Origin: an uncultured Phycisphaeraceae bacterium
GTDB lineage: Bacteria > Planctomycetota > Phycisphaerae > Phycisphaerales > UBA1924
NCBI GenBank assembly: GCA_964588585.1
Contig: CAZPPX010000009.1
Span: forward strand, 119,338 to 151,337
Direction of reading: 5' to 3'
Length of the DNA stretch: 32,000 nt
Shown: piece after piece, positions 1-32,000 of the stretch
Layout: each line of letters begins with the position of its first letter
How positions within the stretch are numbered: position 1 is the first letter of the stretch
Position numbers and translations under genes: made by a program
The notes under the pieces: model-generated
The model's database searches: none
What the model saw: the letters and a program-made list of their open reading frames with translations, nothing else
What the model was told of the DNA's origin: nothing

Positions 1-446
1 AGGGCGACCTGGAAGTTTTGCCAGGCTCGACGCTTGATATCGAGGTCGGCGGTCCGGCCTCTGACCAGATTGATCGCGTCGTGGGTGTGAACTCGGCGAG
101 CCTCGCCGGCACGCTCCGCATCCGCTTCGCGAGTGGCTTCACTCCCGGGCCGTTCCTCAACGTGCCGGTGCTCGATGCCGCGAGCATCGCTGGCGGTTTC
201 GAATCGATCGAACTCCCGCCCGAATCGCCCGCTCTTCGCCTGCGGTTCTCGGATGACGGCGTGAGCCTGGTCGCGTGCTATGCCGACGTCGACGGCGACG
301 GCAACCTGACCCCCGATGACCTCTCGGACTACATCGCGTGCTACTTTGACCCCAACCCGTGTGCCGTGGCGGATGTCAACGTGGATGGGAGCGTTGATCC
401 CGATGACCTCTCCGACTACATCGGGCTCTATTTCAGCGGCTGCTGA
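1..446 (+). CDS. 3-prime end of a secreted/surface protein gene that starts upstream of the window; ends in two dockerin/EF-hand-like repeats and a terminal Gly-Cys
   Basis: Frame is open from base 3 (GDLEVLPGSTLDIEVGG...), with the stop at 444-446. C-terminus DVDGDGNLTPDDLSDYIACYF...DVNVDGSVDPDDLSDYIGLYFSGC carries two DxDxDG-type loops. The same module recurs at about 25890-26048. Confidence 0.75.
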   Translation, partial: GDLEVLPGSTLDIEVGGPASDQIDRVVGVNSASLAGTLRIRFASGFTPGPFLNVPVLDAASIAGGFESIELPPESPALRLRFSDDGVSLVACYADVDGDGNLTPDDLSDYIACYFDPNPCAVADVNVDGSVDPDDLSDYIGLYFSGC

Positions 447-487
447 CTCACGGTCTGATCGACGAAACTCGCGACCCAAAGTGCCCC

Positions 488-520
488 GGCCCGCTGCGTG
501 AACAGCGGGCCGTTTTCATT
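488..520 (+). terminator. Rho-independent terminator-like hairpin
   Basis: GGCCCGCTG-cgtgaa-CAGCGGGCC (488-511) is followed by GTTTTCATT, 42 nt after the stop at 446. Confidence 0.7.
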
Positions 521-725
521 CGGCTGTAGACCGAGGGGCGCCCCCTAGGGCATTGGGAGTATTCAGTTTGCACAGTTCTCACAAACTGGAAACCCGAGCC
601 GATTCCTGCGACAACACTCCCCCGTTCGTGTTCCCTTGTCCCGGGGTTCGTGTTGGTGACGCACCGACTTCTTGTCCGGGCTACGGTTTGAACGATTTGA
701 TGATTGTTGCTGATCTGGATTCGAT

Positions 726-1109
726 ATGCCGCCCACTGCCCTTGCTGCCCGACGCCGATTGCGCGTCGCGTTCATTCTGATGTGTGTTGCCGGTTCCCTG
801 GTTGGGGGGCTAGGCTTGGTGTGGCTGTTTGCGCCCAGCGCGTTCAGGCCGCTGGAGACGCTTGATCTGCTGGTGATTGTGGGGATTCTGGTGCTGCCGG
901 CGGTGACGGGGTGGTCGATGCTGCGGGAGTCGCGCGAGGGGCGAGGTATGATTCTTGCAGTGGGTGGCCAGCCGATGGAAGCGGTTGCAGTCAATGCTGG
1001 CTCGCCCGTGGCCCCGGCGCGGGGGAACCCGGGTCGAACGTTGCAGCACCAGCATGGGCATCCGCATCCGCACCCGGCACCTGCCCGGCATGCTCGGGCT
1101 GAAGCCTGA
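726..1109 (+). CDS. hypothetical small membrane protein (two hydrophobic helices, His/Pro-rich tail HQHGHPHPHP)
   Basis: ATG ORF of 127 aa with two stretches long enough to be TM helices (FILMCVAGSLVGGLGLVWLF and LLVIVGILVLPAVTGW). It ends 27 nt before nfo. No recognisable family. Confidence 0.4.
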   Translation: MPPTALAARRRLRVAFILMCVAGSLVGGLGLVWLFAPSAFRPLETLDLLVIVGILVLPAVTGWSMLRESREGRGMILAVGGQPMEAVAVNAGSPVAPARGNPGRTLQHQHGHPHPHPAPARHARAEA

Positions 1110-1136
1110 CCAACGGATGGCTGGGTACCCTCGGGC

Positions 1137-2291
1137 ATGTTCGGCTCACATCTCTCGATTGCTGGATCGATGCACTTGGCGCTGCTGGAAGCGGAGCGGC
1201 TGGGGCTCGATTGCGTGCAGGTCTTCACCAAGAACCAGCAGCAGTGGAAGGCTCCACCGCTGAAGGCGGAGGCGATTGCGGCGTGGAAAGCCGAACTGGC
1301 GCGGCTGGGGTGGGATTCCGGTCCGGGCAGGCCCGCGAGGGTGTCGAGCCACGCGTCGTACCTGATCAATATCGCTTCGCCGGACCCGGGTTTGCGAGAA
1401 GGTTCGATCGCCCTGCTGCGCGACGAGGTGGACCGGTGCGAGGCGCTGGACATCGGCCTGCTGGTGTTCCATCCCGGGGCGCATACGACGAGCACCCGTG
1501 AGGAGGGGTTGGAGCGGATCGCGGACGGCTGCGCGACGATCCTGAAAGCCACGGCGGGCTATCGCACGGCGATGTGCTTTGAGAACGTGGCCGGCGCGGG
1601 GAGTTCGCTGGGCCGCGGCTTAGAGGAACTGGCGTGGCTGCGGGAGCGCACGATCGCGCTGGCGGGCGAGGCGTTGGCGGAACGCGTCGGGTTCTGCATT
1701 GATACCTGTCACGCGCACGCGGCGGGATATGACCTTTCGACGCTTGTTGCCGGGGCGGCGTTCATGGCTGATCTTGAACGAGTGGTGGGCCTGGCCAACG
1801 TGCGGTGCCTGCATGTGAACGACTCAAAGGGCGTGTGCGGTTCGCGGCTGGATCGGCACGAGCACATCGGCCGGGGCACGATCGGGGCCGACTGTGGTGG
1901 TGGGTTCGCGGCGGTCGTCGGGCATACGGCGCTGGCAAACGTGCCCAAGGTGATGGAGACGCCCAAGGGCGACGGCCCGGAGGGCGTGAACTGGGACACG
2001 ATCAACGTGAAGGCGCTGCGTGATCTGGTGAGCGGGAAGTTGCTGCCCAAGGTTGATCTGGCGGCGGCGGCCAAGCCAGCGGGCTCGAAGAAGCCGAGGG
2101 TTGTCAAGCCCGTGCCGAGCGCGAACGGCGAGCCAAAGGCCAAGCCCTTGGCGCGGAAGTCCTCAGGCCAAAAGGCTGGTGCAAAGAAGCCGAGCGCCAA
2201 GAAAAAGGTCAGCGGCGGCGGCGGAGCAAAGCGAGCGAAGCGAGCGCCAGGGGCGCGATCGCCCCGGGCGAAGGCATCGCGACGACGGTGA
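1137..2291 (+). CDS. nfo: endonuclease IV (AP endonuclease, Nfo family) with an ~85-aa Lys/Ala/Pro-rich basic C-terminal tail
   Basis: N-terminus MFGSHLSIAGS...LGLDCVQVFTKNQQQW, plus HASYLINIASPD, VFHPGAH, CIDTCHAHAAGYD and LHVNDSK match the Endo IV TIM-barrel metal-site motifs. After about aa 300 the sequence becomes AAAAKPAGSKKPRVVKP...KKPSAKKKVSGGGGAKRAKRAPG...RRR. Confidence 0.9.
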   Translation: MFGSHLSIAGSMHLALLEAERLGLDCVQVFTKNQQQWKAPPLKAEAIAAWKAELARLGWDSGPGRPARVSSHASYLINIASPDPGLREGSIALLRDEVDRCEALDIGLLVFHPGAHTTSTREEGLERIADGCATILKATAGYRTAMCFENVAGAGSSLGRGLEELAWLRERTIALAGEALAERVGFCIDTCHAHAAGYDLSTLVAGAAFMADLERVVGLANVRCLHVNDSKGVCGSRLDRHEHIGRGTIGADCGGGFAAVVGHTALANVPKVMETPKGDGPEGVNWDTINVKALRDLVSGKLLPKVDLAAAAKPAGSKKPRVVKPVPSANGEPKAKPLARKSSGQKAGAKKPSAKKKVSGGGGAKRAKRAPGARSPRAKASRRR

Positions 2292-4755
2292 GGACGAGTT
2301 CGTTGTTGACCCACGCCACCTGCGCCGCGATGCCGGTGTTGAAGGGCACGGCCCGGGCGAAGGTGCCGGTGACGCCGCCGGTGGCTTGGGCGAGGACGAA
2401 CTGCTCGCCGATCTCGGGCGTGAAGGCGCTGATGAAGGAATAGCGGACATCGCCCGCGAGGCCTTGCGGACCTTGGTGGATGACGAGGCCGTTGAAGAGG
2501 ATGAAGTCGTTGAGGATGCCGCGTACGCCGGCGAGGGTGTCGGTGGCGCCGATCTCGAAGACGAGCGAGGCCCCCTCGCCGATGGCGGTTTCGCCGACGA
2601 TTTCGAGCATGCCCGGGGAGTTGCCGGCAGCGATGCTGCCGCCCGGGCCGAGGACGATCTGGCCGGCGGTGATGATGCCGGTGCCGGTGGTGGGGCCGGT
2701 GAGGGCATAGGTGCCGGTGACGTTGAGCGCACCGCCGCCGAGGCTGGTGGCACCGGCTTGGTTGAAGTTGCCCGGGATGTTGAGGGTGGCGGCGGTGTCG
2801 CCGGCTTCGCCGACGGCGAGGATGGCAGTGGACTGGCTGGAGAGGCTGCCCGCGAGCGTGCGTGATTCGCCCGGGGCCACCGAGAACTGGGCACCGGTCT
2901 GGATGAGGTTGAGGGCGCTGAAGGCGTCGAGCCCGTTGGTGGAGTTGGTGATTCGGCCGCCGGGGCGGACGAAGACGCCGGAGGGGACGCTGGTGAACGC
3001 GGCACCCGGGAAGCGGAGTTCGCCCGAGATATCGAGCGTGCCGCCGGTGAAGGAGAAGGTGGTGGCGCTCTGGGCGCGGACGATCGAGTTCTTGCCGACG
3101 ACGAGCGTGGCGCTGTCGAGCGAGAACGCGGTGGTGCTGGTGGCGTAATCGCGCCCGCCGGTGACGGTGAAGGTGCGGGCGGTGGAGATGGTGGCGAGGG
3201 CGGCGAGCGCGTCGGCGTTATTCGTTTGATTGCGCACGGCCGACAAGGCACCATCGAGCGTGAGGTTGGCGTTGAGCGTGAGGATGGCGGCATCGTTCCA
3301 ACGGAGCGTGCCCTGGGCCACATAGACGCCATCGGTGAGGGTGTTGGAGGCGAAGTTGGCGAGGTTGCCCAGCGAGATGGTGGAGTTGGTGCCCGCGGTG
3401 ACGCGCGCGGTGGGCTCCACGGTGAACGTCGCGGCCCCGGTGGAGAACGCGCGGCCGTTGCGGGTGGTGAACTCGCCGCCGGTGACGATGCGGGAGAGGT
3501 TGGCGAGGCGATCGGCGTTGCTGGCGGAGGTGTCACCGATGAGGGAGTTGGTGCCGTCGAGGGTGAGGCGGGCGTCGAGGGAGGTGATGTCGGTGCCGCC
3601 GAGGTCGGCGAGGAGGCGACCGGTGAGGTTGTAGGTGCCGCCAGCGAGCGTGCCGCCGGAGACGTTGGTGAAGGCTGAGCCGCCGGCGACGGTGAAGTCG
3701 CTGCCCGCGCCGAGGGTGAGTTGGCCGTTGTTGGTGAAGTTGCCGGTAGTGGTGAAATCGCGCCCGCCCGCGAGGGCGAGTTTGCCGCTGGGGGTGATGA
3801 GGGCGAGGTTGTCGAGGGCGGCAAACGCGCCGGTGCCGGTGAGGGTGACATCGGCGTTGAGCGTGGTGATGGACGCGCCCACGAAATCGAGCGTGGCCCC
3901 GTTGGCGACGCGGTAGGTGCCGGTGGAGAGGGTGGTGCCGGTGAGGGTGGAGGGGGCGAGCAGGTTGGCGCGGAGGGTGCCGGTCTGGACGTCCACGGTG
4001 CCGAGGTTGGCGAACTCGACGGTGTCGATGTCGGTGGTGGAAGCGGGGCCGTTCTTGACGAGGCGGCCATTGTTGACGAAGCGGCCTCCGCCGGTGCCGG
4101 TGATGGGGGCGGCACTGGCGAGGGTGAAGGTGGAGGCGAAGTTGTTGGTGAAGCGGCCGCTGGTTCCCTGGATGATGAGGCGGCCGGTGCCGGTGAGCGT
4201 GGCGGCAGCGCCGCGGTGGTCGACATCGGAATCGCAGATGTCGTTGTCGCTGGCGCCGATGAAGTTGAGCGGGCCGAAGGTGGTGACGCGGGTCTGCATG
4301 AGCAGGGCGGTGTCGAACGTGGCGGCGCCGCGGATGGTGAGGCTGTTGCCCGCGCCGCCGCCGAGGACGGCTTCCCCGACTTGCTGATGGGTGCCCAGGA
4401 CGCTGAGCGCGCGGCCGGCGAGGTTGAGATCGATGGTGCCGACGGCGTTCTGCAGTTGCAGGTTGGTGACGGTGATGGGTGTCGCGAGGGCGACGGCGTA
4501 GACGCCATCAAGGGTGATGAGCGCGTTGAAGCGATTGGGGCCGCTGTTGTTGGGCACCTGGTTCGTGGACCAGTTGCTGGCCTGACTCCATGAGCCGCCG
4601 CTGGCGTTGTTCCACTGGACGTCGGTTTGCGCGGCGACGTGGCCGGCGAAGAGCGCGATGCTGCCGCCCGCGAGGAGCGCGAGGCGGAGCGCGGACCGCG
4701 CGGGTGCGGGATGGATAGAAGGGGACGAAGGGGCGCGATGACGCGTCATGCTCAC
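2209..4755 (-). CDS. secreted beta-helix repeat protein (autotransporter-associated beta-strand-like repeats) with a PEP-CTERM-like C-terminal sorting signal
   Basis: Signal peptide ...LALLAGGSIALFAGHVAAQ. About 800 aa of G/T/N/A/L-rich degenerate repeats (e.g. GTGRLIIQGTSGRF, GGTLAGGTYNLTGRL). C-terminus MPSPGAIAPLALASLALLRRRR has a P-x-P motif, a hydrophobic helix and an Arg cluster. GGAGAG lies about 6 nt before the ATG. Confidence 0.8.
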   Translation of the reverse strand: MSMTRHRAPSSPSIHPAPARSALRLALLAGGSIALFAGHVAAQTDVQWNNASGGSWSQASNWSTNQVPNNSGPNRFNALITLDGVYAVALATPITVTNLQLQNAVGTIDLNLAGRALSVLGTHQQVGEAVLGGGAGNSLTIRGAATFDTALLMQTRVTTFGPLNFIGASDNDICDSDVDHRGAAATLTGTGRLIIQGTSGRFTNNFASTFTLASAAPITGTGGGRFVNNGRLVKNGPASTTDIDTVEFANLGTVDVQTGTLRANLLAPSTLTGTTLSTGTYRVANGATLDFVGASITTLNADVTLTGTGAFAALDNLALITPSGKLALAGGRDFTTTGNFTNNGQLTLGAGSDFTVAGGSAFTNVSGGTLAGGTYNLTGRLLADLGGTDITSLDARLTLDGTNSLIGDTSASNADRLANLSRIVTGGEFTTRNGRAFSTGAATFTVEPTARVTAGTNSTISLGNLANFASNTLTDGVYVAQGTLRWNDAAILTLNANLTLDGALSAVRNQTNNADALAALATISTARTFTVTGGRDYATSTTAFSLDSATLVVGKNSIVRAQSATTFSFTGGTLDISGELRFPGAAFTSVPSGVFVRPGGRITNSTNGLDAFSALNLIQTGAQFSVAPGESRTLAGSLSSQSTAILAVGEAGDTAATLNIPGNFNQAGATSLGGGALNVTGTYALTGPTTGTGIITAGQIVLGPGGSIAAGNSPGMLEIVGETAIGEGASLVFEIGATDTLAGVRGILNDFILFNGLVIHQGPQGLAGDVRYSFISAFTPEIGEQFVLAQATGGVTGTFARAVPFNTGIAAQVAWVNNELVLTVVAMPSPGAIAPLALASLALLRRRR

Positions 4756-4951
4756 TCTCCGCGGGCGGTGGGGCAGGAACGGATCGGGACGGGACGATGA
4801 AGGCGTTGTGGGGCGAAGGAAGGATTAGGCGTGGGATGCAGGTTGGTGAAGTGTGGGGTGTGTGCCGCACGCTTTAGTTTACATGAGATTGGCTGCGGAT
4901 CACGTCAAAAGCGGCTGGATTCGTTGTGGAATCGGGCAGGATGGTGAGGAT

Positions 4952-7867
4952 TCATGGGGCTTTGCGCAGGGCGTCTTCGATGTCGGCAAGGTCCTGGTTC
5001 ACGCGGGCGGTTTCGGACTCGCGCACGGCGATGCTGGCGGCGACGAGGGCCTGGAAGGCCTCGCGGGAACGGGTGTAGTGGAGGCGGGCGCGGGCAAGGG
5101 CTTCGGTGCGCGTGGTGCCGGTGGCGGATTCGGCACCCAGTTTCTCTATCTCGCCCAGTTTGAAGAAGGCCACGGCGAGGTCGCGACGGTGCTGCTCGGT
5201 GGGGTCGGTGGCGAACAGGTCCTGGCGGATGGCGAGGGAGCGCTCGAAGGTGGCGAGGGCTTCAGCGCGCGAAGCGAGGTTCAGGCGTGAGAGATCGCGT
5301 TGCGTGTTGCCCAGTTTGTTCAGGACCAGCGCGAGTTCGCGCCGCGCGGAGAGGTTGGAGGCGTCGGCGGCGACGAGTTCCTCGGCCAGAGCCCGCGCGA
5401 GGGTGAACTTGGCGAGCGCGGCGCGGTAGTGGGAGGCGGCGGGGTAGTCGGGTGCGGGGGTGGGGGGTGTGCTGGGCGCGTCGGATGAGGCCGCGTCGCC
5501 CATGCGCATGAGGGCGTCGCCGGTGTTGTAGAGGGCGAGCATCTGCTCGCGGCGGAGGATGCCGCTTTGCGGGTGGGCGCCGTGCAGGCGTTCGAAGTCG
5601 AGGGCGGCGAGTTCGCCCAAGCGCACGGCTTCGCGGAGGGACGCGTCGGCGTCGCGCGCCAGGCGCGCGGCGTCATCGGCCTGACCGGCCTTGGTCGCGG
5701 CGCTCGCGGCGGCGGAGAGCGCGCGGCCCAGCGTGACGTGCGCGCGGGCGCGCTGGTCGGTCACGCGGCCCAGGCGGCGGACCGCGAGCCGATCGCCCAC
5801 GTCGGCGCGGAAGCGGTCGCGCCAGTAGGACTCGATTTCGCCGTAGGAAGCAAGGGCCTCGGCGATGAGGCCCGGGGCGCGCTCGGTGTCGCGGGCCGCG
5901 TCGGCGGCTTGCACGCGGGCCCACGCGGCGTCGGCCAGCGCCTCGATGCGCGATTGCCGGGCGCGCGTCTCGGTGGCGGGGAGCGTGGTGAGGGCACTGT
6001 CGATCAGCGCCACGGCTCGGTCATAGGTCGGGATGCTGTCGGTGGCTTTGCCCGAGCGCAGCAGGGCGTCGGCCGCGCGGCGGAGGCTCTCGGCCATCGC
6101 CAACTGGTTCGCGGGTTCGTTCGGGGCTTCGGCGATCAAAGTCTCGCGGATGGTGCGGGCACGGTCGTAGTGGGCGGCACCCTGCGCGGTGGTGCCGGTG
6201 CGGGGCAGATAGAGGCCGGCCTCGATGTCGCCCACGCGGTCGTGGGCTTCGGCCAGTTCGCGGCGAAGGGCCGGATCGAGCGCGGGCGGCTTGTCGGGGG
6301 TGACGCTGCCCGGTGCTTTCGCCGCGACGCGCAAGGCCTCGGCGGCGAGGCGTTCGAGCGACGCGCGGGCGGCGACGAGCAGGCGTTCGCGCACGGGCGT
6401 GGCCCCGCGCAGGTCTTCGAGGCCGTCGGCCAAGTCGCTCATGAACACGCGGGCCATGTTGCGGGAGGCGTCGAAGTTGGCGCGGGCGTGGTCGAGGGCC
6501 TCGGCCTTGGCGCGCGATTCGGCCTGGGTCTGCGCCAGTTGGTCGGCCAGTTGGTCTTTCAGGCCCGCCTCGCGCGTGTACATCAGGGCCATGACGCCCG
6601 CGAAGACGATGAGCAATGCGAGCGCCCCGATCGCTGCGGCGACGGGGCCGCGGTGGCGGCGCAGGTGCTTGCCGATGACGTACCACCCGCTGTCGCGTTT
6701 GGCTTCGATGGGCTCGCCGCGCAGATAGCGGTGCAGGTCGCGGGCGAGTTCGCCCGCGGACTGGTAGCGGCGCTCAGGCTCTTTCGCGAGGCATTTGAGG
6801 ACGATGGTTTCGACTTCGTTGTTGATCTGGCGGCGGACGGTGGAAGGCCGGGCGGGCTCGGCCTTGAGGATGTTGTCGAGCACGTCGCGCATCTGCCCGA
6901 TCACGGGATAGGGGAAGCGCCCCGTGAGCATCTGGTAGAGGATCACGCCCAGCGAGTAGACGTCGGTGCGGAGATCGACCTTGTCGGGCAGGCCCGAGGC
7001 CTGCTCGGGGCTGGCCCAGGGGAGGGAGCCCACGAACTGCCCGGTCATGGTCATGACGCGGGGGGTACGGGGATGTGTGCCAGAGCGTGTGGTTCCTTTG
7101 CCGCCTGCGGCTGCGTTGTTGCCGTTGCTGCCAGTGCTGGCGCTGTCGTCGGCACCGGCCGCGATCTTGGCCAGGCCGAAGTCCAGAATGTGCGGACGGC
7201 CGCCGGCATCCAGGCGGATGTTCGAGGGCTTGAGGTCGCGGTGGATCACGCCCCGCAGGTGCGCGGCACTCACGGCCTCGCAGATCTCGATGAAGAGGCG
7301 CAGGACTTGATCGATGGGCTTGGGCTCGGTGCCGATGAGCGCGTCGAGCGTGTGGCCCGAGACATAGTCCATCACGAAGTAGAAGGCACCCTCGAGCCCC
7401 AGGTCGCTGGCGGAGCGCTCGCCGGAGGGGGAGGAAGACGAGCCGGAGGCGAGCACACCCGAGTCGTGCACTTTCACGATGCCCGGGTGGTCGAGTCCCG
7501 CGAGGATGCGGACTTCGCGTTCGATGCGGGCGCGTTCGCGGTCGCCGGCGAGGGGCCCGCCGTGGATGACTTTGATGGCGACCTTGCGCTGCGTGGAGCG
7601 CTGCACGGCGAGATAGACCACGCCCTGTCCGCCGCGGTGCACTTCGCGGACGATTTCGTAACCCGGGATGGCGTCTTTGGGCAGGCCGCGGGCGCGCGGC
7701 GGGAAGAGTTCGCCAGCCGGCCGCGGGGAGGCCTGGCGGAGGGCCCCTTCGATCAGGGCGCGTTCGCGATCGGAACCGGAGCCGGTACCTGGAAGGGGGG
7801 TTGGCGTGGGGGTCGGCGAAGGCGTCGGCGTGGGGTCGGGGGTTGGATTGGGGGGCTGTTCGGACAC
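4952..7867 (-). CDS. membrane-anchored Ser/Thr protein kinase with a ~480-aa helical/TPR-like region after the TM segment
   Basis: Hanks motifs are present: GGQGVVY, VAIKVI, HRDLKPSNIRL, DFGLAK, ASPEQ. One TM helix (VAAAIGALALLIVFAGVMALMY). The tracked ORF starts with TTG at 7885. I prefer GTG at 7867, preceded by GGGAG; the start is uncertain by 18 nt. Confidence 0.9.
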   Translation of the reverse strand: MSEQPPNPTPDPTPTPSPTPTPTPLPGTGSGSDRERALIEGALRQASPRPAGELFPPRARGLPKDAIPGYEIVREVHRGGQGVVYLAVQRSTQRKVAIKVIHGGPLAGDRERARIEREVRILAGLDHPGIVKVHDSGVLASGSSSSPSGERSASDLGLEGAFYFVMDYVSGHTLDALIGTEPKPIDQVLRLFIEICEAVSAAHLRGVIHRDLKPSNIRLDAGGRPHILDFGLAKIAAGADDSASTGSNGNNAAAGGKGTTRSGTHPRTPRVMTMTGQFVGSLPWASPEQASGLPDKVDLRTDVYSLGVILYQMLTGRFPYPVIGQMRDVLDNILKAEPARPSTVRRQINNEVETIVLKCLAKEPERRYQSAGELARDLHRYLRGEPIEAKRDSGWYVIGKHLRRHRGPVAAAIGALALLIVFAGVMALMYTREAGLKDQLADQLAQTQAESRAKAEALDHARANFDASRNMARVFMSDLADGLEDLRGATPVRERLLVAARASLERLAAEALRVAAKAPGSVTPDKPPALDPALRRELAEAHDRVGDIEAGLYLPRTGTTAQGAAHYDRARTIRETLIAEAPNEPANQLAMAESLRRAADALLRSGKATDSIPTYDRAVALIDSALTTLPATETRARQSRIEALADAAWARVQAADAARDTERAPGLIAEALASYGEIESYWRDRFRADVGDRLAVRRLGRVTDQRARAHVTLGRALSAAASAATKAGQADDAARLARDADASLREAVRLGELAALDFERLHGAHPQSGILRREQMLALYNTGDALMRMGDAASSDAPSTPPTPAPDYPAASHYRAALAKFTLARALAEELVAADASNLSARRELALVLNKLGNTQRDLSRLNLASRAEALATFERSLAIRQDLFATDPTEQHRRDLAVAFFKLGEIEKLGAESATGTTRTEALARARLHYTRSREAFQALVAASIAVRESETARVNQDLADIEDALRKAP

Positions 7868-7909
7868 GCAAGGCTCCCGAACCAAGGCAACGGCGGAATG
7901 GCCGATTGC

Positions 7910-8551
7910 TCACGACCCCTGGGAAAAGAACTTGGAGTCAGAACCCATCAGTTCGGCCAGTTGTTCGTGGGCACGGGCGCGGAGCATGAACACAGCACCT
8001 TCCGAGCGGCCCATCTCGCGGGCCACCTCGCTGGCGGAGCGCCCGGCGAGGTCGTACTGGCGGATGACGCGCTCGTAATCTGGCGGCAGGCGCTTGAGGG
8101 CCAGGTCCATGAGGGCGGCGGCCTCGCCTCGGCCGACGACGCGGCTGGGCGTCGCGCCGCCGCTGGAGAGCATGTCGATGAGCGCGATGGCGGATTCCTC
8201 GGGGTTCCCGCCCTGGGCCACGCGCTTGCGCGGGTCGGGGCGCTTGGCGCTTTCCATGGCGCGCACGGCATCGATCAGGTTGTTTTCCGCCAGGCGCGAG
8301 AGCCAGTTGAGAAAGTCCTTAGGCCCGCCCGTGACGAAGCGGTCGAGTTTCAGCACCGCTTCGAGGTAGGTCGTCTGCATCACGTCGTCTTCGTCGAGCA
8401 CGGCCCGCCATGCGGGGCTGATCTTGGTGGCGATGCGCTGGCGGATGACGATGCCCAGTTCGCTCAGGAGCGTGGTGAGGGCCTCGGTGCCGCCGGGGCC
8501 GCCGGCGCGGGCGCGGCGGAGGAGTTCGTCGTGGCGAGGTTCAAAGTCCAT
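7910..8551 (-). CDS. ECF-type RNA polymerase sigma-70 family factor
   Basis: 213 aa from MDFEPRHDELLRRARAG... Region 2-like DEDDVMQTTYLEAV and region 4 HTH LAGRSASEVAREMGRSEGAVFMLRARA. The 111-aa N-terminal extension in the tracked ORF overlaps the divergent gene and has no sigma-like sequence. Confidence 0.85.
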   Translation of the reverse strand: MDFEPRHDELLRRARAGGPGGTEALTTLLSELGIVIRQRIATKISPAWRAVLDEDDVMQTTYLEAVLKLDRFVTGGPKDFLNWLSRLAENNLIDAVRAMESAKRPDPRKRVAQGGNPEESAIALIDMLSSGGATPSRVVGRGEAAALMDLALKRLPPDYERVIRQYDLAGRSASEVAREMGRSEGAVFMLRARAHEQLAELMGSDSKFFSQGS

Positions 8552-8594
8552 GGTGGCTGGCTGAGTGTACCCGGATTCGCCCGTAGGATTGGGG

Positions 8595-9845
8595 ATGAAT
8601 CGACTCCTCGGCGGTCGTGGCGGGGGCGGGGTGCGGGTGGTGGTGGGGCTGGTTTGGGCGCTGGTTGCGGCGGTCGCGAGCGCGCACCCCGCGCGGCTTG
8701 ATCCTGATCCGCGCCAGATCATCCGGGAGGCGGATGCCGCGATGGCCAAGGCGGGCACGCTCATGTTCAGTGCCGAGAGCCGGGAGCTGGGGGCGCTGGC
8801 GGCGATCGAGCCCAACGTGACCGGTCGCGTGGTGTTTGCGGAGTTCAAGTTGAATGACCCCGCTTCGTGGCGCTTTGTGGCCAAGGGGGGCGTGACCTGG
8901 CCGGATTCGATCAGGTCAGGTGATTTTCATACGTTGACGAGCACCGATGGCGTGATCTCGATCCGCCCCTCGGCCAAGGAGATCATCGAAGCGCCGCTGG
9001 CCGATGCCGACGGGTTGCTCGATGACGGCGGGCGCTGGCTGGTGTGGTGGCTCTCGGCCTGGCCCGGCACCGTGGCCAAGCCGACGCTCGAGCCGGGTCC
9101 GGCGAAGGTGACGTGGGAAGGTCGCCGGGCGATTGACGGCGTGAGTTGCGACATCATCCGCGTGGATTCAAGCGCGATCGACGAGGTCGAGACCGACGCG
9201 TGGTGGTTCATTTCCGAGGATGACCGCTTGCCCAGGCGTGTGGACAGGCTCGTGGTGACGCCGCAGGGACCGGGTTTCTCGACGATGGAGATTCGCGACC
9301 TGAAGGTGGGCGTGGAGATCGATCCGGGCGAGTTCAAGTTTTCGATTCCGGTGGGGTACCGGATCATCACCGATTACGAGCCGCCGCCGGTGCCGCCGAA
9401 GTTCAGGGCGCGGGGGCGAGCGCTGCTCTCAGGCGGCGCGATCGTGCCGGACTTTGAGTTGCGTACGGCGGTGGGCGAGCGGCGGAAACTGTCGGACGTG
9501 CGCGGGCGGGTGGTGCTGCTGGCGTTCTTTGCCAGCTGGTCCAAGCCCAGCACGGAAATGCTGACGAACCTCAAGCCGCTGATTGAGGACTTGTCGAAAT
9601 GGGATTTCACCGCGTGGGGACTCTCGGCTTTTGACCAGGGCGACCCGGTTACCGCCGCAAAGGACGCGGGGCTGAAGATTGACGTGCTGACCGAGGCCGA
9701 CCCCGTCGCGCGGCGCTTCGGCATCACGGATCTGCCCGCGCTCGTCGTGATCGGTGCCGACGGGCGGACACTGCTGGTGAGGCCGGGCGGGAGCAAGGCG
9801 GACATCGACGCGGTGCGGGCGGCGATTTCGAAGGTGGTGAAGTGA
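8595..9845 (+). CDS. secreted two-domain protein: beta-rich LolA-like N-terminal domain plus a TlpA/ResA-type thioredoxin-fold domain lacking the CxxC site
   Basis: Signal peptide MNRLLGG...VWALVAAVASA. C-terminal 140 aa (VPDFEL...GRVVLLAFFASWSKPSTEM...LPALVVIGADGR) align by eye to redoxin/TlpA, but with WSKPS (9537-9551) where WCxPC is expected. The N-terminal domain call is from sequence feel only. Confidence 0.75.
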   Translation: MNRLLGGRGGGGVRVVVGLVWALVAAVASAHPARLDPDPRQIIREADAAMAKAGTLMFSAESRELGALAAIEPNVTGRVVFAEFKLNDPASWRFVAKGGVTWPDSIRSGDFHTLTSTDGVISIRPSAKEIIEAPLADADGLLDDGGRWLVWWLSAWPGTVAKPTLEPGPAKVTWEGRRAIDGVSCDIIRVDSSAIDEVETDAWWFISEDDRLPRRVDRLVVTPQGPGFSTMEIRDLKVGVEIDPGEFKFSIPVGYRIITDYEPPPVPPKFRARGRALLSGGAIVPDFELRTAVGERRKLSDVRGRVVLLAFFASWSKPSTEMLTNLKPLIEDLSKWDFTAWGLSAFDQGDPVTAAKDAGLKIDVLTEADPVARRFGITDLPALVVIGADGRTLLVRPGGSKADIDAVRAAISKVVK

Positions 9846-9857
9846 GCGTGGCCTTGG

Positions 9858-9927
9858 ATTGTCCGGCGGTCCCCGCCGGACAATCTGAACTCATGGGAAA
9901 GCAACAGTCCGGCGGGGACCGCCGGAC
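9858..9927. terminator. two GC-rich hairpins sharing one stem sequence in opposite orientations, between convergent genes
   Basis: ATTGTCCGGCGG-tcc-CCGCCGGACAAT (9858-9884) and GTCCGGCGG-gga-CCGCCGGAC (9907-9927). No U-tracts. Confidence 0.5.
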
Positions 9928-9941
9928 CCCGGAAAACTCCT

Positions 9942-10958
9942 TCAGCCACCCAGCAAATGCAGCAGCAACCCATTCTGCGCGTGCAGGCGATTCTCGGCCT
10001 GATCGAACACCACCGACGCGGGTGAATCGATGACTTCGTCGATGACTTCTTCGCCCCGGTGCGCGGGCAGGCAGTGCATGAACACAGCGTGCTTCGCGGC
10101 CCGCGCCATGAGTGCCGTGTCCACGCGATAGGGCTGGAAGGCGCGCTCGCGGCGCTCGCTCTCGCCCTCCAGGTGCATGGAGACCCAGGTATCGGTATAG
10201 ACCGCGTCGGCACCGGCGACGTCGTCGAGATTGGTGGAGACGCGCAGGCGTGTGCCGTGGGTTTGGGCGAAGGACTGGGCGATGCGTACTTCACTGGCGG
10301 GGGGCGCATAGCCCTCGGGCGTGATGACGGTGATATGCACGCCCAGTTTCGGGCACAGGTGCATGAGTGAGACGACGGTGTTGCACCCGTCGCCGACGTA
10401 CGCCAGGTGCAGGCCTTCGAGTTTCCCGAAGCGCTCGCGAAGAGTGAGCAGGTCGGCAAGGGATTGGCACGGGTGATACGCGTCGGAGAGCGCGTTGATC
10501 ACCGGCACGCGCGCGTGCCGCGCGAGTTCGTCGACGGTCTGCTGCGAATAGGTGCGAGCGACGATCGCGGCCACCCAGCGCTCCAGGTTGCGCGCGTAGT
10601 CGTGAATCGTTTCGCGCTGGCCGATGCGCTCCTTGGCGTGGTCGTAGTAGATGGCGTGGCCGCCCAGGCGGTGAATGCCGACCTCGAAGGTCATGCGGGT
10701 GCGCAGCGAGGGCTTCTCAAAGAGCAGCACGATGGATTGGCCCGCGAGTGCGGTCGCGGCGAGGGAGGGGTCGCGTTTCACACTGGCTGCGGTGGACAAG
10801 ACGAGCCCCAGGTCGCTCGGCGTCAGGGTCGCAGAGTTGGTCAGGTCTTTGGTGGAGAGGGGCGCAAAGCGGGAGCGCGCGGCGGCGGTCGATGCTGGGG
10901 AAGTGGGGGAAGCGACTGGGGGGACGGGCGGGGCGGGGGGGACGGGGGCGTTGGCCAT
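9942..10958 (-). CDS. argF: ornithine carbamoyltransferase
   Basis: FEKPSLRTR, HPCQSLADL, DTWVSM and HCLPAHRGEEV motifs. Start assigned to ATG at 10958 (MANAPVPPAPP...). The rest of the 680-aa tracked ORF is an antisense read-through into groEL1. Confidence 0.9.
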   Translation of the reverse strand: MANAPVPPAPPVPPVASPTSPASTAAARSRFAPLSTKDLTNSATLTPSDLGLVLSTAASVKRDPSLAATALAGQSIVLLFEKPSLRTRMTFEVGIHRLGGHAIYYDHAKERIGQRETIHDYARNLERWVAAIVARTYSQQTVDELARHARVPVINALSDAYHPCQSLADLLTLRERFGKLEGLHLAYVGDGCNTVVSLMHLCPKLGVHITVITPEGYAPPASEVRIAQSFAQTHGTRLRVSTNLDDVAGADAVYTDTWVSMHLEGESERRERAFQPYRVDTALMARAAKHAVFMHCLPAHRGEEVIDEVIDSPASVVFDQAENRLHAQNGLLLHLLGG

Positions 10959-11046
10959 GGGCGCGATGGTAGAAGTGCCGCGCCCGGCTGGAAGGGGTTT
11001 GGAAGGCGGGTCGGGGCTCTGCCAGAAAGGCAGGGGCGGGGGATGG

Positions 11047-11067
11047 GTCTGACACGTCTCAGACGTG
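11047..11067. promoter_or_regulatory. overlapping palindromes (candidate operator/UAS) in the argF-groEL1 divergent spacer
   Basis: GTCTGA-cacgtc-TCAGAC overlaps CACGTC-tca-GACGTG. Confidence 0.25.
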
Positions 11068-11198
11068 AGCAGGCATTGGCCATCGCCACAATCCGACCTG
11101 ACTCCCCGGAAACGGCCCGCGACCTGCCTCGAAAGGGCCCGACGTGGCGCGGCGGCAACCGCGATCACCCAGCCCAGCGCCACGCCCGCGTTCTTGGC

Positions 11199-11213
11199 TG
11201 GCACACACCTTGC
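11199..11213 (+). promoter_or_regulatory. sigma-54-type -24/-12 promoter-like motif upstream of groEL1
   Basis: TGGCAC-acacc-TTGC has the exact core and spacing of the TGGCAC-N5-TTGC consensus. It is in the + orientation, 107 nt before the groEL1 ATG. Confidence 0.3.
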
Positions 11214-11319
11214 CAATACCCTCTCACGCCATCGGCTCGCCACGAGCGACCGATGGTTTTCCCCGAACGTCCCCCGGACTGATTTTCGACTCTCAACCTT
11301 TAGACCCGGAGCCCTGAAG

Positions 11320-13095
11320 ATGGCCGCCAAGGAACTCGCGTTTGATGTGGATGCCCGCCAGTCGCTGTTTGCGGGGGTTGAGAAGTTGGCGCGGGCGGTG
11401 AAGGCCACGCTCGGGCCCCGCGGCCGCAACGCGGTCCTCGACAAGTCCTGGGGCGGGCCCACCGTGACCAAGGACGGCGTGACGGTCGCCGAGGAGATCG
11501 AACTCACCTGCAAGATCGAGAACATGGGGGCCCAACTGGTTAAGCAGGCCGCCAGCAAGACCAGCGACGACGCGGGCGACGGCACCACCACCGCCACCGT
11601 GCTCGCCGAGGCGCTCTTCCGTGAGGGTCTCAAGCACATCGCTGCGGGCTGCGATGCCAACGCGCTGGTTCGCGGCATGAAGAAGGCCGTGGAGGCCGCG
11701 TCGGCCGCGATCGAGAAGCAGGCCACGCCCGTCAGCGGCAACAAGGACATCGAGAACGTCGCCAGCATCTCGGCCAACAACGACTTCGAGATCGGCAAGA
11801 TCATGGCCAACGCCTTCGCCAAAGTCGGCAAGGACGGCGTCATCACCGTTGAAGAAGGCAAGACCGCCGAGACCGAAGTGACCGTGGTCGAAGGCATGCA
11901 GTTCGACCGCGGCTTCCTTTCGCCCAACTTCGTGACCAACGTCGAAGCCATGAAGTGCGAGTTCGACAAGGCCCTGGTCCTCATTCACGAGGACAAGATC
12001 GACAACGTGCAGAAACTCGTGCCGCTGCTCGAGAAGGTGATGCAGGCGAAGAAGCCGCTGCTGATTATCGCTGAAGACGTTACGGGCGAAGCCCTGGCGA
12101 CGCTGGTCATCAACAAACTGCGCGGCACGCTGCAGGTGTGTGCCGTGAAGGCCCCGGGTTATGGTGATCGCCGCAAGGCGATGCTGGAGGATATCGCGAT
12201 CCTCACCGGTGCCGAGGCAATCATGAAGGACACCGGCGCGGAACTCGAGAAGGTCGAACTGAAGCACCTGGGCATGGCCAAGAAACTCGAGGTCGATGCC
12301 GACAACACGACGATCATCGAGGGCGCGGGCAGCACCAAGGACATCCAGGCCCGCATCGAGCAGATCCGTCGCGAGATCGAGGCCACCTCCAGCGATTACG
12401 ACCGCGAGAAGGCCCAGGAGCGCCTCGCCAAGTTGTCCGGCGGGGTGGCCCAGGTGAAGGTCGGCGCGGCCAGCGAAGCCGAACTGAAAGAGAAGAAGGC
12501 CCGCGTCGAGGACGCGCTGCATGCCACCCGCGCCGCGGTCGCCGAGGGCGTGGTTCCCGGCGGTGGGACCAGTTTCATCCGCGCTCGCAAGGCGATCGAG
12601 GCCCTTCCCGAGTGGAAGATGGTCTACAGCAAGAAGGCCACCGCCGACGGCGATGTGACGTCCGAAGACATCGGCAGTTTCAAGTTTGACGCGGCCGCCG
12701 GCATGGACACGGTGCACAAGGCGCTGCTCGTGCCCCTCCAGACGATTGCCGACAACGCGGGCGACAAGGGCACCGTCGTGGTCGCCAAGGTCATCGAAGG
12801 CGGCGACGGCAAGGCCGGCGCATCCTTTGGCTACAACGCCCTCACCGGCGAATATGGCGACCTGCTCAAGCAGGGCGTGCTGACCCCGGCCAAGGTTGAC
12901 CGCACGGCACTCGTGAATGCCGCGAGCGTCGCGACGGTGCTGCTGACCAGCGACTGCGTGATCACCGACGCCCCGAAGGACGAAGACGAAGGCCACGGGC
13001 ACGACCACGGGCACGGCGGCGGTGGCATGGGCGGGATGGGCGGCGGGATGCCGGGCATGGGTGGAATGGGCGGCATGGGGGGAATGGGGTTCTGA
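11320..13095 (+). CDS. groEL: chaperonin GroEL, paralog 1 (591 aa; internal insertion and His-rich plus GGM C-terminal tail)
   Basis: [40 protein letters not shown]...[10 protein letters not shown]... is canonical GroEL. GGAG lies 9 nt upstream of the ATG. Tail [38 protein letters not shown]. Confidence 0.97.
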
Positions 13096-13104
13096 GGAGC
13101 ATCA

Positions 13105-13338
13105 ATGAAGGTCAGTCTCAAGATCGACGAGCCGCTTCCGCTCAGGAACGATGGTGTCATTCTGCATGTATCCGATAAGAACGGTCGGGTTGGCAGACTT
13201 CGAATCGGGAAAGCCACGGTTGAGTGGATGCCTGTCGGCAAGTGGAAGGACCACGGGCACAAGTTCAGTATGCGAGAGTTCTGCGAGTATCTCACCGCGG
13301 CGGGCGATGGAAAGATGAAGCTCAAACCGAAGAACTGA
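13105..13338 (+). CDS. hypothetical 77-aa protein, first gene of a low-GC four-gene cassette
   Basis: ATG preceded by GAGGAG (which overlaps the groEL1 stop). Ends 3 nt before the next ATG. No family recognised. Confidence 0.55.
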   Translation: MKVSLKIDEPLPLRNDGVILHVSDKNGRVGRLRIGKATVEWMPVGKWKDHGHKFSMREFCEYLTAAGDGKMKLKPKN

Positions 13339-13341
13339 CCC

Positions 13342-13605
13342 ATGACGCATGCTGACCTTCTCAATCGAATCACCGTCAACCCCGCGATTTTCGGCGGCAA
13401 GCCGATCATCCGCGGTCGTCGGCTGGCAGTTGAACATGTGCTGGGCATGCTCGCGGCGGGCGACACGCCCGAAGCGATCGTGGCCGCGTACCCGTGGCTT
13501 GAGCAGGAGGATGTTCGGGCGTGCCTGGTATACGCGCATCGTGTAGTCGGGCATGAACGGGTCGAGCCCGCCATCGATCAGGCGCAAGGAGGAAAAGCCG
13601 CGTGA
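13342..13605 (+). CDS. DUF433 family protein (putative antitoxin-like HTH)
   Basis: ITVNPAIFGGKPIIRGRRLAVEHVLGMLAAGDTPEAIVAAYPWLEQEDVRACLVYA matches the DUF433 signature GKPxIRGTRxxV...YPxLxxEDIxAxLxYA. Confidence 0.85.
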   Translation: MTHADLLNRITVNPAIFGGKPIIRGRRLAVEHVLGMLAAGDTPEAIVAAYPWLEQEDVRACLVYAHRVVGHERVEPAIDQAQGGKAA

Positions 13606-13952
13606 GGCTTCTCCTCGATTCGTGCATGTCTGGGCCGGTGGCCGTGTCGCTTCGCCAGGCTGGGCACGAGGTCGAATGGGCTGGCGATTGGCCGCGTGAT
13701 CCGGGTGATGAAAAGATTCTGAGGCGTGCATTCGTAGAGAAGCGTGTCTTGGTTACGCTGGATCGAGATTTTGGAGAACTCGCCGTTGTTCGAGGAGTTC
13801 TGCATCACGGGATTCTCAGAATTTCAGGTGTTTCCGTCAGTCATCATGCTGCGGCGTGCGAACGTGCCCTGAACAAATACGGAGCCGAGTTGGAATCAGG
13901 GGCGATCGTGACCGTGGAGCCGGGTCGAGTTCGCATACGACTGGACGAATGA
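13602..13952 (+). CDS. DUF5615 family PIN-like protein (putative toxin)
   Basis: MRLLLDSCMSGPVAVSLRQAGHEVEW...DEKILRRAFVEKRVLVTLDRDFGEL is typical of DUF5615. The GTG start overlaps the DUF433 stop (GTGA). Confidence 0.85.
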   Translation: MRLLLDSCMSGPVAVSLRQAGHEVEWAGDWPRDPGDEKILRRAFVEKRVLVTLDRDFGELAVVRGVLHHGILRISGVSVSHHAAACERALNKYGAELESGAIVTVEPGRVRIRLDE

Positions 13953-14260
13953 CGATGGTGAAGGCGAAGATCATGAAGAAGGACCCCAACAAGTACCCCA
14001 AGGGGTGGAATCGCGCGAAGGTTGAGGCGGTGATCCGCACCGCGACGAAGGCTTCGGCTGAGCAGCCGTCCGGACGTGACGAGGCGCTCGAAGACGCCCG
14101 CGACCTCGCGGCGTTTGACGAGGCGGTTCGCGAGAACGCCGGAAAGCCCCTCGTGCCTTGGGAAGATGTCAAACGCTCGCTCGGGCTGAACACGCGCGCA
14201 ACCCGTTCGTCTCGTCGCAAATCCGCACCTTCCAAATCCGGCAAGCGTCGCGCTGCCTGA
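13949..14260 (+). CDS. hypothetical 103-aa protein with a basic tail, possibly antitoxin-like
   Basis: The ATG overlaps the previous stop (ATGA). The segment DLAAFDEAVRENAGKPLVPWEDVKRSLGL resembles C-terminal segments of small antitoxin-type proteins (recalled from memory, not verified). Tail RSSRRKSAPSKSGKRRAA. Confidence 0.6.
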   Translation: MTMVKAKIMKKDPNKYPKGWNRAKVEAVIRTATKASAEQPSGRDEALEDARDLAAFDEAVRENAGKPLVPWEDVKRSLGLNTRATRSSRRKSAPSKSGKRRAA

Positions 14261-14286
14261 TTTGTCCACCTTCTACGGAGCATCTC

Positions 14287-14517
14287 ATGCCCTCAGCCAA
14301 AGACCTCTTCAACAAACTCGGCAACTCCGGCGGCGGCTTCAAGCCCGTCGCCAAGTCCGTCATTCCCAATGCCGCCGATTCCAAGGCCGACGCCAAGGCC
14401 GCTGTCAGCGGGCACAAGGCCACCGAGGCTTTGAAGGACGGCCCCAAGAAGGGCGGTGGAGGTGGTGCCGGCGGCGGTGGCGGCACCGTGCCCATCGGCG
14501 TGCGCCCCAAGGTCTGA
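14287..14517 (+). CDS. hypothetical 76-aa low-complexity protein with a poly-Gly run
   Basis: ATG at 14287 with GGAG 6 nt upstream. Sequence MPSAKDLFNKLGNSGGGFKP...KKGGGGGAGGGGGTVPIGVRPKV. High GC, unlike the preceding cassette. Confidence 0.5.
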   Translation: MPSAKDLFNKLGNSGGGFKPVAKSVIPNAADSKADAKAAVSGHKATEALKDGPKKGGGGGAGGGGGTVPIGVRPKV

Positions 14518-14530
14518 CCTGTTCCCCGCC

Positions 14531-14562
14531 CTGGGTACCTCGACTCTCCGAGTCGAGTCCCC
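14531..14562 (+). terminator. conserved hairpin element, copy 1 (TGGGTACCTCGAYTCTCCGARTCGAGTCCC)
   Basis: CTCGACTC-tcc-GAGTCGAG (14539-14557), 14 nt after the stop at 14517. A near-identical copy lies at 22660-22690. Confidence 0.5.
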
Positions 14563-14645
14563 GTTCCCGTCTTCTTTCCTTTCCTCCCTCTTCCTCCTCT
14601 TCCTCATCTTTCCGATCCTCCCCGTTTTCCTCCTTCTTTCTTCTC
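14558..14645 (+). repeat. ~88-nt polypyrimidine (CT-rich) tract
   Basis: Only about 6 purines occur in tccccgttcccgtcttctttcctttcctccctcttcctcctcttcctcatctttccgatcctccccgttttcctccttctttcttctc. Confidence 0.8.
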
Positions 14646-14678
14646 GGTGCTTCCTCGGTGTCTCTGTGCCTCGGTGGT
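14641..14678 (+). repeat. solo copy of the CTCGGTG-repeat arm
   Basis: ttctcggtgcttcctcggtgtctctgtgcctcggtggt matches 18397-18434 at 35 of 38 positions. It ends 9 nt before the dedA ATG. Confidence 0.7.
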
Positions 14679-14687
14679 TAGCCTCTT

Positions 14688-15368
14688 ATGCAGCAGATCC
14701 TCGACATCTTCCTGCACCTTGACCGTCACCTGGGCGAGTTGATCGCCCAGCACGGCGCGTGGGTGTACGCGATTGCCGCGGGGATCATCTTTGCCGAGAC
14801 GGGCTTGGTCGTGATGCCCTTCCTGCCCGGCGATTCGCTGCTGTTTGCCCTCGGCGCGTTCACGTCGTCGGACGGCGAAGCCACGCGGCTCAACCTGTGG
14901 GTGCTGCTCGGCACGCTCACGATTGCCGCGATCATCGGCGACGCGGTGAATTATCACGTCGGCAAGTACCTCGGCCCGCGCGTCTTCCGCGGCGAGGGCT
15001 TGGGCTTCTGGGGCAAACTGCTCAACCGCAAGCATCTCGACCGCGCCCACGCGTTCTACGACAAATACGGCGGCAAAGCCGTGGTGCTGGCGCGGTTCGT
15101 GCCCATCGTCCGCACGTTCGTCCCTTTCGTCGCGGGCGCGGGCGCGATGAACTACGGCAAGTTCGTCTTCTACAACATCGCCGGCGCCGTCGCCTGGGTC
15201 TTCATCTGCGTGCTCGCCGGCCACTGGTTCGGCAACATCCCCTGGGTGAAGAAGAACTTCGAAATCGTCGTCCTCGGCATCATCGTCGTCTCGATCATGC
15301 CCATCGTCGTGGAAGTCATCATGAGCCGCCGGAGCGCCAAGGTCGCGCCGGTCGCGCCGTCCGTCTGA
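14688..15368 (+). CDS. DedA family inner-membrane protein (VTT/SNARE-associated domain)
   Basis: FAETGLVVMPFLPGDSLLFALGAF, NYHVGKYLG and ARFVPIVRTFVPFVAGAGAMNY are typical DedA motifs. Confidence 0.9.
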   Translation: MQQILDIFLHLDRHLGELIAQHGAWVYAIAAGIIFAETGLVVMPFLPGDSLLFALGAFTSSDGEATRLNLWVLLGTLTIAAIIGDAVNYHVGKYLGPRVFRGEGLGFWGKLLNRKHLDRAHAFYDKYGGKAVVLARFVPIVRTFVPFVAGAGAMNYGKFVFYNIAGAVAWVFICVLAGHWFGNIPWVKKNFEIVVLGIIVVSIMPIVVEVIMSRRSAKVAPVAPSV

Positions 15369-15375
15369 ACTGTCT

Positions 15376-15415
15376 TCTTTGGCCATTTGGTCATCTGGCA
15401 ATTTGGTATTTGGAG
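15376..15415 (+). repeat. five 8-nt-periodic YTTGG units abutting the groES SD/ATG
   Basis: tctTTGGc caTTTGGt caTCTGGc aaTTTGGt atTTGGag. The last unit merges with the GGAG SD. Homologous to 20466-20503. Confidence 0.7.
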
Positions 15416-15421
15416 TAACCC

Positions 15422-15712
15422 ATGTCCATCAAGCCCCTCGAAGATCGCGTCCTTGTCAAGCCCATCGAAGCCGAGAGCAAGACCGCCTCGGGCATCTTCC
15501 TCCCCGAGTCGGCCAAGGAGAAGCCCGTCCGCGGCAAAGTCATCGCCGCCGGTCCGGGCAAACTGCTCGAAAACGGCAAGCGCGCCGAGATGAGCGTGAA
15601 GATCGGTTCCACGGTCGTCTACGGCAAGTACGCCGGCTCCGAAGTCGAACTCAAGGGTGAGAAGCACCTGATCATCAAGGAGAGCGAGCTCCTCGGCGTC
15701 ATTGAGGGCTGA
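15422..15712 (+). CDS. groES: co-chaperonin GroES
   Basis: MSIKPLEDRVLVKPIEAESKTASGIFLPESAKEKPVRGKVIAAGPG... is canonical Cpn10. Confidence 0.97.
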   Translation: MSIKPLEDRVLVKPIEAESKTASGIFLPESAKEKPVRGKVIAAGPGKLLENGKRAEMSVKIGSTVVYGKYAGSEVELKGEKHLIIKESELLGVIEG

Positions 15713-15759
15713 GGCATAGGCACTAGGCATCAGGCACTGGGCACTGGGCACTAGCAGAA
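15713..15759 (+). repeat. left arm: six tandem heptamers GCAYYRG
   Basis: GGCATAG GCACTAG GCATCAG GCACTGG GCACTGG GCACTAG cagaa, starting directly after the groES stop. Confidence 0.85.
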
Positions 15760-15763
15760 TGAT

Positions 15764-16138
15764 ATGAGTGACATTCACTCACATCGCGACTTGCTTGTCT
15801 GGCAGAAAGCCGTCGATCTCGCGCTTGAGATCTACGCAATCTGCCGCAGCCTACCCGAGTCTGAACGATTTGGGTTGATTGCCCAGTTGCGCCGCGCCGC
15901 CGTGTCCGTGGCCAGCAACATCGCTGAGGGTTATGGTCGTGGCAGCACGGCGGATTACATCCGCTTCCTGCGCGCGGCACGCGGTTCGCTCTACGAGATC
16001 GATACGCAGTTGCTCATCGCCTGTCGGCTCGAGTACGTGCAGCAGAGCGCGTATGAGGCCGTTCTCAAGCACGTCAATGAAGTCGGACGAATGCTCGCCG
16101 GCCTGATTCGCACGCTCGAACAAGGTTCGAAATCCTGA
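15764..16138 (+). CDS. four-helix-bundle protein (23S rRNA intervening-sequence protein family)
   Basis: HRDLLVWQKAVDLALEIY...LPESERFGLIAQLRRAAVSVASNIAEGYGRGSTADYIRFLRAARGSLYEIDTQLLIA matches the family signature. GC is visibly lower than in the neighbouring genes. Confidence 0.9.
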   Translation: MSDIHSHRDLLVWQKAVDLALEIYAICRSLPESERFGLIAQLRRAAVSVASNIAEGYGRGSTADYIRFLRAARGSLYEIDTQLLIACRLEYVQQSAYEAVLKHVNEVGRMLAGLIRTLEQGSKS

Positions 16139-16170
16139 CCACACCACCGCACGGGAATGGACGCCAGGCC

Positions 16171-16203
16171 TTCTGCTAGTGCCTAGTGCCCAGTGCCCAG
16201 TGC
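16171..16203 (+). repeat. right arm: inverted heptamer array
   Basis: ttctg CTAGTGC CTAGTGC CCAGTGC CCAGTGC is the reverse complement of the left arm with one extra unit. It ends 17 nt before the groEL2 ATG. Confidence 0.85.
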
Positions 16204-16220
16204 CTCTCCGAGGTATCCCC

Positions 16221-17834
16221 ATGTCTGCCAAACAACTCATGTTCAACGATGCCGCCCTCCTCGAAATGAAGAAGGGCGTGGCCCAACTGGCTCGCGCTGT
16301 CAAGGTCACCATGGGCCCTTCCGCCCGTCATGTGGCTATTCAGAAGTCCTACGGCGGGCCCTCCATCTCCAACGACGGCGTCTCGGTCTCGAAAGAGATC
16401 ACCCTCCCCGAGCCCTTTGAATCCATGGGCGCGAAGATGGTCACCGAGGTCGCCAAAAAGACCAACGACGAAGCCGGCGACGGCACCACCGCCGCCACCG
16501 TGCTCGCCGAGGCCATCTTCACCGAAGGCCTGCGCCACGTGGCCGCCGGGGCCAACCCCGTGCTGATCCAGCGCGGCATCAACGGCGCGGCCCAGGCCGC
16601 GGCCGAAGCCCTCGACGCCATGGCCGTGAAGTGCAAGGGCAAGGCCGATTACGTCAAGGTCGCCACGGTCTCCGCGTCGCACGACGCGAAGATCGGCGAA
16701 CTGATCGCCGAGGCAATCACTAAGGTCGGTGCCGAGGGCGTGGTCGAGGTCGAAGAGGGCAAGGCCGCCGAAACCACGCTCGAATACGTCGAGGGCATGG
16801 CGTTCGACAAGGGGTACATCAGCCCCTACTTCATGACCGACCCGAAGACCACCGAGTGCGTGCTCGAAGATTGCTACGTCCTGCTCTACGAGAAGAAGAT
16901 CGCCAACCTCGCGGACTTCCTCCCGTTCCTGAACAAGATCGCGACCACCGGCAAGCCCCTGCTGGTTGTTGCTGAGGAAGTCGAGAGCGAGGCGCTTGCC
17001 GCGCTCGTCGTGAACCGCCTCCGCGGCGTGCTCAAGATCTGCGCCGTGAAGGCCCCGGGCTTCGGCGATCGCCGCAAGGCCATCATGGGCGATGTGGCCG
17101 TGCTCACCGCCGGCACGTTCTTCAGCGAGGACCTGGGCCGCAGCCTCGAATCGATCGAACTGGGCGAACTCGGCCGTGCCAAGAAGGTCGTTATCAACAA
17201 GGACGAGACGACCATCATCGAGGGCGCAGGCAAGAAGGGCGACATCGAGGCCCGTGCCGCCCAGATCAAGGCCCAGCACGACAAGAGCACCAGCGACTAC
17301 GACCGCGAGAAGTTCAACGAGCGCCTTGCCAAACTCACCGGCGGCGTCGCCATCATCAACGTCGGCGGCCTCTCCGAAGTCGCCATGAAGGAGAAGAAGG
17401 ACGCCGTCGACGACGCCCTGAACTCCACCCGTCACGCGGCCAAGTCCGGCTACGTTCCCGGTGGCGGCGTGGCGCTCATCCGCACCCAGCCCGCGATCGA
17501 GAAGGCCATGGGCAAGGCCAGGGGCGACGAGAAACTGGGCTACGAGATCGTCTCCGCTGCGGTCGAGGCCTGCGCCAAGCAGATCGCCGTGAACGCCGGC
17601 CAGGATGGCGACATCGTGGTCGAAAAGATCAAGGAGGGCACCGGCGGTTTCGGCTACAACGCCCAGTCCCACGAGTACACCGACCTGGTGAAGGCCGGCA
17701 TCATCGACGCGGCCACGGTCCCCAGGACGGCCCTGCTCAACGCCGCCAGCGTCGCGGGCCTCATGCTGACCACCAGCGTGATGATCGCGGAACTGAAGGA
17801 TAAGGCCCAGCCGGTGACGGGCGCGGTGGCGTGA
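16221..17834 (+). CDS. groEL: chaperonin GroEL, paralog 2 (537 aa, no GGM tail)
   Basis: MSAKQLMFNDAALLEMKKGVAQLARAVKVTMGPSARHVAI...DGTTAATVLA... Ends ...AELKDKAQPVTGAVA. Confidence 0.97.
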   Translation: MSAKQLMFNDAALLEMKKGVAQLARAVKVTMGPSARHVAIQKSYGGPSISNDGVSVSKEITLPEPFESMGAKMVTEVAKKTNDEAGDGTTAATVLAEAIFTEGLRHVAAGANPVLIQRGINGAAQAAAEALDAMAVKCKGKADYVKVATVSASHDAKIGELIAEAITKVGAEGVVEVEEGKAAETTLEYVEGMAFDKGYISPYFMTDPKTTECVLEDCYVLLYEKKIANLADFLPFLNKIATTGKPLLVVAEEVESEALAALVVNRLRGVLKICAVKAPGFGDRRKAIMGDVAVLTAGTFFSEDLGRSLESIELGELGRAKKVVINKDETTIIEGAGKKGDIEARAAQIKAQHDKSTSDYDREKFNERLAKLTGGVAIINVGGLSEVAMKEKKDAVDDALNSTRHAAKSGYVPGGGVALIRTQPAIEKAMGKARGDEKLGYEIVSAAVEACAKQIAVNAGQDGDIVVEKIKEGTGGFGYNAQSHEYTDLVKAGIIDAATVPRTALLNAASVAGLMLTTSVMIAELKDKAQPVTGAVA

Positions 17835-17852
17835 GCCCTTCGAGAAGATTTA

Positions 17853-17904
17853 CCACCGAGACACCGAGACACCGAGACACCGAGACACCGAGGGAGCACC
17901 GAGG
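17853..17904 (+). repeat. left arm: tandem octamers CACCGAGA
   Basis: c CACCGAGA x4, CACCGAGG, gag, CACCGAGG, starting 19 nt after the groEL2 stop. Confidence 0.9.
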
Positions 17905-17954
17905 TGTAAGAGAGTTGTTATACAGGCTGTTGGGATTGCTCCTGCCAGCCTGCT

Positions 17955-18362
17955 TTGAGGACCGCAGCACCCATTTTGGCGGCCAATGTTGAGGGCCACG
18001 ACCCGCTGACCGAATCAATCATCGGCGCGGCGATCGATGTGCATCGCGCGCTGGGGCCGGGGTTGCTTGAATCGGCGTACGAGGAATGTCTCGCGATCTC
18101 CATGCGTACGCGCGGATTGGACGTGGCGCGGCAGGTCGAACTGCCGATCGAGTTCATGGGGCACACGATCAAGCCCGCTTACCGCCTTGACATGTTGGTG
18201 AACCAGCAAGTCGTGATGGAGATCAAGGCCGTGGAGGCGCTCCAGCCGATCCACGAGGTTCAACTGCTTACCTACCTGCGACTCTCCTGCAAGCGTATCG
18301 GCCTCCTTATCAACTTCTGTGTTCCGATCCTCAAAGACGGCATCCGCCGACGTGTCGTTTAG
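17955..18362 (+). CDS. GxxExxY family protein (PD-(D/E)XK nuclease-like fold)
   Basis: ESIIGAAIDVHRALGPGLLESAYEECLAISM...YRLDMLVNQQVVMEIKAV...QLLTYLRLSCKRIGLLINF carries the GxxExxY motif as GLLESAY. There is no ATG; the start is TTG at 17955 or 17976. Confidence 0.85.
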   Translation: MRTAAPILAANVEGHDPLTESIIGAAIDVHRALGPGLLESAYEECLAISMRTRGLDVARQVELPIEFMGHTIKPAYRLDMLVNQQVVMEIKAVEALQPIHEVQLLTYLRLSCKRIGLLINFCVPILKDGIRRRVV

Positions 18363-18397
18363 GCCTGTGTGTCCGGCCTTTTGTTCTCCCTCTCTCT

Positions 18398-18433
18398 TCT
18401 CGGTGCTCCCTCGGTGTCTCGGTGTCTCGGTGG
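18398..18433 (+). repeat. right arm: inverted octamer array
   Basis: 18399-18432 is the perfect reverse complement of 17870-17903 (34 nt). It ends 20 nt before the dnaJ ATG. Confidence 0.9.
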
Positions 18434-18453
18434 TTCTGCCTTGGTGAAGTCTT

Positions 18454-19605
18454 ATGCCCTCAACCCGCGACTACTACGAAATCCTGGGCGTCGACAAGAA
18501 AGCCGACGCGGAGGAGATCAAGCGCGCCTATCGCCGGGCCGCGATGAAGCACCATCCCGACCGCAACCCGGGCGACGCGGAGGCCGAGCGGGCGTTCAAA
18601 GAAGCCGCTGAGGCGTACGAAGTCCTCGCCGACGAGCAGAAGCGCAAGGTCTACGACCAGTACGGGCGCGAGGGCCTGAAGTCCGCCGCCGCCGGGCCCG
18701 CGGCGCACGACTTCTCGCGCATGAACGTCGAAGACATCTTCTCGATCTTCGGCGACATCTTCGGCAATGGTGCAGGTGGCGGTCAGCGCCGCGGCGGCCA
18801 TCGCGGCCCGCCCCGCGGGTACGACCTCGAAACCGAAGTGGCCATTACGCTCGAAGAAGTGCTCAGCGGCTGCGAGCGCGAGGTGGAGTTCACGCGGCTC
18901 GATGTCTGCGAAAAATGCACCGGCTCGGGCGCGAAGGAAGGCTCCAAGCCCGTCTCGTGCCCGCACTGCGGCGGCCAGGGCAAGGTGCAACAGACCGGCC
19001 TCGGTGGCATGTTCCGCATGGTCACCGCCTGCCCCGCCTGCCGCGGACGCGGGAAGGTCATCAAGGAGTTCTGCTCCGCCTGCCGTGGCAAAGGCCGCGT
19101 CGCCAAGCAGCGCACGATTGCCGTGCGCATCCCGCCGGGTATCCACGATGGCCAACCGATCCGGGTGAAGGGCGAGGGCGAGCCGCCGGTGCCCGAGGAA
19201 TCGCCCGCGGGCGAGGGCATCCGGGGCGACCTGCACGTCGTGGTGCGCGTGCGCGAGCACAACCATTTTCAGCGCGAGCAGGATCACTTGCTGCTCGAAG
19301 TACCCGTGTCGTTCGCAAAAGCCGCGCTGGGTGGAGAGATCGATATCCCCACGCTCGAAGGCGGCCGGGAAAAACTCGCCGTGCCCCGCGGCACCCAGCA
19401 CGGCACCATCCTCCGCATCCCCGCCAAGGGCCTGCCCGACCTTCGCACGCAACGCCGCGGTGACCTGGTGATCGGCGTAAAGATCGAGATTCCCACCAGC
19501 CTGTCGAAAGAGCAGGAAAAACTCCTCCGCGAGTTCGCCGCGGGCGAGAACGAATCAGTGATGCCCGAGAGCCAAGGGTTTTGGAAAAAGGTCTTCGGCG
19601 GCTGA
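18454..19605 (+). CDS. dnaJ: molecular chaperone DnaJ (type I, with Zn-finger domain)
   Basis: J-domain DYYEILGV...HHPDRNPGD, a G/F region, and four CxxCxGxG repeats ([32 protein letters not shown]). Confidence 0.95.
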
Positions 19606-19617
19606 GCAACGCGTGCC

Positions 19618-19792
19618 TCCACCACCCTCCCCCGCTCCCAGCGGGGGAGGCGGCATTTGGGGGGCGAGGCTTTGCGAGTGACGGAGGGGGGATTGGGTGA
19701 CGGCAGATGATCGCGACGCACATGCATCCAACGAGAGCCCCCTCCGCCTCACTCCGCTCGGCACCTCCCCCGCTGGGAGCGGGGGAGGGTGG
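19618..19792. repeat. composite inverted pair of REP-like hairpins (CCACCCTCCCCCGCT family), MITE-like
   Basis: CCTCCCCCGCT-ccc-AGCGGGGGAGG (19626-19650) and CCTCCCCCGCT-ggg-AGCGGGGGAGG (19764-19788) are mutually inverted. Further imperfect complementarity links GAGTGACGGAGGGGG (19676-19690) with CCCCCTCCGCCTCACTC (19738-19754). Confidence 0.6.
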
Positions 19793-19861
19793 TAAGACGA
19801 AACCGACAGCCTTCCACTCCTATGGTGAATTGAAACGATCGAAACTTCCCGAGCAGCAACC

Positions 19862-20464
19862 ATGGATTTCTTCAAACCCAAGCCCAAGCCAGAGCAGCCC
19901 GCCGCCAGCGAACCCGCCGCACCCGCCGCGTCCGCCGAACACGCCGAAACCGCAGACGCTTCCCGCACGGTCGACGAAACCGCGGCGGAGTTTGAGCGGC
20001 TGGACGCCGAGATCGTCAAACTGCGCGCTGAGCGCGATGAAGCCATCGACGCGCACAAGCGCGCCCTCGCCGATTTCCAGAACTACCAGCGCCGCGCCCA
20101 CCAGAACGAGCGCGACGCACGCGAACAGGCCGTCCGTGGCGTGCTGAGCAACATCCTCTCTGTGGTTGACCACTTCGACATGGCCTTGGGCCAGGACCCG
20201 ACCAAGACCACCGCCGCGGCGATCATCAGTGGCGTGACCATGATCAAGGAAGAACTCCTCGGCGCCCTCACGCAGCACGGCGTCGGACTCATCCGCCCCC
20301 AACCCGGCGACACCTTCGACGCCACGCGCCACGAAGCCGTCTTCCAGCAACCCGCCGAGGGCATCGCCCCCGGCCATGTCTCCGCCCTCATGCGCATCGG
20401 CTACACGGTCAATGAACGCGTCGTCCGCCCCGCCCAAGTCGCCGTCGCCCCCGCCGCAGATTGA
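19862..20464 (+). CDS. grpE: nucleotide exchange factor GrpE
   Basis: ALADFQNYQRRAHQNERDAREQAV...VVDHFDMAL...GYTVNERVVRPAQV. Confidence 0.93.
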   Translation: MDFFKPKPKPEQPAASEPAAPAASAEHAETADASRTVDETAAEFERLDAEIVKLRAERDEAIDAHKRALADFQNYQRRAHQNERDAREQAVRGVLSNILSVVDHFDMALGQDPTKTTAAAIISGVTMIKEELLGALTQHGVGLIRPQPGDTFDATRHEAVFQQPAEGIAPGHVSALMRIGYTVNERVVRPAQVAVAPAAD

Positions 20465-20473
20465 ATCCGTCTT

Positions 20474-20503
20474 CATTTGGCCATTTGGCCATTTGGCCAT
20501 TTG
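20474..20503 (+). repeat. 3.75 tandem octamers CATTTGGC abutting a start codon
   Basis: CATTTGGC CATTTGGC CATTTGGC CATTTG, then aac and the ATG. Confidence 0.85.
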
Positions 20504-20506
20504 AAC

Positions 20507-20866
20507 ATGCCCACCTACGAATACAAGTGCAAAGCCTGTGATCACCGGTTCGAGCAGTTCCAGTCGATGACCGCCGCGCCGATCAAGGTCTGTCCGGAGT
20601 GCAAGAAACGTAAGGTTGAAAGGCTCATCGGCACCGGTGCCGCGCTGCTGTTCAAGGGTTCGGGTTTCTACACCACCGACTATCGCTCCGACGGCTACAA
20701 AAAGAAGGCCGAGGCCGACAAGCCCGCTTCCGACGCCAAGCCATCGACCGATTCCAAGCCCGCAGCGCCTGAGGCGAAACCCGCAGCACCCGTCGAAACC
20801 AAACCGGCACCGAAGCCCGAGACGACAGATCGCTCAAAGTCGGACAAGAGCCCGAAAAAACGCTAA
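20507..20866 (+). CDS. FmdB-family zinc-ribbon protein with a Lys/Pro/Ala-rich tail
   Basis: MPTYEYKCKACDHRFEQFQSM...VCPECKKRKVERLI has the CxxC...CxxC signature. The tail contains KKKAEADKPASDAKPSTDSKPAAPEAKP... Confidence 0.85.
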   Translation: MPTYEYKCKACDHRFEQFQSMTAAPIKVCPECKKRKVERLIGTGAALLFKGSGFYTTDYRSDGYKKKAEADKPASDAKPSTDSKPAAPEAKPAAPVETKPAPKPETTDRSKSDKSPKKR

Positions 20867-20885
20867 CCATGCACGCGGGCATAAA

Positions 20886-20920
20886 CCACCCTCCCCCGCT
20901 CCCAGAGCGGGGGAGGGTGG
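20886..20920 (+). terminator. REP-like hairpin, copy 3
   Basis: CCACCCTCCCCCGCT-cccag-AGCGGGGGAGGGTGG forms a 15-bp stem, 20 nt after the stop at 20866. No U-tract. Confidence 0.55.
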
Positions 20921-20964
20921 TGTTGAGAGTCAGCGCACGCGAACACCTCACCCTAAACTCCACC

Positions 20965-22236
20965 ATGACCGCCATCTCGCCCACACTTCACCAACCCGCC
21001 CCATCCCCCGGCGCTGTCGAGCCCAAGGCGATCACCGTCGAGGGCGTGCGTTCCGCGCGGCTGGCCGGCCTGCCGCCCTTCCTCTTCAACGCCATCGACG
21101 ACAAGAAACGCGCCGCCATCGCGGCTGGTAAAGACGTCATCAACCTGGGCGTGGGCGACCCTGACCAGCCGACACCCGTTTTCATCATCGAAGCGATGGA
21201 CCGCGAAACCCGCGTTCCCGTTAACCACCAATATCCCGACTGCTACGGCACCAAGCGATTCCTCGAAGCCGCCGCTTCGTTCATGCAGCGCCGCTTCGGC
21301 GTGAAAGTCGATCCTCGCCGCCACGTCGTCGCGCTCATGGGCAGCAAAGACGGCATCGGTCACCTGCCCCTGGGCGTGGTCAACCCGGGTCAAAGTGTCA
21401 CCGTCTTCACGCCCGCCTACCCGGTGTATGCCGCGGGGGCCGTGATGGCCGGCGCACATGTCGAGCGCGTGGAAACGCGGCCCGAGGATCACTGGCTCCC
21501 ACGCTTCGATCGCCTCTCGCCCACCGCCGCGTCCAGCCGGTTGATGTGGCTGAACTTCCCGGGCAACCCGACGGGTGCCGCGGGCAGCGTGGCCCTGCTC
21601 GATGAAGCCGTGCGGTTCGCGGCGGGTCGGAACATGGTGCTCGCCAGCGACCTTGCCTACAGCGAGTTGTATCTTGATGGTGACGCCAACTCCTGCCCCA
21701 GCCTGTGGCAGGCCCCATCCGCGAACATCGAGCGGACCTGCGCCATCGAGTTCCATTCGCTCAGCAAGACCTTCAACATGACCGGCTGGCGCATCGCCTT
21801 TGCGGTGGGGCACGAGGCGGTGATCGGCGCGCTCAAGCAGACCAAGGACAACTACGACAGCGGGCCCTTCAACGCCGTGCAGAACGCCGGCGCGGTGGCG
21901 CTTGACCGCTTCGAAGACCCCGCGATCGAATCGATGCGTCAGGCGTATCGCCAGCGCCGCGAGATCGTGGTGGCGGGCCTTCGCGCCATCGGGTGCGAGG
22001 TCGAGCCGCCCCGTGCGGGGATTTTCGTCTGGGCCCGCTGCCCGATCGACAAGAACACCGGCCACGCGATGGATTCCTGGGCCTTTGCCGGCCGCCTGAT
22101 CGAAGAACTGGGCGTGGTCACCGTGCCCGGCGCGGGCTTTGCCGATGCGGCCCGCGGCTGGGTCCGCGTGTCGCTCACGCGCGAGACCCATCGCATCGAG
22201 GAAGCCATGCGCCGTTTGGCCGGGATGAAGTGGTAA
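20965..22236 (+). CDS. dapL: class I/II PLP aminotransferase, LL-diaminopimelate aminotransferase (DapL)-like
   Basis: LPPFLFNAIDDKKRAAIAAGKDVINLGVGDPDQPTP, NHQYPDCYGTKRF, GSKDGIGH, and the PLP-Lys motif SLSKTFNMTGWRIAF. Start set at ATG 20965, because the upstream 32 codons only translate the REP hairpin. Confidence 0.85.
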   Translation: MTAISPTLHQPAPSPGAVEPKAITVEGVRSARLAGLPPFLFNAIDDKKRAAIAAGKDVINLGVGDPDQPTPVFIIEAMDRETRVPVNHQYPDCYGTKRFLEAAASFMQRRFGVKVDPRRHVVALMGSKDGIGHLPLGVVNPGQSVTVFTPAYPVYAAGAVMAGAHVERVETRPEDHWLPRFDRLSPTAASSRLMWLNFPGNPTGAAGSVALLDEAVRFAAGRNMVLASDLAYSELYLDGDANSCPSLWQAPSANIERTCAIEFHSLSKTFNMTGWRIAFAVGHEAVIGALKQTKDNYDSGPFNAVQNAGAVALDRFEDPAIESMRQAYRQRREIVVAGLRAIGCEVEPPRAGIFVWARCPIDKNTGHAMDSWAFAGRLIEELGVVTVPGAGFADAARGWVRVSLTRETHRIEEAMRRLAGMKW

Positions 22237-22251
22237 CGCGAGCGGCACACC

Positions 22252-22650
22252 ATGTCCAACGCCTCCACCGCCATCGCGACCGATCAGAAGCAACTCGCCT
22301 TGCGCATCCTCACGATGCCCAAGGACACCAACCACTACGGCACCATCTTCGGCGGCGTCATCCTCAGCGTCATCGACCAGGCCGGGTTCGTCCAGGCCCG
22401 CCGCCACGGCCAGCACCGCTGGGTCACCGTGTCGATGGACAAGGTCGAGTTCAAGCAGCCTGTGCATCTGGGCGACATCGTCTCGTGCTACGCGCGAACG
22501 ATTCGCGAAGGCCGCACGAGCGTGACGATCGAGGTCGAGGTGGAAGCGGAGCGCAACGCCGGGGGCGAGGTGGTATCCGTGACGCGCGCCACACTGGTGA
22601 TGGTGGCGGTGGATTCGCAAGGCCGCGCGGTGCCGTTCCGAGGTGCGTGA
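22252..22650 (+). CDS. acyl-CoA thioesterase (hotdog fold, YciA-like)
   Basis: MPKDTNHYGTIFGGVILSVIDQAG...VSMDKVEFKQPVHLGDIV...GRTSVTIEVEV. Confidence 0.85.
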   Translation: MSNASTAIATDQKQLALRILTMPKDTNHYGTIFGGVILSVIDQAGFVQARRHGQHRWVTVSMDKVEFKQPVHLGDIVSCYARTIREGRTSVTIEVEVEAERNAGGEVVSVTRATLVMVAVDSQGRAVPFRGA

Positions 22651-22659
22651 GGCCTTGGC

Positions 22660-22715
22660 CTTGGGTACCTCGATTCTCCGAATCGAGTCCCGATCCCGAT
22701 CCCGTTCCCGATCGA
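22660..22715. terminator. conserved hairpin element, copy 2, plus CCCGAT hexamer repeats, between convergent genes
   Basis: TGGGTACCTCGATTCTCCGAATCGAGTCCC has the stem CTCGATTC-tcc-GAATCGAG at 22668-22686. It is followed by gatcccgatcccgttcccgatcgag. Confidence 0.5.
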
Positions 22716-22723
22716 GTTCAAAC

Positions 22724-23641
22724 TCACTTCGCCCGTGCGGCGATCACCGTCCCCGCCAGAATGAGCACGCCCCCGACCACGCGCGTCAGCGTCATCGCCT
22801 CGCCCAGCGCCAGCCAGCCAACAACAACGGTCACCAGCGGCTCGACGATCGAGAGCGACGCGGCCCGCACCGCGCCCACCCGCGCGATGCCCGCCAGAAG
22901 GGCCGTGATGGCAAACACGGTGGAAACCAGCGCAATCGCGACAATGCCGATCGCGCCGAGAGGCGCAGTGGGCACTGGCGAGCCGGTGATCGTGGCCTCG
23001 ACCGTGAAACTGATCGCCGCGCCGCTGGTCACCAGCGCCGCGGTCACGAGCGCCGAAACCGGTCGTTCGACACCCGCCGCCCGCTGGCGTTCGGCGTGTC
23101 GGGCCAGCCCGGCACCAGCGAGGATGTACGCTGCGTAGACCACCGCCGAACCGATCCCCAGCAGCACGCCCAGCAGCGGAGCCTGATCGACGCGGCCAAC
23201 GGTGAGCCCGGCACCAACCAACGCCAGCACCAGCGCCGCCACGCGCGCCGCCGTCAACGCCTCCCCAAACAGCACCTTGGCCCCGATCGCCACCAGTCCG
23301 GGAAAGGTGTAGAGCAGCAGTGCCACCAGCCCCGACGGTGCCCCCGCATCAATCGCGCCGAAATAGAACCGCGCCTCAAGGTAATACAGCACCGCGCCCA
23401 TCCCGAGCCGCGCCCACAGGCCTACGCCCCGCGGCACCCGCTCCTTCCGCACCAGCGCCACGATCCACAGCACCACCGCCGCGAGAGCGAAGCGGAGCGA
23501 GAGCGTCGTCGTGGTGCCTGAACCGCCCGCCTCGGCCCACGACTCAAACAAGGCCATCAGCCCGAACGCGCCCGCGCTGCCCACGACCAGGGCGACGCCG
23601 AGCCCGCCACCGTCTTTGCGTTCGCCTGCGTCGGTGGTCAT
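22724..23641 (-). CDS. EamA/DMT-family transporter
   Basis: About 10 hydrophobic segments with a duplicated EamA-like organisation (LRFALAAVVLWIVALVRKER...). Start taken as ATG 23641; the tracked ORF begins at TTG 23680. Confidence 0.8.
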   Translation of the reverse strand: MTTDAGERKDGGGLGVALVVGSAGAFGLMALFESWAEAGGSGTTTTLSLRFALAAVVLWIVALVRKERVPRGVGLWARLGMGAVLYYLEARFYFGAIDAGAPSGLVALLLYTFPGLVAIGAKVLFGEALTAARVAALVLALVGAGLTVGRVDQAPLLGVLLGIGSAVVYAAYILAGAGLARHAERQRAAGVERPVSALVTAALVTSGAAISFTVEATITGSPVPTAPLGAIGIVAIALVSTVFAITALLAGIARVGAVRAASLSIVEPLVTVVVGWLALGEAMTLTRVVGGVLILAGTVIAARAK

Positions 23642-23679
23642 GGTCGTCCGGCCCTCGCGCACCACGATAGACTGCGCCA

Positions 23680-24303
23680 ATGGCCCCTCGCCTTCGCAAC
23701 CTGCTCTCCTCGTGCGCCATGGCCTCGCTCGTCGCGCTGGGTGGATGCTCCTCCAGCACCACTCGCACTGAGCCCGCGGCCCGCCTCGACCCCGCCGCGC
23801 GGCCAGCGGACTTCACGCTCGCGATCAGCGTGGTCAACCCGGCGGCCTACGCCCAGCCCCGCGCCCGCCGCACCAGCGCCAGCCCGAACGTGCCCGGTGC
23901 GCCGGCGCCAGCACCCAAGGGCCCCGCACCCGAAGTCCGTCCCGCGCGATACGTCATCGAGCCCGATGGGTACCTCCGAGCCGCGCTCGGGCCCGGCGCG
24001 ACAGACCGCACCTTCCCGCCCCCGTCGCGCCGCCTGACCACCGCCCAACTCGATGCCCTGTGGGCCCTCGTCGCCCAGACTGATTGGCTAGCCCAGGGCT
24101 CAGACCGCGCCGATCAAGCCCCGCCAGCGTGGACGGATGGAACCTCGGCCGACCCGACGGATCCGCTCGCCCCCGCCACGTCGGGTTTCACGGGCTCCGT
24201 CCTCGCGGCCGGCCAAAGGGCCAACTTCGCCCGCACACTGGCGGATCGCTCCACCCGGGTAGTGACGGCCAAACTTGCGGAATGGGCTTGGCAAACCCCC
24301 TGA
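23680..24303 (+). CDS. hypothetical lipoprotein
   Basis: The signal peptide has the lipobox LVALGGC. The rest is Pro/Ala-rich with no recognised domain. Confidence 0.65.
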   Translation: MAPRLRNLLSSCAMASLVALGGCSSSTTRTEPAARLDPAARPADFTLAISVVNPAAYAQPRARRTSASPNVPGAPAPAPKGPAPEVRPARYVIEPDGYLRAALGPGATDRTFPPPSRRLTTAQLDALWALVAQTDWLAQGSDRADQAPPAWTDGTSADPTDPLAPATSGFTGSVLAAGQRANFARTLADRSTRVVTAKLAEWAWQTP

Positions 24304-24470
24304 TTTGTCACTGAATCGGGGTGAGAAAAACGTCGATTTTCTGGCTGAAGCGCCCCGTGTGCGTAGGATTGTCTTGCTGCCGCAACTCGGGCCATCGGCG
24401 GGCCGTACGGGCTCGGGCGTGAGTGGGTGGGCGTTGGGCAACGGGGTCGGGGTCTAGAGGGAGATACTGC

Positions 24471-26048
24471 ATGCGTTCGATGAGCACCTTTGGGCGGTCG
24501 TTGTCGGTCCTCGTTGCCGGGCTTTCCCTGGGCTTCGCGCCCGCCTCCTCGGCGCAGCCGGGCGACTTGGCCAACCTGCAGGACGTCGTGACCAGTGGCC
24601 TCTCCTCGCCCCTTTTCGTTTGCGCACCCCCGGGCGATGACACCCGCCTGTTCATCGTGAACCAGACGGGCACCATTCGCCTGCTTACCCGACCCAATCG
24701 CGACAGCAACTGGACGCTCCAGGGCACCGTGTTCCTGGATGTCAGCGGCTTGCTCACACCCAACGCGGGCACCGTCGTCAACCCCCGCGACCGGCTCGAC
24801 AACCAGGTCAACGGCACCTTCAACCTCGTCCGCGGCAGCGAGCAGGGCCTGCTCGGCCTCGCCTTCGCGCCGGACTACGAAACCAGCGGCATCTTCTACG
24901 TCAACTACGTCGGGAACCGCCGCCCCAACGGCGTCACCCCTCTCCGCTATTCGATCAACACGCAAAACAGCACCGCCACCGTGCTCGGCTCCACCATCAT
25001 CGCCCGCTACCAGCGCTCCGCGGGCAACCCCAACGTCGCCAACGCCGGTTCGGCGTTCACGATTCTCGAAGTCGAGCAGCCCTTCACCAACCACAACGGC
25101 GGGTGCACCCTCTTCGGGCCCGACAACATGCTGCACATCAGCATGGGCGACGGCGGCTCAGCCAACGACCCGCTGAACGCGGCCCTCAACCCCAACAACC
25201 TCCTGGGCAAGTTCCTGCGCATCGATGTGCTCGGCCCCGATGGCCTCTCCAACACCGGCGACGAAGACCAGTTCCCCGCCGAGCCCAACCGCAACTATCG
25301 CATCCCGTCGAGCAACCCGTTTGCGGCAGGCGGCGGCGCGGCCGAGATCTTCATGCGCGGCAACCGCAACGCGTGGCGCTACGCCTTCGACCGTGCGACC
25401 GGCGACATGTACATCGCCGACGTCGGCCAAGACGTGGATGAGGAAGTGAACTTCATCCCCGCCGGTACCGCTGCAGGCCGCAACCTGGGCTGGCGCGTCC
25501 GCGAGGGCAACCGTGTCACGGGTCTGTCTGCGGGCGGCTTTGATGTCTCCAACCTCACTGCCCCCGTCTACACCTATTCCCACGGGTCCGGCGCGTTCCA
25601 GGGATTCTCCATCACCGGCGGATATGTGTACCGGGGCACCGCCATCCGCGCGTGGCGCGGCCGCTACTTCTTCGCCGACTTTGTCAACCGACGCCTGTTC
25701 TCCGCCCGCGTCGTCAACGGCGCGTGGACGGACCTCCAAGACAACTATAACGCCGTCAACCCCTCGACCTCCACCGCGCTGCGGCTGCAGAACGTCGCCA
25801 GTTTCGGCGAAGATAATGCGGGCGAGTTGTACGTCGTGCAACTCAACGGCTTTGTCCGCAAGTTCATCCCCCAGAACCCCCAGCCCAACCCGCTCGACGT
25901 CAACTTCGACGGCAACGTCGATCCCGACGACCTGAGCGACTACATCGTGTTCTACTTCACGCCCGATATGCGGGCCGACTTCAACATGGACAACGTGCTC
26001 GACCCCGATGACCTGAGCGACTACATCGCCGGGTACTTTGCCCCGTGA
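24471..26048 (+). CDS. secreted PQQ-dependent sugar (glucose/sorbosone) dehydrogenase-like beta-propeller with a C-terminal double dockerin-like module
   Basis: Signal peptide MRSMSTFGRSLSVLVAGLSLGFAPASSAQ. Motifs EQGLLGLAFAPDY, NHNGGCTLFGPDNMLHISMGDGG, LGKFLRIDV, RNAWRYAFD, GWRVREG and ITGGYVYRG. C-terminus DVNFDGNVDPDDLSDYIVFYF...DFNMDNVLDPDDLSDYIAGYFAP. Confidence 0.88.
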   Translation: MRSMSTFGRSLSVLVAGLSLGFAPASSAQPGDLANLQDVVTSGLSSPLFVCAPPGDDTRLFIVNQTGTIRLLTRPNRDSNWTLQGTVFLDVSGLLTPNAGTVVNPRDRLDNQVNGTFNLVRGSEQGLLGLAFAPDYETSGIFYVNYVGNRRPNGVTPLRYSINTQNSTATVLGSTIIARYQRSAGNPNVANAGSAFTILEVEQPFTNHNGGCTLFGPDNMLHISMGDGGSANDPLNAALNPNNLLGKFLRIDVLGPDGLSNTGDEDQFPAEPNRNYRIPSSNPFAAGGGAAEIFMRGNRNAWRYAFDRATGDMYIADVGQDVDEEVNFIPAGTAAGRNLGWRVREGNRVTGLSAGGFDVSNLTAPVYTYSHGSGAFQGFSITGGYVYRGTAIRAWRGRYFFADFVNRRLFSARVVNGAWTDLQDNYNAVNPSTSTALRLQNVASFGEDNAGELYVVQLNGFVRKFIPQNPQPNPLDVNFDGNVDPDDLSDYIVFYFTPDMRADFNMDNVLDPDDLSDYIAGYFAP

Positions 26049-26077
26049 ACAGCAGCCTGCCTCGGTCAACCGCGCAA

Positions 26078-26108
26078 CCACCCTCCCCCGGTCCTCCGGG
26101 GGAGGTGG
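26078..26108 (+). repeat. REP-like hairpin, variant copy 4
   Basis: CCACCCTCCCCCGG-tcct-CCGGGGGAGGTGG, 30 nt after the stop at 26048. Confidence 0.55.
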
Positions 26109-26197
26109 CCGAGTCCGCGAGGCCGGTGGGGGTTCTTAGTTCGGTCCATTTCCGCTCACCCGTTGATCGCCACGGAGCGCCCCTCCATCGTCGGAGA

Positions 26198-26839
26198 TCA
26201 CGCGCGAGGTTTCGGTGCCACCGTTGCCCCAGTTGAGCCCTGCACCACCCAGCGCAACGGTCGGTCGGTCCACGGGCCGGCGCTGCCCAGACCGATGCGC
26301 GCGCTGCGGCGAATCTGCCTGACTTCCGCGGGCGTGAGTTCACCGAATTCCAGCGACAGCTGCGGGTCGCGCGTCAGGTCGGCCCCGGTCAATTCCAGCC
26401 CGATCGCCATCGCCCGGCACAGGTTTCCCGGCCCCCGGCACAGGGCCTCGTCCCTCACCTTCGTGCGACGACTCGCTGCGGCGCGGTTGTTTCGCATGGT
26501 GTCGATGCCCTCAATCGGCTCCAAGCCGCGCAGCAGCACGGCCACCGGCTCGTCGATCGCGCCGCACACCACGTTCATGCAGCAGTGCATGCCGTAGGTG
26601 AAGTAGACGTAGGCGGTGCCGCCGGGGCCATACATGGGTTCAACCCGTGGCGTGCGGCGGCCCTTGAACGAATGGCAGCCCTGATCGCGCACGCCCAGAT
26701 ACGCCTCGGTCTCCACGATGCGACCGGCGAGGCGGGTGCCGTTGTCGAGTGTGCGTACGAGGACGCACCCGAGCAGTTGGCGGGCAAGAGTGGCGGCGCC
26801 GACGCTGAGCCATTCGCGGCTGAGCCGTTGCTCGGTCAC
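26198..26839 (-). CDS. mpg: DNA-3-methyladenine glycosylase (Mpg/AAG family)
   Basis: LARQLLGCVLVR, GRIVETEAYLG..D.GCHSF.GRRTPR...MYGPGGTAYVYFTYGMHCCMNVV, LLRGLEPIEG and GPGNLCRAMAI. GTG start at 26839 overlaps the upstream PIN-frame stop (GTGA). An alternative ATG lies at 27019. Confidence 0.85.
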   Translation of the reverse strand: MTEQRLSREWLSVGAATLARQLLGCVLVRTLDNGTRLAGRIVETEAYLGVRDQGCHSFKGRRTPRVEPMYGPGGTAYVYFTYGMHCCMNVVCGAIDEPVAVLLRGLEPIEGIDTMRNNRAAASRRTKVRDEALCRGPGNLCRAMAIGLELTGADLTRDPQLSLEFGELTPAEVRQIRRSARIGLGSAGPWTDRPLRWVVQGSTGATVAPKPRA

Positions 26840-27249
26840 GGGCAGGTCACGTTTGCATCGATCGCGGCGGCACGCAAACGGTCGTCCACCGTCCACAGTT
26901 CCGCGCGGCGATTCAGCGCGAGGTCGATGTATTGAAGATCGTAATACGAAACATCGAGTGTGTGCGCGCGTTTGGCGGCATTCCAGGCATCGAGACAGCG
27001 GGTGGGGGCGCGATCTCATAAGGCAACTCGATCAGCGCGATTCGCAGCCTCCATGGCGTCCTGGGGTGCGAGGTGTCTTCGCCGAGTGGCCTTGAGGATG
27101 GCCGACGAAACCTCGGCCATGAACAGTGACGGAACCGCGAACTCGACGTCCTCGGGCCGGTGTCTCTCCCTCAACCTGCGTGCGGCGGGGCTTTGGGCCT
27201 GTTCGACCAGCCAGGCCACAGCCACGCTCGCGTCAAGGACCACGTTCAT
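26836..27249 (-). pseudogene. vapC: VapC-like PIN-domain toxin gene interrupted by one in-frame TGA (27016-27018)
   Basis: N-terminal half MNVVLDASVAVAWLVE...FMAEVSSAILKA. The same frame continues after the TGA as DRAPTRCLDAWNAAKRAHTLDVSYYDLQYIDLALNRRAELWTVDDRLRAAAIDANVTCP. All four PIN acidic positions are present (D6, E46, the YYD Asp, TVDD). Total 137 codons plus the internal stop. Confidence 0.75.
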
Positions 27250-27470
27250 CGATCACGATCCTCCCGAATCGATCCGACGAGGTCGTGGCTGACCGGGCCG
27301 ATGCGCTGGCGAAGCGCGTCCATCATCACATAGGCCTTCACGCGCCGAACGCCCTCACTGTGTGGCATCGAGGTGTTCTGCGGATGCGAGATCGGGCTCC
27401 CCATGCCTGAATCTGGGGTCGCGCCCTGGCCCGGTTCGCCCCGATTGATTGGTTCTTGAAATGAAGCCAT
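27246..27470 (-). CDS. vapB: putative VapB-like antitoxin
   Basis: 74 aa ending ...GVRRVKAYVMMDALRQRIGPVSHDLVGSIREDRDR. The stop overlaps the vapC ATG (ATGA). The REDRDR-type C-terminus resembles PIN-partner antitoxins (recalled from memory). The start is uncertain. Confidence 0.5.
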   Translation of the reverse strand: MASFQEPINRGEPGQGATPDSGMGSPISHPQNTSMPHSEGVRRVKAYVMMDALRQRIGPVSHDLVGSIREDRDR

Positions 27471-27481
27471 GGCGGCGAATC

Positions 27482-29383
27482 TTATGCATACGCGTGCAGC
27501 CCGGGAAGCAGCAGGTTGACACCGAAGTAGCACCACAGCATGACAATGAACCCGAGCACGCTGAGCCACGCGGTGGTGAGGCCTCGGTCGCGCACGTTGG
27601 CGAAGCGCAGGTGCACGACGACGAGGTAGACAATCCAGGTGACGAGGGCCCAGAGTTCCTTGGGGTCGAACGCCCACCAGCGGCCCCAGGAGTGATCGGC
27701 CCACCATGCGCCGAGCAGAATGCCTACGGCAAGGGTCCAAAACGCCAGTTGCAGGATCGTCATCTGTGCGGCGTCAAGATCAGCGAGCACCTTGCGAACC
27801 CCGGTGGGTTGACCCGCGCCGCCGCTGGCCGCGGCGCCTTGATCGAACCCAAGTGCCGCGGCCGAGACCGCGCCGAGATCACTTCCCGCCACGGGCGAGC
27901 CGGCAGTTGCCACCACCGCCTTGGGCGCTCTCACGAAGTAGTGCGTGCCCAAGTAGAAGAGACTCACGATCATGCCCAGCGAGATGAGCCCGTAGGAGAC
28001 CAGCACCGTGGTGACGTGGTACTTCAGCAGCACGCTGGTGTTCAGGATGGCTGCTTCGCGCTCGATGCTGTACCCGGGGATGCCCATCTGCGTCGCGGCG
28101 ATGAGCACGAGAAAGCCGACGGCACTCGCCGCGGCGGCGAAGATCGCCTGCTTGCGGAAGATGGCCAGGCCCGCGCCGACGAGGGCCGCGAAGAGGCTCA
28201 CGCCCGTCATGGATTCAAACTGGTTCTGGATGGCGAAACGCTCAGCGATGAGGCAGCGGCTGGCGAAGCCGAAGCCGTGGAGGCCGATGGCGGCAACCAG
28301 CAGCCCGATGCCCGTCCACAGCAGCCAGCGGCGCTGGGTGCCAAAGGAAAGCAGCAGCGCGAGCAGCGCGAAGGCGTAGAACCACAGGCCGAAGTCGAAC
28401 GGGCGCGACGCGTTGTAGACGCGCTCGATCGATCGTTTCGCCTTCGGATACACCTCGGGCCCCATCGCCGGCAGTTCGGCGGCGAGCGTTTTCAGGCTCG
28501 ACGCAACGGCATCGGCATCGCCCTTGCGCCAGGCTGCGCCGACGGCGCGCAACGCGCCTCCCGCCTTTGATGTCGGATCGAGCGACCCCAGATGCCGCCA
28601 GGGTGTGTCCGTGTCGCCGCTGGGCACCATCAGCAGGTTGGCCTCCGCAGCATTGAACATCTGCAGCGCTTCGTGGGCCTGTCCCAGCGCCTTCTGCATG
28701 GGCTCGGCCATGGAGCCCGGTGCGGAGGCCACCGCCTCAAACTGCTGGAAAATATGACGGGGCGTCAGGCGGCCGGCGCGACGCCACGATTCGCGCTCCT
28801 CGTCGTTCTCGAACAGGCGCTCGATGAACGCGTCGCGCAGGGGCAGATAGTTCACCGCGATCACGGCTCGATCCACGTAGTACACCGGGTCGATCACCAT
28901 GTCCATGAAGGTGAACAGCGGGTCGTAGCGCAAGCGCAGCGTCGAGCCGCCCTCGGCGTGGCGGATGTCGTAAAAGTTGTTGCGGCCGACCATGCTGCCG
29001 ACCACCTCGCGGGCCAGCGTGTCGACGATCTTGATGCGGTTGTTGTGCTGCACGGCCAGGTCGCGGAAGGCTTCGAGCCCGCCGCTGTCTTTCAATCGCT
29101 GAGCGAAGGCGTACTTCGCCTCGGTGTCCATCGTGGGCGCGCGAGAGACTTCGCCGAAGGGATTGGGCATCCGCGACGCCGCCGAGGCGTGATTCTTGGG
29201 ATGCTCGTTGCCCGCGGGCGCATACTGCCCGCGCGCTTTGACCGCCGTGAGGAGCGCGACGATGATCACCGCGACGACAAAGAGTCGGGCGGCGACTTCC
29301 CGGCGATACCCGTGCGGCGTCGGCTCCGCGTTCATGGTTGTGCTCCCCGCATCCGCCCACATGCTGCACTGGCGAAAACTCAT
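27482..29383 (-). CDS. ccsA: cytochrome c biogenesis protein CcsA/ResC (System II heme handling)
   Basis: Trp-rich WWD-type motif GAWWADHSWGRWWAFDPKELWALVTWIVY and terminal ...GLHAYA. Multiple TM helices. The ATG overlaps the ccsB stop (ATGA). Confidence 0.9.
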   Translation of the reverse strand: MSFRQCSMWADAGSTTMNAEPTPHGYRREVAARLFVVAVIIVALLTAVKARGQYAPAGNEHPKNHASAASRMPNPFGEVSRAPTMDTEAKYAFAQRLKDSGGLEAFRDLAVQHNNRIKIVDTLAREVVGSMVGRNNFYDIRHAEGGSTLRLRYDPLFTFMDMVIDPVYYVDRAVIAVNYLPLRDAFIERLFENDEERESWRRAGRLTPRHIFQQFEAVASAPGSMAEPMQKALGQAHEALQMFNAAEANLLMVPSGDTDTPWRHLGSLDPTSKAGGALRAVGAAWRKGDADAVASSLKTLAAELPAMGPEVYPKAKRSIERVYNASRPFDFGLWFYAFALLALLLSFGTQRRWLLWTGIGLLVAAIGLHGFGFASRCLIAERFAIQNQFESMTGVSLFAALVGAGLAIFRKQAIFAAAASAVGFLVLIAATQMGIPGYSIEREAAILNTSVLLKYHVTTVLVSYGLISLGMIVSLFYLGTHYFVRAPKAVVATAGSPVAGSDLGAVSAAALGFDQGAAASGGAGQPTGVRKVLADLDAAQMTILQLAFWTLAVGILLGAWWADHSWGRWWAFDPKELWALVTWIVYLVVVHLRFANVRDRGLTTAWLSVLGFIVMLWCYFGVNLLLPGLHAYA

Positions 29384-31986
29384 CTCGGGCTCCTCGCGGG
29401 CTCCCCCGCCTTCACCTGCACCCCCGCCCCACCAGATACTGTCGCACTCGCTCCGTTTGATTCTTGACCGCTTCCGTTGCCGATGGGCTTGACGACCACC
29501 ACGCCTGATCCACCGGTGCCACGCGGCTCGGGCTTCTTCCAGGTGCCGTCGGCGATGGCCTTCTGAATGCGCCGCTTCTCGCGCTGCACCAGCCAGGGCT
29601 TCACATAGAACGCCCAGAGCGTGCCCAGCGTCATCATCACGCCACCGGTGGCGATCACATAGATGCCCGGGTTGTTGCCGATGCCCAGAATGGTAAACCG
29701 CGCCATCGCGCGGGGCACCTCGCCGCGATCAGCCGCGGCTTTGCTGCTGTTCCATCCCCCCGCGTCCCAGCCCGTCTGGCTCAGTTTGAACTGGTTCGGG
29801 GCCACCCAACTCACGAGCCACCCAGCCCAGTTCACGACCGTCGGCGCATCGGGCCGAGGCGAAAACGGCACCCGCACCAGCAGCGGGTTGTTGAGGCTCG
29901 TCGCCCGTTGCTCCTCGCGCCGATTCGCATTGAGCGGGTCGCGGATGATCGTGACGTCGGACTTGAAGTCCTTCGGCAGCGTGCTGTGCGGGAAGGGCGT
30001 CATCTCAAAGTCGCGCAACTGCACGGCAAAGTCAGGGAACCGGTGGTAGCGCCGGCCAAACGCCATGCCCACGCGCCGGCCGTCGGGCAGGTTGATCGAC
30101 CGCACCGCGTCCTCGCGCGGCTGGGTCGGGTGATACGCGTTGTGCGGCACCCACTCCACCGCGCGGAAATCAGGGCGGCCCTCTTTGCCCGGCACCGTCA
30201 CTTCCACCGCGATCAGCGCCATGCGGTGGTTGCCGATCATGTCGCGGCTGCGCTCACGCTCGGGTGTCGGCCAGGGGGCCTCGATGCGTTTCGCGCCCGC
30301 GTGGCGCTCGCCCAGGCGCACGCTCACCATGGGCACCAGCGGCAGCGTGTCGCCCTGTTTGAGCGAATCCACCACGATCGGCTCGCGACCGGGCTGGCGC
30401 ACGATGGCGCGGGCTGGGCCAGCACCATCACCACCATCGATCACGGCAGACAGCGTGGACGCGTCGATGTACTCAATGCGAATCGCGTCATCGGCGGCCC
30501 GGCGTTTGGGCATGCCGCTGGGAGCCTTTTCTTCGAGCAGGTCCTGGTTCAGTTCCGGGAAGCGGGCGTAGACGTAGCGCTCGAACGCCACGCGCGGCGA
30601 GCTGGCATCCGCACCGGGGTCGCGCGGCTTCTCGACCCGCAGGATGGCCACGGGGCTGGTCGCGCCCTCGAACCCAGGCGTGATGACCGCCAGCGGTGGC
30701 TCGGGGTGCAGCGATTTCACGGTGACGGTCCACCCGCCGGGCACATCGATGGGCTTTTCGGGCTCGGCGGCGACGACCTGGCGAACGGCACCGCCAGCGG
30801 CGGGCACGGTGATGACGAGGCCATGGAGGGCACCCTCGGGCAGGCGGGTTTGCAGAAGGGCCCAGTATTCGGGCTTGGCGTTTTCGAGATACTCAACGCT
30901 CACGACGCCGCGGAGCGCGCCGACGCGGGCGCCGGGCAGCACGGGGGAGAGGATGAAATCGCCGATGGTGCGTTCGGCACCAGGAGTTGCAGTCGGGGGG
31001 GTGGATTCACTCTCACCCTTCAGCGGCAGCGTGGTGAGCAGTTCGATGTGCCGCGCGGGCGTGACGCCCGGCGTGGCGGCGGCTTGGGTGCCAGCATCGG
31101 GCACGATCCAGGTCGGGCGGAGTTCCCCGTAGTTGCAGTAGCCGATCACGCGAAAGTTGATGTCGTCGTCAACGAGCGTCTTCTTCGATCGCGCGCCGTC
31201 CACGGCCAGATCGAGCGTCCGCCCTTCATCAATTTCGGAGCGATCCCCTGCGCGGATCGAGGTGCCCCCGGCGTCGAGGCCGTAATCGTTGTAGCGGGGC
31301 AGGCCCGCGAGCGAGCGCTGCTCCCACTCCCCGCGACCACCGCGGCTTTGCGCGTCCCCGCCGATCTGGGCGATCCAGAGGGAGACATCGGTGTTGTCAA
31401 AGAACCCCATCGCGGGCGGGCCGGGTGTGGGGTGGCCTTTGTCGTCGGGCTCGCCGGCGAGGATGAGCACGTCGCCCTCCTGCTTCAGGGCGTTGTAGTA
31501 CACGCTGCCCAGGGCGATGGTGACGATGCCGGTGTGAACGGTGAGGACGCCGATCTTCTTGAACTCGAAATCGATGCGGCGCACGGTGGTGATGACCATG
31601 TTGGCGACGAAGGCGAGGAGGACGACGCGAATGGGCCACCATGAATAGAACTCGAGTTCGGACATCTCGAGCCCGGGCAGGCGGCGCAGGACGGTGCCGC
31701 GGTAGTGGTCGCAGAACGCGCCGAAGAAACGGATGCCCGAGCCGGTGAGCGGGTCATAGCGGAGGTGGGGCCAGGCGAAGCCGTGCCAGAGAAGCCAGGT
31801 GAGCCCTGTACCGAGCCCCACGGCAAGGAACCGAGCAAGAAAGGTGAGTTCCTTGCCCAGGCCAAAGGCCTTGGTGCCACGGTTGGCGATGACGATGAAG
31901 CCGCCGGCGACCATGACGAGCGTGATGAGCAAGGAAGCGATGTAGACGATCCAGGTGGGGATCGCCGCCAGCATCCCGATGGGCAC
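29380..31986 (-). CDS. ccsB: cytochrome c biogenesis protein CcsB/ResB-like (868+ aa)
   Basis: N-terminal TM region with FYSWWPIRVVLLAFVANMVITTVRRI...IGVLTVHTGIVTIALGSVYY, a large soluble domain and a C-terminal TM helix. The tracked start is GTG at 31986, but the frame stays open to the window edge, so the true start may lie beyond 32000. Confidence 0.85.
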   Translation of the reverse strand: MPIGMLAAIPTWIVYIASLLITLVMVAGGFIVIANRGTKAFGLGKELTFLARFLAVGLGTGLTWLLWHGFAWPHLRYDPLTGSGIRFFGAFCDHYRGTVLRRLPGLEMSELEFYSWWPIRVVLLAFVANMVITTVRRIDFEFKKIGVLTVHTGIVTIALGSVYYNALKQEGDVLILAGEPDDKGHPTPGPPAMGFFDNTDVSLWIAQIGGDAQSRGGRGEWEQRSLAGLPRYNDYGLDAGGTSIRAGDRSEIDEGRTLDLAVDGARSKKTLVDDDINFRVIGYCNYGELRPTWIVPDAGTQAAATPGVTPARHIELLTTLPLKGESESTPPTATPGAERTIGDFILSPVLPGARVGALRGVVSVEYLENAKPEYWALLQTRLPEGALHGLVITVPAAGGAVRQVVAAEPEKPIDVPGGWTVTVKSLHPEPPLAVITPGFEGATSPVAILRVEKPRDPGADASSPRVAFERYVYARFPELNQDLLEEKAPSGMPKRRAADDAIRIEYIDASTLSAVIDGGDGAGPARAIVRQPGREPIVVDSLKQGDTLPLVPMVSVRLGERHAGAKRIEAPWPTPERERSRDMIGNHRMALIAVEVTVPGKEGRPDFRAVEWVPHNAYHPTQPREDAVRSINLPDGRRVGMAFGRRYHRFPDFAVQLRDFEMTPFPHSTLPKDFKSDVTIIRDPLNANRREEQRATSLNNPLLVRVPFSPRPDAPTVVNWAGWLVSWVAPNQFKLSQTGWDAGGWNSSKAAADRGEVPRAMARFTILGIGNNPGIYVIATGGVMMTLGTLWAFYVKPWLVQREKRRIQKAIADGTWKKPEPRGTGGSGVVVVKPIGNGSGQESNGASATVSGGAGVQVKAGEPARSPR

Positions 31987-32000
31987 GCTGGCGAGGATGC

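Follow-up and report, generated by a model that had tools for sequence, protein, structure and literature searches.

The window analysed here, a 32,000-nucleotide stretch of the genome of an uncultured Phycisphaeraceae bacterium, contains the chaperone genes groES, groEL and dnaJ, and both spacers between these genes are occupied by a small gene enclosed in inverted arrays of short tandem repeats. The features of the two cassettes and the host genes around the first of them are collected in Table 1.

Table 1. Features of the two cassettes and adjoining host genes, in positions of the window.
Feature	Position	Strand	Description
groES	15422–15712	+	Upstream host gene; NCBIfam GroES models, E = 1.8e-37
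Left arm, groES–groEL cassette	15712–15759	+	About 6 tandem heptamers GGCAYNR, then CAGAA; 5' strand of long-range stem
Enclosed four-helix-bundle ORF	15764–16138	+	124 aa; sole ORF of the loop
Right arm, groES–groEL cassette	16171–16205	+	TTCTG, then about 4 heptamers YNRTGCC; 3' strand of stem
groEL 5' leader outside the cassette	16203–16220	+	Contains GAGG, a Shine-Dalgarno-like motif; read from the sequence
groEL	16221–17834	+	Downstream host gene; TIGR02348, E = 3e-215
Left arm, groEL–dnaJ cassette	17854–17903	+	CACCGAGA x4.9, then GGGAGCACCGAG
Enclosed ORF, groEL–dnaJ cassette	18003–18362	+	GxxExxY / PDDEXK_3 protein
Right arm, groEL–dnaJ cassette	18399–18432	+	CTCGGTGCTCCC, then CTCGGTGT x2.9

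The groES stop codon directly adjoins the left arm of the first cassette, TGA being followed at once by GGCATAG. Tandem Repeats Finder places the left array at 15712–15754 (period 7, 6.3 copies, AGGCACT) and the right array at 16176–16205 (4.3 copies, CTAGTGC), the right arm extending to the border of the ribosome-binding region of groEL. The heptamer arrays claimed in the preliminary description are real. The right one starts where it was said to start and runs 2 bases beyond the end given for it, 16203, which does lie 17 nt before the groEL ATG at 16221. Direct reading also gives exactly the two blocks of perfect pairing that had been proposed, 12 bp between 15748–15759 and 16171–16182 and 14 bp between 15734–15747 and 16190–16203, with one heptamer left over. 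An inverted-repeat search aligns 15725–15759 with 16171–16205 (35 nt, 89% complementary) and 15732–15754 with 16183–16205 (23 nt, 100% complementary). In an alternative register, 15733–15759 would form with 16171–16197 a 27-bp helix without interruption, G·U pairs included; this is the minimum-free-energy solution (z = −6.4), and 0 of 100 shuffles were equally stable. The stem closing the ORF thus measures 27–35 bp around an insert of about 420 nt, and flanking sequences complementary over a long stem, a defining property of the intervening sequences (IVSs) of rRNA, are present. Across the ORF, inverted-repeat scoring gives a best value of 24, versus at most 9 with shuffled right flanks and 8 with the right flank displaced by 300 nt. 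Judging from its letters, the groEL leader may itself fold into a small CCUC-UCC-GAGG hairpin. Lone arrays, unpaired, are also found in the window, at about 15376–15412 and at 20474–20503. Logan contigs L001–L010 are identical to the window, which has no bearing on transcripts.

The loop had been said to hold a single ORF, lower in GC than its surroundings and belonging to the family known from 23S rRNA IVSs, and this is borne out. The 124-aa ORF matches PF05635 (E = 2.9e-39, 134 bits, cut-off 33.8), TIGR02436 (E = 1.4e-38, 131.4 bits, cut-off 24) and NF008911 (145.7 bits, cut-off 137). These full-length scores above the curated cut-offs place it in the four-helix-bundle (4HB) family, and an S23p/PF05635 protein in the loop is what distinguishes the ORF-bearing subclass of IVSs. 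Its GC content is 0.589 and its GC3 0.70, against a GC3 of 0.83–0.92 in the neighbouring genes. The best solved relative is XCC0516 (PDB 2gsc, E = 6e-26); the PDB entry has five chains, and a reference cited by another paper is credited with describing XCC0516 as five four-helix bundles. The closest homologs of the ORF all lie between groES and groEL, and the nearest other protein among 5.8 billion clusters is 76% identical. Between the window and the relative L178, identity is 76% for the 4HB protein, 60% for DedA and 72% for groEL. The ORF is conserved to a degree comparable to the host genes, and at this site it is under purifying selection.

The groEL–dnaJ spacer holds the second cassette, in which octamer arms (CACCGAGA/CTCGGTGT) surround an ORF of a different family, GxxExxY (PDDEXK_3). 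Scores well above the curated cut-offs assign it to that family (PF13366, E = 2.2e-40, 138 bits, cut-off 22; TIGR04256, E = 2.2e-41, 140.8 bits, cut-off 35). The longest ORF starts at 17955, and the part conserved in the family starts near 18003. Tandem Repeats Finder reports the left array at 17854–17892 and the right array at 18410–18432; the right arm ends 21 nt upstream of the dnaJ ATG at 18454. The arms form a 34-nt perfect inverted repeat with a fold z of −7.6.

The first cassette is an old, conserved resident of the groES–groEL spacer across Phycisphaerales. The order groES–4HB–groEL is found in 13 orthologs (L011–13, L016–17, L019–20, L022, L025, L085, L178, L180–181), and arms are kept in 13/13 of these relatives with the ORF at this site. 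The arm units differ among them, and the two arms of each pair remain complementary. In the arm alignment, 90.7% of cells are paired, and 15/27 pairs show compensatory change on both sides; 0/500 shuffles match this, and controls in which the arms were slid reach at most 46% paired. The arm match score averages 21.8 within a cassette and 10.4 between cassettes. Placement is precise. Left arms begin 0–8 nt past the groES stop, and right arms end 11–17 nt before the groEL ATG in 11/13 orthologs and about 25 nt before it in L012 and L019. Most orthologs have a Shine-Dalgarno-like motif before the 4HB start. The 4HB proteins are 52%–76% identical to that of the window, and groEL 71–75%. The preliminary description spoke of an IVS-like cassette interrupting groES–groEL; the likeness stands, and the interruption is not a sporadic one. 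Empty spacers, which it had proposed to look for, are present in close relatives. The cassette is missing from four of them (L091, L092, L094 and L096), one of which, L094, retains a right arm on its own. Where the cassette is present, it takes the place of the entire ancestral spacer instead of being a clean insertion into it, and no target-site duplication or direct repeat flanking the arms is visible. No recombination tract is apparent, because the positions at which the window and L091 differ show no clustering at the cassette junctions. A transposon or MITE with terminal inverted repeats was considered and set aside, given no target-site duplication and no near-identical copies (nearest 76%).

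We then asked about arms in the two families at large, calling a locus bracketed at an inverted-repeat score of at least 14, with displaced flanks as controls. A comparison of RNA duplex energies of the flanks across loci had to be dropped, because GC content differs between phyla and confounds it (null mean −64 kcal/mol); strict inverted-repeat scoring with displaced and shuffled controls replaced it. Inverted tandem arrays bracket 59/79 4HB loci, spread over many phyla, versus 0/74 displaced controls (Fisher p = 2e-25), which answers affirmatively the earlier question of whether other copies of the ORF family are enclosed in such arms. For GxxExxY, the count is 43/79 loci versus 5/71 displaced controls (p = 2e-10). 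The arms lie at a median of 6–14 nt from the flanking genes, and 75/88 cassettes are co-oriented with the upstream gene, versus a baseline of 137/214 for adjacent genes (p = 2e-4). All 160 fetched 4HB and GxxExxY loci lie outside rRNA; the sole rRNA motif match among them, in L027, was not confirmed by Rfam. The design known from rRNA IVSs is the general design of the 4HB and GxxExxY families, mostly in the spacers of mRNA operons. No published description of this general architecture was found in the literature searched. The fetched loci also contain 315 arrays without a detected partner. Inverted array pairs without an ORF occur in related loci, with loops of 20–180 nt, and one bracket encloses an HNH ORF in addition to a 4HB ORF. 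Cassettes are carried on viral contigs too, and their arms score at least 15 in 7/12.

Both the unit motif and the unit number of the arms depend on the enclosed gene. AGG[CG]A occurs two or more times in the left arm at 40/59 4HB loci and 0/43 GxxExxY loci, and CRCNGAG two or more times at 3/59 and 33/43, respectively. The AGG[CG]A motif was never found in reverse orientation in 4HB arms. With the data pooled, a constant arm length in nucleotides was entertained and had to be rejected; splitting by family showed that it is the copy number that is constant. 4HB arms, with the unit AGG[C/G]Ann, have about 4.4 units irrespective of unit length (4.3–4.6 copies at periods 7, 8 and 9), and GxxExxY arms, with the unit CRCNGAG, have about 3.0 (2.9–3.0 copies at periods 8, 9 and 10). 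The IVS-like stem of the preliminary description is thus present, but it is not merely a generic stem, since both the motif and the number of its units are characteristic of the gene inside.

Scans for other signals in the window bear on how the cassette could be read. Neither a sigma-70-like promoter nor a plus-strand terminator appeared in a scan of 14300–18600, which is weak evidence because the promoter types of Planctomycetes are uncertain. Rfam gave no family match anywhere in the window, rRNA included, and the cassette, lying between the groES and groEL genes, is not an IVS by location, since those are inserts in helices of 23S or 16S rRNA genes. With up to 3 mismatches allowed, the window has no CIRCE operator. 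The arm core GCACT/AGTGC recalls CIRCE, and the similarity is coincidental, because of this and because the orthologs use unrelated units. Mismatches were compared as G·U versus A·C, as a means of telling sense-RNA pairing from DNA-level complementarity. G·U was no commoner than A·C, either among isolated mismatches with both families pooled (47 vs 49) or among all mismatches of the 4HB stems (75 vs 76). Complementarity could therefore be maintained at the DNA level, for example by template switching between the arms without selection on RNA. Strand folding does not discriminate, because the minus strand folds as stably as the plus strand.

The reading that we favour, with somewhat better than even confidence, is of an IVS-type 4HB cassette in operon mRNA that is co-transcribed with the operon genes and then either loops out or is cleaved at the stem; its arms are probably also binding arrays for the encoded protein. 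The cassette appears to leave no room for a promoter of its own and would be transcribed within a DedA–groES–groEL–dnaJ unit. In the transcript, the arms would pair with each other over about 30 bp, and the resulting helix would seal off the insert of about 420 nt. This would bring the groES stop codon beside the groEL ribosome-binding site and would bury the start region of the cassette ORF. By analogy with the homologous rRNA IVSs, for which this is demonstrated, the helix is a candidate substrate of RNase III, and on this proposal the insert would be tolerable in heavily used transcripts. RNase III cleavage alone is insufficient to explain the arms, because the enzyme needs neither sequence-specific units nor a fixed number of them. 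The gene-specific features of the arms suggest that they are also recognition arrays specific to the enclosed gene and that the encoded protein binds them. The 4HB family forms pentamers, and about 4.4 units per arm would be in keeping with this. The simplest reading would have the encoded oligomer bind its own arms and so control stem formation and its own expression.

An unlikely alternative to this RNA-level reading is a DNA-level selfish element, in which the arrays would mark the termini of a mobile or homing-type cassette, acted on by the encoded protein or by one in trans, and RNA pairing is incidental. The arms would then resemble foldback-type terminal inverted repeats made of multiple protein-binding sites, and the gene-specific unit motif and number are what is expected of protein-binding ends. 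The PD-(D/E)XK nuclease fold of the second enclosed family, the bracket shared by 4HB and HNH ORFs, the cassettes on viral contigs, the stems without G·U bias and the GC3 of cassette ORFs below that of host genes all fit. So does the variable presence in close relatives, one with a lone right arm, and the range of 4HB identities set beside that of groEL hints at exchange between lineages at the one site. But nothing points to recent transposition: across the protein collection, in which the NCBI source assembly is represented, paralogs do not exceed 76% identity. The single site is occupied throughout an order-level clade, the whole ancestral spacer is replaced with no visible target-site duplication, and the comparison with L091 gives no apparent recombination tract. 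No catalytic activity is known for the 4HB fold, and arms 400 nt apart pair far more readily as RNA than as duplex DNA.

Another possibility is that the cassette is a domesticated operon regulator, its stem, the Shine-Dalgarno hairpin and/or the 4HB protein setting groES:groEL stoichiometry or heat-shock control of translation. At least 13 lineages have retained it in the groES–groEL spacer, its ORF intact and well conserved; its arms are fitted precisely between the groES stop and the groEL ribosome-binding site, and the window has no CIRCE operator. We nevertheless consider this quite improbable. The architecture recurs in very different genomic contexts in many phyla, so its features belong to the cassette and not to groESL, and four close relatives manage without it. 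Least probable of all, to the point where we give it little credence, is that the arms have no function, intergenic tandem repeats being common and inverted pairs arising by mutation alone (slippage, quasi-palindrome template switching). Lone arrays in the window, the many partnerless arrays in the fetched loci, inverted pairs without an ORF and the unbiased mismatches would all be expected on such an account. It does not explain why none of the displaced 4HB controls reaches the inverted-repeat score, why motif, orientation and unit number follow the enclosed gene, or why the arms persist at the orthologous site though intergenic sequence elsewhere has turned over; an equivalent design is, moreover, functional in rRNA IVSs.

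Taken further, the transcript-level reading raises a broader and more doubtful possibility, that rRNA IVSs are the tip of a class of transcript-embedded cassettes in which a small oligomer binds its own arrays, with units matching the oligomer, and toggles a helix. There would be about 4–5 GG.A cores for a 4HB pentamer and 3 units for the nuclease-fold GxxExxY protein. The state of this helix would determine whether RNase III excises the cassette, whether the encoded protein is expressed and whether the flanking host genes are coupled. If this were true, a cassette could persist very long inside essential operons (groESL, dnaJ, cas, rRNA). The function and origin of 23S rRNA IVSs and their conserved ORF have been a question since the early 1990s, and it is now testable. 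IVP genes are reported inside cas operons (PMC3936711), and a rationale is offered here for such genes both there and in rRNA. Two very large families of "hypothetical" proteins are concerned, PF05635 and PF13366. To these observations we add that throughout an order of Planctomycetota one copy of the cassette has held its place in the groES–groEL spacer, where it may bring a new regulatory level to a core chaperone operon. There is also a warning for annotation, in that such insertions break up "tight" operons.

Some known systems share parts of the design. Bacillus TRAP is a ring protein that binds evenly spaced short RNA repeats. TRAP is unrelated to the 4HB protein, and the likeness is one of analogy only: a ring-shaped homo-oligomer would recognise a set number of short repeats and thereby compete with an alternative RNA helix. 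In REPIN/RAYT systems and eukaryotic foldback elements, a single gene or loop is bracketed by inverted repeats, and in foldback elements the inverted arms are built of tandem short repeats. Unlike REPIN/RAYT, the groES–groEL cassette has no tyrosine-transposase-like gene, and it differs from both in that arms differ between cassettes of one genome and no dispersed identical copies were detected. An integron gene cassette has a single attC site, downstream of its ORF, and goes with an integrase/attI platform. Here there are arms on both sides of the ORF, and no integrase is found among the window ORFs scanned. The DGR accessory protein Avd belongs to a four-helix-bundle fold family in common with the 124-aa ORF, and the matches to its models are weak, falling below the cut-offs (NF033474, 45.9 bits, cut-off 80; PF22296, 33.9 bits, cut-off 40). 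The neighbours of the ORF are chaperone genes. The 20 filtered window ORFs yielded neither a reverse transcriptase nor template/variable repeats, and the ten window ORFs scanned against family models gave no reverse transcriptase match.

Xanthomonas genomes have intergenic, G-rich arrays of the heptamer GGGAATC, with 70–75 convergent (inverted) pairs per genome at positions conserved between species, which have been read as G-quadruplex-forming repeats (Rehm et al. 2015, PMC4692102). The searched text of that paper mentions neither an enclosed ORF nor a link to 4HB proteins, unlike the cassette in the window; Xanthomonas, the host of these arrays, also encodes the 4HB protein XCC0516. The ORF-less 23S IVSs of Salmonella, Yersinia and Photorhabdus are stem-loops removed by RNase III and may be compared with the ORF-less array pairs of related loci. 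They lie in rRNA, and tandem-repeat arms are not reported for them in PMC2672173.

The nearest counterpart is the 23S IVS of Coxiella burnetii, whose loop protein, like that of the Leptospira IVS, is of the same family as that of the groES–groEL cassette. The precedent invoked in the preliminary description holds, since this IVS is built alike and RNase III cleaves its stem (PMC4990558). It is about 430 nt long and has terminal inverted repeats that pair over about 28 bp, with the RNase III cut mapped inside this stem; a variable number of tandem heptamers adjoins the S23p start, and, as in the groES–groEL cassette, a sense ORF lies within a heavily transcribed RNA (PMC4990558). The units are different in sequence, GACAGAT in Coxiella and GGCACTR at groES–groEL, and the Coxiella IVS sits in helix 45 of 23S rRNA, whereas the window cassette sits in an mRNA spacer. 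Breakdown of the Coxiella IVS RNA is rapid, and S23p is unlikely to be produced; its ORF is decaying and probably untranslated, in contrast to the conserved ORF at groES–groEL. The ORF here is under purifying selection and most of its orthologs are preceded by a Shine-Dalgarno-like motif, and the two elements may differ.

The genes of the window (GC 66%) have their homologs in Phycisphaerales (Planctomycetota), and a co-directional chaperone cluster surrounds the small ORF between groES and groEL. This ORF encodes a 124-aa four-helix-bundle protein (4HB; PF05635, E = 2.9e-39, with TIGR02436 and NF008911 also above cut-offs), of a family first found in the intervening sequences (IVSs) of 23S rRNA. 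The nearest solved structure is XCC0516 (PDB 2gsc, E = 6e-26), with five chains; an identity as DGR Avd was rejected on a score below the Avd cut-off. GC3 is 0.70, versus 0.83-0.92 in the neighboring genes. The preliminary description had enclosed the ORF in inverted heptamer arrays, and this holds up. Both arrays have a period of 7; as inverted repeats they match over 35 nt (89% complementary, perfect in a 23-nt core), and the two perfect pairing blocks proposed there proved exact on reading the sequence. The minimum-free-energy fold of 15700-16225 contains a 27-bp helix (z = -6.4), and 0/100 shuffles fold as stably. The left arm starts at the next base after the groES stop codon, and 15 nt separate the end of the right arm from the groEL ATG. 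Just past the right arm, a putative hairpin (CCUC-UCC-GAGG) could pair the groEL ribosome-binding motif, and a comparable possible hairpin (CUCC-GAA-GGAG) lies in the right flanks of orthologous loci L012 and L019; read from the sequence, such a hairpin might be a thermosensor.

Features of the chaperone cluster and its surroundings in the window
Feature	Coordinates	Remarks
groEL paralog	11065-13095	longest ORF 676 aa
DedA	14688-15368
Lone array	~15376-15412	CCATTTGG-like
groES	15422-15712
4HB left array	15712-15754	period 7, 6.3 copies
Predicted 27-bp helix	15733-15759 with 16171-16197
124-aa ORF (4HB)	15764-16138
4HB right array	16176-16205	period 7, 4.3 copies
Putative hairpin	16203-16214
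groEL	16221-17834
GxxExxY left arm	17854-17892	CACCGAGA x4.9
119-135-aa ORF (GxxExxY)	17955/18003-18362
GxxExxY right arm	18410-18432	CTCGGTGT x2.9
dnaJ	18454-19605
ACCACCCTCCCCCGCTCCCAGCGGGGGAGG(GTGGT) palindromes	19621-19650, 19764-19793, 20885-20921	REP-like, GC-rich
grpE	19862-20464
Lone array	20474-20503	CATTTGGC x3.8
FmdB-type zinc ribbon	20510-20866

Brackets of inverted arrays characterize the 4HB family as a whole. We fetched 80 loci with 4HB homologs from species-representative genomes of Planctomycetota, Bacteroidota, Acidobacteriota, Desulfobacterota, Firmicutes, Nitrospirae, Gemmatimonadota and other groups. Each ORF was scored by the best inverted repeat that its upstream and downstream flanks (150 nt each) form with each other. 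Controls were the right flank displaced by 300 nt and shuffled flanks. A score of at least 14 was reached by 59/79 4HB loci, window included, versus 0/74 displaced controls (p = 2e-25), a check of other copies that the preliminary description had proposed; the median maximum score of shuffled flanks was 10. Nearly all of the high-scoring arms are tandem arrays of 7-9-mers. None of the 160 loci fetched in all lies in rRNA. Homologs are also encoded on 12 viral or proviral IMG/VR contigs (L183-L194), 7 of them with bracketing arrays scoring at least 15, mostly AGG-rich. At L042 (1298-2345), a single pair of inverted GCAAGAG/CTCTTGC arrays surrounds two ORFs, a 4HB gene and, after it, an HNH-endonuclease-like one.

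The window has a second cassette, 1.6 kb downstream of the first and between groEL and dnaJ. Its arms form a perfect 34-nt inverted repeat (fold z = -7.6) around an ORF of the GxxExxY/PDDEXK_3 family (PF13366, E = 2e-40). The threshold of 14 was reached by 43/79 GxxExxY loci (78 metagenome loci and the window) versus 5/71 controls, and arrays of neighboring cassettes may account for part of those control matches. Elsewhere the groEL-dnaJ spacer holds other ORFs: at L180 (7054-7729), AGGCACT-type arms surround a 136-aa ORF of unrecognised family, and at the equivalent position of L178 (6195-6728) is a 138-aa ORF with no Pfam match and no arrays.

Arm motif and unit count are gene-specific. Left arms with two or more AGG[CG]A motifs occur in 40/59 4HB cassettes and 0/43 GxxExxY cassettes, and those with two or more CRCNGAG motifs in 3/59 and 33/43, respectively. 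The 4HB arms have 4.3-4.6 copies at periods 7, 8 and 9, and the GxxExxY arms 2.9-3.0 copies at periods 8, 9 and 10; 60/94 of the former fall at 3.5-4.5 copies and 27/30 of the latter at 2.5-3.5. Pooled data had suggested a constant stem length in nucleotides, but since copy number is steady across periods, the conserved quantity is the number of units. Orientation is fixed: read on the coding strand, the purine-rich array invariably precedes the ORF, and the reversed 4HB motif was never found in the arms examined. The median distance from arm to neighboring gene is 6-14 nt, too little for a promoter of the cassette's own, and in the window no promoter was predicted on scanning 14300-18600. By crude gene calls, cassettes are co-directional with the upstream gene in 75/88 cases, versus 137/214 adjacent gene pairs at the same loci (p = 2e-4). 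Zhang et al. (PMC3936711) noted IVP genes within cas operons, e.g., between cmr3 and cmr2.

The arms change together. Among 13 orthologous groES-4HB-groEL cassettes the units differ (GGCACTR, AGGSATT, GGCATCR, GGGAWTC, GGCAATG, GGGACCS), and the mean score of a left arm is 21.8 with its own right arm versus 10.4 with those of other cassettes. RNAalifold on the aligned flanks gives a 27-pair helix with 90.7% of cells paired and 15 pairs changed on both sides (54 cells), values reached by 0/500 column shuffles; with the partner shifted by 1-3 columns, pairing falls to 27-46%. The GG.A positions of the heptamers are almost invariant, and the remaining positions change jointly with their partners. 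Left arms start 0-8 nt past the groES stop, and in 11/13 orthologs a gap of 11-17 nt separates the end of the right arm, placed directly at the GGAG ribosome-binding motif, from the groEL ATG; for L012 and L019 the gap is ~25 nt.

Empty sites in relatives, which the preliminary description had proposed looking for, do exist. The spacer of the closest relative, L091 (96% DedA amino-acid identity, ~90% nucleotide identity in groES/groEL) is 161 nt with neither ORF nor arrays, and L096/L097 (84%) also lack the cassette. L092 (84%) has an unrelated 140-aa ORF without arrays in its place. The 102-nt spacer of L094 (84%) contains a single array, CAGTGCCTAGCGCCTATCGCCTAGCGCCT, that resembles a right arm; it adjoins the same CTCTCC...GGAG leader as in the window, and we read it as a relic. 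More distant Phycisphaerales have the three nearest 4HB homologs found anywhere (76%, 71% and 71% identity), each of them in the groES-groEL spacer, and this gene order recurs in 10 species-representative genomes (L011-13, L016-17, L019-20, L022, L025, L085), of which L013 and L016 have, in addition, a GxxExxY cassette ahead of dnaJ. Since distant lineages keep the cassette and some close relatives lack it, we read it as an old resident lost by some lineages. The 4HB ORF is conserved as well as host genes: identities between the window and L178 are 76% for 4HB, 60% for DedA, 72% for groEL and 66% for dnaJ. Across lineages, 4HB identity to the window varies (52-76%) while that of groEL is steady (71-75%), so cassettes may have been exchanged between lineages at this site. 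Downstream of its groEL (3190-3298), L091 has sequence like that at the left flank of the GxxExxY cassette in the window, but the arm differs (GCACCGCGGAT x2); its contig stops short of the ORF.

Small selfish modules seemingly accumulate in this cluster. Directly upstream of groES, relatives L181 (1166-2377) and L182 (390-844) carry HicAB toxin-antitoxin genes, and L181 a nucleotidyltransferase/HEPN pair in addition. In the window, two inverted ACCACCCTCCCCCGCTCCCAGCGGGGGAGG palindromes (30 nt, 100% complementary) occupy the dnaJ-grpE spacer at a distance of 113 nt, and a third forms a tight hairpin 3' of the FmdB gene. Unpaired tandem 7-8-mer arrays lie directly 5' of the groES and FmdB start codons; the final unit of the former runs into a TTTGGAG ribosome-binding motif, and L091 and L092 retain a similar array in the DedA-groES spacer. 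Another groEL paralog lies ~3 kb upstream, with an N-terminal extension on its longest ORF, so its true start is probably later; a paralog of ~47% identity is also found upstream of DedA in relatives.

We lean slightly towards a cassette that is co-transcribed and whose arms act as RNA. The operon transcript would include the cassette, pairing of the arms would loop out the insert, and the paired arms would be an RNase III substrate. As each enclosed gene family has a unit motif and a number of units of its own, the encoded oligomer probably binds the arms as well; such binding would be autoregulatory, by analogy with TRAP. For the 4HB protein, a pentamer, 4.4 heptamers hold four to five GG.A cores. 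Against this reading stand the lack of a G·U excess over A·C among stem mismatches (75 vs. 76 for all mismatches in 4HB stems; 47 vs. 49 for isolated ones, both families pooled) and the equal folding of both strands. Without that excess, complementarity may be kept at the DNA level, by conversion between arms.

A DNA-level mobile or homing element seems unlikely to us, and the absence from the protein collection of any paralog of the window 4HB protein above 76% identity argues against recent transposition. A host-domesticated regulator of groES/groEL is somewhat more doubtful. We consider it very improbable that slippage and template switching produced the arms as a by-product with no function.

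In the full-text literature searched, we found no description of the family-wide bracket, of gene-specific arm motifs and unit counts, of the parallel GxxExxY cassette or of a cassette conserved within a chaperone operon. Already known are IVSs that combine an S23p ORF with inverted repeats. In Xanthomonas, Rehm et al. reported GGGAATC heptamers in inverted pairs and made no link to an ORF, and ORF-less IVSs, e.g., in Salmonella, resemble the ORF-less inverted array pairs with loops of 20-180 nt seen in L011 (4524-4770), L070 (4340-4600), L026, L033, L041, L047 and L087. The L011 pair is in the groEL-dnaJ spacer and surrounds a GC-rich terminator-like hairpin, conserved 3' of groEL in L092, L094 and L096. 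The 23S IVS of Coxiella burnetii is 428 nt long with terminal inverted repeats, a 28-bp stem, and 3 or 4 tandem heptamers (GACAGAT), varying by strain, just upstream of the S23p start; RNase III cleaves within the stem, where the first repeat begins (PMC4990558). That anatomy is the anatomy of the 4HB cassette in the window.

Follow-up and report, generated by a model that had tools for sequence, protein, structure and literature searches.

A GxxExxY gene between inverted octamer arrays in the groEL2-dnaJ spacer of an uncultured Phycisphaeraceae bacterium

Between groEL2 and dnaJ of an uncultured Phycisphaeraceae bacterium lies a small gene of the GxxExxY family, enclosed by two inverted arrays of short tandem units. 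It is very likely, to the point of near certainty, that positions 17854-18432 of the window (the whole 32-kb stretch analysed) are one copy of a conserved GxxExxY gene-plus-arms unit. This unit is a widespread element, and seemingly an undescribed one: the architecture is not described in the literature searched, which mostly excluded subscription journals, and absence there is not proof. The favoured reading is an intercistronic cassette of the intervening-sequence (IVS) type, transcribed with the operon, whose long RNA stem would be processed or would insulate the insert. The evidence leaves this reading in the balance, and the arms may still have a role at the DNA level.

The cassette and its product

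The 5′ arm (Table 1) is made of four copies of CACCGAGA (starting at 17854, 17862, 17870 and 17878), one CACCGAGG (17886), the trinucleotide GAG and a second CACCGAGG (17897-17904). Positions 17870-17903 are the reverse complement of 18399-18432 at 34 of 34 positions, and when mismatches are allowed the inverted repeat grows to 43 nt at 91% (17870-17912 with 18390-18432). With six units in the 5′ arm but only four in the 3′ arm, other perfect registers exist as well, for example 17852-17876 with 18410-18434. The window contains 8 occurrences of the CRCNGAGNCRCNGAG motif, where 0.07 would be expected. The loop between the arms measures 495 nt, and its sole family-matching ORF is the GxxExxY gene, running from 17955 or 17976 to 18362; the GC content of loop and ORF is 0.59-0.60, compared with 0.65 for groEL and 0.67 for dnaJ. 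Tracts resembling the pyrimidine-rich tail at 18363..18389 are present in the relatives L001, L002 and L004.

Table 1. Features of the cassette, its host genes and related arrays in the window
Feature	Position	Strand	Remarks
Solo 3′-arm-type array	14643..14676	+	CTCGGTG, CTCGGTG, CTCTGTG, CTCGGTG
Sister cassette, groES-groEL2	15713..16215	+	PF05635 / TIGR02436 four-helix-bundle ORF between inverted arms
Sister 5′ arm	15713-15759	+	(GGCAYYN)n; inverted-repeat part 15725-15759
Sister ORF (PF05635 / TIGR02436)	15764-16138	+	
Sister 3′ arm	16171-16205	+	
groEL2	16221..17834	+	Upstream host gene, cassette co-oriented; stop 17832-17834; TIGR02348 E 3e-215
Gap, groEL2 stop to arm	17835..17853	+	19 nt
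5′ arm	17854..17912	+	Six CACCGAG(A/G) octamer units, then purine-rich inner extension; partner 18390-18432
Leader, 5′ arm to ORF start	17913..17975	+	Alternative TTG start inside, at 17955
GxxExxY gene	17976..18362	+	128 aa; TTG start per public record P0001; TAG stop
Tail, stop codon to 3′ arm	18363..18389	+	Pyrimidine-rich; inner part pairs with purine-rich extension of 5′ arm
3′ arm	18390..18432	+	Four CTCGGTG units, at 18399, 18410, 18418 and 18426
Gap, 3′ arm to dnaJ	18433..18453	+	21 nt
dnaJ	18454..19605	+	Downstream host gene, cassette co-oriented; TIGR02349 E 4e-122

A preliminary description of this DNA, made from the sequence alone, was accurate in most of its anatomy. Its 19 nt from the groEL2 stop to the array, its 34-nt perfect reverse complement and its loop of ∼495 nt with a lone GxxExxY ORF, no ATG start (the start is TTG) and lower GC all held. 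The array was said to begin at 17853, which is off by one, as it starts at 17854 and positions 17853 and 17852 merely lengthen the pairing; the 3′ arm was said to end 20 nt before the dnaJ ATG, which is corrected to 21 nt. The assignment of the ORF as PD-(D/E)XK-like is upheld by family profiles, conserved residues and the predicted fold. The view that two like-built cassettes flank groEL2, with unrelated arms and unrelated ORF families, also held.

Pairing of the arms is under selection, as judged by covariation and by the retention of motif and complementarity. In the stem, 22 of 26 pairs are altered on both sides, giving a covariation score of 0.58 compared with 0.21 in shuffles; none of 500 shuffles reached 0.58, and controls with a slid partner stayed at or below 0.24. 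Although the ORF has reached saturation at synonymous positions (dS > 1), the arms retain both their motif and their complementarity. The computed fold of the groEL2-dnaJ spacer has the long-range stem in both the minimum free energy (MFE) and the centroid structures (z = -7.6), and both predict that 17845-17851 pair with the 7 nt immediately upstream of the dnaJ ATG, lengthening the base of the stem. A single arm has almost no computed self-structure. The purine-rich character of the 5′ arm was considered as evidence for the sense strand and dropped: an inverted repeat reads alike on both strands, so that this character separates only the L..R from the R..L order.

Signals for separate transcription were not found. 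A consensus scan restricted to sigma-70-type promoters detected none in 14300-20000, leader 17913..17975 included, and no terminator-like site (short GC-rich hairpin plus U-tract) was seen on the + strand of that interval. The CIRCE/HrcA operator (TTAGCACTC-N9-GAGTGCTAA) has no match in the window with up to 3 mismatches allowed. Rfam returned no relevant family and no rRNA match in 13500-21500; what it did return there was a spurious miRNA hit, and an sRNA match at a REP-like repeat near 20875.

The ORF product matches TIGR04256 (E 2e-41, 140.8 bits, cut-off 35, profile positions 2-115 of 116) and PF13366 (PDDEXK_3; E 2e-40, 138.1 bits, cut-off 22), and the GxxExxY family comprises 20,358 clusters at 50% identity. 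The N-terminal motif is present as G29 L L E32 S A Y35, with G29 and E32 invariant and Y35 conserved in at least 90% of 31 homologues. E32, D72, E82 and K84 are likewise invariant (alignment A1, 31 homologues), and the catalytic D...(D/E)-x-K motif (D72, E82, K84) falls on the predicted strands E63-75 and E79-84. For the AlphaFold2 model (pLDDT 90.3), the best Foldseek match in the PDB is Cas4 SSO0001 (E 7e-4, probability 1.0), with lambda exonuclease and splicing endonucleases among the further top matches; the TM-scores are just 0.4-0.5. The model predicts a minimal PD-(D/E)XK nuclease fold with the alpha-beta-beta-beta-alpha-beta core, and nuclease activity is inferred from sequence and fold alone. 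The fold search gave generic PD-(D/E)XK neighbours alone and no indication of the substrate, a sequence search of the PDB found no relative of the protein, and no family in the PADLOC defence library matches either cassette ORF. A dN/dS of 0.11-0.26 against the syntenic orthologues indicates that the ORF is under purifying selection.

The sister cassette upstream of groEL2 belongs to a second family of similar habit. Inverted tandem 6-8-mers bracket the PF05635 genes in 8 of 10 sampled replicons; the Calothrix cassette, for instance, has GGGTGTA heptamers on both sides. The solo array at 14643..14676 is preceded by a polypyrimidine tract from ∼14560, ends 11 nt before the VTT/DedA ATG and has no 5′ partner arm. 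It is likely to be the relic of a lost cassette.

Distribution, inheritance and loss

The sample comprised 85 GxxExxY genes from relatives and from unrelated metagenomes. CRCNGAG arrays lie no more than 250 nt away in 82 of the 85 loci, against 0.013 expected per locus, and 57 of the 85 show strict bracketing by a 5′ arm and a 3′ arm, most often with three units on each side. The arm order is L-ORF-R in 57 cases and R-ORF-L in three, and the median distance from the arm end to the start codon is 10 nt. A bracketing inverted repeat scoring at least 15 occurs at 45 of 78 loci, compared with 7% in flank-swap controls. Within each arm unit a C, a C, an A and a G are invariant, and the element has conserved ends, 5′-TTTCAC(CRCNGAGR)n ... 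(YCTCNGYG)nGTGAAA-3′. These ends recur in cultured Bacteroides, Sphingomonas and Bernardetia between co-directional housekeeping genes, at sites unrelated to one another (radA-X, fabD-X-fabG, ade-X). Because the unit recurs with the same arms at unrelated sites, the arms are carried along with the gene rather than being made from target-site sequence. The gene upstream of the cassette is co-oriented at 43 of 49 loci and in all annotated examples.

Not every locus is bracketed. In several, such as L138 and L166, the gene adjoins complete mini hairpins and is not enclosed by one; mini hairpins make up 24 of 92 adjacent arm pairs (gap <150 nt). Four distant family members (33-39% identity) have no tandem-unit inverted arms, and three of the four have direct repeats. 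None of 40 sampled loci lies in an rRNA gene, and Rfam found no rRNA in their surroundings. No direct repeat that could be a target-site duplication lies outside the arms, either in the window or in an anchored alignment of 56 elements, where the flanks just prolong the inverted symmetry (TTTCAC/GTGAAA). Near-identical dispersed copies of the cassette were not seen, nor was a dispersed population of hairpins in the 32-kb window.

Within the clade, syntenic orthologues in L001, L002 and L004 share 63-77% amino acid identity, and the cassette occupies the same site in three independent assemblies. One close relative from the same clade, L003, has a clean empty site, a 28-nt spacer without a hairpin. 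ORF-less hairpins of tandem units stand in the spacers of other relatives (groES-groEL in L002, groEL-dnaJ in L008, and also L005 and L010), and assorted ORFs (Macro, Fic, CPCC, DUF1508) occupy these host spacers. The cassette of L004 retains its own arms while abutting a different hairpin of the GGCACT type. In L001, an over-long ORF call of 180 aa runs into groEL.

The origin of ORF-less hairpins is shown in L159, where they are relics of full cassettes that underwent internal deletion. The mini hairpins at this locus keep the first and last codons of the ORF and stand in tandem with full copies; a common inter-unit spacer points to local tandem duplication rather than transposition. A Blast comparison of mini-hairpin loops with full elements otherwise gave mostly self-matches, the search window having overlapped the minis, and L159 is the sole informative case, confirmed by alignment. 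Comparison shows that in this clade the unit is of long standing and has passed on mostly by vertical descent, that it can be lost cleanly, and that internal deletion reduces it to ORF-less hairpins in which the arms are retained.

The broader claims of the preliminary description can be judged against these data. Its inference that a general mechanism, and not a single duplication event, lies behind the cassettes held well, given the unit at 82 of 85 loci and in cultured genomes from several phyla. Its proposal would have been refuted had all other copies lacked arms, which they do not, or had the repeats been generic REPs equally common without ORFs; ORF-less hairpins do exist, but they arose from full cassettes by deletion. 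Across 326 kb from Phycisphaerae, every strong tandem-periodic inverted repeat sits in a groES-groEL or groEL-dnaJ spacer, and on this survey the generic REP explanation is rejected for this lineage. Of the three roles it had offered for the arms, that of target-site-derived structures failed, as the arm motif is the same across unrelated insertion sites, whereas RNase III substrates and DNA recombination sites are not separated by sequence alone.

A putative RNA stem and its rivals

In the favoured IVS-type reading, the cassette, seemingly without a promoter or terminator of its own, would be transcribed within a groES-groEL2-dnaJ-grpE message. The arm units are not self-complementary, and each arm is predicted to remain unfolded until its partner is made. 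The two would then zip into a duplex of 34-43 bp, looping out the insert of ∼500 nt and bringing the 5′ leader of dnaJ beside the 3′ end of groEL2. A long perfect RNA duplex is a canonical substrate of RNase III, and by analogy with the 23S IVS, cleavage of the stem may release the RNA of the cassette and leave the host cistrons separated or insulated. More speculatively, a functional nuclease would probably propagate or maintain the unit by acting on the arm arrays. As a whole, the RNA-stem mechanism is as likely to fail as to stand: there are no transcript data, and neither co-transcription nor formation of the stem nor its cleavage by RNase III has been observed.

Several observations tell against it. 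Mismatches within the arms do not speak for pairing at the RNA level, as the excess of G.U-type mismatches is not significant (68 G-T/T-G vs 51 A-C/C-A, p = 0.14). Conservation of the arm sequence exceeds what pairing needs and points to recognition by a protein, perhaps on DNA. A gene beside complete mini hairpins, as in L138 and L166, fits a relation of nuclease and substrate better than pure insulation. The lack of any rRNA locus among the 40, the four armless distant members and the restriction of the promoter scan to sigma-70 also weigh against the mechanism.

The strongest rival, which remains possible, is a selfish element acting at the DNA level. Here the target of the GxxExxY nuclease would be the octamer arrays around its own gene, in the form of duplex, cruciform or single-stranded hairpin DNA; by binding or cutting them the enzyme would copy or move the unit, and the RNA stem would be a by-product. 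Models for this are REP-associated transposases and their REPINs, or a homing endonuclease of the free-standing kind between conserved genes, and the idea is partly compatible with the RNA-stem reading. In its favour are the conservation across phyla of the arm sequence itself, beyond pairing, the invariant catalytic residues in an ORF under purifying selection, the gene that is sometimes beside rather than inside complete hairpins, the non-autonomous deletion derivatives in tandem with full copies, the very large size of the family and the presence/absence polymorphism at one site (L003). Against it, neither target-site duplications nor near-identical dispersed copies are seen, and the cassette has stayed fixed at one site in the clade while diverging to 63-77% identity, which indicates vertical descent and not recent mobility. 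The common spacer in L159 reflects local tandem duplication, PF05635 cassettes of the same architecture encode no nuclease, and GxxExxY is missing from the PADLOC library and has only generic structural neighbours.

A translational switch is unlikely. In this reading ribosomes would reach the cassette ORF through the purine-rich units of the 5′ arm (GGAG, GAGG), acting as its ribosome-binding sites. The pyrimidine-rich 3′ arm would mask these as an anti-Shine-Dalgarno (SD) sequence, and the stem would mainly throttle a potentially harmful nuclease. The G-rich arm is indeed 5′ in nearly all GxxExxY loci (57 vs 3) and in all bracketed PF05635 examples, the start codon typically follows closely on the arm, and in Picosynechococcus the arm, AGGAGATA, reads as a textbook SD sequence. 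However, the window ORF begins 43-64 nt past the arm, with TTG, many units (CACAGAGA, CACCGAGA) match SD poorly, and the persistence of arms after loss of the ORF is left unexplained. SD pairing is little used in Planctomycetota and Bacteroidota, which also speaks against a switch.

A host-owned intercistronic hairpin, a native stem for operon processing or stability into whose tolerant loop ORFs have landed, is very unlikely and, for the GxxExxY arms, largely refuted. It would account for the ORF-less tandem-unit hairpins in the same spacers of four relatives (L002, L008, L005, L010), for the assorted ORFs there and for the confinement of strong tandem-periodic inverted repeats to these two spacers in the 326 kb of Phycisphaerae sequence. 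It does not fit CRCNGAG arms that accompany the gene into unrelated operons of unrelated phyla, the L004 cassette with its own arms next to a GGCACT-type hairpin, the empty site of L003 without any hairpin, or ORF-less hairpins that are deletion relics in L159.

Chance similarity or a metagenome assembly artefact, which could be raised as the relatives are MAGs and the source apparently is too, is all but excluded by the 34/34 pairing, the motif excess (8 vs 0.07), the shared site in three independent assemblies and the same architecture in finished genomes of cultured bacteria.

A bolder joint reading is harder to support than to doubt. It holds that the GxxExxY and PF05635 mini-genes form one phylum-spanning class of hairpin cassettes in highly expressed transcripts (rRNA IVSs, and the spacers between cistrons in housekeeping and CRISPR-Cas operons), that the nuclease recognises CRCNGAG arrays and drives spread or maintenance, and that the tandem heptamers of cyanobacteria and xanthomonads are largely arms or relics.

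The significance of the cassettes lies in the context they provide. Two very large families of unknown function, GxxExxY and PF05635, usually occur as discrete cassettes in a defined nucleic-acid structure, which gives both a testable setting: a specific nuclease substrate and a specific RNA-processing prediction. The intervening-sequence idea is extended from rRNA to ordinary mRNA operons, and a possible origin is suggested for the puzzling tandem heptamer and octamer repeats of cyanobacteria and Xanthomonas. Operons as central as those for chaperones, fatty-acid synthesis and CRISPR-Cas can accommodate inserts of 0.5 kb, provided that a long stem brackets them. In annotation, arms can serve as cassette boundaries, and over-long ORF calls such as that in L001 are explained.

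Comparison with known systems

The 23S IVSs of Coxiella, Leptospira, Salmonella and others resemble the cassette in being inserts of ∼430-500 nt with a terminal stem of ∼28-35 bp and a small ORF in the loop. The Coxiella IVS measures 428-444 nt, has a 28-bp stem of tandem GACAGAT heptamers, whose copy number varies between strains, and a PF05635 loop ORF (PMC4990558). Like the cassette it sits inside a highly expressed transcript, from which it is excised at the stem by RNase III, cutting at the first repeat (PMC4990558). The groES-groEL2 cassette carries the IVS ORF family itself, and the groEL2-dnaJ cassette satisfies the IVS criterion of an enclosing stem of at least 20 bp. The differences are that the cassette is hosted by an mRNA operon spacer and not by an rRNA helix (helix 25 or 45), that the groEL2-dnaJ ORF encodes a PF13366 PD-(D/E)XK protein and not an S23p/PF05635 four-helix bundle, that its arm motif is conserved across phyla, and that cassette ORFs are under purifying selection, in contrast with the decaying ORF of Coxiella.

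RAYT/REPIN systems likewise place a lone small gene for a nucleic-acid enzyme between inverted copies of a short repeat whose type is specific to the gene lineage, and the same repeat also makes ORF-less hairpin doublets, as in the cassettes (57/85 bracketed; 24/92 minis). The cassette enzyme is PD-(D/E)XK rather than a Y1/HUH transposase, its only family matches being PF13366 and TIGR04256, and the cassettes have tandem octamer arrays in place of single palindromes and lie inside operons. Homing endonuclease genes of the free-standing type, such as those of T-even phages, share a small nuclease gene wedged between conserved co-directional genes, presence/absence polymorphism among relatives and reliance on host transcription. 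Long inverted arms are atypical of such genes, however, the cassette is ancient and stable at groEL2-dnaJ, and it is not known to cleave empty alleles.

MITEs and IS elements also have terminal inverted repeats and non-autonomous derivatives made by internal deletion, whereas the cassette has no transposase, no target-site duplication was found, and its arms are tandem arrays. Integron cassettes are similar in their promoterless small co-directional ORFs served by an upstream promoter, and integrons have a structured recombination site; the present repeats bracket the ORF rather than follow it, there are no attC-like core sites, and the genes identified beside the cassette include no evident integrase. 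The tandem heptamer repeats of bacteria (cyanobacterial STRR, Xanthomonas GGGAATC, Nostoc GGGGAYT) have been described as repeats only; their function was put down to G-quadruplexes or unknown, and enclosed ORFs were not connected with them. They nonetheless share with the cassette arms an intergenic or intercistronic setting and tandem 7-nt units, and they often form convergent inverted pairs, 70-75 of them in Xanthomonas, including some near groES (PMC4692102).

The groEL2-dnaJ cassette and its protein

The spacer between groEL2 and dnaJ is occupied by a small gene enclosed by two inverted arms of tandem units. The 5' arm starts at 17854 with CACCGAGA x4, CACCGAGG, GAG and CACCGAGG, and 18399-18432 is the exact reverse complement of 17870-17903 (34/34); with mismatches allowed, pairing extends to 43 nt at 91% (17870-17912 with 18390-18432). 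The arms differ in unit number (six in the 5' arm, four in the 3' arm), which makes several further registers perfect as well. The 495 nt loop holds one meaningful ORF, which matches TIGR04256 'GxxExxY protein' (E 2e-41) and PF13366 PDDEXK_3 (E 2e-40), and its GC is 0.59 vs 0.65-0.67 in the flanking genes. The preliminary description, of a perfect inverted octamer array around a lone GxxExxY ORF lacking an ATG and lower in GC, held save for one-base differences. Across the window the arm motif is present in 8 places, where 0.07 would be expected.

Folded as RNA, the spacer is predicted to contain the long-range stem, in the MFE as well as in the centroid structure (z = -7.6), and a single arm folded alone is predicted to be essentially without structure. 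The stem base is predicted to stop no more than a nucleotide short of the dnaJ ATG, so that cleavage or unwinding would have consequences for dnaJ expression. In relatives, the groEL spacers have a downstream GGAG/GAGG directly behind the 3' arm.

Alignment of the GxxExxY proteins reveals invariant residues at G27-P-G-L-L-E32-S, D72, E82 and K84, and the AlphaFold2 model is a minimal PD-(D/E)XK core (pLDDT 90.3). Among solved structures, Cas4 SSO0001, lambda exonuclease and tRNA-splicing endonucleases come closest (TM 0.4-0.5); a PDB sequence search detected no relative, and PADLOC gave no match. The modelled fold predicts a nuclease, but not which substrate it acts on.

Features of the window
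Feature	Position	Remarks
Second groEL paralogue	11320-12969	Upstream; 47% identity to groEL2; conserved in relatives
Polypyrimidine tract, then solo 3'-arm-type array	14560-14680	Array 14643-14676 (CTCGGTG/CTCTGTG x4), without 5' partner; ends 11 nt before VTT/DedA start
Same-strand tandem octamer arrays (CATTTGGN x4)	15384-15413, 20474-20504	Directly upstream of groES and Zn-ribbon start codons
First cassette	15713-16215	Between groES and groEL2; GGCAYYN heptamer arms 15725-15759, 16171-16205
First cassette ORF	15764-16138	PF05635 '23S rRNA-intervening sequence protein' / TIGR02436; four-helix-bundle
groEL2	16221-17834	TIGR02348, E 3e-215; stop codon 17832-17834
GxxExxY ORF	17976 or 17955 to 18362	TTG start
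dnaJ	Start 18454	TIGR02349, E 4e-122
Three copies of a 30-nt element (ACCACCCTCCCCCGCTCCCAGCGGGGGAGG)	19621-19650, 19764-19793, 20885-20922	Each a hairpin; dnaJ-grpE spacer holds two as a perfect inverted pair; remaining copy after the Zn-ribbon gene

Two further repeat types accompany the operon. The CATTTGGN-type arrays (5 motif matches vs 0.01 expected) have no inverted partner; a similar array precedes groES in the relative L002, and the groES-groEL hairpin of L005 is built on a related unit. The ACCACCCTCCCCCGCTCCCAGCGGGGGAGG element resembles a REP and lacks the tandem-unit build.

Inheritance and loss in Phycisphaerae relatives

The nearest public homologues of the ORF are in Phycisphaerae MAGs, and in two of these (chaperone loci L001 and L002) the gene likewise lies between groEL and dnaJ, flanked by homologous CACNGAG / CTCNGTG arms. 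More relatives came from a DnaJ-anchored scan with one genome per species. The order groEL1 ... VTT-groES-groEL2-dnaJ-grpE-Zn-ribbon is kept across Planctomycetota, and the two spacers around groEL2 range from 28 nt to 3.3 kb.

Arms and gene are one inherited unit. The cassette is found in the window, in L001 and L002, and also in L004, which is more distant; ORF identities are 63-77% and track groEL identity (73-89%). The orthologues show dN/dS of 0.11-0.26 with dS above 1, and the protein has therefore been long maintained; arm motif and complementarity are kept across the same divergence. The unit can also be lost whole: in L003, which lies inside that clade (groEL 88%), the spacer is only 28 nt and contains no arm remnants, a clean empty site. 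L008 has a 214-nt ORF-less hairpin of GGCACT type between groEL and dnaJ (7787-8000), and at 2547-3158 of L004 the left ∼85 nt of that hairpin is followed by a complete GxxExxY cassette with its own arms. Arm type therefore follows the ORF and not the site, and hairpin modules nest or abut.

Two details concern single relatives. At 3709-3844 of L002, the 3' arm and pyrimidine tract are tandemly duplicated (68 nt x2, 79% identity), giving the single 5' arm two alternative partners. The public call in L001 (5251-5793, 180 aa) runs into the end of groEL, as no in-frame stop interrupts the arm and leader; the true start is likely the TTG at 5407.

In other relatives, the two spacers around groEL2 hold a Macro ORF (L006, with only a left GGCACTG array), Fic and Cys-rich CPCC ORFs (L010), a DUF1508 ORF (L011) or ORFs of unknown kind (L005, L007, L009), and the 3.3 kb groES-groEL insert of L007 has three sulfotransferase-like ORFs. 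From this assortment in L005-L011, we conclude that the chaperone operon is an insertion hot spot.

Wider survey of the GxxExxY family

When unrelated metagenomes were searched with a profile built from 31 GxxExxY proteins, 80 loci were recovered, whose proteins are 49-61% identical to the window protein; the family comprises 20,358 clusters (50% identity, E <= 1e-3). In 45/78 loci the gene is enclosed by an inverted repeat with a score of >=15 (ungapped, +1/-2), against 7% when an upstream flank is paired with another locus's downstream flank. The arms belong to one motif family throughout, 5'-TTTCAC/C-R-C-N-G-A-G-R ... Y-C-T-C-N-G-Y-G/GTGAAA-3' (56 elements, anchored at the outer unit). CRCNGAG-type arrays lie <=250 nt from 82 of 85 genes (0.013 expected per locus), 57 of which have the strict order 5' arm-ORF-3' arm. 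Three units per arm is the mode, and the window's 6+4 is the largest seen; median arm length is 31 nt and median arm-to-arm distance 413 nt.

Arm pairing is under selection. In the anchored alignment, both sides change in 22 of 26 pairs, and the covariation score of 0.58 was reached by none of 500 shuffles (0.21), while slid partners did not exceed 0.24. The loci were picked by stem score, which inflates the percentage of paired cells but not the two-sided changes.

The unit sits sense-oriented in operons, with a co-oriented upstream neighbour in 43/49 metagenomic loci. In finished genomes of cultured bacteria it lies between radA and an FAD protein gene (Bacteroides finegoldii, TTCACCACAGAGG...ORF...CCTCTGTGGTGAA), between fabD and fabG-acpP-fabF (Sphingomonas parapaucimobilis, TTCACGCGAAGG...ORF...CTTCGCGTGAA) and between ade and the mannose-1-phosphate guanylyltransferase gene (Bernardetia). 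About a dozen proteins (P0121-P0132, 266-295 aa) carry two GxxExxY domains in tandem, possibly as fused adjacent cassettes.

Decay to a hairpin also occurs. Arms <150 nt apart (mini hairpins) account for 24/92 pairs of adjacent 5' and 3' arms; some form tandem series (L138, L095, L159) or lie directly beside a full gene (Gemmatirosa, L166). L159 has three units with arms and inter-unit spacer in common. Two of these units are minis, and their loops retain ∼24 nt from the start of the ORF and 17-58 nt from its end, 93% identical to the full copy alongside. The minis therefore derive from the full unit by internal deletion, the arms outlasting the gene, and the ORF-less tandem-unit hairpins in the Phycisphaerae spacers are thus most simply relics. 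The same reading is likely for the solo array upstream of VTT/DedA, which looks like a lost GxxExxY-type cassette reduced to its right half.

Four distant members (33-39% identity; Persicobacter, Prevotella, Treponema, Fusobacteria) have no tandem-unit inverted arms, and the architecture therefore characterises a large subfamily, not necessarily all of PF13366. Three of them (all except Treponema) have flanking direct repeats of ∼50-65 nt containing tandem heptamers; the Treponema member has an inverted repeat of only 11 nt. In Fusobacteria (L180), the direct repeat takes in the downstream gene's leader.

Proposed mechanism, rivals and known systems

In the proposed mechanism, which is inferred, the cassette would be transcribed together with its operon, the arms would form the predicted RNA stem, and the stem would be processed in the manner of a 23S rRNA intervening sequence (IVS), by analogy with Coxiella. 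A scan of 14300-20000 detected neither promoter-like sites nor + strand sites resembling terminators, but as a test this is weak in a planctomycete. Across GxxExxY and PF05635 cassettes, the G/purine-rich array almost always comes first and the pyrimidine-rich one second (57 vs 3); many 5' arm units contain GGAG/GAGG, and the ORF starts a median of 10 nt past the arm. From these three features, masking of Shine-Dalgarno by anti-Shine-Dalgarno sequences in the arms is a possible inference.

The main rival is a DNA-level relation of the nuclease to the repeats, either homing-like or resembling REP-associated transposases and their repeats (RAYT/REPIN). It is so ranked because arm mismatches show no G.U bias (68 vs 51, p = 0.14), arm sequence conservation exceeds the needs of pairing, and some GxxExxY genes lie beside hairpins and not inside them, all of which speak against an exclusively RNA-level role. 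The two may be complementary. That the arms are generic intergenic REPs is ruled out in this lineage, as all strong inverted repeats with tandem-periodic arms in 326 kb of Phycisphaerae sequence fall within the two spacers around groEL2.

The first cassette has the same build as the GxxExxY cassette, as the preliminary description had proposed. It is common to the window, L004 and L008 (57-64% identity); L001-L003 have short spacers instead, that of L002 being an ORF-less hairpin of AGCGACG octamers. We also sampled ten further PF05635 genes, carried on plasmids and chromids by six cyanobacterial genera and by Gemmatirosa, Azospirillum and Riemerella. All have a co-oriented upstream gene wherever annotation exists, in settings such as cas6-X-cas4, cas10-X-cmr3 and AAA ATPase-X-parB, and 8/10 are bracketed by inverted arrays of tandem 6-8-mers whose unit differs per locus (GGGCAGGA, GGGTGTA, AAGGGAA, AGGAGATA, GGACAGAG, AAGGTTC, GGAGATN, AAAAGCT). 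The two CRISPR-Cas operon settings are on Pseudanabaena (L171) and Picosynechococcus (L173) plasmids, respectively, and the Pseudanabaena cassette is flanked on either side by very long AAAAGCT / AAAAGCC arrays.

In the accessible literature (subscription journals and database family notes lay outside the search), we found no account of this gene together with its arms, nor of cassettes of IVS type in mRNA operons. Among what has been described, 23S rRNA IVSs and unexplained tandem heptamer repeats come nearest. In Xanthomonas, convergent pairs of GGGAATC heptamer arrays have been catalogued, one near groES, without a link to an ORF (PMC4692102). The 23S IVS of Coxiella, with a PF05635 ORF, has a 5' stem region of tandem GACAGAT heptamers that differ in copy number from strain to strain, the first of them being the site where RNase III cuts (PMC4990558). 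The first cassette shares its ORF family with such classical IVSs, but its host site is the groES-groEL2 spacer.
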